DNA of 64,000 nucleotides from Candidatus Heimdallarchaeum aukensis (GTDB lineage Archaea; Asgardarchaeota; Heimdallarchaeia; Heimdallarchaeales; Heimdallarchaeaceae). A program made the position numbers and the translations under genes. The stretch spans positions 960,001 to 1,024,000 of the forward strand of contig CP084166.1 of the NCBI GenBank assembly GCA_021513695.1. The letters run 5' to 3'. Within the stretch, counting starts at the first letter, position 1; every line of letters begins with the position of its first letter. The notes beneath the pieces were generated by a model. The model was not told where the DNA came from, did no database searches, and was given only the letters and a program-made list of their open reading frames with translations. Shown here in pieces: positions 1-64,000 of the stretch.

Positions 1-1584
1 AAGTAGTGTGAAAATGCTTCATCTGCTAAAAGTTGTAGTTGTTCATAAAGGTTTAAGCTGAACTAAGTAGTGTGAAAATTGTGCTACATATATACACACC
101 TATATCCTGTTTATCGTTTAAGCTGAACTAAGTAGTGTGAAAATATCCTGATAGGTGAGTCCTACAGGAGAAAGAAAAAGTTTAAGCTGAACTAAGTAGT
201 GTGAAAATATCCTGATAGGTGAGTCCTACAGGAGAAAGAAAAAGTTTAAGCTGAACTAAGTAGTGTGAAAATCCCAATAGCATCCTCTTTTATCTGGGGC
301 TTGGTTTATGTTTAAGCTGAACTAAGTAGTGTGAAAATCTGTGATTTCTGCGGAAATAAACATGTGACGGAAAGTTTAAGCTGAACTAAGTAGTGTGAAA
401 ATGCAACTCTTTCCGTCCAGCGCACTAAAGCTGCTTTTGGGTTTAAGCTGAACTAAGTAGTGTGAAAATGTTTTTCATGGTAGCTTGCTACCAAAAATTT
501 ACTTAAAAGTTTAAGCTGAACTAAGTAGTGTGAAAATGAGACTGTTAATAGCGAAGTCAGATTCCTCAAAAGGTGTTTAAGCTGAACTAAGTAGTGTGAA
601 AATTTGTCTTTACACAGGGCATTCTCAGTTCTGGAGGAAGTTTAAGCTGAACTAAGTAGTGTGAAAATCACATAAACAAATTAGAAAGCGAAATAACCAC
701 AGTTGTTTAAGCTGAACTAAGTAGTGTGAAAATCAATATTCTTCATCTTCTTCTAAATCATACAATAGCGTTTAAGCTGAACTAAGTAGTGTGAAAATAG
801 AAAAGAGGAACCGTTGTTCTTAAAGGTAAAAATCGTTTAAGCTGAACTAAGTAGTGTGAAAATAAAGAGTATTGAACTCCTGGTTCAAAACTGATTTTGC
901 AGTGTTTAAGCTGAACTAAGTAGTGTGAAAATTAATTGCTTTTTTGTCTGCATGACTTGGTAATTCAAAGTTTAAGCTGAACTAAGTAGTGTGAAAATTT
1001 CAAGGTGAGACCAACGATCCTGGTTACTTCGGTTGTTTAAGCTGAACTAAGTAGTGTGAAAATAATATGTAATTAAATAAGTTTTTATTGTGGTAAAATG
1101 TTTAAGCTGAACTAAGTAGTGTGAAAATACATTAAGAAAACGCTTACCATCTAAAGAAACAATCGTTTAAGCTGAACTAAGTAGTGTGAAAATTCATAAG
1201 TTGACCAATATTCAGAAATTACATAACGTTTAAGCTGAACTAAGTAGTGTGAAAATGAAAGCGTTTAGAATTGGTGGCGGTTCTGGTTGCAGGTTTAAGC
1301 TGAACTAAGTAGTGTGAAAATTACTGGGCAATGGAAAAAAGCTGTTGCCGCATTCAAGTTTAAGCTGAACTAAGTAGTGTGAAAATTAACTCACTCGCTC
1401 ACCCTCAGAGAGAGCCACAAACGTTTAAGCTGAACTAAGTAGTGTGAAAATTAATTTACGTCATGACTATGATGCGACCCCCAACGAGGTTTAAGCTGAA
1501 CTAAGTAGTGTGAAAATATTTGACTACTAGGTTTAGGTTTGAATATGAACCAGAGTTTAAGCTGAACTAAGTAGTGTGAAAAAA
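1..1584 (+). CRISPR. CRISPR array: 25 direct repeats (first one partial at the window edge) of the 29-bp unit GTTTAAGCTGAACTAAGTAGTGTGAAAAT, with 24 spacers of 34-40 bp. The last repeat (1555-1584) is degenerate (GAAAAAT).
   Basis: Seen directly: perfectly conserved 29-mer at regular 64-69 bp spacing (e.g. 51-79, 116-144, 180-208 ... 1489-1517, 1555-1583). The array continues beyond the 5' window edge. Orientation is inferred from the GTTT...GAAAAT repeat ends and from the degenerate repeat sitting at the 3' side. Confidence 0.97.
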
Positions 1585-1606
1585 TAGATTGCCGATTAAA
1601 TTTTCT

Positions 1607-2407
1607 TTATTTGTAGAACAAATGTGAAATTGAACAATAATATCTTTTCAATTCAATTAATTCTTTTTCACTTTGTAATTTATTTTTCTGCTTTTCTATT
1701 TCAGAAAAAACAAATTCTACATCCTCAACATCTGTAAGATCTAATATATTCATTATTGTTTCATTTACTATTCTATCCCAAACTGTTATTCTTTTTATGC
1801 ACTTGTTAAAGAAGTTGCTAATTGGATTTTGAAGATTAATCAATTTTCTTAATTCTATTAATGAAATTAATTGTTCATTCTCAAAATTCTTTAGATATCT
1901 TCTATTCATTTCTATTATAACTTCAATAATAGCTTTGATATTCTCTTCATTTATTTTATTTCCTCTTGATTCTTTTATTTTCGTCTTTTTATAAGAATTC
2001 ATCAGTAGATTAACCACAGTTACTAAATGTAAATCAAATTCCTGATTAATCGTTTCTTTTTTGTCTATTAACAAGTCTCTTGCTTTTAGGCCAAGCATCC
2101 AGGAAAAAAGTCCACTTAATTGTGAATTTACTAATAATTTACTATTTTCTTGTGATGTTTTAATTTCTCTAAGTTTGTCTTGATAGAAGGGATTAAACAT
2201 ACCAAAAACGTGAGATACAATCAAGTTGTCAATAAAGAAAGATTCAATTTGTTTTTTAATTTCTTTCTCTTCTGGATTTTTTGAACTTTTTTTCATCTTT
2301 TCAGCTATTTTTTTTAAATCAGTAAAATAGTCACATAATTTCTTATTTGAACTAGCCAAAAATTCGAAATCACTATTACCCATATCGTTAATATATCTCT
2401 TCAACAC
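1607..2407 (-). CDS. Hypothetical protein (266 aa) whose stop lies 22 bp from the last CRISPR repeat. No recognisable Cas motifs.
   Basis: Long ORF with protein-like composition. Adjacent to the array and convergent with it. Confidence 0.5.
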   Translation of the reverse strand: MLKRYINDMGNSDFEFLASSNKKLCDYFTDLKKIAEKMKKSSKNPEEKEIKKQIESFFIDNLIVSHVFGMFNPFYQDKLREIKTSQENSKLLVNSQLSGLFSWMLGLKARDLLIDKKETINQEFDLHLVTVVNLLMNSYKKTKIKESRGNKINEENIKAIIEVIIEMNRRYLKNFENEQLISLIELRKLINLQNPISNFFNKCIKRITVWDRIVNETIMNILDLTDVEDVEFVFSEIEKQKNKLQSEKELIELKRYYCSISHLFYK

Positions 2408-2761
2408 ATCACATCCTGCCTAAAAGAAAGATTTCGTGTATTTCCTGTTTGTTTTAACTGTTTTGATTTAACAATAGGCTTTTTCGTGATCAGAGAATTT
2501 CTTATCATTTTTTTCACTTTAGGAATGATGATTAATATTGATTAATAGATTGAATCTTTTTTATCTTATATTTATTAGATTTTATTTTTCCTAAAAAGTT
2601 ATAAAATTCACACTAAAAATTATAACTTTGTGTTCTCTCTTTCCTGTTGTTAAATACACATTTTTGCTCCAAAGCGAATTATTTTATTCCAAACGGCTAG
2701 AAACAGAAGGTTAATTTCGTTTAAGAAAAGTTCTTAATAGGTTGAATTATTTAGTGTTTAG

Positions 2762-4246
2762 ATGGTTGATTTTGGTCTTATTGATCTTCAAGAAGCAATG
2801 AATGAAGCTGAGACCATATTAGGTGACAAATATACTTATTTTCAGTCATTAATTACAAAATATTCTGTAAAGCCAAGCAAGCCATTTTGGGATATAATTA
2901 TTTTTCTTACAGGTTTAAAGGTATACAAAGATACTGAACTATTTAACAAATGGATTAATTTTTGGAACAAGTATTCAGTATCAAGAAAATACAAGAACCT
3001 TATTTATCAGCCTTCTGCTTCTTTTTCTCCTTTCTTAACTGAAGAAGAAGCAGAAAAAAAGTTCACTAAACTGCTGAAAATGCTTTATAACCGCGATAGT
3101 GAACTTACCGAAGATCAACTTTGGACTTTATTTTTTTCTCTTTTTTATAAGCTTCGAAATGCAATTAAACCTAAATTCAGTAAGGTTGAATTTAGAGTAT
3201 TTCTAACTATTCTTAGCGAACAAACAACTATTCTTTCTACCCTCAACAAAAGTTTGATGATGGCAAAATCCAATCTTTCTGCATACATAAAAAGAATTAG
3301 AGAGAAAAAAGTTATTTTCGAAGGTTTTTTACTAAACCTAAGAAAATTTAACCTAAGTATTTTCTATTCAAGGATTAAATATCCTTTGTCATGTAATGAA
3401 AAAATTACTAAAATTATTCCTAGAGGAAAATTCTTAAGAAGAGTTTATGAGGGTCATATTGCATGTAATTATACTTTTCTGAGCTATTTAGCACCAAATT
3501 TAGATGAAATTAAAAAAGAATTTCTAAAAAACAAAAAAGAGATTTTGGAAGTTATTCCAAATGCTGAAATAGATTTTTTTAGAAGTGATAGAAATAGTAG
3601 ACTATATTCTTTCAATTACAGTAATTATGATTTCAAAAAGGGAAAATGGAATTTTGATATAGATGACATAAATTATAATTTATTTTGGCTTAATAATACA
3701 AAGAATAGCAAAACAGACAATTTAGTTAAGATAATTGAAAATTTTCCTTCTAACGAAGATTATGAACTAAAATTTGATAAAGAAACACTAGACATCCTAA
3801 GGTTTTTCTACTTAAATCCACAAAAGTCAGTTTCACAGATTATTGAAGAAATGGATGTAAGAGAAAGCAAAATAAGAAAAGCTATCAGTGACTTTGAAGA
3901 AAATCAAATTTTAAGAGCGAGAGTGAACCCTGCACCAGTATTTGGTTTGTCTAACATTATTCTCTATATTAAAGAGAAAAAAGACAAATTGAGAAAAATA
4001 CATGAAGAGCTTTCTTTTTTCCCAGAAGTTTATAGTGAACCTTTAGTTAATATCGAGACACAAGAGGAAGAGCTAATGATTATTGTAAGAGCTCCTGAAG
4101 CAATAACATTTCAAGTTGTAGAAGCTCTTTATCAAAAATATGAAAAAAAGATAGTGGGTTTATTCCTTATTGATCAAATGTACTCAACAAGGCAGGATCT
4201 TCCTCTAGAGAACTTTGATACTTTATTTAAGAGATGGAAAATATAA
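2762..4246 (+). CDS. Hypothetical protein (494 aa) with a probable C-terminal winged-helix DNA-binding region (…LDILRFFYLNPQKSVSQIIEEMDVRESKIRKAIS…).
   Basis: Long ORF divergent from 1607..2407. Contains one Rx4H (RVYEGH) string; this is not diagnostic on its own. Confidence 0.5.
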   Translation: MVDFGLIDLQEAMNEAETILGDKYTYFQSLITKYSVKPSKPFWDIIIFLTGLKVYKDTELFNKWINFWNKYSVSRKYKNLIYQPSASFSPFLTEEEAEKKFTKLLKMLYNRDSELTEDQLWTLFFSLFYKLRNAIKPKFSKVEFRVFLTILSEQTTILSTLNKSLMMAKSNLSAYIKRIREKKVIFEGFLLNLRKFNLSIFYSRIKYPLSCNEKITKIIPRGKFLRRVYEGHIACNYTFLSYLAPNLDEIKKEFLKNKKEILEVIPNAEIDFFRSDRNSRLYSFNYSNYDFKKGKWNFDIDDINYNLFWLNNTKNSKTDNLVKIIENFPSNEDYELKFDKETLDILRFFYLNPQKSVSQIIEEMDVRESKIRKAISDFEENQILRARVNPAPVFGLSNIILYIKEKKDKLRKIHEELSFFPEVYSEPLVNIETQEEELMIIVRAPEAITFQVVEALYQKYEKKIVGLFLIDQMYSTRQDLPLENFDTLFKRWKI

Positions 4247-4493
4247 TCCAAAAGTAAGATTATTTTGAACCATTTTTTAGGAATAAGAAAAAATGGTTAT
4301 AGATGTAAAAAAAATCGGTAGATGTATGAAATATACTTTTCACAAGTTTTGTGATGGAAAATATAGGTATCACATCATTTACTTGTAGATCATTTGTCAT
4401 ATTTACTTGGTTCCTAAATTAATAGAGTAAACATTCGTTGTTTTTTTATCCAAAAATTATAATAATGCTTTCTTTATTTTATAAGTGAAAAAA

Positions 4494-5351
4494 ATGAGTG
4501 ATGATAATAATTTTTCTTCTGATTTAAATAATGCCGATAGTGATTTTCTTTTTTCTTCCTCTTCTTTTGAGTCAAACCTTATTAATGGTGAAAAGGTCTT
4601 TAACGATTTTCTTATTCCTTATCGAACTATTTCTTTTTTTGGTCTTGTAGTCTTGACTTTATCCTTTCTTTTGCCTTTGATAGTTATTTTAGTTGTTCAG
4701 TTTGGTACTGATTTTTCTAGAGCTGTTAAATACACTATTGATGTCATAATGGGTTTGTGGCTATTTTTCACTTTCTTGTTTTTCTTTTTCATTGGTTCAA
4801 GTAATCAACGACTTATTATTACTAACTTTCGTTTAATTTGCATTAGAGAGTATTTTCCTTTTTTCTTTAAGAAGTTTAGAATTCTCAAGGAATGTTCTAC
4901 TGATATTAATAGTGTTACTCTTGTTGAGCGCAAAAAGTTTTCTCGTCCTGAACCTTTTATGTTTTTCACTGGATTGTTGATGTTTTTTGTTAGTTTATTA
5001 CTTTTTATTTCTATTAAGATTGTTGAGCAGTTCAACATTTCTTCTTTCATTCAATATAAGAAAACCATTCTTATTAGTAGTTCAATACTTTTGATTCTTT
5101 CTTTTATGCTTATTATTTATGCTATATTCTTTTTCTCCAAGAATATTTACAAACTAGCTTTTTCCATTGGTCAAACTTATCCTCTACCGCCTGTTATTGA
5201 CAGATTATTTTCAAGGAGTTTGAAAGCTGGTTATTGGGTAATTTACGGTTGGGAAAAAGATTCAAAAAGGATGTATGAAGAAGCTCCTCAAATACTATTT
5301 TCTCTTAAATTTGATAAGCATCTTCAACAGAATAATTTGAAGGAGCATTAA
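4494..5351 (+). CDS. Polytopic membrane protein, unknown function.
   Basis: Several long hydrophobic segments. The ORF-track start at GTG 4485 is probably the SD-like GGTGA-type motif ahead of ATG 4494 (MSDDNN…). Confidence 0.5.
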   Translation: MSDDNNFSSDLNNADSDFLFSSSSFESNLINGEKVFNDFLIPYRTISFFGLVVLTLSFLLPLIVILVVQFGTDFSRAVKYTIDVIMGLWLFFTFLFFFFIGSSNQRLIITNFRLICIREYFPFFFKKFRILKECSTDINSVTLVERKKFSRPEPFMFFTGLLMFFVSLLLFISIKIVEQFNISSFIQYKKTILISSSILLILSFMLIIYAIFFFSKNIYKLAFSIGQTYPLPPVIDRLFSRSLKAGYWVIYGWEKDSKRMYEEAPQILFSLKFDKHLQQNNLKEH

Positions 5352-5789
5352 TTTTTTTTATTACTTTCAACAAGTGGGACTTTTTTAACTAACTTACTAG
5401 CATAATAATTTTTTACTAACTTATTTTTCACTTATAATTCTTATTCTTCTCCTTTTTCTTTACTTTTTTCTTTCTTTATCCTTCTTTATTAATTTCTGTT
5501 AGTACCGACAATTCTTTAACCACATTATTAATTTTAAAAAATGGAATATGAATTCTTAAGCTTCCAAAATGGATCTTTATTTAATGAGACTCACTGTTGT
5601 AGAAATTTAATTTAAAACTATGACTTTTGTACAGAAACTTTTTTTACGAAGTTTTGGGTGTACACCTATTGCTAAGTTTTTTCCTGTTTGCTTCTTACTT
5701 TGCTGTTTCTTTGATTGAATTATTCCTATGCTTTTAATTCCTATTGTTAAGGAGTAATAACAGGAGAAGCTCTTGCGTGAGGGAATAAG

Positions 5790-6053
5790 ATGTCACAAGC
5801 AAAATTTCGTATTTATTGGAAGTCCTATTATCCTGAACGCATTACAGAGGAGTACATCAAAGCTGATAATCCTTGTCACGCTTTACTCTTAATTCGTGAC
5901 AAGTTCTTTGCTGAACATTCTGACGATATTTATTGTGCTTATGTATTTAGTCTACAAGTGAGAAAGGAAGGTTGTTGGGCTGATTGGACTTCTGAGAATG
6001 GTTTAGACATTACTACTCTTGCTGAAGAATTAGAGCTATTTACTTACTCTTGA
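5790..6053 (+). CDS. Small hypothetical protein (87 aa).
   Basis: ORF with balanced composition and no recognisable motif. Confidence 0.3.
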   Translation: MSQAKFRIYWKSYYPERITEEYIKADNPCHALLLIRDKFFAEHSDDIYCAYVFSLQVRKEGCWADWTSENGLDITTLAEELELFTYS

Positions 6054-6198
6054 TCTTGGTTCTTGTGTTGACAAGTAAAATATTCATAATTGTGCTTTCT
6101 ATGATGACTGAATAAAGTCCGATTGATTGAATTCTTCGTTGCTATTAAAGTTCTTTGATTTTGTTTAATTTTCTTTTCTTTCTTTTTTCTTTTATTCT

Positions 6199-7230
6199 TT
6201 ATTTTTCTTTCTTTGCTTCGTCTTTTGCTCTGTTTTTTGTTTTTATTTTATTTGTTCGTTCTGTCTCTATTTCTTTTTCTTCTATTTTTTTACTTTTATC
6301 TAGTATAATTATTATTACTCCTGCTATTATTCCTATTCCTCCCAGAATGTAAGATAGTGTTATTGGTTCTTTTAGTATTATTGCGCCTAGTATTATTGCG
6401 AACACTGGTTCATCTAGTAGTAGTAATGAGCTTTTTGATGACTCTTGATATTTTGCTGAGATCATCAACAGTCCATATGGTATTACGCTTCCTGCTAGTG
6501 CGAATCCTATTCCTATTAGTATTATTTTTGTTTTCATTATATTTTCTATTTCCATTTTTGCTAACTCTTCTGGTAGGGGTAGTATTGAGAACATTATTAG
6601 TAGAGGTAGAGCTATAATTATTGCCCATGATATCACCCAAGCTATTGATAGGGAATAGGGAACGTTTTTTCTTTTTTCTGCGCTTGCTCTTCCTACTAAA
6701 AGGTAGAAAGCGTAGAACAGTCCATTTAGTATTGCTAGAGTTGTTCCAACTATTGATGACATAAATGACTCCCATTTCCACACTTCTGTCAATGTGATTA
6801 ATCCTGCTGTTGCTACTATTATTGCTAGTATTTTGCTTTTTGTTATCCTTTCTTTTAGGAATATCCTTCCCAGTATTAGTGTTATGAACGGGTGTATCTG
6901 TATTAGCAGTGCTGCTTCTCCTGCTGGTGTTCCTACTGCTATTGAACTTAGGTAAACAACTATCATCATTACGAAGATTAAACTTTGTAACAGGTATGTT
7001 TTCTGATTTGTTAGCTTAATCGAGTTCTTTACTTGTTCTTTGTTTTTCTTTAATGTGTAGAAAACTATTATTCCTAACCCAAATATCGAACCGAAGAATA
7101 TTCTTAGCAATGATTGTTCTATACTTGAAACATTCAGATCTCTTAATATTGCTGAGATTACTGGTATTGAACCAAAAAATAGTCCTGCTGTGATTGATGC
7201 TAAATATGAAAAATTAGTTTTTTTATCCAT
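6199..7230 (-). CDS. DMT-superfamily (EamA-like) transporter, about 10 TM, with a Lys/Glu-rich C-terminal tail.
   Basis: Two repeated 4-5-TM halves of hydrophobic helices typical of EamA. The T/C-rich plus-strand stretch 6155-6350 is the antisense of its K/E tail. Confidence 0.65.
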   Translation of the reverse strand: MDKKTNFSYLASITAGLFFGSIPVISAILRDLNVSSIEQSLLRIFFGSIFGLGIIVFYTLKKNKEQVKNSIKLTNQKTYLLQSLIFVMMIVVYLSSIAVGTPAGEAALLIQIHPFITLILGRIFLKERITKSKILAIIVATAGLITLTEVWKWESFMSSIVGTTLAILNGLFYAFYLLVGRASAEKRKNVPYSLSIAWVISWAIIIALPLLIMFSILPLPEELAKMEIENIMKTKIILIGIGFALAGSVIPYGLLMISAKYQESSKSSLLLLDEPVFAIILGAIILKEPITLSYILGGIGIIAGVIIIILDKSKKIEEKEIETERTNKIKTKNRAKDEAKKEK

Positions 7231-7445
7231 TCTGGTTCGGGGTGTTTTTCTTTTTCACATTTATCAATCTTTACTCTTTCTCCATTCAATTTTCTATTAT
7301 TTATTCTTTCTTTTTTTCTCATTCTTTTCTGATTTTTACTATTTTTTCTATCAAACTTATCTATCAAACTTTTCTATCAAACTTTTCTATCATTTCTTAT
7401 GCAGCTTTTTCATAATTTTCTTAAATTGAAATTTTTCTTTCTCAT

Positions 7446-7904
7446 ATGGACTGCAGTTGGTGCAATTTAGATAGTTTTTCTGACTATTTCATTTACGACA
7501 GTGAATATTTCAGCGTTTATCTTTCTGAAGATCAAAGTCTTTTAGGTAGACTTATCTTGGTTCTTAATCGTCACGCTTCTTCTTTAAGTGATTTGACTCA
7601 TGAAGAAATACATGATTTTCTTTCTAATGTTAAAATCATTGAAAAAACTTTGACTAAAGCCTTTGGTACAACTATGTTTAATTGGAGTTGTTTGATGAAC
7701 AATTCTTTCAAAAAGCAACCTAGTTTTCCTCATGTCCATTGGCATTGTCGTCCTCGTTATGCTCACGATGTTTCTTTTACTGGTTTAGTTTTTTCTGACC
7801 CTGATTTTGCTCATCATTATAATAACAAAAGAAAACTTTTTGTCTCTCCTGAGGTTCGACAATCTATTATTTCTGCCATCCGAGACAATCTCTCTTCTGT
7901 CTAA
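7446..7904 (+). CDS. HIT-family (histidine triad) protein.
   Basis: HxHxHxx motif 'HVHWHCR' in the C-terminal half of a ~150-aa protein, as in HIT hydrolases. Confidence 0.6.
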   Translation: MDCSWCNLDSFSDYFIYDSEYFSVYLSEDQSLLGRLILVLNRHASSLSDLTHEEIHDFLSNVKIIEKTLTKAFGTTMFNWSCLMNNSFKKQPSFPHVHWHCRPRYAHDVSFTGLVFSDPDFAHHYNNKRKLFVSPEVRQSIISAIRDNLSSV

Positions 7905-8057
7905 TTTATAGAAATTATTTTTTCTCTTCCTTCTTCTTTCCTTCAGATATGTTTGTACTTTACTTCTACTTTTTTTTGTTTCTTTCTTTCTTCCTTCCAC
8001 TTGTTTAAACATATAACCTTTTCTTATTTTATTTTGTAAGGCATTTTATCATTCTAC

Positions 8058-8066
8058 TTTTTATAT
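8058..8066 (+). promoter_or_regulatory. Possible archaeal TATA box (TTTTTATAT) upstream of the surface-protein gene.
   Basis: TATA-like octamer in the upstream intergenic region. AT-rich background gives low specificity. Confidence 0.2.
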
Positions 8067-8187
8067 TCTAGGCCCACCTAATCCATTTGCACTTTTTTTC
8101 GAAACGCTTTTAAACATGCTCAAATATTTTTCATTGATTGAAGAATCTTTCTTCGGTCATAATAATAACAAATTAGAAGGAATTATT

Positions 8188-10281
8188 ATGAAAAAAAGAA
8201 TGTTAATAACAAGCATTTTCATTTTTGCCTTTTTAGTAGCAGTTATTCCTTTAACTGCAAATGCTAAAGTCCTTTCTACTAGAGCTACAAAGGATTTGGG
8301 CGGTGGAGATGCTTATAACGCATATAGTGCATCTGATTATGCAACCCTTATTAGTACACCTATTTCGGGTTACGGAGATATTTACTATTCCAGTGATCAG
8401 TATGATCAATACAAAGTAGCAGTAAGTTCAGGAGATCAAGTAACGATTGAGTTTACTGCCCCTAGTGGAGCAACAGGAATTGATCTTCCTGTTTATGACA
8501 CTGACAAGTCTCGAATACTCATTCGTTACAACATCCAGACTTTCTCCGAGACTGTTACTGCTTCTGGCAACGGTTACATTTACTTTACTATAGATGCAGA
8601 CACTTATGATGATAGAGGTACTTATTATCTCAGTGTTTCTAAATCTGGAGCAGTTGACACTACTCCACCTACTGTAAGTATTACTGACCCTGCTGATGGA
8701 GCAACTGTTTATTCTGCAGATGTCACTGTTTCATGGACTGGTTCTGACAATGTCGGCATAGACTATTACGAGGTCAGAATTGATGGTGGTTCATGGATCA
8801 ATGTCGGAACATCTACAAGCTACACCTTTACTGGTTTAGCTGACGGTAGTCATACTGTAGATGTTAACGCTTATGACGCTGCAGGAAATGTTGGTTCTGA
8901 CAGTGTAACTTTCACTGTTGATACCAGTGCTCCTCCTACTGAGTATACTTTCACTGGTTCACTTAGTGCTGGACAGGACAGTACTCAACACACCTTTAAC
9001 GTTCCTTCCAACACCATTAAGATCGAGGTTCAGCTTCAAATGCCCAGTGGTGCAGATTACGATTTAAGCCTTTGGGACTCTAATGGAGCTCGAACTGGTG
9101 GTTGGACTTCAACTGATAGTAGTACTAAAACAGATATTGCCAACAGTGATTATTCTGGTTATTCTGCTGATCCTGAGTGGGTTACTGTTGATCCTCCTGC
9201 TGTTTTTGGTACCTGGAAGACTGGTTGTTATGCTTACAGTGGTTCTGGTACTTACACCATCACTGTTACTCTAACGCTCAGTGGTCCAGATACTACTGCA
9301 CCTACTGTTACTATAACTGACCCAACAGATGGTTCTACAGTTAATTCTGCTGATGTTACTGTTTCATGGACTGGTTCTGACGATGTTGGTATTGACCACT
9401 ATGAAGTCAGAATCGATGGTGGTTCATGGATCAATGTTGGAACATCTACAAGCTACACCTTTACTGGTTTAGCTGACGGCAGTCACACTGTAGATGTTAA
9501 TGCCTATGATGCTGCAGGTAACGTTGGTTCTGACAGTGTGACTTTCACTGTTGATACCACTACCAATCCTGTTGAAAAATGGGCAGTTATTGTTGGTATT
9601 AGTGACTACAAAGCTATTAGTGATCTTTCTTACTGTGATGAGGATGCAACTGACTGGTATTATCAACTTACCAGCAGTCAAATGAGTTATGACCATATCA
9701 CTGTTTTAGGAGATGGATATTCTTCTAACTATCCTCAATGGGATGGCTATGCTACAGAGTACAATGTTAAACAAGCTTTGAACAACATGGTTAATTCTGC
9801 TGACTCTAATGACATTATAGCTTTCATCAGTTCTGGTCATGGTTCGGGTAATGGTGCAGGTTCTTCATACTTGTGTATGTGGGACTGCAGTTCAGGAGAA
9901 AACGGAGAAGATGGAAATCTCTATGACACTGAATTAGCAGCAATTCTTGACGGAGCTGTTGCTGACAGGATTTTCGTCTTCTTAGACCATTGTTACAGTG
10001 GTGGTTTTGGAGACGACCTCATGAATATGCCTAACAAAGACCGTGTTTACCTAACAACAACCTGTACAGAAAATGGTTATGGTTATGATGACTCCACTCA
10101 TCAAAATGGTGCTTGGACTTACTACTTCCTAGATTACTCTTGGCAGCAACATTTCGGTGGTGCAGCTAATGTTGCTATGGAAGACATCTTCGACTATGCT
10201 TTAGCTGCTTATCCATACAGTGGTGGAGACACTCCTCAAGAGTTCGATGGAAACACAGGTGCGTACTTCTACCTGGCATAA
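8188..10281 (+). CDS. Secreted multidomain protein. It has a signal peptide, two tandem near-identical Ig/FN3-like domains and a C-terminal caspase-like (clan CD; C13/C14-type His-Cys dyad) peptidase domain.
   Basis: MKKRMLITSIFIFAFLVAV signal, preceded by AGAAGG. Repeated motif 'TxPTVxITDPxDGxTVxSADVTVSWTGSD' twice. 'SSGHG' plus 'LDHCYSGGFG' His/Cys dyad. The ORF track starts at 8116, but Met at 8188 with an SD is the more likely start. Confidence 0.7.
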   Translation: MKKRMLITSIFIFAFLVAVIPLTANAKVLSTRATKDLGGGDAYNAYSASDYATLISTPISGYGDIYYSSDQYDQYKVAVSSGDQVTIEFTAPSGATGIDLPVYDTDKSRILIRYNIQTFSETVTASGNGYIYFTIDADTYDDRGTYYLSVSKSGAVDTTPPTVSITDPADGATVYSADVTVSWTGSDNVGIDYYEVRIDGGSWINVGTSTSYTFTGLADGSHTVDVNAYDAAGNVGSDSVTFTVDTSAPPTEYTFTGSLSAGQDSTQHTFNVPSNTIKIEVQLQMPSGADYDLSLWDSNGARTGGWTSTDSSTKTDIANSDYSGYSADPEWVTVDPPAVFGTWKTGCYAYSGSGTYTITVTLTLSGPDTTAPTVTITDPTDGSTVNSADVTVSWTGSDDVGIDHYEVRIDGGSWINVGTSTSYTFTGLADGSHTVDVNAYDAAGNVGSDSVTFTVDTTTNPVEKWAVIVGISDYKAISDLSYCDEDATDWYYQLTSSQMSYDHITVLGDGYSSNYPQWDGYATEYNVKQALNNMVNSADSNDIIAFISSGHGSGNGAGSSYLCMWDCSSGENGEDGNLYDTELAAILDGAVADRIFVFLDHCYSGGFGDDLMNMPNKDRVYLTTTCTENGYGYDDSTHQNGAWTYYFLDYSWQQHFGGAANVAMEDIFDYALAAYPYSGGDTPQEFDGNTGAYFYLA

Positions 10282-10311
10282 CCTTTTTCTTTTTTTCTTT
10301 TTTCAGAGATT
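10282..10311 (+). terminator. Oligo-T tract (CCTTTTTCTTTTTTTCTTTTTTC) right after the stop codon. Possible archaeal intrinsic terminator.
   Basis: Seen directly; archaeal RNAP terminates at T-runs. Confidence 0.3.
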
Positions 10312-10486
10312 CCTTCGAAAATCTCTTTTTTTTCCTTTAATTTTAAGTAAATCTACATGTTTTCAAAAAATATGGATAAAGATTACCAGAAACACATTAT
10401 TGTTTTAGTTTCAAACAGATCAGAATAATTCATTTATTAAAAAAAAGAATAAATAAAGAATCTATTTCTTATTTTCTTTATTTAGT

Positions 10487-10693
10487 TTATTTTTCTGTTA
10501 TCCACATTTTATTGAAAGCTTTTCTTGTTGTTAGAATACTTGCTCCTATCCACGTTCTGTGCATTCTATCTGTGGTTGCTGTAATTCTTACAACTGCATT
10601 TTTTGGTGCAACTTTTTTCAATTCATAATCTATTCTTTCTCTCATTCCAGGTATCATTGAACTTCCTCCACATAAGATAACATTAGGCCACAA
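10487..10693 (-). pseudogene. Orphan C-terminal fragment of an actin-family gene (about 65 residues, lokiactin/actin-like). The rest of the gene is absent.
   Basis: Translation NVILCGGSSMIPGMRERIDYELKKVAPKNAVVRITATTDRMHRTWIGASILTTRKAFNKMWITEK aligns residue-by-residue with the actin C-terminus ([65 protein letters not shown]). It starts on TTG with an in-frame stop two codons upstream. Only ~240 nt separate it from the next gene, so a full ~1.1 kb actin cannot be present. Confidence 0.6.
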
Positions 10694-10930
10694 CAGTTAT
10701 TCTATTTCTTTACATTTTTGTATAGTTTAAACTATTTCTTCAACTAAGCCTTTTTTCTTTTCCTTTTCGCTTTCTTCAAACAATATTTCTGGTGCAAGAA
10801 ACTTTTCTTTGCTAATTGTATACACAAAGAAAGGAGAATTTTTGTGAAAAGGTTTTTGGAAAAGCAGTTTATCAATACAAGGAACCAAGTTTAGGAGTAG
10901 TTAAATGAAAAAAAAAGAAAAAGGAACACA

Positions 10931-11152
10931 CTATTCTTGTTTAACTGTAGATATCTTGAAAACTGTATATAATCCACAGTAACCTGTAATCCCAGTAATC
11001 AACGAGATTAATCCCACGATCAACAATATAATTAACAAGACCAAGTTTATTGGGGAGCTAAGTACAAAGTAGAAAACTATTGCCAAAACAGTTAGAATTG
11101 TTCCTAAAGCTACTCTTATTATTCTATCAGTTTTTCCTTCATTTACTTGCAT
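10931..11152 (-). CDS. Small two-TM membrane protein, DUF2892/YgaP-like (…GYCGLYTVFKIST).
   Basis: 73 aa with two hydrophobic helices and a C-terminal 'CxLY…ST' motif reminiscent of DUF2892. Confidence 0.45.
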   Translation of the reverse strand: MQVNEGKTDRIIRVALGTILTVLAIVFYFVLSSPINLVLLIILLIVGLISLITGITGYCGLYTVFKISTVKQE

Positions 11153-11307
11153 AGTGATTTAAAGTTCTTCAAAAGAGTATAAATATGTTAGTTATTTACA
11201 AAATCCTCGAATTAGCAGTAAAACAAATATAGATGCAAAAATCTGCCTGTTTTTAAGATATCTTAAATGTTCTGAGAGGGTAGTGTCTAGTTTTCTTCCG
11301 ACAAAAA

Positions 11308-12135
11308 TATTTGTGGGGACTCTAATAGTAAGATATGAACATTCAAAAACTATCTACTCTTTTTAAGAGATGCAGAGTCCCCAAAAAGATAATAATAAAA
11401 GTTTTTTATGAATATATTGGTTCAAAGAATGGTTTGAGGACAGTAGCATGGAAGAATGGTTTAACACACCAAACATTATGGTATTGGGTAAAGAAGTTCA
11501 GGCTCTTTAGGAAAAGTTTACATAGAATTGTAGCAGAGAGAGGGGGAATACCAGAGATTATAGTAGTTGATGAGACGGAGATTAAGACCTCTCAAGGCTC
11601 AATGTATATGTGGTTCGCGTTAGATCCTTACAACAAGACTTTACTGGGTTTTAGTATTACTAAAGGACGGAGTAATCTTGAATGTTTACTAACTTTCCGT
11701 TATTGGCTCAAATGTTGGGGTTTTAAGCCCCGTATTGTCGTTACAGATGCAGGGGTATGGTATCCTGCCTTACTTCGTCTAGGTATCAAAATCTCCGTTA
11801 TCAAAGGTGGTTTACGCTCCTATATTGAACGTTTTAATGCTACTCTTAAGAGTTATCGTTGGTTTCATTCTATTCTCCACTGCACTTGTCCTATCCGTGC
11901 CGTCTATGGCTCTACTCATCTTTCTGGTTTTCTTACTCTCTTTATGCTCCATTATAATTTCGTTCGTCCTCATCAGAGCTTGGGACATCCTCCCCTTAGT
12001 TCCTTTTTACCTAGGAGGTGGTATAAAAACTAGACACTACCAAGAAAGCAGGTCCAAAAATTAATTTTTATTAATGTGGGGGTTTATGTCGGAATTATGA
12101 ACTATTTTCAGATTATAGACCCCCACAAAGTAAGA
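11308..12135 (+). mobile_element. IS6-family-like insertion sequence (~0.83 kb), a single DDE transposase gene flanked by imperfect terminal inverted repeats.
   Basis: Left end TTTGTGGGGACTCTAATAG (11310-11328) versus the reverse complement of the right end CTTTGTGGGGGTCTATAATC (12112-12131). An internal transposase ORF lies between them. Confidence 0.6.
11335..12033 (+). CDS. DDE transposase, IS6-like (VDETEIK … VVTDAGVWY … ERFNATLK motifs).
   Basis: DETxIK and ERFNxxLK strings are characteristic of IS6/IS26-type transposases. N-terminal HTH-like region. Confidence 0.65.
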   Translation: MNIQKLSTLFKRCRVPKKIIIKVFYEYIGSKNGLRTVAWKNGLTHQTLWYWVKKFRLFRKSLHRIVAERGGIPEIIVVDETEIKTSQGSMYMWFALDPYNKTLLGFSITKGRSNLECLLTFRYWLKCWGFKPRIVVTDAGVWYPALLRLGIKISVIKGGLRSYIERFNATLKSYRWFHSILHCTCPIRAVYGSTHLSGFLTLFMLHYNFVRPHQSLGHPPLSSFLPRRWYKN

Positions 12136-12372
12136 AAATTCATATCATTAATGAACCTTTCCTTAAGAAACTGGTGAAAAATGGACCGAGAGAAAGTAAG
12201 AGAGGGAGAAAGAGAATAGCAGAAAGGTGGGTAATACTGGCTTTAGCAATCATTGCTAGAATAGAAGTACAACTACTTTTTACTTTTTCGGACCGTTTAT
12301 TAGGTGAAAAAGAATTTTTGGACATGCTTAATAAGAAAAAAGAAAAATTAATTATTTAATATGTTTATTTTG

Positions 12373-14013
12373 TTATTCTTTTTTAGTCCATACATCAATT
12401 ACATCTTTAGATTTCTTGAGAGTTAAAGCGTAAAAGATAACTGCCAAAAAACCAAAAGAACCTGCAACTATCCAGAAAACATAAGGTTTTTGCATCTGTA
12501 TGTCTGTTCTTACATTCAATTTTATTTCTGTTACATCATGTATCCAGGATTTCCCATCTGAAACAGCTACTTTAATGTAATATGAACCAGGTTCTACACC
12601 ATCTAGATCCCACAAGAATGAAGAGTTGTTAACATTTGTTGCTAAAAGATCCCAATATATTCCATCTTGAGAAACAAAAATAGAAGCATTAAGTTTGTCA
12701 TTATCTTCATCTGATGCAATCCATTGAATAGTATAGTTATCAAATACTTGATTAGGGTCTGAAGGGTTTTTTACCTCAATATTAGGCAAATTATTAGTGT
12801 AAGTCAGTTGAGGATTTTCTGCAAGAAAAAGTAACGATGGAAAAATCAATTCACAATTACTAATCACTTCATCAGCATCTGGGTTAAAATAATCAGTCCA
12901 ATAAGAGTAACTGTTTGTTCCAAAAGTTTCAATTGTGAAGCTCTTAATGTTGTGATATAAATAAGAATAGTCTCCCCATTCTCCAGAAGTTATATAGCCA
13001 TAAATTGTATCATTCCATAGGGGAAAATTAAGGATCTCTTGTAATTCAAGTAATAGAGCGTTGAACTCTTTTTCATCTTTTTCTGGTAATGAACCATTAA
13101 TTCCCCAAGGTGCTATTATTGCTTCAACACCACTGTGTAAACTTACAGCAAAATTAAAAGAATGATTATACATGAAATTACGTAATGCTCTTGTTTCTGG
13201 TTCACTGAAGGGATAAGCGCCATGATATGTGTCATCTCTCCTAAATGGAGAAGCACCTTGGTCGCCCCAAAAAGCTCCATAATTCCTATTTAGGTCTACT
13301 CCTCCTGGTCTGTCTTCTCCAATGTACCCGCTTCCGTCAATGTCTTTTTCTTCGATGTCAGAGCTGTTTGTTTCAGTGTTCCAGAAATATACTCTCTCCT
13401 TTTCATCGTCTAAACTTCCATCAAGATCGTCATCAATTGGAGCCAAGTTTTTGCGTTGTTCTGGATACCAGTGTAAAATAGAGATACCATCAGGATTAAG
13501 CATGGGAATTACATAAATTTCTGTACTTTGAAGTAAGTAGTCAAAAATTGAATCATAAATTGTGTTAAATATAATCCAATCAATAAAGTATAGTGCATTT
13601 TCAACAGTAATTACTTCTCTAGCATGATGAGCTGCAACAATGTAATACTCAGTTTTAGCAGAAGTAACAGTTTCATCGGTTAAACGAACAGCCCAGATAG
13701 TTCTGTTTTCCCAAGTCTTCCCAATGGAAAAAACTTCCACTAATTCAGGAAAAGAATTATTCAGAATAATGAGTTTATTTGTAACTTCAGTGTAATTATG
13801 ATATGGTCCAAGTGATTCTCCCCAATAAACAAAATCTTCTCCTGGTATGTCAGAGGGAGCATTAGAAAACTCGTCCCAAATCCAAGAATATTCTGGTTCT
13901 TCTGCTAAATAAACATACTCTGGAGTATTCTTAGCAGAAATTGAAGATATTAAATGTGAGTTTAAGAATAAAACAATTACAATTAAGGAAATAACTTGAT
14001 ACTTTTTCATCAT
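12373..14013 (-). CDS. M14-family zinc carboxypeptidase with a signal peptide and a C-terminal TM anchor.
   Basis: '…YIVAAHHAREVIT…' (the HxxE/HAREW-type zinc-binding region of M14). N-terminal signal. C-terminal hydrophobic helix plus a KKSK tail. Confidence 0.65.
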   Translation of the reverse strand: MMKKYQVISLIVIVLFLNSHLISSISAKNTPEYVYLAEEPEYSWIWDEFSNAPSDIPGEDFVYWGESLGPYHNYTEVTNKLIILNNSFPELVEVFSIGKTWENRTIWAVRLTDETVTSAKTEYYIVAAHHAREVITVENALYFIDWIIFNTIYDSIFDYLLQSTEIYVIPMLNPDGISILHWYPEQRKNLAPIDDDLDGSLDDEKERVYFWNTETNSSDIEEKDIDGSGYIGEDRPGGVDLNRNYGAFWGDQGASPFRRDDTYHGAYPFSEPETRALRNFMYNHSFNFAVSLHSGVEAIIAPWGINGSLPEKDEKEFNALLLELQEILNFPLWNDTIYGYITSGEWGDYSYLYHNIKSFTIETFGTNSYSYWTDYFNPDADEVISNCELIFPSLLFLAENPQLTYTNNLPNIEVKNPSDPNQVFDNYTIQWIASDEDNDKLNASIFVSQDGIYWDLLATNVNNSSFLWDLDGVEPGSYYIKVAVSDGKSWIHDVTEIKLNVRTDIQMQKPYVFWIVAGSFGFLAVIFYALTLKKSKDVIDVWTKKE

Positions 14014-14110
14014 TTGTTTTTTATTTCCAACGCTTAAAAATTATTTGAAAGATTTGAAAAAGACCAATTTTTTTGTTCTCTTTTCGATATTTTTCATTTT
14101 AGACGAAGAG

Positions 14111-14124
14111 AAAGTTTAAATAAG
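14111..14124 (+). promoter_or_regulatory. Possible BRE/TATA element (AAAGTTTAAATAAG) about 45 bp upstream of the first tusA.
   Basis: TATA-like motif at a plausible distance from the start. Low specificity in AT-rich DNA. Confidence 0.25.
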
Positions 14125-14165
14125 GGTTGTGCATAATTGTGTCATAATCAAGAATAATTCATAAG

Positions 14166-14414
14166 ATGAAGAAAATGAGTAAGGAAAAAATCTCAATATC
14201 AATAGATGCAAGAGGGAGTCATTGCCCTGGACCAATGATGGAATTAATTAAAGCCATAAGACAGGCAGAAGTTGGAGAAATTGTTGAGCTTTTGAGTTCA
14301 GAGGAAGGATCTTTAAGTGATATTCCTGCATGGATTGAAAAAGCGAAACATGAACTTGTTGATATGATAAAAGAAGACGGTTATAATCGTTTTCTAGTCA
14401 GAAAAACGAGGTAA
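14166..14414 (+). CDS. tusA: TusA-like sulfurtransferase (SirA/YedF family).
   Basis: Conserved 'CPGP' (SHCPGPMM) active-site motif in an ~80-aa protein. Confidence 0.8.
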   Translation: MKKMSKEKISISIDARGSHCPGPMMELIKAIRQAEVGEIVELLSSEEGSLSDIPAWIEKAKHELVDMIKEDGYNRFLVRKTR

Positions 14415-14420
14415 AGATTA

Positions 14421-15563
14421 ATGAATAAAATTATAGTCATTGGTGGAGGATTTTCAGGTCTTACTATAGCTAACAAACTTGCAAAAAAAGCTAGAAAATA
14501 CAAGTTAGACATAACTCTGATCGAACCAAAAGACCATAATTTTTACGAGCCAGATCTGATTTTTTATGCATTTAACAATAAGAAACTGTCCAAGTTATAT
14601 AAACCGATGCATAAACTCGTGAGGAAAAGAGTTAATCACATTGGGATGCGGGCTAAAAAGGTCGAGACAGAGAAAAAGAAAGTAATATTAGAAGATGGGA
14701 CAGAGTTAGATTACGATTATCTAGTTCTTGCTACTGGAGTTAAATATATAGAAAAAGATTTCAAATATAGTGAACAAAAACACATTCATCACTTCTATAG
14801 CCCACCAGCAACAGAAAAGTTTAGACAAATGATAAAACGTTTTAAAGGAGGAACAATTGTTATCTCACCATCAACTGTGCCCTATAAATGTCCTCCAGCT
14901 CCTGTAGAATTCACTTTTATGTTAGATTCTTATTTAAAGAAAAGAAAGTTAAGAGACAAAGCAACGATAAAGTTTCTCTATCCTCTTTCTGTGCCTTTTA
15001 CAGTTAAAGAAGCTGCTGTTGTGGTAGCTGAGATGTATAAAAAAAGAGGAATAGAATTTGTTCCTTACTGTAATTACGAAAAAGTGGATATTGAGAACAA
15101 AAAATTCATCTCTTTTGAAGGAGAAGAGATAGAATACGATGAACTTGTACTGCTACCCATACATGAAGGTCAAGATATAATCAAAGAATCAGGTCTGGGA
15201 GATAAAGAAGGATATGTTCCTACAGACAAATTCACACTGCAAGTGAAAGGGCATCCAAATATATATGCTATCGGTGACTGTACAGATCTACCTACTTCTA
15301 AGGCTGGAGCAGTTTCTCATTATTCTGCACCTACTATCGTAAAAAATATTATTAACCAGATTAAAGGAAAAGAAGCTTCAGCAAAGTATAACGGAAAGAC
15401 AATTTGCTTCTTAGTAACTAGTTATCAAAAAGCAATGATGTTGGACTTTTCATATAACCATCCTTCAAGAAAGTATGGATTAATTCCAATGAGAATCTAT
15501 ATGCTCTTTAAAAGGCTATTTAGGTTCTTGTATTTTCATATATTAATTAAAGGAATAATATAG
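14421..15563 (+). CDS. FAD-dependent pyridine-nucleotide-disulfide oxidoreductase, sulfide:quinone oxidoreductase (SQR)-like.
   Basis: N-terminal Rossmann 'VIGGGFSGL'. 'YKCPPAPVEF' resembles the SQR/flavocytochrome cysteine motif. Second GD motif 'AIGDCTD'. Confidence 0.6.
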   Translation: MNKIIVIGGGFSGLTIANKLAKKARKYKLDITLIEPKDHNFYEPDLIFYAFNNKKLSKLYKPMHKLVRKRVNHIGMRAKKVETEKKKVILEDGTELDYDYLVLATGVKYIEKDFKYSEQKHIHHFYSPPATEKFRQMIKRFKGGTIVISPSTVPYKCPPAPVEFTFMLDSYLKKRKLRDKATIKFLYPLSVPFTVKEAAVVVAEMYKKRGIEFVPYCNYEKVDIENKKFISFEGEEIEYDELVLLPIHEGQDIIKESGLGDKEGYVPTDKFTLQVKGHPNIYAIGDCTDLPTSKAGAVSHYSAPTIVKNIINQIKGKEASAKYNGKTICFLVTSYQKAMMLDFSYNHPSRKYGLIPMRIYMLFKRLFRFLYFHILIKGII

Positions 15564-15572
15564 GTGAAAAAA

Positions 15573-15812
15573 ATGAGTGAAAATAAAATCACAAAAATAT
15601 TAGATGTAAAAGGGCTTAACTGTCCTTTACCAATTTTAAAAACAAAAAAAGCTATAAACGAAATTGAAGTTGGAGAAATAATAGAAGTTCTTGCCACTGA
15701 TCCAGGTTCAGTAAATGACTTTCAGGCATGGATTGAATCAACTGGACACGAACTAGTGGAATCTGCAGAAGAAAATGGCATTTTCCGCTATTTAATTAAA
15801 AAAACAAAATAA
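15573..15812 (+). CDS. tusA: TusA-like sulfurtransferase.
   Basis: 'LNCPLP' motif. SD-like GGTGA before ATG 15573 (the ORF track begins at GTG 15564). Confidence 0.8.
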   Translation: MSENKITKILDVKGLNCPLPILKTKKAINEIEVGEIIEVLATDPGSVNDFQAWIESTGHELVESAEENGIFRYLIKKTK

Positions 15813-15823
15813 AGGTGAAAAAA

Positions 15824-16297
15824 ATGAGTGAAAAAAAGAAAAAAATAGCTATAATTGCTTCTAAAGCCAATTTAGCAGATGCTTACCCTCCTTTTATCTT
15901 AGCGTCTACAGCAGCTGCAATGGATTATGAAGTATCAATATTCTTTACTTTCTTCGGTCTTAATTTGCTTAAGAAAAAAGGATTGAAGAAAGTTAAGATT
16001 ACTCCTGTAGGAGAAACTGCAATGCCCATGCCTATTCCACAAATAGTTGGAATGCTTCCTGGAATGACTGACATGGCAACAGCAATGATGAAAAATTGGA
16101 TGAAAAAGGCCAATGTGGTCTCTTTAGAAGAGTTAAGAGAATTATCTCTAGAAGCTGGAGTAAAAATGATTGCTTGTCAAATGACAATGGACGTAATGAA
16201 AGTTAAAAGAGAAGAATTAATTGATGAAATAGAGGTTGGAGGAGCTGCCACTTTCCTACAATTTGCATCAGAAGCCGACATTACTTTATACATTTAA
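15824..16297 (+). CDS. dsrE: DsrE/DsrF-family sulfur-relay protein.
   Basis: ~155 aa; 'IAIIASK…' DsrE-like fold signature and the 'IACQM' cysteine region; paralogous to 17564..18001. Confidence 0.65.
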   Translation: MSEKKKKIAIIASKANLADAYPPFILASTAAAMDYEVSIFFTFFGLNLLKKKGLKKVKITPVGETAMPMPIPQIVGMLPGMTDMATAMMKNWMKKANVVSLEELRELSLEAGVKMIACQMTMDVMKVKREELIDEIEVGGAATFLQFASEADITLYI

Positions 16298-16317
16298 CCT
16301 AGTTTGAAGTGATAAGG

Positions 16318-16695
16318 ATGTCTGAACAAAAAAAGAAGATGATTATCGTTGTTACTAGAGGAGAAGAAAGTAAAGAAACCTTAGAACCTCCTCTTCATAT
16401 TGCAACTATGGCTGCTCTGTTAGATGCAGAAGTAAAGATGATATATACTGCTAAAGCCGGACTACTATTAAAGAAAGGTGTACCAGAAAAACTAATTCCT
16501 CAAGAAGGAAGACAACCATTGATAGAAACAATTCGAGAAGCAAAAGAAGCAGGTGTTCAAATATACGTATGCACCCCAGTGCTAGAATGGAATAAACTTA
16601 ATAAAGATGATTTCATAGAAGAAATAGATGGAATTGTCGGAGCAATGACTTTAGTTAAAGAGTCACTTGAAGCTAACTCGACAATATCATTCTAA
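16318..16695 (+). CDS. DsrE/DsrF/DsrH-like small protein.
   Basis: ~125 aa; 'MIIVVTRG…YVCTPVLE' resembles DsrE-fold proteins. Confidence 0.5.
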   Translation: MSEQKKKMIIVVTRGEESKETLEPPLHIATMAALLDAEVKMIYTAKAGLLLKKGVPEKLIPQEGRQPLIETIREAKEAGVQIYVCTPVLEWNKLNKDDFIEEIDGIVGAMTLVKESLEANSTISF

Positions 16696-17120
16696 TGAAG
16701 TGGAAAATAATGTCTCTCTCACTTAACTCGCTGTTATCCAAAGATATTACCTGCTTTGATGTAATAAAGAATCTTTTTGCCTTAACTGATAATGAAATTG
16801 ATGTTTTAGCTTGTATTAACCACCTTCAACCAGTAAGCATAGCTAGAATTACAGAAATAATACCCAAAGATAGAGCCACTATATCAAGATCTATCTCTAG
16901 ATTAATGAGCATCGGAGTTGTACGGAAAGAAAAAGAAAATTTGGAGAAAGGAGGATACCAATTTCTGTATAGTAGCTTACCTATGAACGAATTAAGAAAA
17001 TTTGTAAAAAGTACCTTGAATGCAATAATTGAAAATATGAGTATCGCAATGGATAACTTAACAAAAGAAAAATGTGAAGAAAAATTCCAAGAAGTAAAAA
17101 GGAAATACAGCAAAAAATAG
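16695..17120 (+). CDS. Winged-helix (MarR/TrmB-like) transcriptional regulator.
   Basis: '…VSIARITEIIPKDRATISRSISRLMSIGVVRKE…' HTH plus wing. Confidence 0.5.
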   Translation: MKWKIMSLSLNSLLSKDITCFDVIKNLFALTDNEIDVLACINHLQPVSIARITEIIPKDRATISRSISRLMSIGVVRKEKENLEKGGYQFLYSSLPMNELRKFVKSTLNAIIENMSIAMDNLTKEKCEEKFQEVKRKYSKK

Positions 17121-17236
17121 ATTTCCTTTAACAATTTTCCTTTACATTTTTGTTGGTTAACGTTTTATAAAATAGTTATCCTTTTCATTTTATAGATAAA
17201 AGAATTCAAAAAAACTCTTATATTAAATCTTTTTTT

Positions 17237-17521
17237 TTGAGTAAACAAGAAAATAGTGTGATAATAATGACAGAAGTAGATCTAAATAAAATCAAAGCGC
17301 ATCATATTGTAGATGCTAGAGGTTCAGCATGTCCTGGACCATTATTAGAAGCAAAGAAAGGAATCTCAAAGGTTCCCAAAGGAGGAGTCCTTGAAGTTCA
17401 ATCTAGCGACCCTGGTACAAAAAATGATCTTCCTGCATGGTGTAGACGAGCAGGACATAAATTTTTGGGCGTTTTAGAAGCAGATGGATATGATAGAGTT
17501 TTCATTCAAAGACTAAAATAG
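17237..17521 (+). CDS. tusA: TusA-like sulfurtransferase.
   Basis: 'SACPGP' motif. Confidence 0.8.
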   Translation: MSKQENSVIIMTEVDLNKIKAHHIVDARGSACPGPLLEAKKGISKVPKGGVLEVQSSDPGTKNDLPAWCRRAGHKFLGVLEADGYDRVFIQRLK

Positions 17522-17526
17522 AATAT

Positions 17527-17545
17527 TCCTTTTTTTATTAAATTT
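17527..17545. terminator. T-run/A-run between convergent tusA and dsrE-like genes. Possible bidirectional terminator.
   Basis: CCTTTTTTTATTAAATTTTAAAAAAAA lies between two convergent stops. Confidence 0.25.
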
Positions 17546-17563
17546 TAAAAAAAATAAAAAGAA

Positions 17564-18001
17564 TTATATTAAGATATTTGCTTTTGCTTTTGTTGCTGCT
17601 TCAATATATGAAGCTATACCAGAAATTTCATCTACAAGATCAGAGAAATCATCTTCTGGGATATCAAAAAGTGGGATCATGTTAGAACAAGCAATTATTT
17701 TAACATTTCCTGACTCTTTTGCTTTCTTAAGAGCTGCTCTCCAATTACCTAGTCCTTTTTCTTTCATATTTTTGCGCATCAGTTCCTCATAAGGTTGTCC
17801 CTCTATACTTACTGGAAAATGATCTGGTGCGCCTTTTCTAAAAGCATGAGTTCCCCAAAAAGCTAGAAAAATATGTACATCATAATCCATTGCAATAGCT
17901 CCATTTGTTATTGTTGCAAGAGCTATGAGTTTTTCTTCTGTTCCAGAGGTTACCATTATACTAAATAATTCTCTTTCTTCTGACATAATAAACCACATCA
18001 C
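17564..18001 (-). CDS. dsrE: DsrE-family sulfur-relay protein.
   Basis: '…IIACSNM…' active-cysteine region; global similarity to 15824..16297. Confidence 0.65.
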   Translation of the reverse strand: MMWFIMSEERELFSIMVTSGTEEKLIALATITNGAIAMDYDVHIFLAFWGTHAFRKGAPDHFPVSIEGQPYEELMRKNMKEKGLGNWRAALKKAKESGNVKIIACSNMIPLFDIPEDDFSDLVDEISGIASYIEAATKAKANILI

Positions 18002-18210
18002 ACTGGTTGCGTGTCCAGATTCACAACTGGCATTTTAAAGATTTTGTAGTTTTTATAACAATAAAAATATTTTTTAATAGATTACGAATTGTTTTTTATA
18101 ATAAGCTCTTTTTATAATTGGCTTTTATCTTAACATATATGCTTTTTTAGTTTATTATCGCTCTATAATTTAAAAAAAATTATTATATCTTTTAAAAATT
18201 TTATTCCAAC

Positions 18211-18630
18211 ATGCAACAAAATGCAAAAAGACAAAAAATTAAAACCAAGAAGATTCTGATTATAACAACAAACGATATTTCTTATCTTGGTGCAGACACA
18301 GCAGGACAGCAACATCTAAAGTATTCAGAAGATGCTCTGATAATACGTGTTCCTGATCCTGTAATTTTTCCACCTGATTTTTATGTGAGAACATTAGAGA
18401 AAGGATTTGGGGGGATAATTGTAGCTTCTGCTGGTGATGAATCTCCTTTCTTGAATTCTCATGCCAGATTAGCGAAGAATATTGATGCTGCTTATAAAAT
18501 AATGAATGAAAAAGGAATTGACACAAAAAGGCTTGTTCTTACAGCCATTTGTAGCATTTGTGCAGGAAGTTTTATCAAAGCTGTTAACAACATGACTAAA
18601 TATTTAGACAGTGTTCATGAGCAAGAGTAA
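18211..18630 (+). CDS. MvhD/FlpD-like protein (hydrogenase delta subunit family). It has few cysteines.
   Basis: '…YLGADTAGQQHLKY…IIRVPD…' matches the MvhD core (…SYGGADTAG…IIRV…). Only a CxxC ('ICSICAG') remains. It sits immediately upstream of hdrA, as mvhD often does. Confidence 0.5.
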   Translation: MQQNAKRQKIKTKKILIITTNDISYLGADTAGQQHLKYSEDALIIRVPDPVIFPPDFYVRTLEKGFGGIIVASAGDESPFLNSHARLAKNIDAAYKIMNEKGIDTKRLVLTAICSICAGSFIKAVNNMTKYLDSVHEQE

Positions 18631-18643
18631 AGAGGAGAGATAA

Positions 18644-19927
18644 ATGAAAAATTATGATGCTTTAGTGATTGGAGCAGGGATCTCTGGTATTCAGACTGCG
18701 TTAGATCTAGCAGAACAGGGATTTAAAGTATTAATGATTGATAAAAAGAAAAGTACGGGAGGAGTAATGATTCAATTAAGTAAAGTTTTTCCGACTTTAG
18801 ATTGTGCATCTTGTATTACTACTCCCAAGATGAGTGAAGCGAGTAATCACCCAAATATAGAAACATGGACATTAAGTGAAGTTACAAGCATTAGTGAAAA
18901 TAACGGTTCTTATGTAGTAAATATACTCAAACACCCGCGATATGTAGATCTTGTAAAATGTACTGGTTGTGGAATATGTGAAGAAGTTTGTCCTGTAATA
19001 GTTGAAGATGAATATAATGAATACTATGGAATAAGGAAAGCTGTGGGTGTACCCTTTGGCACTGCAATTCCTCAAAAGGCAGTGTTAGAACCAGAATATT
19101 GCATTTTTTGTGGGGCTTGTGCGAAAAAATGTCCTACACAAGCAATTGAGTATGATCAAGAGCCAGAAAACATAGAAGTTAAAGTAAAAGCTGTAATTGT
19201 TGCTACAGGTTTTGAACAAACGCCAATAAAAGAAGAATATGGGGGAGGACGGTATAAGAATGTAATCAATGCCCTTACTATGGAAAGGCTTTTAGCTCCA
19301 ACAAGTCCTTTTGGTGGAGTTTTTCGCCCAGGAGATGGCAAGAATCCCTATTCTATTGCTTATATTCAATGCGCTGGTTCAAGAGATGCGAGTATTGGTG
19401 TTCCTTATTGTTCTAGAGTCTGTTGTATGTTCGCAGTGAAACAAGCCATGTTACTCTGCGGAGCAGCACCTTTAGCTGATATTACAATCTACTATATGGA
19501 TATCCGAGCTTTTGGTAAAAGGTATGAAGAGTTCTTCCAAGAAGCAAGAGAAATGGGTATAAATTTTGTTAAAGGTAAAGTCGCAAAAATAGAAGAACTG
19601 GAAAATGGTAATCTTAAGCTTAGAGTAGAGGTTCAAGAAGAGGAAGATTATGGAGTTAAGGAAATAGAACATGAACTTGTTGTTTTATCATCTGGAATGC
19701 TTCCCGCTTGGAAACCTGAAAAAGTGAGAGAAATATTACCGCTTGAAATCCACAAGTATGGTTTTATTAAAAGTCTACAACCACATGTAAATCCGTCTCA
19801 AACTAATTTAGATGGAATATTTGTTTCAGGAACAGCTATGGCCCCAATGGATATTGTAGATTCAATTTATAGCGGTAGTACAGCAGCAATGAAAGCTGCT
19901 TTGTACATTAAGAAAATTAAGGAGTAG
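18644..19927 (+). CDS. hdrA: HdrA-like FAD/FeS flavoprotein (heterodisulfide reductase subunit A family).
   Basis: 'DALVIGAGISG' FAD motif; two CxxCxxCxxxCP ferredoxin motifs; HdrA signature 'CAGSRDxxxxxxxxCSRVCC'. Confidence 0.8.
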   Translation: MKNYDALVIGAGISGIQTALDLAEQGFKVLMIDKKKSTGGVMIQLSKVFPTLDCASCITTPKMSEASNHPNIETWTLSEVTSISENNGSYVVNILKHPRYVDLVKCTGCGICEEVCPVIVEDEYNEYYGIRKAVGVPFGTAIPQKAVLEPEYCIFCGACAKKCPTQAIEYDQEPENIEVKVKAVIVATGFEQTPIKEEYGGGRYKNVINALTMERLLAPTSPFGGVFRPGDGKNPYSIAYIQCAGSRDASIGVPYCSRVCCMFAVKQAMLLCGAAPLADITIYYMDIRAFGKRYEEFFQEAREMGINFVKGKVAKIEELENGNLKLRVEVQEEEDYGVKEIEHELVVLSSGMLPAWKPEKVREILPLEIHKYGFIKSLQPHVNPSQTNLDGIFVSGTAMAPMDIVDSIYSGSTAAMKAALYIKKIKE

Positions 19928-19930
19928 ATC

Positions 19931-21958
19931 ATGATGTCAGAGAAAGTGAAAATCGGAGTTTATGTTTGTCATTGCGGCTTCAACATAGCTGAAATGGTAG
20001 ACGTAAAAAAAGTTGCTGAAGTGTTGGGAAAAGAAGAAGATGTGGAAGTTGCAAAAGATTTTATTTTTATGTGTTCTGACGCTGGGCAAAAGATGATTGA
20101 AAATGATATCAAAGAAAAGGGAATAAATAGGGTTATTGTTGCATCATGTTCTCCACTATTGCATGAAAAAACATTTCAAGGTGTTTTGGAGCGTGCAGGG
20201 CTAAATAAATTCCTCTTTGAACACATAAACATTAGAGAGCAAGTAAGTTGGGTAAGTAAAAACAAAGAGTCGGCTACAGAAAAGGCTATTCGTTTAATTA
20301 GAGGAGGAATAGCGAAAATACGGAAACAACAAGCTCTTGAACCAATTCTAAAGAAAGTGACTAAAAGTGTAGCAGTTATAGGAGGAGGAGTTGCAGGGCT
20401 AATTTCAGCAAAGAATTTGGGTGAAATGGGCGTTGATGTAACATTAATAGAAAAAAGTCCTTTTATTGGAGGAATGGTTGCAAGATGGGATAAATTGTTT
20501 CCAAACGATGAAAATGCTCAAGACATAGTTCGTAAACTAATAGAAGAAGTAAAAGATAATAAACATATACGGATTCTTACTAATTCTCAGATAGTGGGAG
20601 GAAAAGGGAGTTTAGGTGGATATTCTGTCACAATAGAGACAATTTCCAGAGGAATCAAAAGACTTCCAGAGAATATAGAAAACATTCTTTCTTCTTGCCC
20701 CATAGAAATAGACTCTCCTGAATCTTTTGGGTTAGAAAAAAGAAAAATTGTTTACAAACCAGAATACATATGCTATCCTGAAGAATATGCCATAGATTGG
20801 GATAATCTATCTGATGCAAAAGAACTAGAGAAATACAAAAAATGGGTTAAAGAGTCTAATCTTGAAGAAAAATTTGAATTAGAAAAAACAGTAACAAAAG
20901 AAGAAATTAATGTGGGAGCAATAATATTCGCTACTGGTTTTGAACCTTATGAACCTTATGAGGGAGAATATGGGTGGAAGAAGCATCCAAATGTTGTTAC
21001 TTTGCCACAATTAATAGAAATTCTAAAAAGAGTAGACAAAAATCAAACTCATTTCGTTTATAATGGGAAGGAAATTAAATCTGTAGCCTTTATTCATTGT
21101 GTTGGAAGTAGACAAATAGAAGGAGAAGATATCCCAGGACCTGATGGAAAGCTAAATACTTACTGCTCACGATATTGTTGTAATGCTACTATACATACAG
21201 CCAATGAATTGAAGAAACTTTACCCAAATTTACACGTTTATGAATTCTATCGTGATATTCGTACATATGGTCTTGACGATGAGGATATGTATACTAAAGC
21301 TTCCAAGAACGATGTTATATTTTTGAGATTTAACAATGAGTATAAACCAGAAGTTCAGATTTTAGAGAATGAAAAGTATAATTTTGTTATATCTGTAAAA
21401 GATCAATTAAGTTACTACGAAGAAGTTGACATACCAGCGGATATGGTAGTGTTAAGTGTTGGAATGGTTCCTCCACAGATAGATGATCTAGTATCTATTT
21501 TCACTGTCTCAAGAGGAAATGATGGTTTCCTACTTGAAGCTCATCCAAAACTAAAACCTGTTGAAACTTCTTCTGGTATTTTCCTTGCTGGAACAGCGCA
21601 AGGACCTATGAATGCAAGTGAAGCTGCTGCAGGAGCTACAGCAGCTGCAGTTAAAGTAGCAGCAGTGGTTTCTAAAGATGAGCTAGCTTTATCTCCATTT
21701 ATTGCTCGTGTTGACATTACAAAATGTGATGCTACTGGAAAATGTGTTGAAGTGTGTGAATATAATGCTATTGAAGTAACTGAGGTTGAAGTCGAAAAAG
21801 GAAAAGTGGAAAGAAAAGCGCAAGTTAATCCTACTTTATGTGTAGGAGGAGGAACATGTGTAAGCGCATGCCCTAACCAAGCTATTCGCATTGTTGGATG
21901 GACGAACGAGCAAATTGAAGATATGATTACTGCGATGATCAAGGAGGTTAAAGAATAA
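19931..21958 (+). CDS. hdrA: HdrA-like paralog (675 aa) with an N-terminal Cys-rich domain and C-terminal 2x[4Fe-4S] domain.
   Basis: 'VAVIGGGVAG' FAD motif; 'CVGSRQ…CSRYCC' HdrA signature; C-terminal 'CxxxGxCxxxCE' / 'CVGGGTCVSACP'. Confidence 0.75.
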   Translation: MMSEKVKIGVYVCHCGFNIAEMVDVKKVAEVLGKEEDVEVAKDFIFMCSDAGQKMIENDIKEKGINRVIVASCSPLLHEKTFQGVLERAGLNKFLFEHINIREQVSWVSKNKESATEKAIRLIRGGIAKIRKQQALEPILKKVTKSVAVIGGGVAGLISAKNLGEMGVDVTLIEKSPFIGGMVARWDKLFPNDENAQDIVRKLIEEVKDNKHIRILTNSQIVGGKGSLGGYSVTIETISRGIKRLPENIENILSSCPIEIDSPESFGLEKRKIVYKPEYICYPEEYAIDWDNLSDAKELEKYKKWVKESNLEEKFELEKTVTKEEINVGAIIFATGFEPYEPYEGEYGWKKHPNVVTLPQLIEILKRVDKNQTHFVYNGKEIKSVAFIHCVGSRQIEGEDIPGPDGKLNTYCSRYCCNATIHTANELKKLYPNLHVYEFYRDIRTYGLDDEDMYTKASKNDVIFLRFNNEYKPEVQILENEKYNFVISVKDQLSYYEEVDIPADMVVLSVGMVPPQIDDLVSIFTVSRGNDGFLLEAHPKLKPVETSSGIFLAGTAQGPMNASEAAAGATAAAVKVAAVVSKDELALSPFIARVDITKCDATGKCVEVCEYNAIEVTEVEVEKGKVERKAQVNPTLCVGGGTCVSACPNQAIRIVGWTNEQIEDMITAMIKEVKE

Positions 21959-22260
21959 TGTCTGAAGAAAAATATGATTATCGAACAGCCCTAAAAAAGC
22001 TGAAAGAAAAAATGGGTGGAACAAAAGCTGAATTGTTAGAGAGAAACAAGCAAAGAAACAAAGACAAGAAACTAGTGGTACAAGCAATTAAGGAGGGTCT
22101 TTCAACTGTTCCTAAGGTTGCAGAGAAAACTGGTCTTCCAACAGATAGGGTGTTTTCTATAATTAACCAACTAGTAAAATATGAAGGGCTTGTGATGAAA
22201 GACAAGCGAAGCGAATATCCTGTGTATGGTTTTGTAGAAGAAGGTGAAAAAGATGAGTAA
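21958..22260 (+). CDS. Small winged-helix-like protein (100 aa).
   Basis: '…GLSTVPKVAEKTGLPTDRVFSIINQLVKYEGLV…' HTH-like. Confidence 0.4.
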   Translation: MSEEKYDYRTALKKLKEKMGGTKAELLERNKQRNKDKKLVVQAIKEGLSTVPKVAEKTGLPTDRVFSIINQLVKYEGLVMKDKRSEYPVYGFVEEGEKDE

Positions 22261-23473
22261 TATTACAGTTGATCTAAATCTAATTAAAGAAATTAAAAAA
22301 TATGGAGCATTTGATGTCTCTGCTTGCTTTAACTGCGGAACATGTACAGCAATTTGTCCTTTGACTGATGAAGAAGGTAATTTTCCAAGACGTATTATTA
22401 GATATGCACAATTAGGTCAAAAAGAAAAACTTGAAGGTTCAAAAGAGTTATGGTTATGTTATTACTGTGGTGAGTGTTCTGACACTTGCCCTCGTGAAGC
22501 AGATCCAGGAGAGTTCATGATGTCAGCAAGGAGATATGCAATAGCTAGTTATGATCCTACAGGTATCTCCAAACTTCTTTACAAATCTAAACTTTTTTCT
22601 GGTTTTATGGTCGCTTTAGTAGCATTTTTGGTAGGATTGGCTTTTTACATTGTACGTGGAAATGAGGTACACGCAGATTCTTTGCTTTTTGAAATCGATC
22701 CTGCTTATATTCATTGGGGTGGTTATGCTCTTATGGCATTTTTAGCCATAGTTGTAGTTGCTGAACTGTGGAAAATGACGACTAGGATTTATAAGAAGGA
22801 AAAAGAAAAACTGGAGAAAGAAGGAGTAGAAATAGATGAGAAAATTTTTCCAAAGCTTGTTAGATGGGTGAAAAATGCGTTTAACATTGTATTTGTTGAA
22901 TTTATAGCTCAAAAAAGATACTTTAGAAGAGAAAAAGTTGAAGAAGAAAAATGGATTTTTTCTAAATGGTTTATTCACTTAAACATAGTTCTTGGTTTTT
23001 CTGGATTATTTGTGGCAACTGCACTAGATTTCTTTTTAGATATTATAAACGTAAAGAAAACTCCAATCGGTGCAGTACCTTTATTCTATCCCACAAGATT
23101 GTTAGGAACAATTGCTGGATTAATGTTACTATATGGAATAATTCTCGCTTTCTTCTTTAGACTTAAGAAACAAGACTCTTCAAGAGAACATTCACGATTT
23201 TCTGATTGGTTTCTTTTATCCTTGCTTTTTGGACTAGCTGTTTCAGGATTTATACTAGAAATTCTAGTCTACTTTCCTTTAGCTAATGAACAATTTGCTT
23301 TCTGGACTTTTATTGTGCATGTGGTTTTTGCTGTAGAGATGATTATTTTTGCACCATTTTCAAAACTTGCTCATCTTATGTATAGAACCTATGCTCTTTG
23401 GATTTACAAAAATTTACAAACAGCACCCAAAAAATATCCAGAAATAGCTGATCTAATAATATATGAAGATTAA
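22253..23473 (+). CDS. HdrC-like 2x[4Fe-4S] ferredoxin domain fused to a polytopic His-rich membrane domain (HdrE/NarI-like cytochrome b candidate).
   Basis: 'CFNCGTCTAICP' and 'CYYCGECSDTCP' followed by ~5 TM helices containing conserved-looking His. SD GGTGA before ATG 22253. Confidence 0.6.
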   Translation: MSNITVDLNLIKEIKKYGAFDVSACFNCGTCTAICPLTDEEGNFPRRIIRYAQLGQKEKLEGSKELWLCYYCGECSDTCPREADPGEFMMSARRYAIASYDPTGISKLLYKSKLFSGFMVALVAFLVGLAFYIVRGNEVHADSLLFEIDPAYIHWGGYALMAFLAIVVVAELWKMTTRIYKKEKEKLEKEGVEIDEKIFPKLVRWVKNAFNIVFVEFIAQKRYFRREKVEEEKWIFSKWFIHLNIVLGFSGLFVATALDFFLDIINVKKTPIGAVPLFYPTRLLGTIAGLMLLYGIILAFFFRLKKQDSSREHSRFSDWFLLSLLFGLAVSGFILEILVYFPLANEQFAFWTFIVHVVFAVEMIIFAPFSKLAHLMYRTYALWIYKNLQTAPKKYPEIADLIIYED

Positions 23474-23497
23474 AGAGAAAATCTTTTTCTCTTTTTT

Positions 23498-24217
23498 TTA
23501 GAATTTTCCAAGATAATTTTCAATTTCTGGAACTTCTGACAATTTGGAAGAAGGACCAAAAAATAGTGTTTCTCCCCTATTTAGAAACAGAACATTGTCA
23601 GACCAATTTTCAATTAATAATCGTGAATGACTAGTAAAAATTAATGTCTTACCTTTTTCAATCACATCTTTTTCCAAAATTTCCTGCAAGGATTTTCTAG
23701 TTGGATAATCAATATTAGCAAAAGGTTCATCCAAAACAATTATTGAAGGATCCATAACTAAAACTCCTGCAATAGCTACTCTTTTCCTTTGCCCAAAAGA
23801 GAGTCTGAAAGGAGAATGATCCTTATATTCTCTTAAATCCACAATTTCCAAAGCTTTTTCTACTTTTTCTTCCACTTCTTCTTCAGTAAAACCTAAATTC
23901 CTAGGCCAAAAGGCTACATCTTCATATACGCTTGCAGAAAAAACTTGTGAATCAGGGTTTTGAAAAACGAATCCTACTCTTTTTCTAATTTCTTTAATTG
24001 TTTCTCTATTTAATTCAAGTTCTTGAACCTTTATTCTTCCTTTCTGGTGAAATTCAAGTCCAAGTAGTAATCTTAACAGAGTTGTTTTACCAGCTCCATT
24101 ATTTCCACAAATAGCAAATTTTTCTCCAATATTAATTGTAAAAGAGAGATTCTTTAACGCAAAAGATTTGTCTGGATACTCAAAGTGAACGTTTTCAAAA
24201 ACTATTTCATGATGCAT
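23498..24217 (-). CDS. cbiO: ECF-transporter ATPase (CbiO-like).
   Basis: Walker A 'GNNGAGKTTL'; ABC signature 'LSFGQRKR'; Walker B 'IIVLDEP'. Confidence 0.8.
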   Translation of the reverse strand: MHHEIVFENVHFEYPDKSFALKNLSFTINIGEKFAICGNNGAGKTTLLRLLLGLEFHQKGRIKVQELELNRETIKEIRKRVGFVFQNPDSQVFSASVYEDVAFWPRNLGFTEEEVEEKVEKALEIVDLREYKDHSPFRLSFGQRKRVAIAGVLVMDPSIIVLDEPFANIDYPTRKSLQEILEKDVIEKGKTLIFTSHSRLLIENWSDNVLFLNRGETLFFGPSSKLSEVPEIENYLGKF

Positions 24218-24984
24218 TTTTGAATAATACCTCCTGATATTAGACTAAAAAGAGTACTAATGAAAATGAGAAAAAGAAAATCTGCAATTGTTACTCTTTC
24301 TCGTTTTATAAGTAAATTATCTTCTAAACCTCGAAGAACCATTGCTTCGTAAACCTCTGTTCCATGTTTAATAGATTTTATAAGAATCCCACCCATCAAA
24401 GCCGCAGCAGCTTGAAACTTCCTTTTTCTTGATGCAGAATCTAATCCTCTCATCTTTTGAGCTGTTCTAATGTTTTCTCCTTCTTCAACAAGAAGAGGAG
24501 TATAACGCAACATAAGTAAAATGATAGTAACAATAATATTAGGAATAAAAAGACTGCGAAGACTCTGAATAAATTGTTGCATTGTCACACAAGTCGTATA
24601 CAGAGTAATTACAGAAACAGAGAAAATACCTCTAACCCAGATAAATAGAGCTCTATTTAATCCGTCGGAATAAATCTCAAAATTAATACCAATAAAGGAA
24701 TTTGAATAAATTACTTCTCCAAGTTTTAGAAATAAAGATGGAATACCTAAAAAGAAAATTAAAACTGAAGCTGGAATTATAAGCCTAATAGTTCTTACAA
24801 TTGAAGCTTTTATTGACAAAAAGAAAATTAAGGCTCCTAAGTAAATAATAAAAATGTTAAACAAATTGTTACTTAATAAAAATAAAACGATTACTAATAT
24901 GGTAAAGATAAGTAGTGCAACAGAAGAGAATATTCTCTGATTTTTCTTATCACTAAATGGAAATAAAAATTTTGTATTGTTCAT
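24202..24984 (-). CDS. cbiQ: ECF-transporter transmembrane T component (CbiQ-like).
   Basis: ~260 aa with 5-6 TM, overlapping the ATPase gene start (operon coupling). Confidence 0.65.
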   Translation of the reverse strand: MNNTKFLFPFSDKKNQRIFSSVALLIFTILVIVLFLLSNNLFNIFIIYLGALIFFLSIKASIVRTIRLIIPASVLIFFLGIPSLFLKLGEVIYSNSFIGINFEIYSDGLNRALFIWVRGIFSVSVITLYTTCVTMQQFIQSLRSLFIPNIIVTIILLMLRYTPLLVEEGENIRTAQKMRGLDSASRKRKFQAAAALMGGILIKSIKHGTEVYEAMVLRGLEDNLLIKRERVTIADFLFLIFISTLFSLISGGIIQKCIMK

Positions 24985-25051
24985 CGCTTATTCTCTTTTT
25001 GCTTATAAAGAAAAAAAAATAAAGAGTTATTAACTCTTACTTTTTTTAAGA

Positions 25052-26053
25052 TTATTCACCTTTTTCTTGGACAGCTTTTTGTCCTTTTTTGAATTTATAA
25101 AGCCTGAATCTGTAAAGTAAGTAGCTAAATCCAATTAGTACGAAGAAGAGTATGATCATTACAATTGCCATAGCCAAGATATCCCAACCTAACCCTTCAG
25201 GAAAGCCAAATATTCCGGATTCAAGAACTGTAACATCGATACCATTTTCAGAAAGAACTTCAAAAGTTTTCTCTAGTCCATCAGGATTACTGCTGGCTAC
25301 TATACCAAAAATAGACATTACGGCAAAAGAAGCAAAAGTAGCAATACCCGCCCAAATAGGTATTCTAAATTTGGGTTCTGCTTCTTCAGTTCTTTTGGTA
25401 AAGAATAAGGCACTTCTTGCATCTTCGAATAAACTTGGTTCTGCTCTGAAAACAAAGAAAACTATAGCAAAAGTGATTAAACCCTCAGCTACCCCAATTA
25501 TTGAATGTAAGATTAGCATCCATGAGAATATTAGACCTGCAGCTGCACTCTGAGCAAGAGTAAGCTCAATTGAAGCAAATAAAGCCATACATATTGTTGA
25601 AAAGAAAGCAGCGATTCCAGCAGCAATGGCAAACTTCTTTCTATCTTCCTTCCATTTATCAGGTAGGAAATAGTAAATTGCATAAGTAGTAAAAGCACCT
25701 ATTATAGCCATGTTAATAACATTGGCACCATAAGCTAAGAAACCTCCATCTCCAAACATTGCTTGAACAATGAGTATTGAAGAGATGATGAGTATACCAA
25801 CCCATGGGCCAACAAGCGTCGTAGCTAAAGCTGTTCCTATTAAATGTCCGCTTGAACCAAAAGGAACAGGAAAGTTAAACATCTGTGCGGCGAATAATCC
25901 TGCAGCTAAAACTCCTACTAGAGGAATTTGCTTCATCGTTAATCTTGATCTACTTTGCCATATGGCAACTAGTATCATGATTACGGCAATAACTAAATAG
26001 ACAATTGCTTGTCCTATCGGTAAGATTCCATCAGGCATGTGCATGAGTAACAC
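25052..26053 (-). CDS. cbiM: CbiM-like cobalt/nickel ECF substrate component with a C-terminal PDGLE-domain extension (CbiM-CbiN-like fusion).
   Basis: N-terminal 'MHMPDG' (CbiM/NikM hallmark); C-terminal '…SNPDGLEKT…' PDGLE motif after an extra TM. Confidence 0.75.
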   Translation of the reverse strand: MLLMHMPDGILPIGQAIVYLVIAVIMILVAIWQSRSRLTMKQIPLVGVLAAGLFAAQMFNFPVPFGSSGHLIGTALATTLVGPWVGILIISSILIVQAMFGDGGFLAYGANVINMAIIGAFTTYAIYYFLPDKWKEDRKKFAIAAGIAAFFSTICMALFASIELTLAQSAAAGLIFSWMLILHSIIGVAEGLITFAIVFFVFRAEPSLFEDARSALFFTKRTEEAEPKFRIPIWAGIATFASFAVMSIFGIVASSNPDGLEKTFEVLSENGIDVTVLESGIFGFPEGLGWDILAMAIVMIILFFVLIGFSYLLYRFRLYKFKKGQKAVQEKGE

Positions 26054-26165
26054 CTTTTTTGAATTCGTGTTACCAGATTTTATCTAATATATAAATCTAT
26101 TGGAAAAGAGTAGAGCAAAGAGAAAAGAAAAAAAAATAAATAAAGTTGAAAAATAGAACAAAAAT

Positions 26166-26471
26166 ATGAACGGTAAAACAAAGATCATTGCAGAACTAGT
26201 AATCTCTCCTGTGGGCGAAGGAACTAGCCTTTCAAAATATGTTAAAGAAGCAGTAAAAGTAATTGAATCGTTTCCTAATATAAGAGTGGAACATCATTCT
26301 ATGGGGACAAATATTGAAGCTGATGATATAGACACAATTCTTGAAGTTACAAAAAAAGCGCATGAATCTCTATTCAAAATTGGCTGTCAAAGAGTAGTAA
26401 CGACATTAAAAATAGATGACAGAAGAGATAAACCCAGAAAAATGGAAGATAAGGTAAAAGCATTACATTAA
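26166..26471 (+). CDS. MTH1187/YkoF-family (UPF0045) small protein.
   Basis: ~100 aa; 'ISPVGEGTSLSKYV…' pattern typical of this family. Confidence 0.5.
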   Translation: MNGKTKIIAELVISPVGEGTSLSKYVKEAVKVIESFPNIRVEHHSMGTNIEADDIDTILEVTKKAHESLFKIGCQRVVTTLKIDDRRDKPRKMEDKVKALH

Positions 26472-26861
26472 TTATTTTCTATAAGCATTAATAATAGGCT
26501 GTAGAATATTGCTAATTCTTAACTCGATAAGATTAATCAACTCTTCTAATTTTTTCTTTCCTTCTTCAGTGATTTGGTATAATCTTGTTTTTCTTTTATC
26601 CTCTGTTAAAACAGAAATAACTAGGCCCTCTTTCTCTAATTTTCTCAATTCAGGGTATAAAGTACCCGATTTCAATTTAACAAGATCATTTGTTAAACTT
26701 CTAATGCTTTTAATTAAAGAGTAGCCTGATGAATTAGGTTTTTTTTGTAAACAAATAAGAATAAGTGTCCTTGTGATTGGTAAACTTTCAATTGTTTTAA
26801 ATTTGGACAATAAAGATTTTTGCCCATCTTTTTCTATGTGCTTTTTTTTCATTCTCTGCAA
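26472..26861 (-). CDS. PadR-family transcriptional regulator.
   Basis: '…GYSLIKSI…LKSGTLYPELRKLEKEGLV…' PadR winged-helix signature. Confidence 0.7.
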   Translation of the reverse strand: MQRMKKKHIEKDGQKSLLSKFKTIESLPITRTLILICLQKKPNSSGYSLIKSIRSLTNDLVKLKSGTLYPELRKLEKEGLVISVLTEDKRKTRLYQITEEGKKKLEELINLIELRISNILQPIINAYRK

Positions 26862-26911
26862 CTCAGTATTATTTGTGATTATAAAGAAGGTAAAAAAAAT
26901 TTTGTGGTTAA

Positions 26912-27391
26912 TTAACTAACTGGGATTCTTGCAATTAAACCACTTAAAACAAGAACAGTTATTCCGAAAATAATATTCACGATAAGAAGAACAAAGTTTA
27001 GTTTCTCAGTTGTCTTTTTGTTTTTAAAGGATATTTTCTTAATAAATATGCTCCTGAACAGCGCTGTTATTACCATAAGTAATACAATTATGTGCTTAAT
27101 TGATAGCATTACCCCATAGTTTGTTGAAAAACTCATTAGACCACTGAAATTTGGAGATGCCTTTCCTAAAGGTAGTCCAGTTATAATTAACCCTATAATG
27201 CTAATGTATGTGGTTATACTAAGTTTCTTCTTTATATTTTCTAATAGTTTCTTTCTTTCTTGTTCTTTTTCAATTGTTTTTCTTACAGCAGGTAAAACCG
27301 CAAGAAACAGAGCTAACATTCCACCTATCCACATAGCTGTAAATAAATCGTGTAATGCCGATATTATTCCCATAAATACCCAACTTGCCAT
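26912..27391 (-). CDS. Small 4-TM membrane protein, co-oriented with the PadR regulator.
   Basis: Hydrophobic helices; no catalytic motif. Confidence 0.4.
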   Translation of the reverse strand: MASWVFMGIISALHDLFTAMWIGGMLALFLAVLPAVRKTIEKEQERKKLLENIKKKLSITTYISIIGLIITGLPLGKASPNFSGLMSFSTNYGVMLSIKHIIVLLMVITALFRSIFIKKISFKNKKTTEKLNFVLLIVNIIFGITVLVLSGLIARIPVS

Positions 27392-27560
27392 AAAATCACC
27401 ATGTTATGTTGTTAATCAACATGTAGGGTCTCTACATATAAAGTTTACTCTTAAACGCTTGAATGATGAATGGAAGAAAATTGTAAATCTGAAAAATTGT
27501 TTTAAAAAATCCAATTTTAAGATAAATCTAAAAAAGAAAAAGTTAGAGAAAAGTTAAGTT

Positions 27561-28085
27561 TTAAAGTGTTTTTCTCTTTTTTCTAAGGGTAAGTAACCCA
27601 CTAACAAGTAGTAGTCCCGATAGAGTAATGATAAGGGTATATCCTGGTACTTTTGAAGTAAGAACTAGACTCAGTACAATTGTTACATTGACTTCTCCTG
27701 TTGATATTGCTCCATTAGAAGTGATGTTTGCATTTTCTATCACAATGTAACGAACAACATCTTCTGTTTGAGTGATGTTGAATTCTATCAGTGAGGTATT
27801 AGTATATAGGTGTTCAGCTGTATACGCTGTTGGGTTACCATGAAATGTAGAATTGTAGTTTAGAAAATTCTCTTCATCTAATATTAAAAGGTCGATATTT
27901 TGTGTGCTGTTTACTTTAAGATGGTAAGTATTGTCTTTTTCTATTACTGCTCTTAATCCGTAGTAACTATCTTGAGGCATAGCTTCTGTATTATTGAACA
28001 GTTCTCTTTCAAGTGCGAGAGCAGGCAAAGCGCTAATTAAAACAATGAACCAGCTTATAATTAGAATTTTTATTTTTTTATTCAT
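27561..28085 (-). CDS. Secreted protein with a PGF-CTERM-like sorting signal variant (VPGY + TM + RKKRK).
   Basis: N-terminal signal peptide. C-terminus '…KVPGYTLIITLSGLLLVSGLLTLRKKRKTL'. Confidence 0.5.
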   Translation of the reverse strand: MNKKIKILIISWFIVLISALPALALERELFNNTEAMPQDSYYGLRAVIEKDNTYHLKVNSTQNIDLLILDEENFLNYNSTFHGNPTAYTAEHLYTNTSLIEFNITQTEDVVRYIVIENANITSNGAISTGEVNVTIVLSLVLTSKVPGYTLIITLSGLLLVSGLLTLRKKRKTL

Positions 28086-28095
28086 TTTTATCCCT

Positions 28096-29514
28096 CTAGT
28101 AATTTCTTGCAGCTCTTTCTGGTTTGACTAAAGCGATAATTGCCAAACCAATGATCAACATTAAGCCTATGAATAGTAGTGCTAATGCATATGTCTTATA
28201 GTTCCATGTCCTATAGAATATCAAAAATGTAGCACCCCATATTAAAGGTCCAACAGCGGAACTAAGTTTACCACTGAATTTAGAAAAGCCAAAGTATTCT
28301 CCAAACTTCTCCTTTGGTGCAAGCGTCGCTATCATAGCTCGTTGACATACCCATGTTCCTCCAAGAGCTGGACCTGCTAACACTCCCATCAAGATTATCA
28401 TTATAAAAGGAAAGTTAGCACCGATTTCTACTGGAGACCATAACATTATTCCTACAAATCCAATTATGACAGCAGCAATCCAGAGTCCACCAACCAAGAA
28501 AAATGCATTTTTAGCACCTTTTTTATCTGCAAACATACCTACAAAGTAAGTAAATATTACTGCAGAAATTGTAGAAAGCACGATGAATACCATTCCAAAC
28601 GTCTCTGACATTAATAGTCCATCTCTAACAATTGGAAACATATATGCAACTATTACATTTGCAGCATCGACGAATAAGAAGTAACCAATAATGAAAATGA
28701 ACATCTCTCTGTGGGTCTTGATTTCCTTGAATGTTGTCTTCAGTTGTCTAAATGCTTGTTTTATCAGTTGCATCGTAGGTGGTTTTTCACCTTTTTTCTG
28801 CCTTTCTTTAACAAATAAGAAAGGTATTGCAAATACAAGAAACATACCCATAGCGATCAAAAATGGCCAAGGTACTCCATAATAACCATATTGTAACTGT
28901 ACTGGAGGCTTGTAAGAGGCAATTTCAGCTACTTTGGGTAATTGACTTATTGGCGTTCCCCATATGCCTTCACAAATAATCATAACAGGTAAAGATAGTA
29001 AAGTACCAAAGTATCCAAAAGCAACACCAAAGGCTCCAACTTTACCAACATCTTTAGGTGCAGCTATAAATGCTAACATTGCATCGTAGTAAGCAAGACT
29101 CCATTGATAACTAACGTTCGCAATAACATAAAATATCAGTACTAGTGTTAAATTGTGCCAAAAGCCTAAAAGGCTTGCAAATAAGAGTATTGCAAATGTT
29201 AACCCTACTACAAATGGTTTTCTTTTTCCTGCTGAATCGCTAACAGCTCCCATCACAGGCATGCTAAAAGCAATTATGATTTGCATCGCAGCAACAACAC
29301 CACTAAAAATAGCATTAGCTTTATCGTAACTAAGACCGTTTTCAAGTTGTCCAACGATTAAAACGTAGCGGTTGATTATTAGTGAAACAATAACCATACT
29401 GTATATAGTATTTGCCAAATCATACATGCTCCATTTAAAAACATTAAGCCAAGAAGTGTTAGATTCTACCTCCACTTCTGTTTCTAGCGAAGTAACTTTT
29501 TTTTCATTTGACAT
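28096..29514 (-). CDS. MFS transporter (12 TM).
   Basis: 472 aa with two 6-TM halves and a basic loop between them. Confidence 0.7.
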   Translation of the reverse strand: MSNEKKVTSLETEVEVESNTSWLNVFKWSMYDLANTIYSMVIVSLIINRYVLIVGQLENGLSYDKANAIFSGVVAAMQIIIAFSMPVMGAVSDSAGKRKPFVVGLTFAILLFASLLGFWHNLTLVLIFYVIANVSYQWSLAYYDAMLAFIAAPKDVGKVGAFGVAFGYFGTLLSLPVMIICEGIWGTPISQLPKVAEIASYKPPVQLQYGYYGVPWPFLIAMGMFLVFAIPFLFVKERQKKGEKPPTMQLIKQAFRQLKTTFKEIKTHREMFIFIIGYFLFVDAANVIVAYMFPIVRDGLLMSETFGMVFIVLSTISAVIFTYFVGMFADKKGAKNAFFLVGGLWIAAVIIGFVGIMLWSPVEIGANFPFIMIILMGVLAGPALGGTWVCQRAMIATLAPKEKFGEYFGFSKFSGKLSSAVGPLIWGATFLIFYRTWNYKTYALALLFIGLMLIIGLAIIALVKPERAARNY

Positions 29515-29754
29515 GACTGTTTTTTTTATTACTGATTTATAAAAATTGTCGCTATCTTTGTTAATTTCTAAATGAATATTTCTTAATTAATTTGGTTATT
29601 TGTTATTAGTTGAACTATGAATTTCTAACTTTTATTATCGATTATTTCTATGCAAGTAAATTTCAAAAAAAGATACAACTATAATATTGAAGTAATTAAT
29701 AGTTGTTTAGTATTTTTTTCTGATTTTCTACTTTTTTCAATTTATTATTTCTAA

Positions 29755-31119
29755 TTAAGGTAAATGGTGATTGTAGAAAGGATCTACCTCTGTGTATTTT
29801 TCTCCGTCATAAATGAAAAATTCTGAATGAACATCATGAATTTCATCATATTGCTGGAAAAGAGGAGAAGTAGCAAGTATACTCCACTTTTTAGCTATTT
29901 CTGGATGAACAAAAATTATTTTGTTTGTCTCTTCATATCTTTTAATTGCTTCACAGAGAGATAAAGAAGCTGCCAGTGTTATCGCTGTTGGACTTCTTCT
30001 GAAGCTTGAATGATTCCAAAATTTTGTATTTTTTACAATAGTTTTCCTGCTTTTATCAGGATAAATATCCTTTGAAATTTTAGAAAGATCGATCAATTTG
30101 TTCAATAATTCTCTGTAATTTTTCTTGCTAAACTGGTATTTTGTACTAATGTCAAAGACAGTGAATCTAGCATCTAAAAATTCTGGTAATTCTTTTGCTG
30201 CACTTATAACATAATAATTTAATTCAAATTTTGATTGTTGTTCCAGAAGTTTATCAAGTAATTTTAGATCAATATCTACTTCATCTATAAAAATTACTGT
30301 TTTGTCAAATTTCATTTTTTCTGCTACCCATTTAGAAACATTTTCAGCCTTATTTGCTTCAATTTCTTCTTCATCTACATAGTTTCCTTCTTCGTCTTTC
30401 CAGAATTCAGTTCGATAAATAAAGGGTAGATTCTTTCTTTTACATTCTTTAATTAAAGAGTAAACTATCTGTGTTTTGCCTGACCCACCGTATCGACCAT
30501 AAATATGGACATATTTTTTTGGCTTTTTTCCCTTTAGTAATTTGTTAAATTCTCTTTCTATCTTTCTAGTTATTTTATGTTTTATTGTGAACTTATGTCT
30601 AGCCCAACAGATTGAAGGATCAACTAAAGGTAAAAAATTGTTGTACTTTTTAGCTATATTTTTTGCTTCCTCACGAGTTAGGCCTAGATGAAAAGAAAGT
30701 AGCTTTTCTTCATCGTAAGGAAGAGGTTTTTTTTCTATAATGTCTTCTCCATAAAGAAGTTCTTTTGTTTTATTGAGATTAATCATATCTTCTGGAAGAA
30801 GGAATCTTGGGTTAAAAAGATTGATTTTCCACAAGTCTGATTCTTTTATTATATATCCACGAGAAAAAGAATTAGCAATTTTTACTCCATCAGGCCAACC
30901 AAATTGGTCTTGTATTTTATCGTAGATATAGTCTATTTTCCTTAATTTTTTCTCTTTTACTTTGTCATTAAATATTAAAACTAGTCCTTCTCTATCTTTT
31001 AGAATAGTATTAAATCTGCTTATTTCTCGCTTAAAAGAATAAATGGCTGTGAGATTATTATTGTATGTTCTTACTAATTCATCAACAAGTTTTGTTTTAG
31101 CCAAATTTTCCTCATTCAT
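29755..31119 (-). CDS. P-loop NTPase (AAA-like) of unknown function.
   Basis: Walker A 'GRYGGSGKTQ' and Walker B 'VIFIDEVD'. Confidence 0.5.
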   Translation of the reverse strand: MNEENLAKTKLVDELVRTYNNNLTAIYSFKREISRFNTILKDREGLVLIFNDKVKEKKLRKIDYIYDKIQDQFGWPDGVKIANSFSRGYIIKESDLWKINLFNPRFLLPEDMINLNKTKELLYGEDIIEKKPLPYDEEKLLSFHLGLTREEAKNIAKKYNNFLPLVDPSICWARHKFTIKHKITRKIEREFNKLLKGKKPKKYVHIYGRYGGSGKTQIVYSLIKECKRKNLPFIYRTEFWKDEEGNYVDEEEIEANKAENVSKWVAEKMKFDKTVIFIDEVDIDLKLLDKLLEQQSKFELNYYVISAAKELPEFLDARFTVFDISTKYQFSKKNYRELLNKLIDLSKISKDIYPDKSRKTIVKNTKFWNHSSFRRSPTAITLAASLSLCEAIKRYEETNKIIFVHPEIAKKWSILATSPLFQQYDEIHDVHSEFFIYDGEKYTEVDPFYNHHLP

Positions 31120-31308
31120 TTGAATTCACTAATTATTGTTAAATTAGAAGTAAAACAACCCCTAAATAACTCTTATTAAAAGATCTCAATTTTCACTAAA
31201 AACTTATTGCAAATTAATAGTGACTTTTTCTATAAATTATATCACAAACCTTCTATATCTATTTCTTTGAAATAAAAAAATACTTAAATCAATCCTTAAC
31301 TTTTTTTT

Positions 31309-32646
31309 ATGCACATTTACGACGCAAAAGATGAGCAATCCTGCTTTTACTGTAGGAAGATAAATGAATACGAAAAGGATTATCCAATACGAAAAGGAGT
31401 ATTCACATTAGATAATTATGTTTATCGATGTCCTTTACACTCTCAATACAAATGTTCTAAATGTGGAGAATTTCACCATTTTAATTGGATGTATTATTGT
31501 CCTGAAGAGAAAAAACTTTTTTGTGGTTCATGTAACCCACCTACGTTACATCCTGTAGAGTTTTTTGATAGAACTTATGCGTATAAATTCAAGTGCACGA
31601 TTTGTGGTGAAGAGCATTTTGATTTGTATTTTGAAGAATATAAAGGAACCCACCCTTTTGAAATAAACCAAACAGAAGCTTTAGAGACAATAATAAGTGA
31701 TGTGAAACAATTACCGCATTGGAAACCTAAACAAGTAAGAGAAGGAAAAAAAATAAGCATAGAAGATGTAATTAGTAAGAACAAATTGTTTAAAGATCTA
31801 AAAAATGAATTTCATATTGGCTCTCTTGGAATTTATTCTGAACGAGAAGATATTGATCAGATTAACTTTGATGATACAAAGAATAAATGGGAACAGAATG
31901 CTGAAATTTGGATATCAGCGTATGATACAATGTCTGAACAAGATGAAGGAGATTTAAATAGACAATTAGTGATTGATCCTGTTTTAATGAATCTTATAGG
32001 AGATGTAAAGGGTCTTTCAATCTTAGATGCTGGATGTGGAAATGGATATTTAGCTAGAAAACTAGCAAAGCTAGGAGCTAAGGTTACTGGAGTAGATTTT
32101 TCAAAGAATTTTATTGATTATTGCAAAAGTAGAGAAGAGCAAGAGAAACTAGGATGCAAATTCTTTACTGCTTCGTTAGATGATTTGAGTATTTTTGATG
32201 AAGAGAGTTTCGATCTAGTTGTATCAAATATAGTTTTTATCGATGTAAAAAACTATGAACAATCCTTTTCAGAGATCAGCAGAGTATTAAAACAAAATGG
32301 AAGGTTTATCTGGTCAAATCTTCATCCATGTTTTGGAAGAATAAACCAATTTAACATGAAATTACCTTTTGATAATCCGAGAAATGAAGATAAAATAATT
32401 ATTTTTGACCGTTATTTCGATTCTAGAGCTAAACTTATCTCGTGGGGAAAAATAAAACCTATTTGGCAATTTGAAAGAACTTTGACAGAGTATTCTAAGG
32501 CTTTAAAAAATGCAGGATTTGTAATAACAGAAATAGTAGAACCTAAACCAGAAATAGAAAAAATACAGAAACACCCAAAATTTCTAGCTTTTGAATATGA
32601 GAGAGCTCCAACTTTTATAATCTTTGAATGTCAAAAAATTAAATAA
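31309..32646 (+). CDS. N-terminal multi-CxxC zinc-finger domain fused to a class I SAM-dependent methyltransferase.
   Basis: Six or more CxxC pairs in the first 110 aa. Motif I 'ILDAGCGNGYLARKLAKLGAKVTGVDFS'. Confidence 0.6.
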   Translation: MHIYDAKDEQSCFYCRKINEYEKDYPIRKGVFTLDNYVYRCPLHSQYKCSKCGEFHHFNWMYYCPEEKKLFCGSCNPPTLHPVEFFDRTYAYKFKCTICGEEHFDLYFEEYKGTHPFEINQTEALETIISDVKQLPHWKPKQVREGKKISIEDVISKNKLFKDLKNEFHIGSLGIYSEREDIDQINFDDTKNKWEQNAEIWISAYDTMSEQDEGDLNRQLVIDPVLMNLIGDVKGLSILDAGCGNGYLARKLAKLGAKVTGVDFSKNFIDYCKSREEQEKLGCKFFTASLDDLSIFDEESFDLVVSNIVFIDVKNYEQSFSEISRVLKQNGRFIWSNLHPCFGRINQFNMKLPFDNPRNEDKIIIFDRYFDSRAKLISWGKIKPIWQFERTLTEYSKALKNAGFVITEIVEPKPEIEKIQKHPKFLAFEYERAPTFIIFECQKIK

Positions 32647-32807
32647 TCTTAAAACAAAGTCTTTTTTCATTTTTTTAACAGTAACTTACAACTAAATCAG
32701 ATATTTTCTTCAAAATGTCCTGTGTTGCACTCTGTTTCGTTATTAGTTAAACTATTGGCGGAAAAAGGTAAAAGTAACATTAAAAAAAGTTAAACATACG
32801 ATAGAAA

Positions 32808-33065
32808 ATGAATATGAAAATGAAAATTGTAGAATGGAAATGGACTATACTTTCTGTTTTAATTACAACAATTTCCTTAATTTTAACAATAGTTTACGGC
32901 TTTCCATTTTTATTTCTAATGATTTTTCCTCCCCTATTCTTAGGAAGAAAAAAATGGAAATTTTACGAAGAAGAACTAGTTGGGCAATACTGTGAGAATT
33001 GTGGATACCAATACCAAGGTTTTGAACAATACTGCCCTATATGTGGTTTTAAGAAAAATAAATGA
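32808..33065 (+). CDS. Small membrane protein with a C-terminal zinc ribbon (CENCG…CPICG).
   Basis: TM segment plus CxxC…CxxC. Confidence 0.4.
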   Translation: MNMKMKIVEWKWTILSVLITTISLILTIVYGFPFLFLMIFPPLFLGRKKWKFYEEELVGQYCENCGYQYQGFEQYCPICGFKKNK

Positions 33066-33085
33066 ATAAAAAAAAGAAGGGAGAA

Positions 33086-34231
33086 TTAAAGAATTTGTGT
33101 AATGTTTTTTTCTACCCATTCAATAGGTTGATCGAACACTTCTTCTTTTCCTGCTTTCCATGATTTTGTTTCTGTATCAAAGTTTTTGTGATAAAACCAA
33201 TAGAGCATACTGTGGATATGATCCAGATGGTAATACTCAAGTTTGTCACATATCCCCCATAATAGATTGCTAAAAGCAGATGTATATACGGGAGGTAAAT
33301 TAAGTCTCCATAAAAACCCATCTTCTAGAAGAACAAATCCTGAATCAAAGGGAACCGGTGAATCATGAAGTAATTTGTAAAGTTTAAACTTGACTTCATC
33401 TGAACAATAAGCTCTAAACATTATTAGATCAACAAATTGAACTTTAGCTCTCCTATAGCCTAATCTGTATTCTTTGATTACATTATCGTTGAGAAATTTT
33501 ATTCTGCGAGTAATTGTAGCAGGAGAAACAGAAAATTTATTTGCTAATTCAATTTTTGAAAATTCTCTAGCATCCTTTGTTAACTGACGTAGTAATAAAA
33601 GGTCGATTTCAGTTAGTTTTTCCATCACATTTTTACATTGGTGAGGTTGATAGTTGTTTTCAAAAGACATGGTTAAGAAGTGCTTAAACCAAGAACCTAG
33701 GTTTATTTTTCCATCTTCAATTTGCCAGACCCATTCTCCTTTGTCATTGTCATAAAAAGTGAAATCAGGAAAATTGCTGTGGTGATAATCTAGTGAAGGA
33801 AGAGTATTGAAGCTGTCAATTATATTGAGTTTCATTAGTTCTGTAAAAAGATCTTCCAAATATCTGTATGCAGACTGAGGAATGTTGAATTGCAAAAAAA
33901 GTCCTTGTCTACTACCAATAACCCTGTTTCTGTAACTTGTGAAATTATGAAAATCGGCAAGTTTTTCCAAGAATTTTATATTAGATAATTTATTTGATTC
34001 GACAAAAACACTGTAGGTTTTAAGACCTATTGAATCCACACAAATTCTGGCTTGAACACTTTCTAACCCAGCTTTATTTCCAACTTTTTTACCAATATAC
34101 CCTTCAGAGACTAAAATATTATAATGTGCTTTAGCTGTTTTATCTGTAATTCCTAATGCACTAGCTATTTCAGTGAAACTAGCTAATGGATTCTTCTGTA
34201 AATACTGAAATTCTTTGAAGTACGGAATCAT
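33086..34231 (-). CDS. Dual-HTH regulator (two Lrp/AsnC-type HTH-like segments).
   Basis: 'SFTEIASALGITDKTAKAHYNILVSEGYI' and 'LLRQLTKDAREFSKIELANKFSVSPATITRRIKFL'. Confidence 0.45.
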   Translation of the reverse strand: MIPYFKEFQYLQKNPLASFTEIASALGITDKTAKAHYNILVSEGYIGKKVGNKAGLESVQARICVDSIGLKTYSVFVESNKLSNIKFLEKLADFHNFTSYRNRVIGSRQGLFLQFNIPQSAYRYLEDLFTELMKLNIIDSFNTLPSLDYHHSNFPDFTFYDNDKGEWVWQIEDGKINLGSWFKHFLTMSFENNYQPHQCKNVMEKLTEIDLLLLRQLTKDAREFSKIELANKFSVSPATITRRIKFLNDNVIKEYRLGYRRAKVQFVDLIMFRAYCSDEVKFKLYKLLHDSPVPFDSGFVLLEDGFLWRLNLPPVYTSAFSNLLWGICDKLEYYHLDHIHSMLYWFYHKNFDTETKSWKAGKEEVFDQPIEWVEKNITQIL

Positions 34232-34281
34232 CTATTTTGTCTCCTAACAAGGTTAATAATAAAGTTGAGAAAAATTAATTT

Positions 34282-34740
34282 TTAAATAACTCTTATACCA
34301 ACGTATGGATCTCCTTCACTTCCTCCAGGGGGGTCAAAAATCATTATGTCAGTTACCGATAACCATCCATTGTTATTGGTTATGATAGAAGCTTCAACTA
34401 TATAGTCTCCAGAAACAGTAGCATGATTATAGAAAATAACTTCAAATCTTAATGATTTCAAGGAAGTAAATACGTGATACATAACTGTACTTTCTTCATT
34501 AATGGGGTTAGTTAGCGTCACTACTAAATAGTATTTTTCAGTGGTTGAACTTGTATCTACATTAACTGTTAAGTAAGTATAAATGTCAGTATCGATATAA
34601 TACGCGTCATCAATTATAATTTCATGTACATCAACAGAAAGTGTTCTCACAGATGCTGCATCTACTGCAGCGATTTGAGAAATAAAAAATAAACTAGAGA
34701 TCAAAAGCAAATATGAGAGCAATTTATATTTACTATTCAT
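34282..34740 (-). CDS. Small secreted protein (signal peptide), unknown function.
   Basis: N-terminal hydrophobic signal; beta-rich composition. Confidence 0.4.
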   Translation of the reverse strand: MNSKYKLLSYLLLISSLFFISQIAAVDAASVRTLSVDVHEIIIDDAYYIDTDIYTYLTVNVDTSSTTEKYYLVVTLTNPINEESTVMYHVFTSLKSLRFEVIFYNHATVSGDYIVEASIITNNNGWLSVTDIMIFDPPGGSEGDPYVGIRVI

Positions 34741-34824
34741 ATGAAAAAGAAAGTTTTTTATTATAAAAATTTTTCCGAAAAATTTACTTTCAATTGAATA
34801 AGAAAAAAAGAAATTTCTATCTCG

Positions 34825-35625
34825 TTAGAGATAGAAGAAAACTCCGGTATCGCCATCAAATTCTTGAGGTGTATCTCCACCGTCATAAGGATAAACGGAT
34901 AGAGCACTATCAAAAGTCTCTTCCATTGAAGCTGAACCACCATATATTCCAATAAGAGTGTATTCTAAGAAGTAATAGGTCCAAGCTCCATTTTGATGAG
35001 TAGGATCATCATATCCGTATCCATCGTCGGTGCAGGTTGTGGTCATATACACCTTAGCAGCATTAGCGTTTTCCATAACTTCATTCATACCGCCACTGAA
35101 GCAGTGATCAAGGAAAATGAAGGTGTTACTTACAGATGGGGCCATCATATCTTTAAGTTCTGAGTCATAAATTAGACCATCTTCTCCATTTTGACCAGCA
35201 CTTGTGTCCCACATGCATAATGCTTGAACATAGACACGAGTCCATCTGCTTCTTCCACCAATGTTGACCTCTGTTCCATGACCTGAACTTATGAATGCTA
35301 CGATATCGTTTTCGTCAGCTTGTGCAAGTATGTTTGCCCAAGCAGTTTTTACGTTATATTCTGTGGCTAATCCATCATATTGTGGATAATTTGCAGGATT
35401 GCTATCTCCTAATAATACTATTTGATAGCCTAATCCATTTAAGTAATTATACCAATCGGTAGCATCTTCATCGCAGTATGATAAGTCGCTAATTACGTCA
35501 TAGTCGCTTATACCGATAATAAGAGCATATTTGTCAACAGGATCAACTACAGCTTTTGCTGCTGTTATTGATGTAAACAATACCATCAAACCGATAAAAC
35601 CCATAAGGATTGTTTTTCTTTTCAT
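34825..35625 (-). CDS. Secreted caspase-like (clan CD) peptidase, paralog of the C-terminal domain of 8188..10281.
   Basis: Signal peptide. 'YALIIGISDYDVISDLSYCDEDATDWY', 'FISSGHG', 'FLDHCFSGG' collinear with the domain in 8188..10281. Confidence 0.65.
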   Translation of the reverse strand: MKRKTILMGFIGLMVLFTSITAAKAVVDPVDKYALIIGISDYDVISDLSYCDEDATDWYNYLNGLGYQIVLLGDSNPANYPQYDGLATEYNVKTAWANILAQADENDIVAFISSGHGTEVNIGGRSRWTRVYVQALCMWDTSAGQNGEDGLIYDSELKDMMAPSVSNTFIFLDHCFSGGMNEVMENANAAKVYMTTTCTDDGYGYDDPTHQNGAWTYYFLEYTLIGIYGGSASMEETFDSALSVYPYDGGDTPQEFDGDTGVFFYL

Positions 35626-36033
35626 TTGTTATCACTTGGGTTAAACCCAATTAAATTCGATTTTTTTAATTAATAAAGGTTATGAAAAAAATCAGAAAAA
35701 GCAAATTAAAAATTCCGAAAAATATTATATATCTTTCTTTTTTCAATATTCTGAAGAAAATAATAAAAAAAGGTAAAGTAAGGCAAAAAAATAGAAAAAA
35801 GAAGGAAAAGTGATGTCAGAAAAAACAGAAATTAACAAATTTACATAGAAATTTTCTTATTTAGTGTAAGTAATGCAAATGAGAATTGAAATGAAACGAA
35901 GTTAAATTGTTAAATTAGCTTAAAGAACATATTTGTAAATTAATGAAGAAAGGTGTATCCGAAAAATAAAACTTTTGAAATAGTGCAAAAACGTACAGAT
36001 AAACTATTTAAACAGATTTTTTAATATTAATTT

Positions 36034-36765
36034 ATGTCTCATAATTTTCAGTTTTTAACTTGGGAAGATGTAAAGAATCTAGATAAAGAGAAAACAGTTA
36101 TACTTCTTCCTTTAGGAAGCATTGAACAACATGGACCTCAAAATCCTATAGGGACTGATTATCTTATTTCTTCATATATTGCAGAAAAGTCTTCAGAAAA
36201 AAACCCGATGGCTTACTGTTTACCTCCAATACCTGTAGGTGTTTCTTCACATCACCGTAACTTTCCTGGAACTTTATGGTTCAGTCCAGAAGTGTTTAGA
36301 TCTATAATTAAAGAAATATTTCTGGCTCTTAAACACCACGGATTCAAGAAAATTATCGTTGTAAATGGACATGGAGGAAATACTGCTTCAATAATGGAAG
36401 TTATTGGAGAATTTAATGATAAACATGATTTTGTCTCCCTATTGTTTGAGTGGTGGAAAGATGAAAAGATATTAGAAGAAGTTATAGGTCATTCACAAGT
36501 TATCCATGCAGATGAGGTAGAAACTTCTGTAATCTGGGCTGTTAATGAGGAATACGTGAAGAAAGAGAAATTTGAAAATTTGACTTCATCTCCAAAGTGG
36601 GGAAGATATATTGGTGATCTATTTCTTTCTTCTCGGACAGACCAATTCACAGAGAGTGGTATTGCTGGGGCTTTAAATAACATTTCTCGTGAGAATGGTT
36701 TGAAAATATTAGAAGAATGTATAAAGAAACTTGATAGACACATTGATCTTTTAAGTAAGTACTAA
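36034..36765 (+). CDS. Creatininase-family amidohydrolase (archaeal ArfB/MptB-like).
   Basis: 'LLPLGSIEQHGP…' and 'VVNGHGGN' motifs. Confidence 0.7.
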   Translation: MSHNFQFLTWEDVKNLDKEKTVILLPLGSIEQHGPQNPIGTDYLISSYIAEKSSEKNPMAYCLPPIPVGVSSHHRNFPGTLWFSPEVFRSIIKEIFLALKHHGFKKIIVVNGHGGNTASIMEVIGEFNDKHDFVSLLFEWWKDEKILEEVIGHSQVIHADEVETSVIWAVNEEYVKKEKFENLTSSPKWGRYIGDLFLSSRTDQFTESGIAGALNNISRENGLKILEECIKKLDRHIDLLSKY

Positions 36766-36825
36766 TTTTTTACTTTTTTTTAAAGGTAAATAGGATGATT
36801 CTCTTTTTCCGAAATTCGAAATTAT

Positions 36826-36960
36826 AGGAAAAGGGGAAAAAAGAAGAGAAGAGGAAAAAAAGAAGAAGAAAGGAGAGGGGAGGAGAGAAGAGGAGTGGAG
36901 TGAAGATGAGGGTTTTAAATAGGGAAAAAAAGTAAGATAAATGAAAAAAAATGAGGAAAA
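36826..36960 (+). repeat. Polypurine tract: 70 nt of pure A/G (36826-36895), continuing purine-rich to about 36960, immediately upstream of the TnpB-like gene.
   Basis: Seen directly (GGAAAAGGGGAAAAAAGAAGAGAAGAGGAAAAAAAGAAGAAGAAAGGAGAGGGGAGGAGAGAAGAGGAG). Confidence 0.8.
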
Positions 36961-38208
36961 AGGTGTGGCGAACTGAGGAAATATGGGTGAAAGATTCGAT
37001 CACTCTAAAACAGTTAGCACACAAGGTAAAAAACTTGTATAATCAAGCAAATTACATTATTAAGTATCAGTTAAGAAGAAGTAAATATTTCACAAAAGAG
37101 TTTGAACTAATGAATATTTTAAGGTATCACCCCGACTTACACAGCTTTACCTGGTCATACGGCACAACAGACGATAAAGTTTCTATGTTTAGCGTGGAAA
37201 GGGTATTTTAGGTCTTTAGAAGAATGGAAAAAGGAACCAGAAAAGTTTAACGGTAAACCTCGTCCTCCAAGATATAAGAAGAAAGAGGGACTAGGTATAA
37301 TCTATTTTACTAACTCTCAAGTGAAAATTAAAGAAGAAAAAGAAAAAGAAAAGAAAAGTAAAGGTAAATTCTTTATCTCTTTTCCTAAACGTGTAGGACT
37401 AAAGATAGTTACAAGACTCGACCCTTCAACTAAAGTGAAGTTTGCCCGGCTCATACCTATGGGAACGAAGTTTAAATTAGAGATAGTTTACGAGAAAGAG
37501 ATAGAAGAGCTAAAAGAACGACCAGCAGAAAGAGTTTTAGCTCTTGTTCTGGGAGTGAATAACCTTGTAGCTGGTTTGACCACTATTCCTGGTGAAAAAG
37601 GCTTCCTGATAAATGGTCGGCCCATTAAAGCTGTTAATCAGTGGTTCAACAAACGTAAAGCAAAATTACAGTCAATCTATGACAGACAAGGGTTAACCAC
37701 TTGGGGAAGAAAAATGCTCACCCTCCAGTTAGAGCGAATGTGTAAAATAGCTGACTATTTCCATAAAGCAAGTAGAAAAATAGTAGACTACTGTTTAGAA
37801 AAAAACATTGATACAATAGTTATAGGTTATAACCCCCGATGGAAACAGAAGGTTGATATGGGTAAAAAAAATAACCAAAACTTCGTTTTTATCCCCTTCA
37901 AAACCCTCATTGATAAAATCACTTACAAAGCAGAAGAAAAAGGAATAAAAGTTATTCCTACCAAAGAATATTACACTTCTGTCTGCAGTTTCTTGGATAA
38001 TGAAGAGATAGCTTTTCACACTCATTATGCTGGTAAAAGGATCCACCGTGGACTGTTTATCAGTGCCCAAGGATTAAGAATTAACGCTGATATCAACTCT
38101 GCAGGTAATATCGGTCGCAAAGTATTCCCCACGTTATTCTCTGTTATGTCTAACTACGGGATAGTCTGGGGTGCCGTGGTTCACCCTGTCCGTTGGAAAA
38201 TAAGTTAG
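36951..38208 (+). pseudogene. tnpB: TnpB-like (IS200/IS605 OrfB family) gene interrupted by a +1 frameshift near the C4 run at 37130-37133. RuvC-I Asp and RuvC-II Glu appear substituted.
   Basis: Frame 0 carries the N-terminal segment. Frame +1 from ~37122 reads '…YTALPGHTAQQTIKFLCLAWKGYFRSLEEWKKEPEKFNGKPRPPRYKKK…', the classic TnpB helix. Downstream: '…NADINSAGNIG' RuvC-III. Zn-finger cysteines are largely absent. Confidence 0.65.
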
Positions 38209-38375
38209 CAAGTTAAGTTAGTCCAGCTCTTACGCTGTTCTTTCTCTTTCTTTATTTTTCGACCGACTAAACTTACTACTTCTTCCGATTTTTAATCAAA
38301 ATCGGAATTTGGGAAAAGGTAAACCATAAAACTTAAAACACCCTTTTTTTTGCTTGCTTATCTTAAGGTGTTTAA

Positions 38376-39662
38376 ATGACTGAACAGTTGGATCTCTCTT
38401 TGGTATATACTCCTAAAGAACAATATCTTACTCTAATTGGGGTAGTTATGGCTTGGATGTTTGATGCAGCAGATTTTTTGCTGTTGACATTCTTAATTAT
38501 ACAAATTGGAGAAGATTTTGGGATAGACTCTCATACAAAGAGCTGGTTATTAGGATTGCAGTTACTGGGTACAGGATTAGGAGGATTACTTTTTGGTTAC
38601 TTAGGTGATATTTTAGGAAGAAAAAGAACTTTGATTTTTGTTATTAGTATATATAGTATTTGTACAGCAGCAACAGCTTTCGTATGGACTATTGAAGCTT
38701 TATTTGTAGTTCGGATATTAACTGGATTTGGTGTAGGAGGAGTATGGGCTTTAGGTTCAAGTCTTATTTCAGAAATATGGCCAAAAGAAAAAAGAAATGT
38801 AGGAATAGCAATAACACAAGCAGGATGGCCTTTAGGTGAACTGATCGCTGCTTTAATTGTATCATTTATTGTTCCAGTTTTTGATGCTTCACATGTTGTT
38901 GTAGGCTCAAAAGTATTGCATGGATGGAGAATGGCTTTTCTCTTTGGGGGTTTAGCACTTTTTAGTGCATTATTTATTCACCTTTTTGTTCCAGAATCAA
39001 AGGGGTGGAAGAAAAAACAATCCTTAAAATTGAAAGACAGAGGAGAAAATAATCTAGAAATAAGAGTTTTCAGGGAACTTTTCTCTAAAAGATTGTTCAA
39101 AACGTTTCTTTTAGGTTTATTATTTGGTATTACTGGAATGATGACTTTCTATTCAATAAATTCATGGCTACCTGAATATTTCCAAAGAAATGGTTTAAAA
39201 CTGAAAGATTCTGCTTTAATGATCGGTTTATTTTGGGGAACCTCTGGATATATTGGACATGTGCTTTTTGGATTTATATCAAATAAAATAGGTAGAAAAC
39301 CTACTTTTATTGGTTATACTTCTTTGGTTGTATCTTCTGGAATCATAATGTATCTCTGGGTAACTGAAACATGGGCAAAATATTTAGGTTTGGCCTTATT
39401 TACATTTGGTTGTGGATACTTCTCAAGTTTTGGTGCAGTGTTCAGCGAGATTTATCCAACTGAGGTGAGAAGCACAGCTTCATCAATCTCATATAATGGA
39501 GCTAGAGGTTTTTCATTAGTTGCACCTCCATTGGTCATTTGGGTAGGAGACGTCTTTAATAACATGGGTGCAGGCTTAATGGTTGGTGGATTCTTTGTTA
39601 TTTTAAGTTCTATAATATTGTTCTTTCTTCCAACAAAAGAAGGACAAGATATTATAGACTAA
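38376..39662 (+). CDS. MFS transporter.
   Basis: 428 aa, 12 TM; 'GxLxDxxGRKR'-like motif 'GDILGRKRT'. Confidence 0.7.
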   Translation: MTEQLDLSLVYTPKEQYLTLIGVVMAWMFDAADFLLLTFLIIQIGEDFGIDSHTKSWLLGLQLLGTGLGGLLFGYLGDILGRKRTLIFVISIYSICTAATAFVWTIEALFVVRILTGFGVGGVWALGSSLISEIWPKEKRNVGIAITQAGWPLGELIAALIVSFIVPVFDASHVVVGSKVLHGWRMAFLFGGLALFSALFIHLFVPESKGWKKKQSLKLKDRGENNLEIRVFRELFSKRLFKTFLLGLLFGITGMMTFYSINSWLPEYFQRNGLKLKDSALMIGLFWGTSGYIGHVLFGFISNKIGRKPTFIGYTSLVVSSGIIMYLWVTETWAKYLGLALFTFGCGYFSSFGAVFSEIYPTEVRSTASSISYNGARGFSLVAPPLVIWVGDVFNNMGAGLMVGGFFVILSSIILFFLPTKEGQDIID

Positions 39663-39835
39663 TTTTTTATTTTTTAAATAACTATTAAGAGACTGTTAGG
39701 AATAATTGTATTAACTTTTTGGCATATTCGTTTAAATAGATTATTTAAGTTCAATTTAATCTCTTTTTCAAAAAACTTTGCTTAATTCAAACGAAAAAAT
39801 TCTTAAATACTTCATAGATTTTAGTCTTGTTGAAT

Positions 39836-41539
39836 ATGAGTACGCTAGATGAAGTTCCACAAGAATTAATTGAACAAAGATTAAGATATGAAGCATTAGG
39901 ATTAAGTATCAATACAGGAAATAAAATTGCAAGCTGGTTGAAAGTTTTGTATACTTTTTGCTTGATTATACTTTTGCCTACTTTACTATTACTATCTGAT
40001 CCATTAAAGGATAATGTCACATACATGTACCAGGCACTAGGTATTGGATTCAGAATCTTGTTAGCTTCAATGATTATTTATTTTATTTCAAAAATAGCTC
40101 CACTTCTTTATGCAGCTAAAAATGATTATAATAAATTGTTAAGTACAGTAGGCTACAATGACCCTGAAAAAAATACTAAAGATGAGGTTCAATTAGTTAG
40201 AAGGAAGTTTGTTATCGATTACATTTACTTAATATCTTTAATATCTGTTCTTCTAAGCGTGTTTGTAGTTAATAACAGAAACAATATTGCTTTTATTATA
40301 GGTCATGAAGTAATTGTTTTTGTTATTCTTGTTGGATTAATTCTAATTTGGAAATTTTGGTTGTATAAAGATTCTACAAAAGTGCCCTTTTTAGGAGGAC
40401 GGTTACTCGTTTTGTCTTTCATTCCTTTAGTAACCGTTTGGGGAATTGAAATATTTATAGAATTTTTCAGTACTCTATCAAAACCAAGATTTGATTTTAA
40501 CAGGCTACAATTAACTTATTCATTAGTTTATCCAATTGTCTTCATTTTGATATCAGTTGCTGTTTTAATTTCTACAAAGAAAACAAAAAGAGAAAAGCTA
40601 GCATTAAGAAAAGAGAAAGATTATGAAATTACTCGTAAGTCAAAGTTTATTGAAGATAAAAATGTATTAAGCAAAGCCTTTTTCAAAATTGAAACAACAA
40701 TATACAAGATAAAGTCAACTTTTCGAAAAGAAATGGACGAACAGAAACTTGAGAAAAAACTGGATAAAAAACCAAGTTATATACTAGTCCAAAGTATTTG
40801 GATTGCATTGATTCTTTCCTTTATACCTCTTTCAATTCTGATATCATGGAACCTTTTCCCGCATGATGGAATCTTTATGATTGTTTCTGTTATAACAGCA
40901 TATGTTTATTCAATGGTTAAATATCATCGCTATGACATAGATGTAATAGGATATATAGAGAAAAAAGCAGAAAAAGAACCTCCATTACTCAGAAAACCAG
41001 AAATTTCTTCACAACTATTTCAATCTCTCTCATTAGTTAGTGTAGTATTTATTGTAGCAATTATGATCGTAGGACCTATTATTACAAAAGGAGATTACTC
41101 TGGTTTTAACGGAATGATTGTTACTGCATTCTCCTGGATCAGTGTTATTCTTTCGTTTCCTCTTTCTATTAGACTTATGTACTTCTTGAAACAAGGATTT
41201 GATGAAACTAGAAGAAAAGAAGATACTGCACTTCCTCTACAAACTCTTCTACCTATATTAATAATGGAACTTGCATTAGTAATCGGAATGTTTGCAGCAC
41301 ACATTTATGTGCCAAATTTTGGGATACAATTTCTAGCTAACATCTCTTTCTACTTGATTTTATTAATTATATTCTTAGTTCTAGTTATTCCTATTTCATA
41401 CATTCTTGTAGTACCATTTGCAAAAGATGATAAACAATACCAAATTATTACAATAGGTTTCTATGCTTTGCTATTCTGTTCTATTATGGGTTCATTTGTT
41501 TGGTTTATTTTTGATGTTATAATAGGACAATTTTCTTAA
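39836..41539 (+). CDS. Large polytopic membrane protein upstream of the ABC-2 transporter pair.
   Basis: More than 12 hydrophobic segments. Confidence 0.45.
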   Translation: MSTLDEVPQELIEQRLRYEALGLSINTGNKIASWLKVLYTFCLIILLPTLLLLSDPLKDNVTYMYQALGIGFRILLASMIIYFISKIAPLLYAAKNDYNKLLSTVGYNDPEKNTKDEVQLVRRKFVIDYIYLISLISVLLSVFVVNNRNNIAFIIGHEVIVFVILVGLILIWKFWLYKDSTKVPFLGGRLLVLSFIPLVTVWGIEIFIEFFSTLSKPRFDFNRLQLTYSLVYPIVFILISVAVLISTKKTKREKLALRKEKDYEITRKSKFIEDKNVLSKAFFKIETTIYKIKSTFRKEMDEQKLEKKLDKKPSYILVQSIWIALILSFIPLSILISWNLFPHDGIFMIVSVITAYVYSMVKYHRYDIDVIGYIEKKAEKEPPLLRKPEISSQLFQSLSLVSVVFIVAIMIVGPIITKGDYSGFNGMIVTAFSWISVILSFPLSIRLMYFLKQGFDETRRKEDTALPLQTLLPILIMELALVIGMFAAHIYVPNFGIQFLANISFYLILLIIFLVLVIPISYILVVPFAKDDKQYQIITIGFYALLFCSIMGSFVWFIFDVIIGQFS

Positions 41540-41563
41540 CTTTCTCTTTTTTTTGTGATTTGA

Positions 41564-42313
41564 ATGACCTATATGATAAAGACACTAAATTTGACAAAAT
41601 CATTCAAAGAAAAAGTAGCTGTAAATAACATGAACTTACTTGTACCAAAAGGTACTATATATGCTCTTCTTGGACCTAATGGGGCAGGAAAAACAACCAC
41701 TATTCGTTTACTTTTAGGTTTGTTAAAACCTGATTATGGAAAAATCGAAATAAATAACATTGATGTTGTATCACAACCTAAGGAAATAAGAGGAAAAATA
41801 GCCCTATTGCCCCAAATATCTGCTGCATACCATGATCTGACTCCAATGCAAAATATAAAATTCATACTTGAGTTAAATAATATTCAGTTTGATGAGGTAA
41901 AAGCGGAATTAAACTATTATTTGAGAAGGTTAGAAATAACAGCTGATCTTCTTCTAAAACCTTTCTCCAAACTATCAGGAGGAGAACAAAGAGCTATTTC
42001 TTTTATCATGACCATTATACTAAATAAAGACTTTCTTATCCTAGATGAACCTACAAGTGGGCTCGATATCTCTAGAGGAAAATATGTTCGCGAAATAATT
42101 CTTGATCTCGCGAAAAAAGGAAAAACGATAATGTTATCTTCCCATATTATCTCAGATTTGGAAGAACTGGCAGAGTATTGCGGTATAATGAAAAATGGTT
42201 TTCTCACTTTCCAAGATAAAAAAGAGAAGCTTATAGAGAAGTATGCTCCGAACACTGAAGATTTCGAAGAAGCTATTATACAAGCATTTAGAGCTCCTAT
42301 AAACGGTGAATAA
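41564..42313 (+). CDS. ABC transporter ATP-binding protein (ABC-2 type).
   Basis: Walker A 'GPNGAGKTT'; signature 'LSGGEQRA'; Walker B 'FLILDEP'. Confidence 0.8.
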   Translation: MTYMIKTLNLTKSFKEKVAVNNMNLLVPKGTIYALLGPNGAGKTTTIRLLLGLLKPDYGKIEINNIDVVSQPKEIRGKIALLPQISAAYHDLTPMQNIKFILELNNIQFDEVKAELNYYLRRLEITADLLLKPFSKLSGGEQRAISFIMTIILNKDFLILDEPTSGLDISRGKYVREIILDLAKKGKTIMLSSHIISDLEELAEYCGIMKNGFLTFQDKKEKLIEKYAPNTEDFEEAIIQAFRAPINGE

Positions 42314-43541
42314 GATGAAAGAAACTAAAAAGACTTTGAAGAAAAAATTAAACTTACAACAATTTAAGGCAATTTTAAAGAAAGATTTATCCTTACTATT
42401 TAGAAAAAAAATAGCTTTCTTCATATTTGGAGGACCGTTCTTATTAATGTTTTTTATGTTTATAATCCCAACTCTTTTTTCGACTTCTACTCAATTGAAT
42501 CTTCTGATATATAATGAAGATCAAGGATACATGGATCAAAATATAGGGGACTTAATAGTTCAATCATTAAATCTATATTATTCATCAAATGATTCTCTTG
42601 TATCAGTAATTTTGGTCGATAATTACTCTGCAATTTTAAAAACAGAAGACCTGGGATTATATATTCCCTCGAATTTTTCTACTCTCGCATTTTCTTCATC
42701 ACCAAGTTTGTACATAGTTGATACCCTACAAACAATCACTTCTCAAACGCAAATATCAATTATCTACAATATTTGTCAGAAAGTCATGACCACTGCTATA
42801 GCAAATAGATCTATTCCTGACATTCAAACTGTTCAAGTTTCTCCAGTTTCAGGAACAGGAGAACAAAGTCTAAGCGTTAAAGCTTCAATTGTCGCGTATC
42901 CTCTGGGATATATGATCTTTTTACTGATTGCATTGAACTCTTCATCAAATAGTCTAATAGGTTTTGCAAGAGAAAAAAGAATGCGAACTATGGAAATAAT
43001 GCTAGCATATACAATAAACCATCGTTCTCTCATTATCTCAAAAGTAATTACTGGCGTAGTAGCTTCTGTAGGGTCAACACTCTCTTATTTTCTAGGAGTA
43101 GGAGCTGCAGCATTAATTATTAATAGAAACTCTGAAACTAATTTCTTTGATATCTTTTCTTTAAATCTTAACTTGCTCAATTTTTGGGATATTCTTTTGG
43201 TAATATTGAGTGTAATTGTTGCTCTATTTCTTTCTACTTTAATGACTATGGCCGTTGACTGTAATTTAACAAGAGAAGCTAGTGAAAGATTAAGCCCTTT
43301 GATATCAATAGGCTTTAGTTTCTTCTTCTATTTCTTGATAATTGTAAATCCTTTTGCTTTTTCAACAGCGTTGATGATTAATCCTTTTTATTGGCCATAT
43401 AGACTTGTACTACTAGTAGTATCAAAGAAATTCACCATAGAGGTGATAATATATATAATTGAAATCATATCATTAACTTTCATACTAATATATTTTGCAA
43501 CAAGAGGAATTGAAAAAGAGAAAAACTTATACTTAGAATAA
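42306..43541 (+). CDS. ABC-2 family permease.
   Basis: N-terminal TM, large extracytoplasmic loop, C-terminal cluster of TMs. Overlaps the ATPase stop. Confidence 0.6.
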   Translation: MNKMKETKKTLKKKLNLQQFKAILKKDLSLLFRKKIAFFIFGGPFLLMFFMFIIPTLFSTSTQLNLLIYNEDQGYMDQNIGDLIVQSLNLYYSSNDSLVSVILVDNYSAILKTEDLGLYIPSNFSTLAFSSSPSLYIVDTLQTITSQTQISIIYNICQKVMTTAIANRSIPDIQTVQVSPVSGTGEQSLSVKASIVAYPLGYMIFLLIALNSSSNSLIGFAREKRMRTMEIMLAYTINHRSLIISKVITGVVASVGSTLSYFLGVGAAALIINRNSETNFFDIFSLNLNLLNFWDILLVILSVIVALFLSTLMTMAVDCNLTREASERLSPLISIGFSFFFYFLIIVNPFAFSTALMINPFYWPYRLVLLVVSKKFTIEVIIYIIEIISLTFILIYFATRGIEKEKNLYLE

Positions 43542-43547
43542 GAAAAG

Positions 43548-44024
43548 TTACTGAATATTTTTCCAAATAATCCAAATTAGGCCATTTAAAGCTGAAACCA
43601 TTGCAAAGCTGACAAATATGATGAAAAGAACATCAATAAATTGCTTCCTGAAAATCGATAGTTTACCTATAGAATTATCCTCCTTTTCTGGGGGAGTAAC
43701 CTTTTTTCTGTTTGTAGAAGCATAGAGTTCTACTAAACCACCAAAGATAGTATTACTAATTGCAATGAATATGTCAACACTCTCTTTAATGCCTTGAGAA
43801 AAACGTAATAGAGAGTAGATAACAGCAAACATGAAAAATGCACTAGACGCAATCATAGGAATGATATAGAACCTGGGGTATTCATACCAATATGAAACTA
43901 GTTCATTTGAACAGACAGGACAATCATGCTTTTCAACAATGTCTTTTTTTCTTGTAAATAGTTTGAATAGAAAAACCTCTTTTTTGCAACTAGTACAGTA
44001 GTGTTTTCGTTCAAGGAAAATCAT
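43548..44024 (-). CDS. Zinc-ribbon plus membrane protein.
   Basis: 'CTSCKK…CPVCSN' followed by TM helices. Confidence 0.4.
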   Translation of the reverse strand: MIFLERKHYCTSCKKEVFLFKLFTRKKDIVEKHDCPVCSNELVSYWYEYPRFYIIPMIASSAFFMFAVIYSLLRFSQGIKESVDIFIAISNTIFGGLVELYASTNRKKVTPPEKEDNSIGKLSIFRKQFIDVLFIIFVSFAMVSALNGLIWIIWKNIQ

Positions 44025-44146
44025 TATAATTCTGCTTAAAATTGAATATAAAAATTCATCGATTTTAAGTTTAATTTGCTTTGCAAAACTTTTTAAATGT
44101 TCTTAAGTCGATGTTTTCAGTATTGTATACGTAAGAGGTTTAATAG

Positions 44147-46624
44147 ATGAAATTTACAAATCGGTTACAAGTACTGATTAATTCTGTAATAATTTTAAGT
44201 TTAATAACAGTAGGAATGGTTACATCTTCTGCAATTCAGATCAATTCAGAAGAGAATTCTTCTGTTAGAGAAACAATTACTGAGGATACAGTCTGGGAAG
44301 GTATAACAATCTACATTAATGAATCAATGCTTTTCAATGCCAAATTAACAATATCTAACTCAATTGTAATTTTTAAAGCAAATGCTACAAATGAGGTTAT
44401 TTTAGAAATAGGGGATACTTTAAACATAACTGACAGTCAAATATTAGCAGATGATCCTGATTACAACGGAAAAATCAAAAGTTTGCTCGGAGAAGAAATA
44501 ATTATAAGTAATTCTGAAATAAAGAATATAGATATTAGCGTCAATAGTGCAGAAGTGACTATAATTGACTCAGTTTTTGACAACTGCTATGAAGTAAAAT
44601 TCTTGACATTGCCAGAAACAAGTATTATAGCAAGAAACACTTTCAAGAATAATGAAACAGGATTATCACTTACTTACTCTCCAATAGAGTTAATAAATAA
44701 TACTTTCGAGAACTTAGATATAGGTGTATCAGTATCCTCTAGCGAAGGTATTTTGATTAAAGGAAATTCCTTTACCAACATTGCAGAAACTGCTATTTAC
44801 CAAACAAAACAGGGTGCAACAATAGAAAATAATGAGTTTACTGATGTTAATCGTGGAATAACCATTCAACAATCCAAAGCTGTATTAATTAAAGAAAATA
44901 CTTTTGAAAAATCTTATACAGCTATCATGACTCTAGACTCAAGCTATGTTACTATATCTACAAACAGTTTCGCAAACAATGAATTTAGTATTGACATGTC
45001 TGAAACTTATTATTCTGAAGTTTCAGATAACACAATAGAAAACACAACTGAAATAGCAATGCAAATACTAGAGTCAGATTATGTTGATATTCTAAATAAT
45101 GAGATAACTAATAGTTCAATTGGAATAAAATTAAATGAAAATAGAGCTTCTGCAATTCAATATAACACAATTACAGATGCTTTACTTTCCATTGATATCG
45201 AACATTCAAGATCCATCGATGTGATAGCAAATACAATTATAAACTCTGAAACAGCAATGTATATCGAAGATTCAGACAAAGCAACTTTAACTGCAAATGA
45301 TATCTTGACTTCCAATATTGGTATATCCATTTGGTCTTCAACTTCTCCTGCATTATCAAGTAACAAAATACTTGATACTAATATAGGAACAGAGTTGATA
45401 CTTGTTTCAGAAGGGTTATTACTAGGAAATGAATTTACTAACTCTCAAATGGGTATTTATGTTGTAGATACCAGTGAAACAAAGGTTGTAGATGGAACAT
45501 TAGTTAATGTTGCAGATGGTATAAAAATAGTCGAAAGTCCTAATTTTGAAGTAAGTGGAAACACTTTTGAAGACATTTCTGGAGATGCAGTAATTTTTGA
45601 TGATAGCAATGACTCTGTTGTTTATCATAATAACTTTTACAATATTACTGGTAAATATGGTAGCATAATTGATTGTATTGTTAACTTTGAATACGAAGTT
45701 TCTAATGGAACAATTCACGGTAACTACTATGAAGGAGTAGACGAAACATCAGTCTATATTGACACAGTCACTTATGAAGGAAAAGAAATTGAAATCTATG
45801 ACAATCATCCATTGACAGAAAAATACACTGTTCCTCCAGCAATAAGTGTTGTAGAAAGAGATGTACAAGATCCTGATGACACAATGATCGTAAATGTCAC
45901 AGCACAAATCTATAAACCATCAGAACTTTCAATTTCAGCATACTTAGATTACATGTCAAACTTTGATGATGATTGGACATCAGTTGAAATGACAATTGTA
46001 TCTTCTGTTGGTCAAATATACATCTATCAATCTTCTATACCTAAATTAGACTACGGACTTGAAATAACCTACAGGATTAGAGTAGTTTATGAATCTGAGT
46101 CTACTATATCAAGCAATTATACATATGTTGTCGAATACTCTGATGAAACACCTATCATCATTAATAATCCAACAGTAGTCGTAAGAGCTGAAGGTTCAGA
46201 TAAATTTACTTACACAAGTGTATACTATGATCTATACTATATAGTTGTGCAAGTTAGAGTAAAGAATCAAACAGCTAATCTCGCAAAAATAGATGGAAGA
46301 GATTATGTCAATATCTCATGGACATTAATAACAAATGAAGGAAATGAAACACATGATAACATAATGTTCTACAACACCACTACAGGAGTGTTCGAACTAG
46401 AATTAGGAAAGTTTACAGCCAATTCTAACATTACTTATCGAATATATGCAGAAGACGAACTAGGTAATTCAAGATGGACATTAGAAACCTATGAAATACA
46501 CATCACCTCTGAAACTACTGAAGAAACAGGTTTCGATAGCGTTACATTAATAGGAATAACAGCAAGTTTATTCATAATTCAAACTATAGTTGTTATTCAA
46601 AGAAGAAAAAGACAAGAAAACTAA
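44147..46624 (+). CDS. Surface protein with right-handed parallel beta-helix repeats (NosD/pectin-lyase-fold-like) and a C-terminal TGF+TM+RRKRQ anchor.
   Basis: Repeated 'NxFxNxxxGIxI…' ~22-aa units. Signal peptide. C-terminus '…TGFDSVTLIGITASLFIIQTIVVIQRRKRQEN'. Confidence 0.6.
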   Translation: MKFTNRLQVLINSVIILSLITVGMVTSSAIQINSEENSSVRETITEDTVWEGITIYINESMLFNAKLTISNSIVIFKANATNEVILEIGDTLNITDSQILADDPDYNGKIKSLLGEEIIISNSEIKNIDISVNSAEVTIIDSVFDNCYEVKFLTLPETSIIARNTFKNNETGLSLTYSPIELINNTFENLDIGVSVSSSEGILIKGNSFTNIAETAIYQTKQGATIENNEFTDVNRGITIQQSKAVLIKENTFEKSYTAIMTLDSSYVTISTNSFANNEFSIDMSETYYSEVSDNTIENTTEIAMQILESDYVDILNNEITNSSIGIKLNENRASAIQYNTITDALLSIDIEHSRSIDVIANTIINSETAMYIEDSDKATLTANDILTSNIGISIWSSTSPALSSNKILDTNIGTELILVSEGLLLGNEFTNSQMGIYVVDTSETKVVDGTLVNVADGIKIVESPNFEVSGNTFEDISGDAVIFDDSNDSVVYHNNFYNITGKYGSIIDCIVNFEYEVSNGTIHGNYYEGVDETSVYIDTVTYEGKEIEIYDNHPLTEKYTVPPAISVVERDVQDPDDTMIVNVTAQIYKPSELSISAYLDYMSNFDDDWTSVEMTIVSSVGQIYIYQSSIPKLDYGLEITYRIRVVYESESTISSNYTYVVEYSDETPIIINNPTVVVRAEGSDKFTYTSVYYDLYYIVVQVRVKNQTANLAKIDGRDYVNISWTLITNEGNETHDNIMFYNTTTGVFELELGKFTANSNITYRIYAEDELGNSRWTLETYEIHITSETTEETGFDSVTLIGITASLFIIQTIVVIQRRKRQEN

Positions 46625-46632
46625 AAAGTCTC

Positions 46633-46670
46633 TCTTTTACTTTTTATTTCTTTTTTATGTTTTTGAAAAA
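46633..46670 (+). terminator. T-rich tract after the beta-helix protein gene. Possible terminator.
   Basis: CTCTCTTTTACTTTTTATTTCTTTTTTATGTTTTTG. Confidence 0.2.
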
Positions 46671-46773
46671 GTTTTATATTTATTTCAAACTCTTTAAATA
46701 AAACAGTTTATAAACAACACCGACATTTTTAATATTGAAACTTCAAAAATTAAATAAGAAAAGAGGAAAAGTA

Positions 46774-47448
46774 ATGAAAAAAAAATTTATTATGATTTTT
46801 TTGTTTATAGCTATTATATTTAGTTCAGTTCCCTTTTTGGCAAAAGGAGAAACGAAAACCGAAACTGTATTGGAAGAATATAATATAATTTTTGATTGGG
46901 GATATGTTTATTATTTTACAGAAACAACTCCTGCAAAGCAAACCGAAGTTACTCTTGAAATAAGTAGTGATCAATCTCTCATTTTCTTTGTATGCAATAA
47001 GGAAGACGCAGAAAACTACGCAAATGGTGAAGAAATAGATGTATATTATGTTAACTATGATGTGTCAGTTACAACATTAACTTTTGTTTTGGATGAAAAA
47101 AGAACCTATGACTTTGCTTTTGATAATACAAACTCAGAAAATGCTGCAGCTAACATCGATTATGTTATTATTACCTTTACTTATGAAACATCAAGCAGTG
47201 GATGGATAGTATGGGTTATTATCCTTGCAGCAGTAATTGGTTTTGTAATCTTAATTGTTAAAAAACGCAGCAAACCTACTGCAGAAGGGTACATTCAACC
47301 TTCACAATATACTGCCTATGAACCTCCTTCAACAGTTCAACAAACCTATCAACAACCAGTGACGCCGTCTAATTATTGTACAAATTGTGGAGCAACAAAT
47401 GAAGAAAACGCAATGTTTTGTACTAACTGTGGAGCAAAACTAGTTTGA
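46774..47448 (+). CDS. Membrane-anchored protein with a C-terminal double zinc ribbon (CTNCG…CTNCG).
   Basis: Signal/TM, Thr/Gln-rich linker, 'YCTNCGATNEENAMFCTNCGAKLV'. Confidence 0.45.
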   Translation: MKKKFIMIFLFIAIIFSSVPFLAKGETKTETVLEEYNIIFDWGYVYYFTETTPAKQTEVTLEISSDQSLIFFVCNKEDAENYANGEEIDVYYVNYDVSVTTLTFVLDEKRTYDFAFDNTNSENAAANIDYVIITFTYETSSSGWIVWVIILAAVIGFVILIVKKRSKPTAEGYIQPSQYTAYEPPSTVQQTYQQPVTPSNYCTNCGATNEENAMFCTNCGAKLV

Positions 47449-47573
47449 TTGTTGTAAGAAAGTGATGAATAATGTTTCCACTTTTTCTTTTTCTTGAACT
47501 AAAAATTTCTAGTAAAATAAAAATAGATTTTATTACTATACAAAACTCTTTAAATGTTTAAATAATTCAAGGG

Positions 47574-48323
47574 ATGAGGAAAATGGGTCATTATGTACCA
47601 AAAAGAAGAAAATTCATCGATCGTAGGAATTTAGTTCAAAATATAGTTTTAGGAGTAGTATTAACAGCATCGGTTGTATTAGGTTTTATTTCAGGAAATC
47701 CCCTTTTTAAAATAATCGGATTTATTATTATTGCAATACTCACGGGGACATTCTTCTCTGGAGTTATGATCCGCTTTTTGACAGGAAGAGGATATGCTAT
47801 AGCTAGTGCTATAAATGAACTATTGTATATTTTTGTAGCTATACCAATAATTGTGATGGCTGCGACATACTTACCTGTTAGTATATATCTAACCTTTTTC
47901 GGAACTCAATGGTCATCACAAATCTTGATTGGAATATTTTTTATTACTGGAATGTTAATGTTAGGTTCCATTCTCTATCTAATTAAAGGTCATCTTAGAG
48001 ATAAGAAAATGGGTTTATTTAGCTACATAGCCTATTTATTTGATTTTGAAAAAAGAGCTCAAGAAAGAATAAAACAAAAAGAAAGAGTGAAAAGAATTGA
48101 TGAATTCTATGCTGGATTTCATCAAATAGAATCTGCTGTAGCTGCTAAAATGGAAAAAAGAATGACTGGTTTCCAAGAGTTTGATTGGAAAGCAAGATTG
48201 AACGAGACTCCAGAATGGATGAAAGAACAAGAGCAGGAACAAGAGCAAGAGCAAGAGCAAGAACAAGAGCAGGAACAAGAGCAAGAGCAAGAGCAAGAAC
48301 AAGAGCAGGAACAAGAAAATTAG
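47574..48323 (+). CDS. 4-TM membrane protein with a C-terminal (EQ)n tail.
   Basis: Hydrophobic helices; C-terminus EQEQEQ…. Confidence 0.5.
   Translation: MRKMGHYVPKRRKFIDRRNLVQNIVLGVVLTASVVLGFISGNPLFKIIGFIIIAILTGTFFSGVMIRFLTGRGYAIASAINELLYIFVAIPIIVMAATYLPVSIYLTFFGTQWSSQILIGIFFITGMLMLGSILYLIKGHLRDKKMGLFSYIAYLFDFEKRAQERIKQKERVKRIDEFYAGFHQIESAVAAKMEKRMTGFQEFDWKARLNETPEWMKEQEQEQEQEQEQEQEQEQEQEQEQEQEQEQEN
48224..48317 (+). repeat. Imperfect hexanucleotide microsatellite (GAACAA/GAGCAA/GAGCAG)n encoding about 17 EQ dipeptides.
   Basis: Seen directly. Confidence 0.9.
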
Positions 48324-48393
48324 ATATACTTAAGCTTAAAGCAGTTCTAAAAAAATAGTATAAAAATATACTTTATAAACTAAATTAATTTTT

Positions 48394-49050
48394 TTGATTA
48401 AAATGATTAAAGTTGTTATTTTTGATTTTGATGGGGTAATTTCTGATTCAAAAAGAGCATACGCTCTGCAAATGCAAGAAACAATAAAAAAGATTTCAGG
48501 AAAAGATATCTCTATTTCAGAGTTTGATAAAAGGGGAGGAAATACTGATCAAATAGACGATTTCAAGCATTTGTTACAAACAGAAGATAGAAGTGTTCTT
48601 GATAAAGCGTCAAAAATATATCAAGAATTAACTGTAAAATATAAAAACATGCGTAAACTTTATCCTGGAGTGAAAGAAACTCTGAAGAAAGTTAGAGAAA
48701 TGTGTAAAATAGCAATTGTGTCAAGAAAAGAACAAAATAGGTTAATTGAATGGATCAATTTTTATTCTATTGGTGAACTCATAGATAAAGCAATAGGAAC
48801 ACTTGACCATTCTAAAGCTCCAGCAATTAAAAGAGTTCTTGAAGAGTTCAATTGCCAACCAGAAGAAGCTCTAATGGTGGGAGATACTGCATTTGATATT
48901 GTAAGTGCAAAAGAAGCAAAGGTTAGAAGCGTTTTAGCAAAGTATGGAACAACAATGTATGAAGAAGCTGTTGAACAAAAACCAGACTTTATTATTGACT
49001 CAATAAGCGAAATTATAACATTAATAAATCAGCTAAATAATGAAGAGTGA
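48394..49050 (+). CDS. HAD-superfamily phosphatase.
   Basis: Motif I 'VIFDFDGVISDS'; motif III/IV 'VGDTAFDI'. Confidence 0.7.
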   Translation: MIKMIKVVIFDFDGVISDSKRAYALQMQETIKKISGKDISISEFDKRGGNTDQIDDFKHLLQTEDRSVLDKASKIYQELTVKYKNMRKLYPGVKETLKKVREMCKIAIVSRKEQNRLIEWINFYSIGELIDKAIGTLDHSKAPAIKRVLEEFNCQPEEALMVGDTAFDIVSAKEAKVRSVLAKYGTTMYEEAVEQKPDFIIDSISEIITLINQLNNEE

Positions 49051-49093
49051 ATTCCAAAAGTAACTTTTTAAATATCCCAATACATTTCTTTTT

Positions 49094-49891
49094 ATGAAAA
49101 TTGGCTTCTTTCAATTTGAACCTAAATTTTTAGATGTAGAAGAAAATATAAACCAGATTATATCTGAATTAGAAAAATCTCAAACTTTTGATTTGATAGT
49201 TTTACCAGAGTTAGCTAATTCAGGTTACCTCTTTAAGAAAAAGGAAGAGTTAGAACAAGTAGCTGAAGAAATACCTGGGGGAACATTTGTTTCACATTTA
49301 GAAAGCATTTGCAAGAGTAAGAATGCATATATTGTTGCTGGAGTTGCAGAAAAAAAAGGTTCAATATTCTTTAATTCTTCAGTGTTAGTTGGTCCTGAAG
49401 GGTATGTTTCTACTTATAGGAAGTTACATCTGTTTGATAGAGAGAAACTGTTTTTTGAACCAGGTAATAAACCGTTAGAAGTCTATGATATTGGAAAAGC
49501 CAAAGTGGGATTAATGATTTGTTTTGATTGGATATTCCCTGAAACAGTTAGAGTCCTTGCTCTAAAAGGTGCTGAAATCATATGTCACTCTGCAAATCTT
49601 GTTTTACCGTACAGTCAAACAGCAATGTTAGCACGATCAGTAGAAAATGCAGTCTTTACAATAACAGCAAATAGGATTGGAACAGAAAAAAATGATGAAC
49701 TTATCTTAAGTTTTACAGGACAAAGCCAGATTACATCTCCAAAAATGAAAACTCTAGCTAAAGCAGAAAAAGATACAATAGAAATAAAAATTGTTGAAAT
49801 AGACCCTGAATTGGCAAAAAATAAGTGGATAAATGAAAGAAATAATTTATTCGAGGATAGAAGAGTAGATTATTACGCAATTTTAACCTAA
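49094..49891 (+). CDS. Carbon-nitrogen hydrolase (nitrilase superfamily).
   Basis: Glu-Lys-Cys triad context: 'VLPELANSGY', 'YRKLHLF', 'MICFDWIFPE'. Confidence 0.75.
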   Translation: MKIGFFQFEPKFLDVEENINQIISELEKSQTFDLIVLPELANSGYLFKKKEELEQVAEEIPGGTFVSHLESICKSKNAYIVAGVAEKKGSIFFNSSVLVGPEGYVSTYRKLHLFDREKLFFEPGNKPLEVYDIGKAKVGLMICFDWIFPETVRVLALKGAEIICHSANLVLPYSQTAMLARSVENAVFTITANRIGTEKNDELILSFTGQSQITSPKMKTLAKAEKDTIEIKIVEIDPELAKNKWINERNNLFEDRRVDYYAILT

Positions 49892-49947
49892 AAATAATAA
49901 AAAAAACATCAAAACCTTTTTTAAATTTTAGTAGATTATAATTAGTT

Positions 49948-50841
49948 GTGAGGATTATGAGTGTTGAAGAGTATTCAGGTAAAGACAGAGTTAATTTGGA
50001 GTACCTTGTGAAAGTGATTGATGATTTAATTAAAAAAACAAATCTTATTGAGAAAATGTTAACTGATGAAAAAGAGGGTAGAATTAATCAATATAAAGAA
50101 TTAACAAAGAAAATTGAAAAAAGTGAAAAAGAAACTAAAAGTATTAACACTCAACTGTCAAATTTAAAAACAAAACAACTGTCAAGCCTTTCTAAAGAAA
50201 TTGAAGATTCAAAGAAGGCGTTATTAATTATAAAAGAAAGAATTGATGAAAAAGATAAAGATATTGAAAATCTTGAGATGAAAATTAGTGAAGTAAACAA
50301 ACTGTTTGAACAGTTTAAATCTAATCTAAACGAAGAAAAACAGATCAGAGAAGAAAAAGAACAAGAAATACAAGAGCTAAAAGAAAAGAATAGCGAACTA
50401 AGCATAAGGTTAGAAGAAAAAGAAGAAAGACTGAAACAACTTGAGAATGAATTAACAAAATTAAAAGAACAACTAGGTTCATTGAAAGATAAAAAAGAAA
50501 ATCTTACTTCTAAAATTGAGAAATTAAAGGAAGAAAAGAAAGAACTAAACGAAAAATTGAAAGAAATCGAAAAAGAATATAAAAACTACAAAGACAATAT
50601 GGAACCAGTAATTGCTCAAAATACACATATTAAAAAACTACTTGACGAGAGTTTACAAGGAAAAATATATCTTTACTTACTAGAAAAATATCCAAAAACA
50701 TCAAATATTGATGATATAGCGAAAGAAATAGACTCTCCTGCTGTGAAAATAAAGTCAGAAATACTAGCAATGCAAGAAATGGGTGTAATAAGATACAATA
50801 CTGATACAAGAGAAGTTTTTATCACAGAAAAAAAAGTCTAA
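49948..50841 (+). CDS. Coiled-coil protein with a C-terminal winged-helix-like domain.
   Basis: ~200 aa of heptad-like K/E-rich sequence, then '…YLYLLEKYPKTSNIDDIAKEIDSPAVKIKSEILAMQEMGVIRYN'. Confidence 0.45.
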   Translation: MRIMSVEEYSGKDRVNLEYLVKVIDDLIKKTNLIEKMLTDEKEGRINQYKELTKKIEKSEKETKSINTQLSNLKTKQLSSLSKEIEDSKKALLIIKERIDEKDKDIENLEMKISEVNKLFEQFKSNLNEEKQIREEKEQEIQELKEKNSELSIRLEEKEERLKQLENELTKLKEQLGSLKDKKENLTSKIEKLKEEKKELNEKLKEIEKEYKNYKDNMEPVIAQNTHIKKLLDESLQGKIYLYLLEKYPKTSNIDDIAKEIDSPAVKIKSEILAMQEMGVIRYNTDTREVFITEKKV

Positions 50842-51107
50842 GATATTTTTAGTTAATTTTTTTATCATTCTTTTATTTGAAAAAATAAGTAATACAAAAA
50901 AGAAAATGTATTACGACTTGTTTTTGATTTATCAACTCTAAGCCTATTTAAAAAAATCTTTTAATTAGGAAAAACTATTTTAATGGAATAAAGTGCTTTT
51001 TCAAAAAACTATGTAGTTGAGTGTGGTGCATATAAAATAAATATTTGTGGAGTAACTTTTTACTTTTGTGCATGGTAAGGTTTATAAAAATTTAATAAAA
51101 AAATAAC

Positions 51108-51368
51108 TTGATGATGCAAACGAAGTTTCCTATTCCTTACTCAACGGACAGTGAAAGAGAAGAATTTATTGATCATATGTTTTGCCCTATTTGTAAACTG
51201 TCAAGCAAAAAAGATATTGTCTCTAAGTCCGAGTTAGAAGAGCAAAGAATTACCTATATTGTATTCACTCTTCGTTGTGATAACTGTGATAAACTGTATG
51301 AAGTAACTTTTTTTGACGAAAATCAAATAGATTCAATTGAAAAATTGAAAACTTATTCATTTTATTAA
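51108..51368 (+). CDS. Small zinc-ribbon protein (CPICK…CDNCD).
   Basis: Two CxxC pairs in 86 aa. Confidence 0.35.
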   Translation: MMMQTKFPIPYSTDSEREEFIDHMFCPICKLSSKKDIVSKSELEEQRITYIVFTLRCDNCDKLYEVTFFDENQIDSIEKLKTYSFY

Positions 51369-51613
51369 CTTCTAATTTTATTCATATCTCTAAATCTATT
51401 AAGTTGTTCTTCATCATAGAATTTCAAAGGAAAAACTACAAAAAAATAATTTCACCTGATAATGGTCAAATTAAAGGTGTAGTTCTCTTCTTCTTTCTTT
51501 TTTGTTGTAAACAACAACAATGATTACTTGTTTTACACTTTGGACAATACATTCTGATCTTTAACTATATGAATTTTTCATTTGTTCCTTTATATGTTTA
51601 AGTAAACACAAGC

Positions 51614-52264
51614 TTATCTCCAGTCAAAATAAACTGAACTAAACTTTTCTGGAATTTCGATATTGTTAAGTAAAATAATGTCGAAACTTAATTTCTTAGG
51701 GAAAAATACAAAGTTAGCTTTTTGTAAAGGCTTAGAGTTATAATACGGAATATAAGGAGATTGTAATCCAACCCATCCTTTTGCATTACTTGTTTCTGAT
51801 AAGTACAGACTTAAATCTTTTGCTTCTTGTATAGATAGGTTTTTTATGTGGATAATGTCGATCCAACCAAAGGGAATAGAATTCCCAAAACCTGCTAATT
51901 GAAATTCCCAAGCAAGCATGAATCCTTTAACTTCTTTATTTTTTTCATAAATAACACAATTAGTAATTGGTTGTTCTAGTAACCATTTAAAATCTTCAAA
52001 GTTTGGCTCTATAGATGCGTTAAAATCTTTAGTTAGATTAGTAATCAACTCAAATAAAATAGGGATATCATCTTTTCTAAATTTCCTAAGATTTGCTCTG
52101 TTTTTTATTTTCTTATTCTTTTCTTTCAATTTGAAAAAATATTTTTCGTAAAATTTTAGTTTAACAACTTTTGAAACCTTTTCTGAATTGAAAACCCTAA
52201 TGATGAACTTGTTAGTTTCATATGGACGAAAAACTTGAAAACTTTTTTCTCTAGCAACTGACAA
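51614..52264 (-). CDS. Hypothetical protein (216 aa).
   Basis: ORF with protein-like composition. Confidence 0.4.
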   Translation of the reverse strand: MSVAREKSFQVFRPYETNKFIIRVFNSEKVSKVVKLKFYEKYFFKLKEKNKKIKNRANLRKFRKDDIPILFELITNLTKDFNASIEPNFEDFKWLLEQPITNCVIYEKNKEVKGFMLAWEFQLAGFGNSIPFGWIDIIHIKNLSIQEAKDLSLYLSETSNAKGWVGLQSPYIPYYNSKPLQKANFVFFPKKLSFDIILLNNIEIPEKFSSVYFDWR

Positions 52265-52345
52265 AGCTGTATCAATTCCATGTTGTAGGTTTTTTGGGCT
52301 TAATTCCTAGAGAATTTAGGATAAAGAAAGAAACTTACAAATTTG

Positions 52346-52699
52346 CTATTCCTGCTTGGTTAGCTGTACATCACCAACATAGAAGAAAAGGTTTAGCAAA
52401 AATGATGGGCAAAAAGATGCTTGAGATTGCTCAACAGGAATCATTTGATGGAGGTCTTGCTTTATTTGAACCAGAACAACATCGTTTGTTTTCTTGTAAA
52501 CAGCTCTAACAAAATAGTTTTTCTTAACTGTTGGAGAACCAAAAATTAACTTTATAGTTTTACCAGAAAAAAGAATAGAAGCTCCTTCTTCAATAGCTGC
52601 AGGGTCAGATAAGAAAGATTCAGAGAGTAGATCAGCTATTTTATTGTATTCTTTTTCTTCCAGCGTATATTGTTCTATTAGATAATCCTCATTATTCAT
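52346..52699 (-). CDS. Hypothetical protein, with its start placed at MNNEDY.
   Basis: The protein-like portion begins at 52699. Its 3' third overlaps a plus-strand ORF carrying a GNAT-like motif, so the extent is uncertain. Confidence 0.3.
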   Translation of the reverse strand: MNNEDYLIEQYTLEEKEYNKIADLLSESFLSDPAAIEEGASILFSGKTIKLIFGSPTVKKNYFVRAVYKKTNDVVLVQIKQDLHQMIPVEQSQASFCPSFLLNLFFYVGDVQLTKQE

Positions 52700-52920
52700 C
52701 TGTTTCAAAAACTTGAAGTTGTTTTTATTTTTTTCTCGATTTAAGAAAAAAGAGAAGTCAAAGATTTTTACAATTGAACAGTAATAGTCTAAGTTCGACA
52801 ATAATAGTCTATATCCGATAGTAATAATAAACACTTTATTAATACAACGATAAATTGAAAAGTTTTATATTTGTGTGTTATTTTATTAAAGTGGCAAAGA
52901 AAAATAAAGGAAGAAGAAAA

Positions 52921-53361
52921 GTGATTGAGTCAGTCTATATTATTTCCCGAACAGGATTACCTTTACTTTATGTAGATTTTGTTTCACAAGAAGATGATGT
53001 AGATGCCGTAACTTTATTTTCTGGAATAATTTCAGCGATACAAGTAGCAATGGCTGAAATTGATGTAGGTGTTCCGTCATTCTTTGATACAGAAAAAAAT
53101 GAAATCTTCATGAATGTAACAGAAAAATTTGCTATTGCTGTAGTAAAAAACCAAGAACCAATAGATAGAAATGAAATGAATAAACTAATGGATCAAATTC
53201 AAACCCTAGTATCATTTGATCAAGAAGTGGAAGATTTTAGTACCATTAGTGATGAAACAAAAAATAAAATTTCCAAAAAAATAAGGGAAATAGTTAATAA
53301 CTGGGAAGACTATATTAGCGAGAGAGAAGCAACAAAAAGAATAACGGAATCATTATGGTAA
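52921..53361 (+). CDS. Roadblock/LC7 (MglB-like) domain protein.
   Basis: 'VIESVYIISRTGLPLLYVDF…DAVTLFSGIISAIQVAMAEIDVG…EIFMNVTEKFAIAVVKN' follows the roadblock beta-alpha-beta-beta pattern. GTG 52921 is the likely start; the ORF track gives 52855. Confidence 0.55.
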   Translation: MIESVYIISRTGLPLLYVDFVSQEDDVDAVTLFSGIISAIQVAMAEIDVGVPSFFDTEKNEIFMNVTEKFAIAVVKNQEPIDRNEMNKLMDQIQTLVSFDQEVEDFSTISDETKNKISKKIREIVNNWEDYISEREATKRITESLW

Positions 53362-53378
53362 AAAGGTGAAAAATACAA

Positions 53379-54122
53379 ATGGTTGTCTGGCAAAATAAAA
53401 TTCCAATAAGTTCTATAATCTTTGAACTAGTGGTTGTTATTGCGCTAACTTTTATGGTAATAACAATTTTTGCAAGGTATTTTGCAAAAAGAAAAAAACC
53501 TGTGTTATATCTGGCTTTAGCATACCTGTTTTACGATCTTGCAACTTTAACAAGCTGTATCGGTCGGTGGTTAGGTTATTTCTCTTCAATTCCCTATACC
53601 GAGTTCTCATATACTGACTTTACAACCTTATTTGCATATGTGCTAATGGCTATAGCGAACGTATTTATTGCTGCATTTATTGACACAATATTTATTCAAA
53701 AAGGAGTAGATTTTGTCGCATTCTTTGCTATATTGAGCGGAATAATAATAGGTATGATAGTCCCTATACTGAATTTTGAATGGGGAAACATGAGATCACA
53801 TGTCTTAATAGTATCTTACCATTTAATACTTTCAATATTAATATTTCTAATACTAGCAATTGTGTCTTTAAGAGAAGCTAAAATGAATAAAAAGAAAATA
53901 GCAAAAATAGGTTTCGCTCTAATTGGAACCTATGCTATATTCATGATTCTATTATTTGTTTCATTTACATCAGATTCACTGCTTATAACTTATGTAGACG
54001 CATTTTCAAAGGGATACTCTCCTGCATATTACTTTGGATGGACACTTTTAGTTATAGGATCAATAATAGGTTATCTTGGACTAATTATGCCTAAATGGTT
54101 CGTAAAGATGCTTAAGTTATAA
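53379..54122 (+). CDS. Seven-TM membrane protein.
   Basis: Seven hydrophobic helices of ~20 aa counted by eye; 4-nt gap to the roadblock gene. Confidence 0.5.
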   Translation: MVVWQNKIPISSIIFELVVVIALTFMVITIFARYFAKRKKPVLYLALAYLFYDLATLTSCIGRWLGYFSSIPYTEFSYTDFTTLFAYVLMAIANVFIAAFIDTIFIQKGVDFVAFFAILSGIIIGMIVPILNFEWGNMRSHVLIVSYHLILSILIFLILAIVSLREAKMNKKKIAKIGFALIGTYAIFMILLFVSFTSDSLLITYVDAFSKGYSPAYYFGWTLLVIGSIIGYLGLIMPKWFVKMLKL

Positions 54123-54239
54123 TTAAATTAAATAAAATATAAAATCACTTTTTTCTTTTTTTTTAATATTACTTCATTATTCATGAGTTGAAATTTTACT
54201 TAATTTCTTCAGGACTCTACCCAACCAGTCAACAAACAT

Positions 54240-54400
54240 ATCGAAAGTTGTGAGGACTGGGTTAAGAGAACATGAAAGACACAGTCTTAATTAAGTTCTC
54301 TAGGGGGTTCATCTCCTGATTCCGGGCACTCATCACTCCCACAGGGAAGACCGGGTGTCGTAGGAATGAAACCTACGTCTTTAAGCATCTAGCTCAAGAC
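54240..54400 (+). ncRNA. Candidate structured ncRNA: a GC-rich island (~55% GC against a ~30% background) with hairpins. Identity and strand unknown.
   Basis: GC count of 39/70 for 54291-54360. Hairpins CGTAGG-AATGAA-ACCTACG (54359-54377) and GACTG…CAGTC (54255-54285). No ORF. Confidence 0.3.
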
Positions 54401-54593
54401 ACTATATAAATGATAATTGATTATATAAAGACAGCTGAAAAGTCTTGACACTCCCCCATATCGTGTAATCTTTCTAATAACTCCACAAACTAAAAATTTA
54501 GTTCTTTACGTAAAAAAGTATTTCATCTATATTTGTGTTAAGCAAAAATGGTTGATGAAACATATTCTTTATAAAAGTTAATGTGAAAGATAA

Positions 54594-55313
54594 ATGCGTA
54601 ATGTGGGTTTTATGAACAAATCATCCGTGAAAAGAAATTTAATGATTGTAAGAGAACAGGATGTTGTTGTTACTGGCGGTGTGGTTTTTATTGGAGATGG
54701 ACATACTGGCAAAACGCATACAGCTCTTAATCTTGTAAGAAATAAGGATAGATATAAGAAAACAGACTTGATCTCGAAGTCAATAAATGTAGAATTTGAC
54801 TATTTTGTTTATCAATCTAATTACCAACAGTATAAATTTACAATAAGTGCACAATTGTTTATATTTCCCGGGCAAAAAGGACGAGCGAAAAAAGGAGAAG
54901 GGTTAGCATTTGAGGATGCTCTAGACCTGTATTTTGATGTTAGAACGGTGAAAGAGGTTATTGTTCTAATACTAACTTTCAATCTTACAGATATAGCTAC
55001 ATTTCAAAACTTAGAATATTGGGTTAAAACAGCTATAGAGAATAATTTAGTCTCAGAAGCAACTAACATAATTTTGTTAGGTACTCACTACGATAAGAAA
55101 TCAAACATTGCTGTGAATGAAACAGATATTATACATGGAAAAAAATTTGTTCAAGAACAAATTGCTAATGAATTGAATATTGATTTTCCTCTGAAACAGA
55201 TCACTGAAGTGAATATATCAAATTTGACAGAAGAAGGTATCGAAAATTTAATTGGAGCGATTATAGACGCTTTTTTCAACGTTTTTAATATAGATGAGTT
55301 TAATTTAATTTAG
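54594..55313 (+). CDS. Divergent small GTPase (Ras-superfamily-like).
   Basis: P-loop 'GDGHTGKT'; G3-like 'IFPGQ'; G4-like 'LLGTHYDKK'; G5-like 'ISNL'. Confidence 0.6.
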   Translation: MRNVGFMNKSSVKRNLMIVREQDVVVTGGVVFIGDGHTGKTHTALNLVRNKDRYKKTDLISKSINVEFDYFVYQSNYQQYKFTISAQLFIFPGQKGRAKKGEGLAFEDALDLYFDVRTVKEVIVLILTFNLTDIATFQNLEYWVKTAIENNLVSEATNIILLGTHYDKKSNIAVNETDIIHGKKFVQEQIANELNIDFPLKQITEVNISNLTEEGIENLIGAIIDAFFNVFNIDEFNLI

Positions 55314-55334
55314 AAATAAAAAAGGTAAAAAGAA

Positions 55335-58300
55335 ATGAAGTTTCAAAAGCATATAATAATCACAATAAATTTTTTATTAATTTTACAGTCATTGTTATAT
55401 ATTCAAAATATTAGCAATTCACAAAAAGATAGACAGAATATTACTCAGATTATCCCAGGAAACATTGAAAACAATCAACAAGAGAGTATTTATCATTCAG
55501 ATGTTTCCTCAACAAATGTACATACAACTCTTACTCAAGGAACAAACAAAACTTTTGGTTTCTTTACGCAAGATAGCTATGTAAATTTAGATTCTGATGG
55601 AAATGTGTTTCAATGGGAAAAGTATGATGTTGTAAAAGATACAGGTGATAATAGTGTTTATGCTGATTTTGCAATGGATTACTCTTATTCTTATACTTGG
55701 CCAAGTTCTCCTAATAGCTATGTTCCATTAATTGATATTGAAACAGGAACACAACTAGCTTCAACCTTTAGTCCTCCTTTTTCAGAGACTACTTATCTAT
55801 CAGGAAAAGTTTACTTCTTAACATATATTTCCACTTATGTATCAAGTTTTACCATTACTTTAACTCTCAGAATTCGATTGTGGTTATATAATCCTAATGA
55901 TGGAGGACTTACAGAAATTTTAACTATCGAATCTGTTCTTCCCGATAATTCTGATTTAACACAACGTGTTTATTCTTCAACTTTAGAAGATAAAGTTACC
56001 ATCCCCTCAGGTTATAGATTAAAAGTAACTTATGAAGCAAAAACGAGCAGAATAGATAGAGCTGCTTATGTTCATCTTGAAACTGGAGAATATTCAGATG
56101 GTGACCAAGTTAACTGGCAGATAAATGACGCAGAGTATTCTAACACTTATACTTTAAATGACGTTACTTCAGCTCTAGGTGTACAGTTGTATATGTATGA
56201 TGAAACATATCCTACTATTTCAATTTCTGGAGCAGAAAACAATACGATTTATTACGATACTAATGAAATAACAATCAGTACATCTGGAGCAGTAAGTAAT
56301 TCCTACAAATGGGACAGTAATTCATATACTGCTTTTGATCCTCCTGTGAATACAACTCTCCCTTCATCAACAGGTTGGCATTATTTGTATATTCAAGCAC
56401 TAGATGAATATGATAACAAAAATGAAGTAGTATACAAAATAGGCTATGAAAGTTCTAGCATAGTTTTACATAATGCAAACAATAATTCTTTAGTTCCAAA
56501 TAATTTTCTTCTTAACTTTAGTTTGTCTGGATACGATTCAGCGCAATATGCTTGGGATAGTGGAGGAAATTATACTTTTTCTGATCCTTATGACATTTCA
56601 GTACCAGATTTCTCAGGAGAGCACACACTCTATATTTATACAGTAAGCAGCTTTGGAGAAAATAAAACTGTTTATGTTTTTGAAGTTGATAACAGCCCGC
56701 CCTTAATCTCCTTAAGAGACTTAAGCAACGATACTACACAACCTACAAACAAGAAAATTGAACTGAATATTACAGATCAAACTTCAACTATTGAAGTTCT
56801 ATATAATTGGGATAATGTTGCTAATTCAACCTGGAGCCCATTAGAAGGAACAATCTACCAAACTTTTGCTCCAGATACTGATGGTTTTCATTGGCTCAAT
56901 GTATATGCAAACGATAGTTTTGGTCATATTATTGATGTACATTACAGATTTAATATTAGTTCAGACTATTTGCTGGTAGAATTAAGAACAATGATAAATG
57001 ACAGTTATTATTACGGAGGAAACACAGTTGAGGTTACGATTACAGGTACAAATGGGACAATAAAGTATCAGTGGGACTCAAATGGATTCAAAGATGGGGT
57101 AACAGTTGATTCAATCTTGTCTTTATCAGGTTCAGAATCATTACCGAAAGACCTTGGAGTGCATTATCTTACAATAATAGTTGGAGATGTAGATGACAAT
57201 CCCAAATCAACTTTGTTTAAATTTACAATTGACCAAGAAAATCCTGTAGTTTCTAATTTTGGAAATTACAATAATTCAAGATTACACAGTTCCACAATAA
57301 TTGATCTTGAAATAACAGATAATTTTACTTTAAGTAGTGAAATAGAAGCATGGGTATCAATAGATGGAGGAGGAAATATATCTTTTACGTATCCCTATGA
57401 TATTAAAATATCTTCTTTAGAAGATGGAGTTCATAATATTACTGTTTTTGCCTTTGATATTGCGCGAAATAATGTTTCTTGCTTAATAATTTTTGAAATT
57501 GATACGACAGCTCCAGAAATAGATATTGTTTCCATTCAAGGGTTAGAAGTTTCTTCTAGCGGTGTTTCATATATTCCCGGAAATGCAGCAATTGAATGCT
57601 CTTTTGTTGATGCAGACCCCGAAATTTATCACTTTTATTCATGGAATAACTCAGCTTTTACACTATTTGCTGGAAATACTTTTAATTTACCTGATACTGA
57701 TGGAAACGCAACCCTACGCATTTTAGCTAATGATACATTAGGAAATGAGAAAATTTTAACATTAGATCTTTTTATAGACACTACTCCTCCTCAATTGTCT
57801 ATACTGTTTCCTAATAACTACTCTAAAATCAATGAAGCGACACCTTTATTGTTTTTTGCTAATGATAGTGCAAGTGACACCATTTCTTCAATTTCTGCAA
57901 AATGGGACCAATTTCTAGAAGGAAAAATAGACCTTTCTCCACCTTATTTTACAATTTATTTATCAAGTCTTAAAAAACTCTATGAAGAGTTATCAGTTGC
58001 AGAGTTATATATTGATGCAAAAGATATTCTAGGAAATAATTTTACGTATATTTATTCATTTAATCTTGATTTTTCTCCGCCTTCCTACAATTTAGTAGGT
58101 GCCCAAAATAATACTTTTGTAAGAAGTGATACAATCCTTCAATTTGAAAATTTAAGTAATGACTTAATGAAGTTCGTTTATTATTGGGATTCTAATGATA
58201 TATCTATCTTAGATGATCCGTGGACTATATCAATACCAAATAATGATGGGGTACATAATCTTACAGTAATTCTTTACGATAACACAGGTGAGGGATATTA

Positions 58301-59942
58301 CCCAAATTGGGTTAAATCATTTTACACTTTTGTTGTTGATGATATTGGGATTGAAATTACTAGTCCGTCAAGTTTTTCCAATAATACAGAAGTTGGAATT
58401 GTATATAAACAATCATTTACCTTTTCTGTTGATGTCTACGATACAGCAGACAATCAAATTATAGATAATCTTAATTTTGTAATTTTAAACAATACACTGA
58501 ATCTAGAAATAGAGAATGAAACCTTAGATGGAAAAACATATACGATAACCATTCATGGTACAAATGTTGGATCAACAAGATTAATTTTTCAGTTTTCTAA
58601 GGGAAATTCGAATAAACATCAAATTGTTGTTCCTCTTACGATTGAAAAGAAAGAAGGAACAGTTTCATTGTTAGGGACAAGCGTCTTAAGCGTGATATAT
58701 GAAGAAAATTTCACTATAATACTGAATTTAGAGGATGAAAACTCTAATCTTTTAAATATTACCCGGGTGACTGTTAATGGTAGTTTAGTGAGCGATTTTA
58801 TCTATTTAGATGAATATCATGCTATACAATTTAATTATTCTTCAAGAGAAACAATAGGAAAAGGAGAATATAATCTGTTAGTTAATATTGAATCTAATTA
58901 TTACTATGGAGAAAAAATAATTGGCATTGAGGTTAAACCTATCCCTATTATTCTAAGTTTATCAGTCTCAAGTTATACTGTAATTGAAGGTTCTCAAGTT
59001 GCAATTACAGGAACTCTTACTTTTACAAATGGGACTCCGATACCTTCTATAACTCTATACTTTTCTATATATATAGTCTATAAGAATCAGTCCAATAATA
59101 ATGTCATGGCTCTGCCTTCAGAATACGGAAGTAAGGTTGTTTTCTCAGGATTAACTAATTCCTCTGGACAAGTAACGATTGCTTTTGAAATGACTTCAGA
59201 GATAGATTATATTTCAGTTGATTGTTCTTTTGGAGGGAGTAATATCTTTGACACAGTTTACTATGAAATGGAGGAATATATTTATTCTATACCTACTCCA
59301 AAACTTCCAACTTGGATATTATACACAATAATTGGTGGAAGTATTATATTGGCAGCAATAATCTCCTTTGTTGTTTATAAGCTTACTAGACCTAAACCAT
59401 TTGATGAGATATTAAATTCAATTTCTGATAATGATATCGTGATGAACATGACCCGTATCTGCCCTGGTGTTGTTCTATCAATCTTTGATCAACGCAAAGG
59501 TGCAATTCCATTAGTGTCTGATCATTCATTGGATTATAGTTACAGTGGAAGAATTAGGATAGGGCTTGAAAACTTTATGTTGAAAATTTCAGATCAAGCT
59601 TACTCTTCATTGGGCTTTGAAGAGCACCATTCTGGGCGTAGAACAGGAACAATTACTCTACCAAATGAAGGACTTGTAGGTTTTATTCATGGGATACAAT
59701 TGGAAAATAAAGCTGCGAGAGGAGGTTTTGAAAACCTTTCACTTATTGTGCTTGTAGAAAATGAGTACGGGACAATGTTACTTAGTTATCAAGAATACCT
59801 GTATCCCTTAATTGATGAGTTAATTTCCATGCTAAAAAATAAGAAACCGTTGGAGGATATTGAAGAACAATTATCGAATATACGTAGTCAAGCAACAAAA
59901 ACAGTTTTAGCTTCATTAGAATATGAAAATGCAATGTCTTAA
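55335..59942 (+). CDS. Giant (1535 aa) type-I membrane protein. It has a signal peptide, at least 7 extracellular Ig-like repeats each with a W-D-S motif, a single TM (59310-59390) and a ~180-aa cytoplasmic roadblock/longin-like domain.
   Basis: Repeated '…Y(K/A/Q)WDSN…' modules; TM 'WILYTIIGGSIILAAIISFVVYKL'; cytoplasmic '…ICPGVVLSIFDQRKGAIPLVSD…LSLIVLVENEYGTMLL…'. Confidence 0.6.
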   Translation: MKFQKHIIITINFLLILQSLLYIQNISNSQKDRQNITQIIPGNIENNQQESIYHSDVSSTNVHTTLTQGTNKTFGFFTQDSYVNLDSDGNVFQWEKYDVVKDTGDNSVYADFAMDYSYSYTWPSSPNSYVPLIDIETGTQLASTFSPPFSETTYLSGKVYFLTYISTYVSSFTITLTLRIRLWLYNPNDGGLTEILTIESVLPDNSDLTQRVYSSTLEDKVTIPSGYRLKVTYEAKTSRIDRAAYVHLETGEYSDGDQVNWQINDAEYSNTYTLNDVTSALGVQLYMYDETYPTISISGAENNTIYYDTNEITISTSGAVSNSYKWDSNSYTAFDPPVNTTLPSSTGWHYLYIQALDEYDNKNEVVYKIGYESSSIVLHNANNNSLVPNNFLLNFSLSGYDSAQYAWDSGGNYTFSDPYDISVPDFSGEHTLYIYTVSSFGENKTVYVFEVDNSPPLISLRDLSNDTTQPTNKKIELNITDQTSTIEVLYNWDNVANSTWSPLEGTIYQTFAPDTDGFHWLNVYANDSFGHIIDVHYRFNISSDYLLVELRTMINDSYYYGGNTVEVTITGTNGTIKYQWDSNGFKDGVTVDSILSLSGSESLPKDLGVHYLTIIVGDVDDNPKSTLFKFTIDQENPVVSNFGNYNNSRLHSSTIIDLEITDNFTLSSEIEAWVSIDGGGNISFTYPYDIKISSLEDGVHNITVFAFDIARNNVSCLIIFEIDTTAPEIDIVSIQGLEVSSSGVSYIPGNAAIECSFVDADPEIYHFYSWNNSAFTLFAGNTFNLPDTDGNATLRILANDTLGNEKILTLDLFIDTTPPQLSILFPNNYSKINEATPLLFFANDSASDTISSISAKWDQFLEGKIDLSPPYFTIYLSSLKKLYEELSVAELYIDAKDILGNNFTYIYSFNLDFSPPSYNLVGAQNNTFVRSDTILQFENLSNDLMKFVYYWDSNDISILDDPWTISIPNNDGVHNLTVILYDNTGEGYYPNWVKSFYTFVVDDIGIEITSPSSFSNNTEVGIVYKQSFTFSVDVYDTADNQIIDNLNFVILNNTLNLEIENETLDGKTYTITIHGTNVGSTRLIFQFSKGNSNKHQIVVPLTIEKKEGTVSLLGTSVLSVIYEENFTIILNLEDENSNLLNITRVTVNGSLVSDFIYLDEYHAIQFNYSSRETIGKGEYNLLVNIESNYYYGEKIIGIEVKPIPIILSLSVSSYTVIEGSQVAITGTLTFTNGTPIPSITLYFSIYIVYKNQSNNNVMALPSEYGSKVVFSGLTNSSGQVTIAFEMTSEIDYISVDCSFGGSNIFDTVYYEMEEYIYSIPTPKLPTWILYTIIGGSIILAAIISFVVYKLTRPKPFDEILNSISDNDIVMNMTRICPGVVLSIFDQRKGAIPLVSDHSLDYSYSGRIRIGLENFMLKISDQAYSSLGFEEHHSGRRTGTITLPNEGLVGFIHGIQLENKAARGGFENLSLIVLVENEYGTMLLSYQEYLYPLIDELISMLKNKKPLEDIEEQLSNIRSQATKTVLASLEYENAMS

Positions 59943-60049
59943 CAAATTTTTTATAGAAAAATAAAACTAATGCTTTTTTTATTTTTTATTTGCACCTAGG
60001 AAAATGTTATTTATTGTTAACGAACTATTGGTATAATAGGAGAAGCAAT

Positions 60050-61462
60050 ATGTCTTATCTTTTAGATGAGTTAAAGAGGAAAAAACAAGCTGAAACCGAC
60101 GAAACCATTGATAAAATACTTCTAATGGGACTTCAAGAAGCTGGAAAAACAGCTATTAAAGATGTTGTTTTTTTTGATAAAGATCCTGAAGAAGTTGTAG
60201 AATATATGGCAACAACTCATTATCAAAGACAAATCATTGGAGACAAAAAAAAGAATTTACTTATCGATTCAGGAGGACAAGAAACTTACTGGAACGAAGC
60301 AGTAACATATTTTCGCTACTTGATTTTTTCTAATGCTAAAATCCTTATTTGGGTGGTAGATTTAACTCATCCTGAACTTTTTGATGAATCAGAAAGAAGA
60401 TTTAGCTTCACAATTAGACAATTTAAGAAAGAGAACAAAGATGGAAAGGTCTATGTTTTTTGTCATAAAGCTGATGTTGTTGAACCAGAAAAACTAGATG
60501 CAGTAGTTGAGCATGTAAAAGAACTGTTATCTGATCCCAAATTTGAGATTGAATTTAAAATTACATCAATATTCAAAAAAAATGAGTTAAAGCAAATAAT
60601 GAATAAAATTCTCGAAGAATCTTCAATTGATCAAGAACAAATAGAACTTGTCACTGATGTTGAAAAGAAAATTGAAGAAAGCCCTGAATTTGTTAAATTT
60701 CTAGAAGAACATAAAGCAGATCCACGAGTTAAAGAACTCATGGAATATATTAAACCTCAACCAAAACAATATTTACCTTCATTTGGGAAAGTAGAAGTAG
60801 ATGTGAACCTTGAAAATTATGGTATTATTGAAATCATTATACTTGATAAAGAAACATTGAAGCCAGCAATAGGAGCTTCATCACATATCATCTCTAATAA
60901 AAAACAATCATTTGAATATATTCTGGCTCTTAATTATTTTAAAAACTTAATAAAATCAAAAGAACAGAAAATTGAAGCTCTTGGAAGTACCTTTAGTTAT
61001 CCTGAAGGTGAAGTTCATGCATTGATTTTTAATTTGAAGAATAGTTACATTATAATTACCTCATTTAATGAAATAGATGAAAACATAAAAAAGGAATTAT
61101 ACAAATTTATTCTCAAATTTTCAGATGAAATGGTAAAAGAAAAATCACTCGTTAAAGAAGAAAGCATTTCTAAACCCCCTAGTATAGCAACTGAACAAAG
61201 CGTTGAAATAGAACAATCAATAGCCCAAGAAGTGAAAAAAGATGAAAAGAAGGTTTTTGCAGAAGAAGTTTCTTCAACGCAAAAAGAAACTTTAGTCAAA
61301 GAAGATGAAGAACAAAAACAAATGATAAAACAAGTCTCCTCTGAAAAAGCTAAATTAGAAGAAAAGAAAAATGGAGTAGGTTTAGATATTACAGAGAGAG
61401 ACATAACTAAAATAGCTAAATTTCTATATGATCAGCTGGATAAAGAAAAAAAAGAAGAGTGA
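60050..61462 (+). CDS. Rag/Gtr-like GTPase with a C-terminal roadblock-like domain and an acidic/lysine-rich tail.
   Basis: G1 'GLQEAGKT', G3 'DSGGQE', G4 'CHKADV' (HKxD as in Rag/Gtr), 'ITSIF' after the G domain. CRD '…YGIIEIIILD…VHALIFNLKNSYIIITSF'. SD AGGAG before ATG 60050. Confidence 0.7.
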   Translation: MSYLLDELKRKKQAETDETIDKILLMGLQEAGKTAIKDVVFFDKDPEEVVEYMATTHYQRQIIGDKKKNLLIDSGGQETYWNEAVTYFRYLIFSNAKILIWVVDLTHPELFDESERRFSFTIRQFKKENKDGKVYVFCHKADVVEPEKLDAVVEHVKELLSDPKFEIEFKITSIFKKNELKQIMNKILEESSIDQEQIELVTDVEKKIEESPEFVKFLEEHKADPRVKELMEYIKPQPKQYLPSFGKVEVDVNLENYGIIEIIILDKETLKPAIGASSHIISNKKQSFEYILALNYFKNLIKSKEQKIEALGSTFSYPEGEVHALIFNLKNSYIIITSFNEIDENIKKELYKFILKFSDEMVKEKSLVKEESISKPPSIATEQSVEIEQSIAQEVKKDEKKVFAEEVSSTQKETLVKEDEEQKQMIKQVSSEKAKLEEKKNGVGLDITERDITKIAKFLYDQLDKEKKEE

Positions 61463-62686
61463 TTAAACTGGTCTACTTTTTCCAATACTTCTGTATTCAC
61501 AGTTATTGTCAAGAAGAATTGGAATCTCTCTCATTTCAGTTATACATTCATGAATTGGGTATAATTCTATAGTTGTAGTACCAAATCCTTTCTTAATTTG
61601 AATTGCATGCTCAAAATTATCAGCATTCTCTAAAGCTACCTCTAATATTGATTTATGTAATTCTCTTCCACAAATGTCACATTTAAAGTAAATTTGCTTA
61701 TTGATCTTGGTTTCTAATTGTTCTTTGTTTAATATGTTATGAGATTCGAAAAAGGTAATCAATTTATCTTTAACCTTTATTTTAGCAACAGAGATGACTT
61801 CTTCTGTTTTGAACATTTTTCTCATTTGATCACAAATTTCATGAAAAGTAGAAATCTGCTGATTTAACTGTTCTTGCGAAGAAAAAACTGAAGTAATGAC
61901 AAGGTCTTCTTCGATTTCTCTAATAAATATCCTTGAGTCACTCAAAGAAAAGACAATATAATTCAAATCAAGACTAGGTGAGTAGATCTTAACTAGTTCA
62001 GAGCGTAATCTGGAAAGATTGAGATTAACTTCTTTTTCTGGTTCAGAGTATAAAACCAAACCTTTGGAAGTTGATAGGGTTAGAAGATTTAGATTATATT
62101 CTGATACTATCTCTTGAATGTTAGAAGCTTTTGTTAGGTCTCTAGGATAAACAACAGAAAAAATTCTTTGCATTGCATCCCATATATTCTCTTCAAAGAT
62201 AGAAGTTTCATAGATTTCAGAATTGGGATACTTGCTCAACTCAAAAATATCTTTAATTGAACGTGTAATAGCAGCCCTTTTGTCAACAGGAACAACATCC
62301 ATTTTATGGGCGAAAACATAGATTCTAGCGCTAGAACCAATTTTTTTAAGATTATCCAAAGTAAGATCAAAATAATATTTAGAACGCATGATGTTAGAAG
62401 CATCAGAAATATCAACAACATAAATCAAAGCTTTAAGGTCACTAAAAGTTCTTTCAGTATATTTCTCAAAAAGCTCATTTAAATAAGAAGATTGACCTCC
62501 TACATCAACAAGATTAATAGAACTTCCTGCAAAATTGAAAAGCTTACGATTAATTCGAACTGTAGCAGGATTAAGAGAAGTTGCTTGAGGAGCAAAGCCT
62601 TCAAAAACAACTTGACGAATAGAAGTTTTACCAGATTGAGATAACCCCAGAATAACAATTTTTGATTGAAGTGAACGATCATTCAT
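61463..62686 (-). CDS. Rag/Gtr-like GTPase with a C-terminal roadblock-like domain and a terminal zinc ribbon.
   Basis: G1 'GLSQSGKTS', G3 'LVDVGGQ', 'LIYVVDI', G4 'AHKMDV'. '…YETSIFEENIWDAMQRIFSVVYPR' parallels RagA '[21 protein letters not shown]'. 'CDICG…' zinc ribbon. Confidence 0.8.
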   Translation of the reverse strand: MNDRSLQSKIVILGLSQSGKTSIRQVVFEGFAPQATSLNPATVRINRKLFNFAGSSINLVDVGGQSSYLNELFEKYTERTFSDLKALIYVVDISDASNIMRSKYYFDLTLDNLKKIGSSARIYVFAHKMDVVPVDKRAAITRSIKDIFELSKYPNSEIYETSIFEENIWDAMQRIFSVVYPRDLTKASNIQEIVSEYNLNLLTLSTSKGLVLYSEPEKEVNLNLSRLRSELVKIYSPSLDLNYIVFSLSDSRIFIREIEEDLVITSVFSSQEQLNQQISTFHEICDQMRKMFKTEEVISVAKIKVKDKLITFFESHNILNKEQLETKINKQIYFKCDICGRELHKSILEVALENADNFEHAIQIKKGFGTTTIELYPIHECITEMREIPILLDNNCEYRSIGKSRPV

Positions 62687-63344
62687 TATATAATAATTAA
62701 ATCATACGAACTTAAAAAAGTGATTATTATCAAATTTATTTTGCAAAAAAAAGTAATTTCTATTATTCTTTATGCTAAAGGGTATTTGGAAATAAAACAT
62801 GCTTATTACACCCTATTCAAAAATTCAAACTAGTACTTAAAATAACTAAAATAATTTTAGTAAAAGTGAATTTAACATCTATCTAAATCTTAATAAAATT
62901 TTAACATTGTTTGAATTCGGTGGCAAAAAATGGGTGAATACGTTTGTCTACAAAGATTTTATGAATAATAAAGTATTCTCACTTAGCAGACCCACTAAAA
63001 AGCCACAGCAGTATTTTTCTAGCTACTTGGAGTTAATAGGTAATACACCTTTAGTTTTTTTGAATAAGGTGAGTAAAGCTATTAACCACGAACTCTATGA
63101 TTTACTTTTTTACGTAAAGTTTTTCGCGCTCTGTCTTGCAAGAGAGAAAACAAGTAAAAGTTTAATCTCTTGAACTCAACCAAGCCATACAATGCTATGA
63201 AGAGGATGAGACAGACATCATACACGAATCGTGGGAATCATAAAGAAGAAAAGAACTAAAAACTCTTTTCTTCACTCCACGAGAGACAAAAAGAAAGAAA
63301 GATTTCCTCCTCCTACAGGAGAGAATTTGTCCTTTCGTTTTTGT

Positions 63345-64000
63345 CTACTGGGACTGCAACCAATGGCTGAGCCCTAGGCAAACAGTGAAATGGGTAGAAC
63401 TGTATCTTTGACCAGTGAGGTAATCAGTGATAGTGTTTCCTTGAGGACTGAAAAGAGCACCAAGGAACTTACGAGCGATATTCATTGCTCCTGTGAGGTC
63501 AGAGTGGAAAGTGTAATTGCAAGAAGAACAATGAACTAAACCTCTTACTGGACGGACAACTTTCCTTCCACAACGAGCACAGTGAGAAGATGTCCCTTTT
63601 TCCTCTATCGTTAATATTCGGTGAGGGTCAAAACCTCTTAATATTAGTGCCCGACGGAGAAGAGTAAGAACAAGGTAAAAATTCCACTGATGAAGTTTCC
63701 TGCGAAACTTACGAGTACTTTTACCTTTCTCTTTTCCTTTCTCCTCGCGAACATGTTTAGGGTAACCTACAACGACGAAAAGGTCATACATTCGCGCATA
63801 GGTCTCTATCGTCTGCACAACCTCACTTACAAATTGGTAAATATAGGCTCGTTTAACGTTTCTATATCTTCTTCGAAGAAGACTAAGAAAACGATAAACT
63901 TGATGTTTTTTACCCGACTGGTCGTTTAAAGCTGCTTTTCTCTGAAGACGGGAAAGTTTGACTTTATATCGATGGTTGACTCTATTCCACTGTTTGGTAT
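63345..64000 (-). CDS. tnpB: TnpB-like (IS200/IS605 OrfB family) protein, C-terminal ~215 aa. The gene continues past the 3' window edge.
   Basis: Minus-strand frame is open to the window end ('TKQWNRVNHRYKVKLSRLQRKAALNDQSGKK…'). Zinc finger 'CARCGRKV…CSSCN'; RuvC-III-like 'SDLTGAMNIA'. Confidence 0.65.
   Translation of the reverse strand, partial: TKQWNRVNHRYKVKLSRLQRKAALNDQSGKKHQVYRFLSLLRRRYRNVKRAYIYQFVSEVVQTIETYARMYDLFVVVGYPKHVREEKGKEKGKSTRKFRRKLHQWNFYLVLTLLRRALILRGFDPHRILTIEEKGTSSHCARCGRKVVRPVRGLVHCSSCNYTFHSDLTGAMNIARKFLGALFSPQGNTITDYLTGQRYSSTHFTVCLGLSHWLQSQ

What the first reader, a model, noticed from the sequence alone, without database searches (positions are those of the whole stretch)
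14166..23473. Sulfur-relay (3x TusA, 3x DsrE-like) + SQR-like + MvhD-like + 2x HdrA + HdrC-cytochrome-b fusion cluster
Eleven genes on one strand (plus one convergent dsrE). They combine persulfide carriers that usually feed sulfur into Hdr-like complexes of sulfur oxidisers with HdrA flavoproteins and a membrane-bound FeS/cytochrome-b-like module. No HdrB (CCG-domain) subunit is present. The arrangement suggests an unconventional, membrane-linked sulfur-dependent electron-transfer or bifurcation pathway in this organism.
Basis: partly seen in the sequence, partly recalled or inferred. Interest (0 to 1): 0.55.

Follow-up and report, generated by a model that had tools for sequence, protein, structure and literature searches.

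The report
Sulfur-relay cassette plus Qmo-like membrane complex
This stretch of a Heimdall (Asgard) archaeon genome joins a sulfide-oxidising enzyme and its small sulfur-carrier proteins to a membrane electron-transfer complex built like the Qmo complex of sulfate reducers; the complex sits next to sulfur carriers instead of APS reductase, recurs in hundreds of bacteria and a few archaea, and I found no study of it.

Summary
All the reported genes exist and every domain call is backed by HMMs: 3 TusA, 3 DsrE-family, an SQR, an MvhD-like protein, 2 HdrA-like proteins and an HdrC + cytochrome-b fusion. No CCG/HdrB gene is in the window.

The interpretation needs correcting. The pairing "2x HdrA + HdrC-cytochrome b" is the QmoABC architecture, which is a known kind.

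The region is two separable modules.
- **Module 1 (14166-17120):** tusA-sqr-tusA-dsrE2-dsrE-regulator. This cassette is conserved in Heimdallarchaeia, with or without module 2.
- **Module 2 (17267-23473):** tusA, dsrE, an MvhD-like protein, a QmoA-like and a QmoB-like protein, a 100-aa winged-helix protein and a QmoC-like protein. In 57 species-representative genomes with enough flank, MvhD and both HdrA-like genes were present in 57, TusA in 55, DsrE in 55 and the small protein in 52. These genomes span Chloroflexota, Actinomycetota, Acidobacteriota, Bacteroidota and archaea. None had a conserved AprAB, Sat or HdrB neighbour.

Most likely module 2 moves electrons between the quinone pool, a low-potential partner (ferredoxin, or NAD(P)H in long bacterial forms) and TusA/DsrE-bound sulfane sulfur. 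The direction is unresolved.

Ten literature searches found no description of it. I rate it a new variant of a known kind.

The parts
14113..14148 (+). Putative promoter/operator of module 1: a TATA-like TTTAAATA followed by GGTTGTGCAT..TTGTGTCATAATC
   Evidence: The same arrangement lies upstream of tusA-1 in four other Heimdallarchaeia loci: L092, L093, L094 and L095. Function is inferred only.
14166..14414 (+). TusA-1 (82 aa), sulfur carrier, module 1
   Evidence: PF01206 74 bits. The CPGP cysteine is present. The position upstream of sqr is conserved in L092, L093, L094 and L095.
14421..15563 (+). Sulfide:quinone oxidoreductase-like flavoprotein (380 aa), type III-like
   Evidence: Pyr_redox_2 and FCSD_central. 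NCBIfam type III SQR 341 bits, below the 525 cut-off of that selenoprotein-subtype model. Full-length match to human SQOR, 163 bits, with KCPPAP and GDCTDLPTSK aligned to its two active-site cysteines.
15573..15812 (+). TusA-2 (79 aa from the ATG; the ORF opens at 15564), module 1
   Evidence: PF01206 91 bits. Gene called at 79 aa on identical contigs.
15824..16297 (+). DsrE2-like sulfur carrier (157 aa; the ORF opens at 15815), module 1
   Evidence: PF13686 179 bits. NCBIfam DsrE2 205.4 bits against a cut-off of 210. Single conserved Cys in the IAC motif.
16318..16695 (+). DsrE-like protein (125 aa; the ORF opens at 16309), module 1
   Evidence: PF02635 and PF13686. The conserved Cys is aligned.
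16710..17120 (+). TrmB/MarR-like winged-helix regulator (136 aa), last gene of module 1
   Evidence: PF01978, PF01047 and PF25212 hits. Conserved at the end of the cassette in L092, L093 and L095.
17267..17521 (+). TusA-3 (84 aa; the ORF opens at 17237), the module-2 TusA
   Evidence: PF01206 73 bits. It is the best window match for 70 of 72 TusA genes next to Qmo-like modules, and is 60% identical to a bacterial one.
17564..17986 (-). DsrE-family protein (140-145 aa), minus strand, divergent from mvhD
   Evidence: PF13686 67 bits. The same DsrE(-)/TusA/MvhD arrangement is in L002 and L010. The conserved Cys is aligned.
18005..18028 (.). Imperfect inverted pair GGTTGCG-N10-CACAACT just upstream of dsrE(-), resembling the module-1 operator half-site
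   Evidence: GGTTGYG occurs 9 times in 64 kb against 4.1 expected, so this is weak evidence.
18211..18630 (+). MvhD-like subunit (139 aa) lacking the classical MvhD cysteines; its only cysteines are C114-x-x-C117
   Evidence: PF02662 57 bits. Alignment to solved MvhD shows the CCNWC, MCSG and GCHHGDC cysteines all replaced. The CxxC is present in 68 of 70 family members.
18644..19927 (+). QmoA-like short HdrA paralogue (427 aa): FAD, the CxxC of FPTxDCxxC, an inserted 2x[4Fe-4S] ferredoxin domain, and the CxGSRD..YCSxxCC cluster
   Evidence: 400 bits to HdrA 5odc_A residues 146-567. Cysteines are conserved in 63-68 of 68 relatives.
19931..21958 (+). QmoB-like full-length HdrA paralogue (675 aa): N-terminal 4-Cys domain, FAD, the special cluster and a C-terminal ferredoxin domain; lacks the CxxC and the inserted-ferredoxin cysteines
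   Evidence: 404 bits to HdrA 8rvu_a residues 10-655. The Cys pattern holds across the family. The window protein has T602 and G640 where relatives have Cys (39/71 and 68/71).
21958..22260 (+). Protein X (100 aa), cysteine-free winged-helix protein, overlapping both neighbouring genes
   Evidence: Found between the qmoB-like and qmoC-like genes in 52 of 57 loci. Its profile matches ArsR-type winged-helix structures weakly. The AF2 model (pLDDT 70) hits only winged-helix folds, none significant. It is 100% identical to a hypothetical protein of Ca. Heimdallarchaeum aukensis.
22253..23473 (+). QmoC-like subunit (406 aa): HdrC-like 2x[4Fe-4S] domain fused to a six-helix NarI/HdrE-like di-haem cytochrome b domain

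Best explanation
**Two modules lie side by side.**

**Module 1 (14166-17120).** This is a sulfide-handling cassette. An SQR-type flavoprotein oxidises H2S, passes the electrons to the quinone pool, and leaves sulfane sulfur. The flanking TusA and DsrE-family carriers take up that sulfur as cysteine persulfides. A TrmB/MarR-like protein regulates the cassette.

**Module 2 (17267-23473).** This is a Qmo-type membrane complex.
- A heterodimer of two complementary HdrA paralogues (QmoA-like and QmoB-like) carries FAD and [4Fe-4S] clusters.
- It is wired through the HdrC-like domain of the QmoC-like subunit to two haems b and the quinone pool.
- In place of APS reductase, its cytoplasmic partner is sulfur bound to a dedicated TusA and a DsrE protein. 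These probably dock at the cysteine-poor MvhD-like subunit, whose only conserved cysteines form a CxxC.
- A third, low-potential partner is probably ferredoxin here. In more than half of the bacterial relatives it is NAD(P)H.

**Direction.** I slightly favour the reductive, confurcating direction (about 55:45). In it, quinol plus reduced ferredoxin or NAD(P)H reduces TusA/DsrE persulfide to H2S, as proposed for Qmo with APS reductase.

**Shown:** the parts, the cofactor-binding motifs and the gene association.
**Inferred:** complex formation, the substrate, the direction and any bifurcation.
For: - **Domain identities:**
- **Complementary HdrA paralogues.** The QmoA-like protein corresponds to HdrA residues 146-567 and keeps the inserted ferredoxin domain and the CxxC. 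The QmoB-like protein corresponds to full-length HdrA but has lost exactly those cysteines throughout the family.
- **Gene association.** Among 57 species-representative genomes with enough flank, MvhD and two HdrA genes were present in 57, TusA in 55, DsrE in 55, both in 54, and protein X in 52. An ArsR-type gene was present in 21 and a rhodanese in 5. No other neighbour family recurs in more than 8 of 80 loci.
- **A dedicated TusA.** TusA-3 is the orthologue of the module TusA and is 60% identical between archaeon and bacterium. The carrier cysteines are conserved in 71/74 TusA and 83/85 DsrE.
- **NAD(P)H module.** A GltD-type Fer4_20 + Pyr_redox_2 module is inserted in the QmoA-like protein in 39 of 72 relatives. 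It sits within the inserted ferredoxin domain, which as I recall from the HdrA structure is the low-potential port.
- **Module 1.** It is conserved as a unit in other Heimdallarchaeia. SQR is already reported as widespread and type III in Heimdallarchaeia (PMC11193907).
- **Qmo precedent.** Qmo architecture and the confurcation proposal are described in PMC3333476.
Against: - No biochemical or expression data exist for any member that I could find.
- No recognisable catalytic site for sulfur chemistry is present. There are no HdrB CCG clusters, no molybdopterin and no sirohaem.
- The role proposed for the CxxC is speculation. Most bacterial relatives have five Cys in the MvhD-like subunit, which could simply bind a cluster.
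- Protein X may be a DNA-binding regulator rather than a subunit.
- If module 2 reduces with quinol the sulfane sulfur that SQR makes, the pair looks futile unless a low-potential donor or a proton-motive quinone loop is involved.
- One archaeal relative (L004) has module 2 without an adjacent TusA or DsrE.
- Three relatives have module 1 without module 2. The two modules need not work together.
- Whether the organism makes a quinone was not checked.
Confidence: 0.5

Rival explanations
1. Same complex, opposite direction: an electron-bifurcating sulfide/thiol oxidase. H2S plus TusA/DsrE thiol is oxidised to a protein persulfide at the MvhD-like entry point. The HdrA-type FAD then splits the electron pair between the quinone (through QmoC) and ferredoxin or NAD(P)+.
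For: - As I recall from the HdrABC-MvhAGD structures, MvhD is the donor entry, HdrC the high-potential exit and the inserted ferredoxin domain the low-potential exit. Here tusA sits next to mvhD in almost all loci.
- The HdrC-like domain leads to the quinone.
- The NAD(P)H module is inserted in the ferredoxin domain.
- In this genome the module is adjacent to SQR, which also feeds sulfide electrons to quinone.
- Many carriers, such as Acidobacteriaceae and Nocardioidaceae, are in my understanding aerobes or facultative organisms, in which dehydrogenases feed the quinone pool.
Against: - No site for persulfide formation is evident.
- The fate of the accumulating sulfane sulfur is unexplained: no persulfide dioxygenase, sHdr or Dsr is in the window.
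- Most carriers are not known sulfur lithotrophs.
- The thermodynamics with ferredoxin are near zero.
Confidence: 0.3
2. A quinone-linked ferredoxin/NAD(P)H oxidoreductase with no sulfur substrate. TusA and DsrE would serve only in regulation, sensing, or sulfur supply for cofactor assembly, and protein X and the ArsR-type proteins would be regulators.
For: - No sulfur-catalytic site is identifiable.
- Half the family has its own NAD(P)H module.
- L004 lacks an adjacent TusA/DsrE.
- X has a DNA-binding-type fold.
Against: - TusA and DsrE are both present in 54 of 57 loci across many phyla and both domains.
- The module TusA is a distinct, highly conserved orthologue group.
- Such tight, ancient linkage is atypical for mere accessory or regulatory genes.
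Confidence: 0.12
3. A canonical QmoABC that serves a dissimilatory APS reductase (AprAB) encoded elsewhere in the genome, in sulfate reduction or sulfite oxidation.
For: - The subunit architecture matches Qmo (PMC3333476).
- A JGI homologue is annotated QmoC.
- Neukirchen et al. report 'type II' Qmo in some sulfate reducers.
Against: - No aprBA, sat or dsr is in the 64-kb window.
- No conserved neighbour of that kind occurs in 80 related loci.
- The carriers are mostly Actinomycetota, Chloroflexota, Acidobacteriaceae and Bacteroidota, which to my knowledge are not sulfate reducers.
- The MvhD domain is unfused and has lost its classical cysteines.
Confidence: 0.04
4. An sHdr-like (sulfur-oxidising heterodisulfide-reductase-like) pathway that oxidises TusA/DsrE-delivered sulfane sulfur to sulfite.
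For: According to PMC11094781, TusA plus DsrE-family carriers always accompany sHdr systems. HdrA-like proteins are present here.
Against: - The defining parts are missing: no HdrB/CCG domain, no separate HdrC1/C2, and no lipoate-binding protein in any scanned window ORF.
- sHdr, as I understand it, is soluble. This complex has a cytochrome-b anchor.
Confidence: 0.03

Closest known systems
QmoABC (quinone-interacting membrane-bound oxidoreductase) of sulfate reducers and green sulfur bacteria
   Same: - Two HdrA-derived flavoprotein subunits, one short and one long.
- A membrane subunit that fuses an HdrC-like 2x[4Fe-4S] domain to an HdrE/NarI-like di-haem cytochrome b.
- An MvhD-type element.
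- A presumed link between the quinone pool and a cytoplasmic sulfur redox reaction, possibly with confurcation (PMC3333476).
   Different: - No aprBA/sat linkage here or in 80 related loci. Instead there is near-universal linkage to a dedicated TusA and a DsrE.
- MvhD is a separate protein that has lost the classical cysteines and gained a conserved CxxC.
- An extra conserved winged-helix protein lies between the qmoB-like and qmoC-like genes.
- Many relatives carry an NAD(P)H module.
'Type II' Qmo proteins of Neukirchen et al. 2023 (PMC10504309)
   Same: [quoted passage not shown] The window proteins score about 400 bits to methanogen HdrA and are not Apr-linked.
   Different: Membership could not be tested because no type I or type II reference sequences were available here. 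Neither the paper's main text nor its held supplements connect TusA with Qmo; TusA is mentioned only in passing, in a figure legend and one reference title.
HdrABC-MvhAGD heterodisulfide reductase of methanogens
   Same: The HdrA fold and cluster motifs, an HdrC-like domain and an MvhD-like subunit. This gives a template for wiring and for flavin-based bifurcation.
   Different: - No HdrB, so no heterodisulfide site.
- No hydrogenase.
- HdrA is split into two complementary paralogues.
- HdrC is fused to a cytochrome b, so quinone takes the place of the heterodisulfide.
sHdr-LbpA sulfur-oxidation system with its TusA/DsrE3/rhodanese relay (PMC11094781)
   Same: TusA and DsrE-family persulfide carriers are encoded next to Hdr-related redox proteins.
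   Different: - No HdrB1/B2, HdrC1/C2 or LbpA is present.
- This complex is membrane-anchored.
- Its carriers are mostly organisms not known as sulfur oxidisers.
Staphylococcus aureus cst operon (tauE-cstR-cstA-cstB-sqr), recalled from memory and not tested here
   Same: Like module 1, it combines an SQR with TusA- and DsrE/TusD-type carrier domains (fused in CstA) and a dedicated regulator. A TauE gene lies close to module 1 in three related Heimdallarchaeia.
   Different: No persulfide dioxygenase (CstB) is present. The carriers are separate small proteins, and the regulator belongs to a different family (TrmB/MarR-like).
Mycobacterial EtfD and E. coli NarI (structural neighbours of the QmoC-like model)
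   Different: The cytoplasmic partners are different: ETF and nitrate reductase. EtfD also carries CCG domains, which are absent here.

Membership tests
QmoABC | QmoA: short HdrA-like FAD protein without the N-terminal and C-terminal HdrA domains | tested here: met
   18644-19927 aligns to HdrA 5odc_A residues 146-567, 400 bits.
QmoABC | QmoB: HdrA-like protein with a fused C-terminal MvhD-like domain (PMC3333476) | tested here: not met
   19931-21958 ends with the HdrA C-terminal ferredoxin domain. The MvhD-like domain is a separate gene upstream, at 18211-18630.
QmoABC | QmoC: HdrC-like 2x[4Fe-4S] domain fused to an HdrE-like di-haem cytochrome b | tested here: met
QmoABC | Genomic and functional association with APS reductase (aprBA, often sat) | tested here: not met
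   No such genes are in the window. No recurrent neighbour other than TusA, DsrE, MvhD, X and ArsR occurs in 80 loci. The rest of the genome was not examined.
QmoABC | Haems b reducible by quinols | not testable with these tools
   This needs purified protein.
HdrABC / sHdr heterodisulfide-reductase-type complexes | HdrB subunit with CCG domains (non-cubane [4Fe-4S] catalytic site) | tested here: not met
   No PF02754 hit in any window ORF scanned (precomputed Pfam). One 157-aa ORF (63345-63818) and ORFs under 90 aa were not scanned.
sHdr sulfur-oxidation system | Lipoate-binding protein LbpA encoded with the hdr-like genes | tested here: not met
   No GcvH-like hit among the scanned window ORFs (same calls). 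No recurrent neighbour of that kind in 80 loci.
Sulfide:quinone oxidoreductase | N-terminal FAD fold plus the two redox-active cysteines (human SQOR Cys201 and Cys379 equivalents) | tested here: met
   Full-length alignment to human SQOR. KCPPAP and GDCTDLPTSK align to KCAGAP and GDCTNLPTSK.
Sulfide:quinone oxidoreductase | Score above a curated family threshold (type III) | tested here: inconclusive
   The only SQR model in NCBIfam that hit is the selenoprotein subtype, at 341 bits against a cut-off of 525. PMC11193907 places Heimdallarchaeia SQRs in type III.
TusA | PF01206 above threshold and the conserved Cys-Pro-x-Pro active-site cysteine | tested here: met
   73-91 bits against 28.6. CPGP, CPLP and CPGP are present. 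The Cys is conserved in 71 of 74.
DsrE2 / DsrE family | DsrE-fold HMM match and the conserved carrier cysteine | tested here: met
   PF13686/PF02635 above threshold for all three. The Cys is aligned in 83 of 85. The NCBIfam DsrE2 equivalog is just missed, at 205.4 against 210, so the subtype is uncertain.
MvhD ([2Fe-2S] subunit of Mvh hydrogenase) | The conserved cysteines of classical MvhD (presumed cluster ligands) | tested here: not met
   The fold family is met (PF02662, 57 bits), but every Cys position of solved MvhD in the aligned region is replaced in the window protein. The protein's only cysteines are a CxxC at 114/117, where classical MvhD has none.
Flavin-based electron-bifurcating HdrA | Bifurcating FAD with separate high- and low-potential Fe-S branches | not testable with these tools
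   FAD motifs and cluster motifs are present and are split between the two paralogues. Bifurcation needs enzymology.

The most novel reading that the evidence does not exclude
Module 2 would represent a previously unrecognised enzyme family: a flavin-based electron-bifurcating or confurcating 'TusA-persulfide:quinone/ferredoxin (or NAD(P)) oxidoreductase'. It would couple protein-bound sulfane-sulfur redox chemistry to the quinone pool, and possibly to proton-motive force through a quinone loop with SQR. That would give Heimdall (Asgard) archaea and hundreds of bacteria not known as sulfur specialists an oxygen-independent way to use or dispose of reactive sulfur.
Probability: 0.25. Interest if true: 0.8.

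Novelty: new variant of a known kind. Interest (0 to 1): 0.6.

Why it matters
- **Qmo has an open problem.** Qmo-type complexes are central to the sulfur cycle, yet their mechanism is unresolved, in particular the role of QmoB and its MvhD domain. Qmo relatives in organisms without APS reductase have no assigned function (PMC10504309).
- **This family suggests a partner.** It is consistently encoded with a dedicated TusA and a DsrE carrier. That points to a concrete, testable substrate, a protein persulfide, for an HdrA/cytochrome-b machine that lacks HdrB.
- **It is widespread.** I found at least 446 loci in species-representative genomes. They include soil and wastewater Actinomycetota, Chloroflexota and Acidobacteriota, which to my knowledge are not sulfur specialists. 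It could therefore be a common, overlooked route of sulfane-sulfur homeostasis or energy conservation.
- **It bears on Asgard physiology.** In Heimdallarchaeia it sits beside the lineage's conserved SQR cassette. That is relevant to how close archaeal relatives of eukaryotes cope with sulfide.

Tried and rejected
- **Homologue search with protein X.** It found only the identical protein, which named the organism.
- **Structure prediction of X.** The single-sequence model has pLDDT 70. Its Foldseek hits are all winged-helix folds, but none is significant.
- **Ten literature searches.** I read the candidate papers. None describes a TusA/DsrE-linked Qmo-like operon. Absence from this library does not prove it is unpublished.
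- **Other conserved neighbours.** I looked for AprAB, Sat, Dsr, HdrB, persulfide dioxygenase and YeeE. Nothing recurred in more than 8 of 80 loci.
- **Shared operator between the two modules.** The module-1 operator is clearly conserved between species. The match upstream of dsrE(-) is too short to be convincing.
- **Type I versus type II Qmo.** The comparison was not possible because I had no reference sequences.
- **Rejected ideas.**
  - An sHdr-type pathway: no HdrB or LbpA.
  - A canonical Apr-linked Qmo.
  - A hydrogenase-linked Hdr: no hydrogenase genes in the cluster.
  - A selenium-specific role: the only support is sub-threshold YedF and selenoprotein-SQR hits.

Full report
**Observation.** The ORFs reported at 14166-23473 are all present, and every domain call survives HMM testing.
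- Three ORFs are TusA, at 73-91 bits against a 28.6 cut-off. All three keep the Cys-Pro-x-Pro cysteine.
- Three ORFs are DsrE-family. One reaches 205.4 bits on the NCBIfam DsrE2 model, just below its cut-off of 210.
- 14421-15563 is an SQR-type flavoprotein.
- 18211-18630 is MvhD/FlpD-like.
- 18644-19927 and 19931-21958 are HdrA-like.
- 22253-23473 combines an HdrC-like di-cluster domain with a membrane domain that weakly hits NarI.
- No CCG/HdrB, AprAB, Sat or Dsr domain was found in any window ORF scanned.
- The same cluster lies on three independent metagenome contigs that encode an identical QmoC-like protein.
- The 100-aa protein is identical to a hypothetical protein of Candidatus Heimdallarchaeum aukensis on a 3.08-Mb contig. 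Gtr1/RagA- and Arf-type GTPase genes elsewhere in the window fit an Asgard origin.

**What the redox proteins are.**
- The 427-aa protein aligns to residues 146-567 of solved HdrA at 400 bits. It keeps the FPTxDCxxC motif, the inserted 2x[4Fe-4S] ferredoxin domain and the CxGSRD...YCSxxCC cluster motif.
- The 675-aa protein aligns to full-length HdrA at 404 bits. It has lost the CxxC and both cysteine motifs of the inserted ferredoxin domain. It keeps the N-terminal four-Cys domain and the C-terminal ferredoxin domain.
- This complementary pattern holds in about 70 relatives of each protein. That suggests an HdrA-like heterodimer.
- In 30 homologues, the membrane protein has eight invariant cysteines and four conserved histidines in membrane helices: His154 in at least 90%, and His242, His356 and His374 invariant.
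- Two HdrA paralogues plus an HdrC/cytochrome-b fusion is the architecture of QmoABC, as described in PMC3333476. One homologue carries a JGI QmoC annotation.

**Two modules, not one cluster.**
- *Module 1.* Homologues of the SQR are found throughout Heimdallarchaeia. In three other genomes the six genes tusA-sqr-tusA-dsrE(157 aa)-dsrE(122 aa)-TrmB/MarR occur in the same order, after the same M14 peptidase gene, but with no Qmo-like genes beside them (L092, L093, L095).
- *Module 2 alone.* Another archaeal genome (L004) has MvhD-QmoA-QmoB-X-QmoC with no SQR cassette, TusA or DsrE beside it.
- *Both together.* A second Heimdallarchaeaceae population appears to share the window's arrangement (L094 and L002/L001).
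- *Assignment.* Module 1 is therefore 14166-17120 and module 2 is 17267-23473. TusA-3 belongs to module 2. It is the best window match for 70 of 72 TusA genes found next to Qmo-like modules, and it is 60% identical to a bacterial one.

**Distribution of module 2.**
- The QmoC-like protein has more than 2,400 database relatives, most about 45% identical and about 390 aa long.
- A scan of one genome per species found at least 446 loci before hitting its limit.
- The best 80 come from Chloroflexota, Actinomycetota, Acidobacteriota, Bacteroidota, Gemmatimonadota, Bacillota, Planctomycetota and Spirochaetia, plus one further Heimdallarchaeota genome and one Nitrososphaeria genome.
- I searched the flanks with the window proteins. 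In the 57 loci with enough flank:

| Gene | Loci (of 57) |
|---|---|
| MvhD-like | 57 |
| Two HdrA-like | 57 |
| TusA | 55 |
| DsrE | 55 |
| TusA and DsrE together | 54 |
| Small winged-helix protein X | 52 |
| ArsR-type | 21 |
| Rhodanese | 5 |

- The usual order is ArsR-tusA-mvhD-(dsrE)-qmoA-qmoB-X-qmoC-(dsrE).
- Clustering all other neighbouring ORFs gave no family present in more than 8 of 80 loci, so there is no Apr, Sat, Dsr or HdrB linkage.
- A crude neighbour-joining tree groups the five archaeal QmoC-like sequences together.

**Unusual details.**
- *MvhD-like subunit.* Aligned to solved MvhD, the window protein has replaced every cysteine of the CCNWC, MCSG and GCHHGDC motifs. Its only cysteines are C114-x-x-C117. 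Classical MvhD has no cysteine there, yet this pair is present in 68 of 70 family members. Most bacterial members have three further cysteines.
- *Protein X.* It is cysteine-free and overlaps both neighbouring genes. Profile and fold searches give only weak winged-helix matches. It could be a subunit or an embedded regulator. As I recall, the winged-helix protein DsrD acts as an activator of DsrAB, which is a precedent for a non-DNA role.
- *NAD(P)H module.* In 39 of 72 bacterial relatives the QmoA-like protein carries a GltD-type NAD(P)H module (Fer4_20 + Pyr_redox_2) inserted within its ferredoxin domain. This points to NAD(P)H as a third redox partner there. Ferredoxin is the likely equivalent in the short form present in the window.
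- *QmoB-like C-terminal ferredoxin domain.* In the window protein both motifs read Cx5Cx3C. G640 stands where 68 of 71 relatives have Cys.

**Module 1.** The SQR-like protein aligns over its full length to human SQOR at 163 bits, with both active-site cysteines conserved. It hits the NCBIfam type III SQR model below threshold. PMC11193907 already reports SQR as widespread and type III in Heimdallarchaeia, but that paper contains no mention of TusA, DsrE, Hdr or Qmo. Human SQOR, as I recall, hands its sulfane sulfur to an acceptor. The flanking TusA and DsrE proteins are therefore the obvious protein acceptors here, but this is inference. A promoter/operator-like element (TATA, then GGTTGTGCAT...TGTGTCATAATC) is conserved upstream of tusA-1 in five genomes. 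A related inverted pair lies upstream of the minus-strand dsrE, but the motif is too short to carry weight.

**Mechanism.**
- *Shown:* the parts, the cofactor motifs and the gene association.
- *Inferred:* the HdrA-like heterodimer, the MvhD-like protein, the QmoC-like protein and perhaps X form a membrane complex. This complex connects the quinone pool, a low-potential carrier (ferredoxin or NAD(P)H), and sulfane sulfur bound to the dedicated TusA and DsrE proteins.
- By analogy with my recollection of the HdrABC-MvhAGD structures, MvhD marks the port for the mid-potential partner, the HdrC-like domain the high-potential branch (here quinone), and the inserted ferredoxin domain the low-potential branch.
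- *Reductive direction:* quinol plus reduced ferredoxin or NAD(P)H reduce the persulfide to H2S. This mirrors the confurcation proposed for Qmo and APS reductase.
- *Oxidative direction:* sulfide or thiol oxidation is bifurcated to quinone and ferredoxin or NAD(P)+.
- My rough estimates from textbook midpoint potentials allow both directions. I favour reduction only slightly, at about 55:45.
- *Weaknesses:* there is no identifiable sulfur-catalytic site, no experimental data exist for any member, and a quinol-only reduction of SQR's own product would be futile.

**Comparison and novelty.**
- The scaffold is Qmo-like, but two defining Qmo features fail: the MvhD domain is not fused to QmoB, and there is no Apr linkage.
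- It fits the description of 'type II' Qmo, which is closer to HdrA and found with or without Dsr/Apr with function unknown (PMC10504309). I could not test membership. That paper mentions TusA only in passing and not in connection with Qmo, and its held supplements do not mention it at all.
- sHdr membership is excluded, because HdrB and LbpA are absent.
- Ten full-text searches found no description of a TusA/DsrE-linked Qmo-like operon.
- I classify it as a new variant of a known kind. Interest is moderate to high (0.6) because the family is widespread, conserved across both domains and directly testable.

Noticed in passing
window 59990-61462 (+), 61463-62686 (-), 54594-55313 (+): Two Gtr1/RagA-plus-Arf-type GTPase genes and a Ras-like gene. 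These are eukaryote-signature proteins of the kind I expect in Asgard archaea. An Arf/Ras/Roc gene also lies near the cluster in related loci L001 and L095.
   Followed up: no
window 55335-59942 (+): A 1,535-aa ORF with no Pfam hit at E<=1e-4, lying between the Ras-like gene and the RagA-like genes.
   Followed up: no
window 18211-18630: The MvhD-like protein has lost all classical MvhD cysteines. It carries a CxxC (C114, C117) that is nearly universal in this family and absent from classical MvhD. Relatives fall into about four cysteine-pattern subtypes. It is not explained whether the CxxC is a redox-active disulfide, a ligand of a bridging cluster, or something else.
   Followed up: partly
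window 19931-21958 (residues 599-647): Both C-terminal ferredoxin motifs of the window QmoB-like protein read Cx5Cx3C. T602 stands where 39 of 71 relatives have Cys, and G640 where 68 of 71 have Cys. This may mean [3Fe-4S] clusters or alternative ligands.
   Followed up: partly
window 14113-14148 and 18005-18028; L092, L093, L094, L095 upstream of tusA-1: A promoter/operator-like element is conserved upstream of the SQR cassette in five Heimdallarchaeia. In L093 it is a perfect GGTTGTG-N19-CACAACC. A similar imperfect inverted pair lies upstream of the minus-strand dsrE. This may indicate co-regulation of the two modules.
   Followed up: partly
window 11335-12033 (+) and 37321-38208 (+): Mobile-element genes: an rve-type integrase two genes upstream of module 1, just beyond the M14 peptidase gene, and an OrfB_IS605/TnpB-type gene. 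In relatives L092, L094 and L095 a TauE-family exporter gene lies a few genes upstream of module 1; it is absent at that place in the window.
   Followed up: partly
window 10931-11152 (-): A YgaP-like (DUF2892) small membrane protein lies about 3 kb upstream of the cluster. Proteins with the same domain also sit near the bacterial module in L006, one of them fused to thioredoxin.
   Followed up: no
window 23498-26053 (-); L001, L005, L093: A CbiO/CbiQ/CbiM ECF-type transporter operon directly follows the cluster. It keeps that position in relatives whether or not module 2 is present. Module 2 therefore looks like an insertion or deletion between module 1 and cbiO.
   Followed up: partly
L093 1-7603 (minus strand): In another Asgard genome (GCA_013166775.1) the SQR cassette is preceded, about 1.1 kb upstream on the opposite strand, by a conventional HdrC-HdrB(CCG)-HdrA gene set. 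This is followed by NuoF-like and Fe-S proteins, MvhD and a hydrogenase small subunit.
   Followed up: no
L057 and L065 (Thermoleophilia): Two complete copies of the Qmo-like module lie tail to tail, with DsrE genes between them.
   Followed up: no
window 34825-35625 (-): A caspase-domain (Peptidase_C14) protein, next to a double winged-helix regulator at 33086-34231.
   Followed up: no

What the first reader, a model, noticed from the sequence alone, without database searches (positions are those of the whole stretch)
52855..62686. GTPase/roadblock membrane signalling island: a candidate archaeal Rag-Ragulator-like system
Within 10 kb, in order, lie: a Roadblock/LC7 protein, a 7-TM membrane protein four nt downstream of it, a GC-rich candidate ncRNA, and a divergent small GTPase. 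Next comes a 1535-aa single-pass membrane protein with more than 7 extracellular Ig-like repeats and a cytoplasmic roadblock-like domain. The island ends with two convergent Rag/Gtr-type GTPases, each carrying a C-terminal roadblock domain. In eukaryotes, Rag GTPases are obligate heterodimers joined through their roadblock domains. They are docked on membranes by roadblock-fold Ragulator/LAMTOR proteins and relay nutrient signals. Here every component class is encoded contiguously: two Rag paralogs, standalone roadblock, membrane anchors, and a receptor-like ectodomain. To my knowledge a Rag-pair / roadblock-receptor operon like this has not been described as a unit.
Basis: partly seen in the sequence, partly recalled or inferred. 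Interest (0 to 1): 0.9.

Follow-up and report, generated by a model that had tools for sequence, protein, structure and literature searches.

The report
Membrane receptor wired to Rag-like GTPases
A Heimdall-group archaeon keeps four genes together: a giant surface protein whose cytoplasmic tail has the fold of the folliculin-type domain that switches off Rag GTPases in our own nutrient-sensing pathway, two Rag-like GTPases and a small Ras-like GTPase, which suggests a membrane-anchored forerunner of that pathway.

Summary
All six ORFs exist at the stated coordinates. Only four form a unit: small GTPase (54594-55313), 1535-aa membrane protein (55335-59942), Rag-like GTPase 1 (60050-61462) and convergent Rag-like GTPase 2 (61463-62686). 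In related Heimdallarchaeia loci the big gene is followed by Rag-like 1 in 23 of 24, Rag-like 1 faces Rag-like 2 in 16 of 16, and the small GTPase lies upstream in 12 of 13. Flanking genes differ between loci.

The "roadblock" gene (Pfam E 0.0067, below cut-off), the 7-TM gene and the GC-rich island appear in none of these loci.

Both large GTPases are Gtr1/RagA-family (Pfam E 1e-23 and 2e-32; HKxD motif). Rag-like 2 has a modelled roadblock C-domain plus a zinc-ribbon-like extension. The C-domain of Rag-like 1 could not be verified.

Distant paralogs of the tail sit on 930-5800-aa proteins. Five of ten examined also lie beside Rag-family GTPases.

Best reading: a receptor-tethered longin, probably a GAP, acting on a Rag-like pair. 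This resembles FLCN/GATOR1-Rag more than Ragulator. It is a new variant of known parts, and no biochemistry was possible.

The parts
54594..55313 (+). Small Ras-superfamily GTPase (239 aa), first gene of the conserved module. Motifs: P-loop GDGxxGKTH; G3 is [FLM]PGQKG, with no Asp; G4 is LLGTHxD in place of NKxD.
   Evidence: Pfam Ras E 2.5e-6. The ortholog alignment A7 shows the motifs are invariant. A profile search of the PDB gives Rab26, Sec4 and Cdc42 as best hits at only E about 1e-3. It lies upstream of the big gene in 12 of 13 loci that have upstream sequence. A TTTATAAAA box lies about 20 nt upstream of the ATG.
55335..59942 (+). 1535-aa type-I membrane protein: signal or anchor (aa 6-24), ectodomain of about 1300 aa, one TM helix, cytoplasmic longin tail.
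   Evidence: ORF. Hydropathy. No Pfam family matches the whole protein. The ectodomain has 40 N-x-S/T sequons against 22.8 expected from composition. Orthologs are 34-40% identical over the full length, and the tail is the best conserved part at 55-61%.
56217..58364 (+). Eight degenerate ectodomain repeats of about 90 aa, with the pattern YxW[DN]...DGxHxL.[VI].A.D..GN...F.[IV]D...P. Probably bacterial Ig-like modules.
   Evidence: Motif scan and MAFFT alignment. The repeat profile against the PDB hits the SiiE BIg domains (2yn3, E 0.0042) and SraP (E 0.02). Weak Pfam hits are Big_13 at 0.013, Big_3_3 at 0.09 and Big_3_5 at 0.072. The fold was not modelled.
59316..59372 (+). Single transmembrane helix (aa 1328-1346).
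   Evidence: Kyte-Doolittle peak of 2.38. The same TM-then-tail layout is seen in all 136 representative relatives.
59379..59939 (+). Cytoplasmic folliculin/SMCR8/NPRL2-class longin domain (aa 1349-1535). It has the GP-motif region FDQxKG[PA]IPL and an invariant Arg1462 (codon 59718-59720) in the beta4-beta5 loop, within ARGGFENLS.
60050..61462 (+). Rag/Gtr-family GTPase 1 (470 aa from the ATG at 60050; the ORF opens at 59990). Layout: G domain (GLQEAGKTA, DSGGQE, CHKAD, TSIF), helical linker, C-domain with an alpha-beta-beta-alpha-beta-beta-beta-alpha propensity pattern, an E/K-rich tail of about 105 aa, and a conserved terminal motif.
   Evidence: Pfam Gtr1_RagA E 1.1e-23. Best PDB sequence hits are RagA and Gtr1 at E 2e-11. 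Start codon. There are 114 orthologs of 390-690 aa, nearly all annotated as Heimdallarchaeota-group archaea. The C-domain fold is unverified: hhalign and PDB profile searches found nothing, and the only support is a crude propensity pattern.
61463..62686 (-). Rag/Gtr-family GTPase 2 (407 aa), convergent with GTPase 1. Layout: G domain (GLSQSGKTS, DVGGQ, AHKMD, TSIF), roadblock C-domain (aa 184-291, nt 61814-62137), helical segment, and a C-terminal zinc-ribbon-like domain with invariant C336, C339, H379 and C381 (nt about 61511-61699).
52855..53361 (+). Not part of the conserved module, and its fold assignment is unproven. The real start may be the GTG at 52921.
   Evidence: Pfam Robl_LC7 E 0.0067 and 16.6 bits, below the 23-bit cut-off. 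No PDB hit. No hhalign signal against A1, A5 or A6. No homolog in any related locus.
53379..54122 (+). 7-TM membrane protein with no family assignment. Not part of the conserved module.
   Evidence: Seven hydropathy peaks. No Pfam hit. Absent from related loci. Found next to the 168-aa gene only on a contig that carries this identical protein, so presumably from the same or a very close genome.
54261..54400 (.). GC-rich intergenic island, a candidate structured RNA of unknown kind. Not part of the conserved module.
   Evidence: 52-58% GC. RNA fold z-score is -3.48 on the + strand (0 of 200 shuffles fold as well) and -2.35 on the - strand. No Rfam match at the gathering threshold or at E<=1. 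No tRNA. No similar DNA in the 19 genome-derived loci L001-L019 or elsewhere in the window. In the loci with upstream sequence examined (L002, L004, L017) the gene upstream of the small GTPase lies about 100 nt away, leaving no room for such an element.

Best explanation
The real feature is a conserved four-gene module of Heimdallarchaeia at window 54594-62686. It encodes a divergent Ras-like GTPase, a giant glycosylated single-pass surface protein, and two paralogous Rag/Gtr-family GTPases. The surface protein has an adhesin-like ectodomain of Ig-like repeats. Its cytoplasmic tail is a folliculin/NPRL2-class longin domain.

Proposed mechanism:
1. The two Rag-like proteins pair through their C-terminal roadblock domains, as Gtr1-Gtr2 and RagA-RagC do.
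2. The membrane-tethered longin tail acts as a homodimer, or as a heterodimer in genomes that have two tandem receptor genes. It docks on this pair and uses its invariant arginine (Arg1462, next to the GP-motif loop) to stimulate GTP hydrolysis in one of them.
3. Events at the ectodomain, such as ligand, surface or partner-cell contact or clustering, are thereby converted into the nucleotide state of a Rag-like switch at the plasma membrane.
4. In this scheme the transmembrane helix does the job that lipidated Ragulator does in eukaryotes.
5. The small GTPase, the zinc-ribbon of Rag-like 2 and the acidic tail of Rag-like 1 are candidate output or effector-binding parts.

Shown here: the gene content, the domain folds of the tail and of Rag-like 2, Rag-family membership of both G domains, the conserved motifs, the conserved synteny, and recurrence with distant paralogs.

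Inferred only: heterodimerisation, the roadblock fold of the Rag-like 1 C-domain, GAP activity, which GTPase is the substrate, the direction of signalling, and the cellular output.
For: Synteny:
- The big gene is followed by Rag-like 1 in 23 of 24 loci.
- Rag-like 1 is convergent with Rag-like 2 in 16 of 16 loci.
- The small GTPase lies upstream in 12 of 13 loci.
- Proteins are only 34-58% identical across these loci.
- Flanking genes differ between loci, and none of the window's flanking genes recurs.
- Adjacent locus tags link the two Rag-like genes in several NCBI genome bins.

Recurrence with distant paralogs:
- Relatives of the tail always sit at the C-terminus of 500-5800-aa proteins, after one TM helix.
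- In one divergent subfamily, 5 of 5 loci examined have Gtr1_RagA GTPases beside them. Four have a long plus a short one, at E 1e-27 to 1e-40 where re-scanned. The fifth has one Gtr1_RagA GTPase plus a Ras-like GTPase.
- A closer paralog (L018) sits next to a 198-aa Gtr1_RagA GTPase.

Folds:
- The tail model (pLDDT 91.9) best matches FLCN, Lst4, FNIP2, NPRL2/3 and C9orf72. These are the longins of the known Rag and Arf GAP complexes.

Motifs:
- FDQxxG[PA]xP and [AS]RGGxEN are conserved across orthologs, tandem copies and distant paralogs.
- The arginine lies in the beta4-beta5 loop, as FLCN Arg164 does.
- PMC12290439 reports that a GP motif plus an arginine finger define the GAP-type longins, and that Heimdallarchaeia have such longins with unknown GTPase partners.

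Rag membership:
-.
- Six loci carry two tandem receptor genes, both keeping the motifs. This would allow a heterodimeric longin pair as in FLCN-FNIP.
- Tran et al. predicted a Gtr1/Gtr2-like heterodimer for an adjacent Rag-like pair in MK-D1 (PMC10933270).
Against: - No interaction, dimer or activity was tested.
- The tail has no sequence-level similarity to any solved protein.
- The window's own copy has G-A instead of G-P.
- The tail lacks the DENN domain that follows the longin in FLCN, FNIP and SMCR8.
- The Rag-like 1 C-domain could not be shown to be roadblock.
- The Rag-like 2 model is of moderate quality, with the P-loop and switch I region below pLDDT 50.
- One ortholog of the receptor (L029) and a whole paralog subfamily (5 of 5 loci) have no GTPase gene in view.
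- Most longin domains act as GEFs or platforms, not GAPs.
- One Rag-like gene is on the opposite strand, so co-transcription of all four genes is excluded.
Confidence: 0.5

Rival explanations
1. The longin tail is not a GAP. It is instead a membrane docking platform or a GEF, as in TRAPP, Mon1-Ccz1 or DENN longins, or as roadblock Ragulator works for Rags. Its client may be the Rag-like pair, or the small Ras-like GTPase encoded just upstream.
For: - The small GTPase is the immediate upstream gene, 21 nt away, in 12 of 13 loci.
- Liu et al. describe a conserved Asgard operon of a LAMTOR1-like protein, a Rab-like GTPase and a DENN/longin protein, and propose a GEF-like role for it.
- One distant locus pairs the receptor with one Rag-like and one Ras-like GTPase.
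Against: - The GP motif and the invariant loop arginine are reported to distinguish GAP longins from others (PMC12290439). Both are kept across very distant paralogs.
- Across subfamilies the recurring neighbours are Rag-family GTPases, not Ras-like ones.
Confidence: 0.25
2. Inside-out control. The three GTPases regulate the placement, clustering, export or turnover of the giant surface adhesin, for example in protrusion formation, cell-cell attachment or surface motility. This would resemble the way MglA/MglB control adhesion complexes in Myxococcus. It is not a system that relays an outside signal inward.
For: - The ectodomain resembles bacterial adhesin Ig-like repeats such as SiiE and SraP, and it is heavily sequon-rich.
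- The small GTPase lacks the G3 aspartate (PGQ), which I recall is also the case in MglA (the MglA comparison is from my own knowledge).
- One distant locus has a tubulin-family gene next to the Rag-like pair.
- Tran et al. speculate that Asgard Rab- and Rag-like GTPases regulate protrusions or vesicles.
Against: - Nothing links the module to secretion or motility genes, and the flanks are unrelated metabolic genes.
- The small GTPase profile hits Rab and Rho rather than MglA.
- The covalent fusion of a catalytic-looking longin to the receptor fits both directions of signalling. This rival therefore differs from the main model mainly in direction, which the sequence cannot decide.
Confidence: 0.15
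3. This is a full Rag-Ragulator-like island in which the standalone roadblock protein and the 7-TM protein act as Ragulator/SLC38A9-like anchors for the Rag pair, together with a roadblock-tailed receptor.
For: - The six genes and the GC island are contiguous within 10 kb.
- There is a weak Robl_LC7 hit at E 0.0067.
- The 168-aa and 7-TM genes are also adjacent on the one other contig found to carry the identical 7-TM protein.
Against: - Neither gene occurs in any of the 36 related loci, although the other four genes do.
- In other genomes the genes upstream of the small GTPase are unrelated. In L002 they are a DAO-family oxidoreductase and a ferredoxin, and L004 and L017 carry genes of the same sizes there that were not scanned.
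- The roadblock assignment is below threshold and unsupported by PDB or profile comparison.
- The receptor tail is longin, not roadblock.
- A 470-nt spacer with a promoter-like TATA box separates these two genes from the module.
Confidence: 0.07
4. Chance neighbourhood. Asgard genomes are rich in small GTPases and roadblock/longin proteins, so a cluster like this could arise without any functional link.
For: Liu et al. and Tran et al. both note that most Asgard GTPase, roadblock and longin genes are not in conserved neighbourhoods. This reading does hold for the first two genes and the GC island.
Against: The order and orientation of the four genes are kept across more than 20 loci at about 35-58% protein identity while the flanks change. 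Divergent paralog families independently show the same receptor plus Rag-family association.
Confidence: 0.03

Closest known systems
Eukaryotic longin-type Rag GAP complexes acting on Rag/Gtr heterodimers: FLCN-FNIP (yeast Lst7-Lst4) and GATOR1 NPRL2-NPRL3 (yeast SEACIT Npr2-Npr3)
   Same: - The GP-type loop before beta2 and a conserved arginine in the beta4-beta5 loop sit where FLCN has Arg164.
- The neighbours are two Rag-family GTPases, and Rag-like 2 has a roadblock C-domain as RagA/C and Gtr1/2 do.
- Some genomes have two tandem longin-bearing paralogs, which echoes the two-longin heterodimers.
   Different: - The longin is the cytoplasmic tail of a single-pass protein of 1500 aa or more, not a soluble protein recruited to lysosomes.
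- No DENN domain follows it.
- Both tandem copies keep the arginine. In the eukaryotic complexes one subunit (FLCN, NPRL2, SMCR8) is reported to carry the catalytic arginine.
- There is no sequence-level similarity.
- No TOR kinase context is known in Asgard archaea (Liu et al.).
- Rag-like 2 carries an extra zinc-ribbon-like domain, and Rag-like 1 a long acidic tail.
- GAP activity is untested.
Asgard 'FLCN/SMCR8-type' GP-motif longin proteins (Novak Vanclova, Jackson and Dacks 2025, PMC12290439)
   Same: Same class of domain: longin fold, GP motif and arginine in the same arrangement, and notable presence in Heimdallarchaeia. That paper explicitly asks whether ArfR or Rag/Gtr GTPases are their partners.
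   Different: - In the text I searched, that paper contains no occurrence of 'transmembrane', and no gene-neighbourhood analysis came up.
- Here the domain is the tail of giant transmembrane proteins, and it is genomically linked to Rag-family GTPase pairs.
- I could not check whether any of their 15 sequences belongs to this family.
Asgard Rag-like GTPases. This covers the MK-D1 adjacent pair with a predicted Gtr1/Gtr2-like heterodimer (Tran et al. 2024, PMC10933270), the Lokiarchaeota structures LokiRagO (8yl2) and LokiRagM (9m28), and the Lokiarchaeota Roadblock-Longin protein (8yqg)
   Same: - The architecture is a Rag-type G domain plus a roadblock domain.
- Two paralogs are encoded side by side.
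   Different: - Those proteins are from Lokiarchaeia, and sequence similarity is low (E 1e-15 to 4e-6 to 8yl2 and 8zla).
- The pair here is convergent rather than in one operon, and it carries extra C-terminal domains.
- Tran et al. state that GTPase genes generally do not lie with roadblock or longin genes.
- No paper describing 8yl2, 9m28 or 8yqg was found in the library. What their authors know about partners is therefore unknown to me.
Conserved Asgard operon of a LAMTOR1-like roadblock protein, a Rab-like GTPase and a DENN/longin (FLCN-like) protein (Liu et al. 2020 preprint, 10.1101/2020.10.19.343400)
   Same: A conserved neighbourhood that joins a roadblock/longin-superfamily regulator to a small GTPase. 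It is likewise interpreted through FLCN, Ragulator and Rag.
   Different: - In that operon the authors stress that the GTPase is not of the Rag family.
- That operon has no transmembrane receptor, and it does have a DENN domain.
- The module here has two Rag-family GTPases and no DENN.
Ragulator (LAMTOR1-5) / EGO ternary complex tethering Rag/Gtr dimers to lysosome or vacuole membranes
   Different: - No lipidated LAMTOR1-like wrapper is present.
- No set of roadblock heterodimers is conserved with the module.
- The anchor here is a transmembrane helix and the domain is longin.
- The only roadblock-like candidate in the window is sub-threshold and is not a conserved neighbour.
Bacterial MglA-MglB (small GTPase plus roadblock GAP) polarity module
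   Different: - The G domains here are Rag-family by Pfam and PDB, not MglA.
- The roadblock is fused to the GTPase.
- The candidate GAP is a longin with an arginine.
- The small GTPase profile prefers Rab and Rho.

Membership tests
Rag/Gtr GTPase family (RagA-D, Gtr1/2) | G domain matches the Gtr1_RagA profile above its curated cut-off, and the best solved relatives are Rag/Gtr proteins | tested here: met
   [not shown]
Rag/Gtr GTPase family (RagA-D, Gtr1/2) | Rag-type G4 motif HKxD instead of NKxD, and a TSI[WF] G5 region. That these motifs mark the family is from my own knowledge. | tested here: met
   AHKMD and TSIF are invariant in Rag-like 2 orthologs. CHK[AV]D and TSI[FY] are invariant in Rag-like 1 orthologs. 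The Gtr1 alignment shows HKMD and TSIW at the same positions.
Rag/Gtr GTPase family (RagA-D, Gtr1/2) | C-terminal roadblock domain following the G domain | tested here: inconclusive
   [not shown]
Rag/Gtr GTPase family (RagA-D, Gtr1/2) | Obligate heterodimer of two paralogs through the C-terminal domains | not testable with these tools
Indirect evidence only: the two paralogs are adjacent in 16 of 16 loci, and long plus short pairs recur beside distant receptors.
Rag/Gtr GTPase family (RagA-D, Gtr1/2) | One-to-one orthology of the two paralogs with the RagA/B-Gtr1 and RagC/D-Gtr2 subfamilies | not tested
   No phylogeny was possible because no eukaryotic sequences were retrieved. Both paralogs score higher against RagA/Gtr1 than against RagC/Gtr2: 87 and 81 bits against 48 and 44, and 47 bits against 39 and 24-32. 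This argues neither for nor against an independent duplication.
FLCN/SMCR8/NPRL2-class longin GAP domains | Longin fold, with closest structural neighbours in this class | tested here: met
   [not shown]
FLCN/SMCR8/NPRL2-class longin GAP domains | GP motif in the loop before beta2 (PMC12290439) | tested here: met
   The family consensus is FDQxKGPIPL, lying between the beta1 and beta2 strands of the model. The glycine is at least 90% conserved. The motif is kept as FFDQxxGPxP in distant paralogs and appears in 33 of 36 tail copies in the loci. The window's own copy reads G-A.
FLCN/SMCR8/NPRL2-class longin GAP domains | Catalytic arginine finger (FLCN R164, NPRL2 R78, SMCR8 R147) | tested here: inconclusive
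   An invariant arginine (tail R114, protein R1462) lies in the beta4-beta5 loop. No residue-level structural superposition and no activity data are available.
FLCN/SMCR8/NPRL2-class longin GAP domains | Longin followed by a DENN-type (or NPRL-specific) C-terminal domain, working as a heterodimer with a second longin subunit | tested here: not met
   The protein ends about 60 residues after the longin core, with helices only. No DENN hit was found. A second longin-bearing paralog is present in only 6 loci and not in the window. The tail should therefore be called a longin of this structural class, not an FLCN or NPRL2 ortholog.
Ragulator/LAMTOR-type roadblock membrane anchor | Roadblock-fold subunits that dock the Rag C-domains and accompany the Rag genes or proteins | tested here: not met
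   [not shown]
Bacterial Ig-like (BIg) repeat adhesins | Tandem Ig-like beta-sandwich repeats of about 90 aa in the ectodomain | tested here: inconclusive
   Eight repeats share a motif. Only weak profile hits were found: SiiE BIg at 0.0042, SraP at 0.02, Big_13 at 0.013 and Big_3_5 at 0.072. No structural model was made.

The most novel reading that the evidence does not exclude
Heimdallarchaeia, including families close to the eukaryotic stem, possess a plasma-membrane receptor-coupled Rag pathway. In this reading:
- Giant adhesin-like receptors carry a built-in folliculin/GATOR1-type arginine-finger GAP domain.
- This domain acts directly on a heterodimer of two Rag-like GTPases.
- The FLCN/GATOR1-Rag axis of eukaryotic nutrient signalling therefore began as a transmembrane outside-in switch.
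- That happened before lysosomes, Ragulator and TOR existed.
- The soluble eukaryotic GAPs descend from such receptor tails.
Probability: 0.3. Interest if true: 0.9.

Novelty: new variant of a known kind. Interest (0 to 1): 0.72.

Why it matters
Eukaryotic growth control depends on Rag GTPase heterodimers. Longin-domain GAPs (folliculin and GATOR1) switch these dimers at the lysosome.

Asgard archaea are known to have Rag-like GTPases, and separately folliculin-type longins. The published analyses I could read make three relevant points:
- GTPase genes and regulator genes are generally not linked (PMC10933270).
- The one conserved FLCN-like operon contains a non-Rag GTPase (10.1101/2020.10.19.343400).
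- The partners of the GP-motif longins are an open question (PMC12290439).

This module supplies a specific, repeated genomic link between that longin class and pairs of Rag-family GTPases. It also shows the longin as the cytoplasmic tail of very large surface proteins.

That turns a general question into a defined experiment with three or four named proteins and one named arginine. The question is whether the Rag / longin-GAP relationship predates eukaryotes, and what it was first used for.

It also suggests that Heimdallarchaeia couple cell-surface events to eukaryote-like GTPase switches. This bears on how these syntrophic, protrusion-forming cells sense partners or substrates.

Tried and rejected
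- **Complex prediction.** I built a paired alignment (A4) of Rag-like 1, a linker and Rag-like 2 from 19 contig-matched ortholog pairs. An earlier unpaired fusion (A3) mis-aligned the paralogs and was discarded.
- **Sequence-level tests of the C-domains.** hhalign of the two C-domain profiles against each other found nothing beyond the G domain. The same holds for the full-length profiles and for each C-domain profile against the PDB. The Rag-like 1 roadblock claim therefore rests on a crude propensity pattern.
- **Tail profile against PDB sequences.** No hits even at E<=10. Similarity is structural only.
- **The 168-aa 'roadblock'.** PDB phmmer and hhalign against the tail and both C-domains gave no support.
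- **GC-rich island.** All of the following were negative: Rfam at the gathering threshold and at E<=1, tRNA scan, BLASTN against the window and loci, and small ORFs and repeats. Only the fold z-score of -3.5 stands. I considered a TnpB omega-RNA remnant and rejected it, because there is no similarity to the regions next to the two TnpB genes in the window.
- **MglA-like identity of the small GTPase.** Rejected, because the profile prefers Rab, Rho and Sec4, and only weakly.
- **Literature on the Lokiarchaeota Rag structures.** Searches for the papers behind PDB 8yl2, 9m28 and 8yqg found nothing.
- **AlphaFold-database fold search.** The library was unavailable.
- **Metagenome scan with the tail alignment.** It returned only close orthologs. 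Distant paralogs had to be reached through the representative search plus contig look-ups.

Full report
**1. What is in the sequence**

The window is about 30% GC. Proteins 99% identical to three of the ORFs in question are annotated in public data as coming from "Candidatus Heimdallarchaeaceae archaeon" genome bins or from metagenomes. The source is therefore a Heimdallarchaeia genome.

Some details needed correction:
- The first two genes are 17 nt apart, not 4.
- The 490-aa ORF most likely starts at the ATG at 60050, giving 470 aa. The 99%-identical database protein begins MSYLLDEL, and an AGGAG lies 8 nt upstream.
- The two last genes are convergent with abutting stop codons (61462 and 61463).
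- Hydropathy gives 7 peaks for the 247-aa protein. For the 1535-aa protein it gives an N-terminal signal or anchor plus a single TM helix at aa 1328-1346.

**2. Which genes belong together**

A scan of one genome per species with the 407-aa protein gave 17 orthologous loci. All but one are labelled Heimdallarchaeota or unclassified archaea. A metagenome scan with the tail alignment gave 18 more.

TBLASTN of all window proteins against these loci shows a fixed arrangement: small GTPase, then the big membrane protein (one or two tandem copies), then Rag-like 1, then a convergent Rag-like 2. Counting only loci where the contig continues:
- Rag-like 1 follows the big gene in 23 of 24. The exception is L029.
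- Rag-like 2 faces Rag-like 1 in 16 of 16.
- The small GTPase precedes the big gene in 12 of 13.
- Protein identities are only 34-58%.

The genes outside this block differ from locus to locus. Examples are a DAO-family oxidoreductase and a ferredoxin in L002, and other genes elsewhere.

None of the window's own flanking genes has a homolog in any locus, even at E<=0.01. This includes the 168-aa "roadblock" and the 7-TM protein. The GC-rich island has no counterpart either. In the loci with upstream sequence that I examined (L002, L004, L017), the gene upstream of the small GTPase is only about 100 nt away.

The conserved unit is therefore window 54594-62686. The region 52855-54593 is a lineage-specific neighbour.

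**3. The two large GTPases**

Both match Pfam Gtr1_RagA far above the cut-off (E 1.1e-23 and 2.2e-32), and better than Arf. Their best solved relatives by sequence are Gtr1 and RagA. The ortholog alignments show intact P-loops, DxGGQ, the Rag-type HKxD in place of NKxD, and TSI[FWY].

The two are paralogs, alignable only over the G domain (hhalign E 2e-23, 33% identity).

An AF2 model of the 407-aa protein is of moderate quality (pLDDT 69.7, with residues 1-56 below 50). Its C-terminal half is well defined:
- aa 184-291 form an alpha-beta-beta-alpha-beta-beta-beta-alpha roadblock domain.
- Two helices follow.
- A small beta-rich domain then carries the invariant C336, C339, H379 and C381.

- the Lokiarchaeota Rag-like structures 8yl2 (14.7) and 9m28 (13.4)
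- Gtr2, 13.4 over 206 residues
- RagC, 12.1
- For the C-domain alone: Roadblock/LC7 at 12.5, the RagA C-terminal domain at 12.2, and LAMTOR2/3 and MglB

Profile methods were blind to its C-domain. A propensity calculation reproduced the strands of the known rag407 C-domain, but its helices only weakly. It gives the same alpha-beta-beta-alpha-beta-beta-beta-alpha order for the 470-aa C-domain, which is suggestive only.

This paralog also has an E/K-rich tail of about 105 aa, ending in a conserved short motif.

**4. The receptor**

*Ectodomain.* No Pfam family matches the 1535-aa protein. The ectodomain contains eight degenerate repeats of about 90 aa with a shared YxW[DN]...DGxHxL...D..GN...F.ID...P pattern. 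A profile of the repeats weakly hits the bacterial Ig-like domains of the adhesins SiiE (E 0.004) and SraP (E 0.02), and Pfam Big_13 and Big_3. N-glycosylation sequons are enriched, at 40 against 23 expected. "Ig-like repeats" is therefore plausible but was not modelled.

*Cytoplasmic tail.* The tail (aa 1349-1535) is the best conserved part of the protein, at 55-61% identity. Modelled with 31 homologs, it gives a confident structure (pLDDT 91.9, pTM 0.88).

- Lst4 longin, 11.8
- the longin of a Lokiarchaeota Roadblock-Longin protein, 11.4
- FNIP2, 10.1
- C9orf72, 9.4
- NPRL2, 9.3
- NPRL3, 8.7

Foldseek independently ranks the same set. The tail is thus a longin of the class that forms the Rag and Arf GAP complexes of eukaryotes.

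*Motifs.* Two sequence features fit that class as defined by Novak Vanclova et al. 2025 (PMC12290439). The first is a G-P motif in the loop before beta2. The consensus is FDQxKGPIPL, and the window copy has G-A. The second is an invariant arginine, R1462 in ARGGFENLS, in the beta4-beta5 loop.

An hhalign against human FLCN puts this ARG on FLCN's LAR164GF. The E-value is only 0.065. This equivalence is consistent but not proven.

There is no sequence-level match to any solved protein, and no DENN domain follows.

**5. Generality**

An exhaustive profile search of 1.8 billion representative proteins found 136 relatives of the TM-plus-tail unit. In every case it sits at the extreme C-terminus, and full-length members are 900-5800 aa. 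The distant members keep FFDQxxGPxP and EARGGxENL. Named members come from Heimdallarchaeota, Hodarchaeales and Kariarchaeaceae.

I looked up the contigs of ten distant members:
- One subfamily (5 of 5 loci) is flanked by Gtr1_RagA-family GTPases. Four loci have a long one (586-738 aa) plus a short one (295-304 aa). The fifth, L042, has one (318 aa) plus a Ras-like GTPase. Direct hmmscan of four of these gave E 1e-27 to 1e-40.
- The short ones are somewhat closer to the 407-aa protein. In the one clear case (L043), the long one is closer to the 470-aa protein.
- A second subfamily (5 of 5 loci) forms arrays of three giant genes with no GTPase in view.
- A closer paralog (L018) sits head-to-head with a 198-aa Gtr1_RagA GTPase.
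- Six orthologous loci carry two tandem receptor genes, both with intact motifs.

The link between receptor-longin proteins and Rag-family GTPases is thus recurrent, though not universal.

**6. Mechanism**

The most economical reading has three parts. First, the two Rag-like paralogs dimerise through their C-domains. This is the defining behaviour of the family, and Tran et al. predicted it for an adjacent MK-D1 pair. Second, the membrane-tethered longin tail engages them. Third, the invariant arginine and the GP loop make a GAP function more likely than a GEF or scaffold function.

The ectodomain would then gate a Rag-like switch at the cell membrane. The TM helix would replace the tethering role of Ragulator.

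All of this is inference from folds, motifs and neighbourhood. Nothing about binding, catalysis, signalling direction or output was tested. I give the module and its domain assignments about 0.85 confidence. I give the GAP-on-Rag-pair mechanism about 0.4-0.5.

They are weighed in the rivals section.

**7. Comparison with what is known**

Already described:
- Asgard Rag-like GTPases and roadblock/longin expansions are well known (Liu et al.; Tran et al.).
- Rag-like and longin structures from Lokiarchaeota are in the PDB (8yl2, 9m28, 8yqg). I could not find their papers.
- FLCN-type GP-motif longins of Heimdallarchaeia were described in 2025, with their GTPase partners left open.
- Liu et al. 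found a LAMTOR1-like / Rab-like / DENN operon and stressed that its GTPase is not a Rag.
- Tran et al. concluded that GTPases are generally not encoded with their regulators.

What I did not find described is this module: a folliculin-class longin fused to giant single-pass surface proteins and encoded next to pairs of Rag-family GTPases. My literature access is partial, so prior description cannot be excluded.

It should not be filed as Ragulator, because that defining feature was tested and not met. It should not be filed as an FLCN or NPRL2 ortholog either, because there is no DENN or NPRL domain and no sequence similarity. It works like, or at least looks built like, a receptor-anchored version of the longin-GAP / Rag pair.

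**8. The GC-rich island**

The island at 54261-54400 folds better than shuffles on the + strand (z -3.48). It matches no Rfam family or tRNA and has no copies or homologs in the data held. It remains an unexplained, lineage-specific element outside the module.

**Verdict**

This is a new variant of known component classes. It is of high interest for the origin of Rag/longin-GAP signalling, and it is directly testable.

Noticed in passing
window 52294-52509 (+), overlapping the ORF at 52346-52834 (-): A 71-aa + strand ORF matches GNAT acetyltransferase motif A above the Pfam cut-off (Acetyltransf_9, E 6e-6). It also hits the N-myristoyltransferase N-domain very weakly (E 0.04). It is embedded antisense within a - strand ORF that has no family, next to another unassigned - strand ORF (51614-52264). 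This may be a disrupted or inverted GNAT gene, or the strand may have been mis-called.
   Followed up: partly
window 37321-38208 (+) and 63345-63818 (-): There is one apparently complete TnpB/IS605 OrfB gene (OrfB_IS605 E 6e-16 plus a TNB domain) and one truncated TnpB-like fragment (TNB domain only). A local GC peak (38101-38200, 49% GC) lies at the 3' end of the first one, where an omega-RNA would be expected.
   Followed up: no
L036 7176-8451 and L037 70-1344: In two metagenome contigs the small-GTPase ortholog is followed directly by a gene matching only the last 250 aa or so of the receptor (membrane-proximal segment, TM and longin tail). Short proteins of 258 aa and 336 aa with the same tail appear in the databases (P0026, P0224). 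'Mini' receptors lacking the big ectodomain may therefore exist.
   Followed up: partly
L018 5384-16661: A paralogous receptor (1459 aa) lies head-to-head with a 198-aa G-domain-only Gtr1_RagA GTPase. The next genes encode a pectate-lyase-like protein and two family-5 solute-binding proteins of peptide or oligosaccharide ABC transporters. This may hint at a nutrient link.
   Followed up: partly
L040 9939-11273 (-): A tubulin-family gene (444 aa) lies immediately after the Rag-like pair that flanks a 2004-aa longin-tailed receptor.
   Followed up: no
L039, L041, L045, L047, L048: A second subfamily of longin-tailed proteins forms a conserved array. The order is a giant protein (1063 aa or more where cut, up to 5809 aa), a protein of 1500-1550 aa, a protein of about 985 aa, a 78-aa gene, and then a small gene (117-137 aa) on the opposite strand. 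No recognisable GTPase is in view. At least the first two genes of the array carry the tail.
   Followed up: partly
window 61148-61459 (aa 367-470 of Rag-like 1): After the C-domain, Rag-like 1 has an E/K/S-rich, low-complexity stretch. Its length varies greatly between orthologs (proteins of 390-690 aa). It ends in a short conserved motif...DI..IAKFL..., which may be a linear interaction or membrane-binding motif.
   Followed up: no
window 61511-61699 (-), aa 330-392 of Rag-like 2: A C-terminal extension with invariant CxxC...HxC, modelled as small beta hairpins (zinc-ribbon-like). The solved Rag/Gtr chains matched here are only about 300-400 aa, and their alignments end within or before the roadblock domain. 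No Pfam family matches it.
   Followed up: partly
P0194 and L010 (database labels): One Rag-like 1 ortholog is labelled 'candidate division Zixibacteria'. One complete module contig is labelled 'Candidatus Thorarchaeota'. All relatives of both are Heimdallarchaeia, so these are probably binning or labelling errors.
   Followed up: no
window 49948-50841 (+): A 297-aa protein made almost entirely of coiled coil (weak hits to crescentin, tropomyosin and ATG16), with a faint winged-helix-like C-terminus. It lies a few genes upstream of the region and is not conserved next to the module.
   Followed up: no

What the first reader, a model, noticed from the sequence alone, without database searches (positions are those of the whole stretch)
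52921..55313. Roadblock + 7-TM + small GTPase triad (MglB/MglA-like or GPCR-like arrangement)
A standalone roadblock protein is the classic GAP/partner of prokaryotic Ras-like GTPases (MglB-MglA). It is followed 17 nt later by a protein with seven predicted TM helices, and then by a small GTPase with a degenerate G3 (FPGQ) and G4 (THYD). A heptahelical membrane protein encoded with a GTPase and its roadblock partner is an unusual, receptor-like combination.
Basis: inference. Interest (0 to 1): 0.6.

Follow-up and report, generated by a model that had tools for sequence, protein, structure and literature searches.

The report
Asgard longin plus GPCR-like membrane pair
The three genes are not one unit: a small longin-fold protein and a GPCR-shaped seven-helix membrane protein form a gene pair conserved across Asgard archaea, while the neighbouring GTPase belongs to a separate conserved cluster with a giant membrane protein and two Rag-like GTPases.

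Summary

2. The triad is not conserved. No GTPase of this family occurs in 36 related loci.
3. Here the GTPase lies 471 nt downstream, past an oligo-T run and an inserted 342-nt GC-rich element.

Two modules are real.

B. A divergent Rab-like GTPase, a ~1,550-aa single-pass protein and a convergent Gtr1/RagA pair. This cluster is conserved in Heimdallarchaeaceae.

Best reading of A: a membrane sensor or anchor that docks a longin platform for an unlinked small GTPase. The gene linkage is shown; the mechanism is inferred. I found no description of the pair in the searched literature.

The parts
52921..53361 (+). Module A, gene 1: a 146-aa longin-domain protein with a long C-terminal helix and an invariant C-terminal Trp (...ESLW). 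Alternative starts are at 52891 and 52855.
53379..54122 (+). Module A, gene 2: a 247-aa seven-helix membrane protein, N-out/C-in, with a GPCR-like fold and a TM7-helix 8 signature YLG[YL]xMPxW[FL]K.
54149..54164 (+). Oligo-T run (TTTTTTCTTTTTTTTT) 27 nt after the 7TM stop codon. It is a likely archaeal terminator for the two-gene unit.
   Evidence: Read directly from the sequence. The terminator role is inferred from general knowledge of archaeal oligo-T termination. The stretch is conserved in H. endolithica.
54185..54526 (+). A 342-nt GC-rich structured element inserted between the two modules. It is not part of either module.
   Evidence: 52% GC against a 30% background. H. endolithica has an empty site at L002:8805 and an 82%-identical copy at a non-syntenic place, L002:16024-16408. 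The + strand folds with z = -3.2. No tRNA or Rfam match.
54594..55313 (+). Module B, gene 1: a divergent Rab/Ras-like small GTPase (probable start 54612). Motifs are G1 GDGxTGKT, G3 [FM]PGQ and G4 THx[D/E].
   Evidence: Pfam Ras 27.6 bits (cut-off 21.6) and Roc 21.6 bits. 53 homologue clusters; every one that carries a name is Heimdallarchaeaceae/Heimdallarchaeota. The best PDB relatives are Rab21, Rab33B and Sec4. A TATA-like TTTATAAAA lies at 54568-76.
55335..59942 (+). Module B, gene 2: a 1,535-aa protein with an N-terminal signal-like segment, a large repeat-rich ectodomain, one TM helix (about aa 1325-1347) and a conserved ~190-aa cytoplasmic tail.
   Evidence: It is 34% identical end to end to the gene after the GTPase in L009. 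A giant gene follows the GTPase in L009, L010, L048, L049 and L050. Tail alignment has 72% mean column identity, with FDQRKG[PA]xPL and GRR motifs. Pfam Folliculin is only E 0.065.
59990..61462 (+). Module B, gene 3: a Gtr1/RagA-family GTPase with a long C-terminal extension (490 aa).
   Evidence: Pfam Gtr1_RagA 84.3 bits. The same position is occupied by a Gtr1_RagA gene in L048, L049 and L050.
61463..62686 (-). Module B, gene 4: a second Gtr1/RagA-family GTPase (407 aa), convergent with gene 3.
   Evidence: Pfam Gtr1_RagA 112.8 bits. A convergent 407-432-aa Gtr1_RagA gene is present in L049 and L050.

Best explanation
The interval holds parts of two independent conserved gene modules that happen to abut in this genome.

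Module A (52921-54122) is a co-transcribed pair. One gene encodes a cytosolic longin-domain protein. The other encodes a seven-helix membrane protein with a GPCR-like fold, its N-terminus outside and its C-terminus inside. I propose that the two form a stoichiometric complex at the cytoplasmic face of the membrane. In this model the 7TM protein is the sensor and/or anchor. The longin, probably as a dimer as in other longin platforms, is the output. It would act as a docking, GEF or GAP platform for one of the many small GTPases encoded elsewhere in the genome. The invariant C-terminal helix and terminal Trp of the longin, and the conserved ICL1, ICL3 and TM7-helix 8 residues of the 7TM protein, are the candidate interface.

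The GTPase at 54594-55313 instead belongs to Module B: GTPase, giant single-pass membrane protein, and two Rag-like GTPases.

Shown: the fold assignments, the topology, the gene linkage of each module and the lack of linkage between them. Inferred: physical binding, the direction of signalling and any GTPase client.
For: Linkage of the pair. A longin-family gene lies within 180 nt of the 7TM gene in 28 of 36 loci. Three of the other eight are cut by a contig end. A search started from the longin side found the 7TM gene 86 nt upstream in a Hodarchaeales MAG.

Gene order differs between lineages. The longin is upstream, at most 17 nt away or overlapping, in 21 loci and 121 nt away in one more; these are mainly Heimdall-labelled MAGs. 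It is about 90-124 nt downstream in Thor- and Loki-/Promethearchaeota-labelled MAGs. It is divergent in one Helarchaeota MAG. The partnership therefore survived rearrangement.

Longin fold. The C-terminal Trp is invariant across 20 diverse members.

7TM protein. Topology is, the model, and the fold matches. The cytoplasmic third is most conserved: mean 1.68 bits against 1.19 on the outer side, and 21 against 10 positions at 2 bits or more. The only recurrent Pfam hint is the bacterial sensor module 7TMR-DISM_7TM (7 of 62 members, best E 2.7e-5).

Separation from the GTPase. No GTPase of this family occurs in the 36 loci. The GTPase is followed by a giant gene in 5 of 6 other loci, and by the Rag-like gene(s) in the three loci long enough to show them. 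The oligo-T run, the inserted element and a separate TATA-like box lie between the modules.
Against: No experiment or complex model shows that the two proteins bind. My one attempt at a fused-chain alignment gave a misaligned MSA and was not submitted.

The window's own longin does not itself reach any Pfam threshold. Its link to Fuz_longin_1 runs through the family profile.

No GTPase client is identified. Five complete loci lack an adjacent longin: L035, L038, L039, L045 (Lokiarchaeum ossiferum) and L047.

In this genome the two modules are neighbours, so a lineage-specific functional link cannot be excluded.
Confidence: 0.6

Rival explanations
1. The three genes form one receptor-like system in which the small sandwich-fold protein is an MglB-type GAP or partner of the adjacent GTPase, and the 7TM protein is their receptor.
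For: The three genes are co-oriented and lie within 2.4 kb. Without the 342-nt insertion the 7TM-GTPase gap would be about 130 nt. The GTPase G3 motif xPGQ recalls MglA's TxPGQ; that comparison is from my memory and was not tested. Longin and roadblock proteins do regulate small GTPases (PMC10933270).
Against: No GTPase of this family occurs in 36 loci with the 7TM gene. The modules lie on different contigs in two genomes (L006/L048 and L019/L009). H. endolithica has FG-GAP genes after the 7TM gene and no GTPase within 8 kb. The protein is a longin, not a roadblock. The PDB relatives of the GTPase are Rabs, with no MglA among the 60 best matches shown. An oligo-T run and a separate TATA-like box lie between the genes.
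Confidence: 0.07
2. The pair is a real complex but not a signalling device. The longin could be an assembly, sorting or trafficking adaptor for the 7TM protein, as the longin domains of adaptor σ/μ subunits, Sec22 or TRAPP are. Alternatively the 7TM protein could be a channel, transporter or lipid-handling protein with the longin as its regulatory subunit.
Against: There is no similarity to any transporter or enzyme family in Pfam or NCBIfam. The fold matches are receptors, with only one unrelated transporter at low TM-score. The only recurrent family hint is a bacterial sensor module. Conservation is concentrated on the cytoplasmic face rather than along a pore.
Confidence: 0.22
3. The adjacency of the longin and 7TM genes has no functional meaning and reflects genomic hitch-hiking in related genomes.
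For: Many of the 36 loci are from related Heimdallarchaeia MAGs, where synteny is inherited.
Against: Adjacency persists between partners that are only about 16-20% (longin) and 25-27% (7TM) identical to the window proteins. It persists in three different gene orders while the flanking genes differ completely.
Confidence: 0.03

Closest known systems
Tri-longin RabGEF subunits Mon1, Fuzzy and HPS1 (Pfam PF19036 Fuz_longin_1), and longin platforms in general (TRAPP, adaptor σ/μ, SRα SRX)
   Different: This is a single stand-alone longin of about 140 aa, not a three-longin protein. It has an extra long C-terminal helix ending in an invariant Trp. It is partnered with a 7TM protein rather than a second longin subunit. 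No Rab client is linked. The window protein itself is below the Pfam threshold.
MglB/MglA (roadblock GAP plus Ras-like GTPase) of bacteria and archaea
   Same: A small α/β sandwich regulator protein of the wider longin/roadblock superfamily. The nearby GTPase has PGQ in G3.
   Different: The topology is longin, not roadblock. There is no conserved adjacency to a GTPase. The GTPase is Rab-like by sequence and has its own different partners.
Eukaryotic GPCRs
   Different: There is no sequence-family membership and no DRY or NPxxY motif, and the loops are very short. Heterotrimeric G proteins are not known from archaea (my background knowledge, not tested). The linked cytoplasmic partner is a longin.
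Bacterial 7TMR-DISM receptors (PF07695), and sensory rhodopsin-transducer pairs
   Same: A prokaryotic heptahelical sensor module that signals to a cytoplasmic output. 7 of 62 family members match PF07695 weakly. As with SRII-HtrII, the output is a separate, adjacent gene product.
   Different: All matches are below the gathering score. There is no DISMED ectodomain and no fused output domain. TM7 has no Lys, so no retinal Schiff base is possible. The output is a longin, not a kinase, cyclase or MCP-like transducer.
Ragulator-Rag-folliculin system of eukaryotes (relevant to Module B)
   Same: Two convergent Gtr1/RagA-family GTPases sit next to a protein whose cytoplasmic tail carries a Gly-Pro in what I read, by eye and not from a model, as the β1-β2 loop. 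This is like the FLCN/SMCR8/NPRL2 GAP longins described in PMC12290439.
   Different: The putative GAP longin is the tail of a 1,500-aa membrane protein. A further Rab-like GTPase is part of the cluster. The Folliculin match is only E 0.065, and the fold of the tail was not modelled.

Membership tests
Roadblock/LC7 (MglB-like) | α-β-β-α-β-β-β order that starts with a helix | tested here: not met
   The AF2 model starts with two strands: E2-9, E14-19, H28-46, E53-56, E61-66, E70-76, H83-99, H111-145.
Roadblock/LC7 (MglB-like) | Pfam PF03259 at or above the gathering score (23 bits) | tested here: not met
   16.3-16.8 bits, E 0.003-0.008, in 3 of 5 close orthologues.
Roadblock/LC7 (MglB-like) | Encoded next to its cognate MglA-type GTPase | tested here: not met
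   No GTPase gene is adjacent in 36 loci.
Longin domain | β-β-α-β-β-β-α-α sandwich | tested here: met
Fuz_longin_1 (Mon1/Fuzzy/HPS1 first longin, PF19036) | Pfam gathering score of 26.1 bits | tested here: inconclusive
   Met by family members P0223 (26.3), P0230 (33.0) and P0250 (30.1). P0305 scores 25.2 and L030 scores 22. The window protein gives no hit. The link runs through the A6 family profile (E 1e-23 to 1e-29).
Eukaryotic GPCR superfamily | Seven TM helices, N-terminus outside, C-terminus inside | tested here: met
   Hydropathy and the positive-inside rule; AF2 helices.
Eukaryotic GPCR superfamily | Helix packing of the GPCR fold | tested here: met
Eukaryotic GPCR superfamily | Sequence membership in a GPCR family, or the class A DRY / NPxxY motifs | tested here: not met
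   No Pfam GPCR family at E<=0.1 in any of 62 members. The TM3 end reads FIDTIF and TM7 reads YLGLIMPKWF.
Eukaryotic GPCR superfamily | Coupling to a heterotrimeric G protein or arrestin | not testable with these tools
   No Gα-like gene is linked. The linked partner is a longin.
Microbial rhodopsin | Retinal-binding Lys in the middle of TM7 | tested here: not met
   TM7 (215-235, AYYFGWTLLVIGSIIGYLGLI) has no Lys in any of the 8 close homologues.
7TMR-DISM_7TM (PF07695) | Pfam gathering score of 29 bits | tested here: inconclusive
   The window protein scores 10.8 bits. 7 of 62 family members match at E<=0.1, best 2.7e-5. This is the only recurrent family.
Small GTPase of the Ras superfamily (Rab-like) | P-loop GxxxxGK[ST], plus Pfam Ras at or above 21.6 bits | tested here: met
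   GDGHTGKT is present. Ras scores 27.6 bits, and 18 of 18 family members match. G3 lacks the Asp (FPGQ) and G4 is THxD instead of NKxD.
MglA | Sequence similarity to solved MglA proteins | tested here: not met
   The family profile against the PDB at E<=1 gave 129 hits. The 60 best shown are Rab, Sec4, Ypt7, Cdc42 and similar proteins, with no MglA.
Gtr1/RagA (the two downstream GTPases) | Pfam PF04670 at or above 22 bits | tested here: met
   84.3 and 112.8 bits.
FLCN/SMCR8/NPRL2-type GAP longin (tail of the giant protein) | Longin fold with a Gly-Pro before β2 and a nearby catalytic Arg (PMC12290439) | tested here: inconclusive
   FDQRKGP[IV]PL is present in 4 of 5 orthologues; the window has GA. 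An RR pair is invariant. Pfam Folliculin is 13.5 bits against a cut-off of 23.3. hhalign against the Module A longin family and an HMM search of the PDB were negative.

The most novel reading that the evidence does not exclude
The 7TM protein is a genuine ligand- or membrane-state-sensing receptor. Its conformational change is read by the longin's C-terminal helix and terminal Trp, much as a Gα C-terminal helix docks into a GPCR's cytoplasmic cavity. That would switch a longin GEF or GAP platform acting on an Asgard small GTPase. This would be an archaeal receptor-to-small-GTPase pathway that predates, and may be ancestral or parallel to, eukaryotic GPCR-G protein and Mon1/Fuzzy-type RabGEF signalling.
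Probability: 0.15. Interest if true: 0.9.

Novelty: new variant of a known kind. Interest (0 to 1): 0.62.

Why it matters
Asgard archaea encode many small GTPases and longin/roadblock proteins. However, these genes are reported to be rarely organised in operons with one another, so it is hard to work out who regulates whom or how any of it connects to membranes (PMC10933270).

This conserved, tightly linked pair gives a concrete two-protein system to test. One member is a longin of the type found in Mon1/Fuzzy RabGEFs. The other is a heptahelical protein with a GPCR-like fold.

The pair bears on two open questions. One is how longin platforms were first recruited to membranes. The other is whether receptor-shaped 7TM proteins that signal to GTPase regulators existed before eukaryotes.

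The second module is a candidate archaeal counterpart of FLCN-Rag signalling wired to a surface receptor. It consists of a Rab-like GTPase, a giant surface protein with a possible FLCN-like tail, and a Rag-like pair.

Tried and rejected
- **Sequence searches of the PDB.** Searches with the longin, alone and as a 5-sequence profile, and with the 7TM protein gave nothing significant.
- **Locus search with the wide alignment.** A 13-sequence alignment worked.
- **Fused-chain model.** I built a 7TM-linker-longin alignment to model the complex. MAFFT spread the longin-only rows across the whole length, so I did not submit it.
- **afdb50 fold library.** It was not available.
- **Fusion ("Rosetta stone") search.** The longer 7TM family members carry a duplicated 7TM domain, what looks by eye like a wHTH tail, or a zinc-ribbon tail. 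None is fused to a longin.
- **Giant protein's tail.** hhalign against the Module A longin family (probability 0.3%) and an HMM search of the PDB were both negative.
- **GC-rich spacer element.** No tRNA was found, including with the ARAGORN intron option. No Rfam family matched at gathering score or at E<=10. There was no phage match.
- **Bacterial promoter/terminator scan.** It was uninformative for an archaeon.
- **Rhodopsin, PAQR-type and transporter readings of the 7TM protein.** I considered and rejected these. TM7 has no Lys, the topology is N-out/C-in, and there are no family hits.
Full report
**Source and anatomy**

The window has about 30% G+C. Its proteins are 91-99% identical to those of Candidatus Heimdallarchaeum. 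The 7TM protein is 91% identical to H. endolithica. The first protein is 99% identical to H. aukensis K9W45_04170. The window is therefore an H. aukensis-like Asgard archaeon.

On the + strand lie these features:
- an ORF at 52855/52921-53361;
- 17 nt later, a 247-aa ORF at 53379-54122;
- a 471-nt non-coding stretch;
- a 239-aa ORF at 54594-55313;
- 21 nt later, a 1,535-aa ORF at 55335-59942;
- two convergent ORFs at 59990-61462 (+) and 61463-62686 (-).

**Checking the observation**

The coordinates, the 17-nt spacing and the seven hydrophobic segments are all correct. So are the GTPase motifs GDGHTGKT, FPGQ and THYD.

The description omits the 471-nt gap before the GTPase. This gap holds three things:
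- an oligo-T run (54149-64) directly after the 7TM stop;
- a 342-nt island of 52% G+C (54185-54526);
- a TATA-like TTTATAAAA (54568-76) just before the GTPase start.

The GTPase probably starts at Met7 (54612), as in the 233-aa, 99%-identical P0008.

**The first protein is a longin, not a roadblock**

At sequence level it scores only 16 bits on Robl_LC7, against a cut-off of 23.

I built a 20-sequence family alignment from neighbouring genes in related loci. A profile of it retrieved 611 protein clusters. Those that carry a name are all Asgard. Many have a precomputed PF19036 annotation. My own scan confirmed that PF19036 is Fuz_longin_1, the "First Longin domain of FUZ, MON1 and HPS1". Members P0223, P0230 and P0250 score 26.3-33 bits, above its 26.1-bit cut-off.

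G12, L32, A39 and the C-terminal W146 are invariant across the whole family.

**The 7TM protein**

Lys and Arg cluster in loop 1 (5 residues), loop 5 (6) and the C-terminus (3). This gives an N-out/C-in topology.

There is no Pfam or NCBIfam family. TM7 has no Lys, which excludes a retinal pigment.

A profile search found 296 representatives at E<=1e-3. Apart from fragments, almost all are about 240-270 aa. Named members are from Heimdall-, Hel- and Lokiarchaeota, plus one MAG labelled Euryarchaeota/Methanobacteriota.

Across 62 diverse members the strongest conservation is at the cytoplasmic ends of the helices and in the TM7-helix 8 motif YLG[YL]xMPxW[FL]K. The cytoplasmic third averages 1.68 bits against 1.19 on the outer side, and it holds 21 against 10 positions at 2 bits or more.

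The only Pfam family hit by more than two members is 7TMR-DISM_7TM, the bacterial sensor module. Seven of 62 members match, best E 2.7e-5, all below threshold.

**Is the triad conserved?**

It is not.

Context look-ups for four 7TM relatives showed the small protein immediately upstream every time. Downstream genes differed: FG-GAP β-propellers, acetyltransferases or opposite-strand genes. None was a GTPase.

A scan of one genome per species returned 36 loci, from MAGs labelled Heimdall-, Thor-, Hel-, Loki-/Promethearchaeota and Hermodarchaeota. HMM searches of all ORFs in these loci gave the following:
- A longin-family gene lies within 180 nt of the 7TM gene in 28 loci.
- In 22 it is upstream on the same strand. 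In 21 of those it is at most 17 nt away or overlapping, and in one it is 121 nt away.
- In 5 it is 89-124 nt downstream. These are Thor- and Loki-/Promethearchaeota-labelled MAGs, one of them unlabelled.
- In 1 (Helarchaeota) it is divergent.
- Three of the eight exceptions are cut by a contig end.
- No GTPase of the window's family occurs in any locus.
- A loose P-loop pattern found GTPase-like ORFs within 6 kb in only 3 loci, none adjacent.

Starting from the longin side, a Hodarchaeales MAG shows a 7TM family member (E 1e-37) 86 nt upstream. The pair therefore stays linked across deep divergence and three gene orders, while the flanking genes change completely.

**Where the GTPase belongs**

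Its family has 53 clusters at about 50% identity. Every cluster that carries a name is Heimdallarchaeaceae or Heimdallarchaeota. GDGxTGKT, [FM]PGQ and THx[D/E] are conserved throughout.

It passes Pfam Ras. Its nearest solved relatives are Rabs, all weak matches. No MglA, Arf or Rag appears among the 60 best matches shown.

In five of six other loci it is followed by a protein of at least about 1,000 aa, and of 1,560-1,610 aa where the gene is complete. The exception is L011. In the three loci long enough to show it, a Gtr1/RagA GTPase comes next. In two of those a second, convergent Gtr1/RagA GTPase follows. The window has exactly this layout.

The window's giant protein is 34% identical end to end to the L009 one. 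Its ~190-aa tail after the single TM helix is much more conserved, with 72% mean column identity.

In two genomes the two modules lie on different contigs: GCA_029856355 (L006 versus L048) and GCA_030603365 (L019 versus L009).

The tail carries FDQRKG[PA]xPL and an invariant RR. The Gly-Pro falls in what I read by eye as the β1-β2 loop, which recalls the "GP motif" reported for FLCN/SMCR8/NPRL2 GAP longins and related Heimdallarchaeial longins (PMC12290439). However, the Pfam Folliculin match is only E 0.065. Profile comparisons were negative. I could not model the tail. This is a lead, not a finding.

**The spacer**

Compared with H. endolithica, the window carries a 342-nt insertion. The site there is empty...TCATTATTCAT|TTATGTTTGTGTTAAG... 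at L002:8805. An 82%-identical copy sits 7.3 kb away at a non-syntenic position.

The + strand folds better than shuffled controls (z = -3.2), while the - strand does not (z = -1.5). The two copies differ mostly at unpaired or wobble-compatible positions.

It matches no tRNA or Rfam family. It looks like a small mobile structured element. It also shows that the present spacing of the two modules is recent.

**Mechanism**

Shown:
- a longin and a GPCR-shaped 7TM protein are persistently co-encoded, usually in a way that implies co-translation;
- the 7TM protein's conserved surface is cytoplasmic;
- the longin has an invariant C-terminal helix and Trp.

Inferred:
- the two form a membrane complex in which the 7TM protein anchors and/or senses;
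- the longin, probably as a dimer, serves as a platform, GEF or GAP for a small GTPase encoded elsewhere.

Longin and roadblock dimers are known GTPase platforms (PMC10933270). I put the complex itself at about 0.75 and the signalling reading at about 0.35.

**Literature**

Full-text searches found no description of an Asgard longin-7TM pair. The search terms combined Asgard with roadblock, longin, seven transmembrane, GPCR, GPCR-like, Mon1 and 7TM.

Liu et al. (bioRxiv 10.1101/2020.10.19.343400) describe a different conserved operon: a LAMTOR1-like roadblock, a Rab-like GTPase and a DENN protein. Tran et al. (PMC10933270) note that MK-D1 GTPase genes are generally not in operons with roadblock or longin genes.

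The library is incomplete, so prior description elsewhere, for example in asCOG tables, cannot be excluded.

**Verdict**

The triad interpretation is not supported. What is present is:
- a conserved Asgard longin-7TM pair, apparently undescribed in the literature I could search, whose function is inferred;
- the first gene of a separate cluster of GTPase, giant receptor-like protein and Rag-like pair, conserved in Heimdallarchaeaceae.

Noticed in passing
window 54185-54526: A 342-nt GC-rich (52% against 30%) structured element is inserted between the 7TM and GTPase genes. H. endolithica has an empty site here and an 82%-identical copy at a non-syntenic position (L002:16024-16408). The + strand folds with z = -3.2. 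There is no tRNA or Rfam match. It is possibly a MITE-like or IS200/605-derived element, or an unknown ncRNA.
   Followed up: partly
window 54594-62686: A conserved Heimdallarchaeaceae cluster: a Rab-like GTPase, a ~1,550-aa single-pass surface protein and two convergent Gtr1/RagA GTPases. It is also seen in L048-L050, and in part in L009 and L010. The giant's cytoplasmic tail has a Gly-Pro loop motif (FDQRKGPxPL; the window has GA) like FLCN-type GAP longins, but the fold is unverified.
   Followed up: partly
window 51614-52834 (- strand), inverted segment about 52282-52497: The NMT/Acetyltransf_9-like GNAT gene is intact and divergent from the longin gene in H. endolithica and L004. Here it is broken by an internal inversion of about 216 bp. 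Residues 74-146 are encoded on the + strand, which includes the ORF at 52294-52509 with the GNAT motif. Short inverted repeats (ATGTTG / CAACAT) sit at the breakpoints. The independent Logan contig L001 calls the same two - strand ORF fragments.
   Followed up: partly
L006, L008, L014-L025, L034: In the AB_125-like Heimdall clade the longin-7TM pair travels with two more genes. One is a 74-aa protein (13 loci, either upstream or downstream of the pair). The other is a 329-aa GNAT acetyltransferase about 100 nt downstream (10 loci). Neither is present in the window.
   Followed up: partly
L040, L042 and L051, around the 7TM gene: In these Thor-, Promethearchaeota- and Hodarchaeales-labelled MAGs the 7TM-longin pair sits between a family B DNA polymerase gene (with a ~90-aa gene beside it) and an opposite-strand Rad51/KaiC-like gene of about 250 aa. 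The Rad51-like gene is also present in L043 and L044. This is a different but locally conserved neighbourhood.
   Followed up: no
L026, L031, L041; protein P0190: The 7TM gene occurs as a tandem duplicate in three loci. One 398-aa protein is an internal tandem duplication of the 7TM domain. H. endolithica has a second longin-7TM pair (L027).
   Followed up: no
window 63345-63818 (- strand): A 157-aa ORF has a CxxC...CxxC zinc ribbon and a tail that looks like the C-terminal part of a TnpB/Cas12f-like nuclease. H. endolithica has a full Cas12f1-like_TNB gene inserted near its longin-7TM pair (L002:5039-6541).
   Followed up: no
window 49948-50841: A 297-aa coiled-coil protein has a faint winged-helix (EarA-like) C-terminus. 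It is conserved at the same relative position in H. endolithica (L002:635-1519).
   Followed up: no
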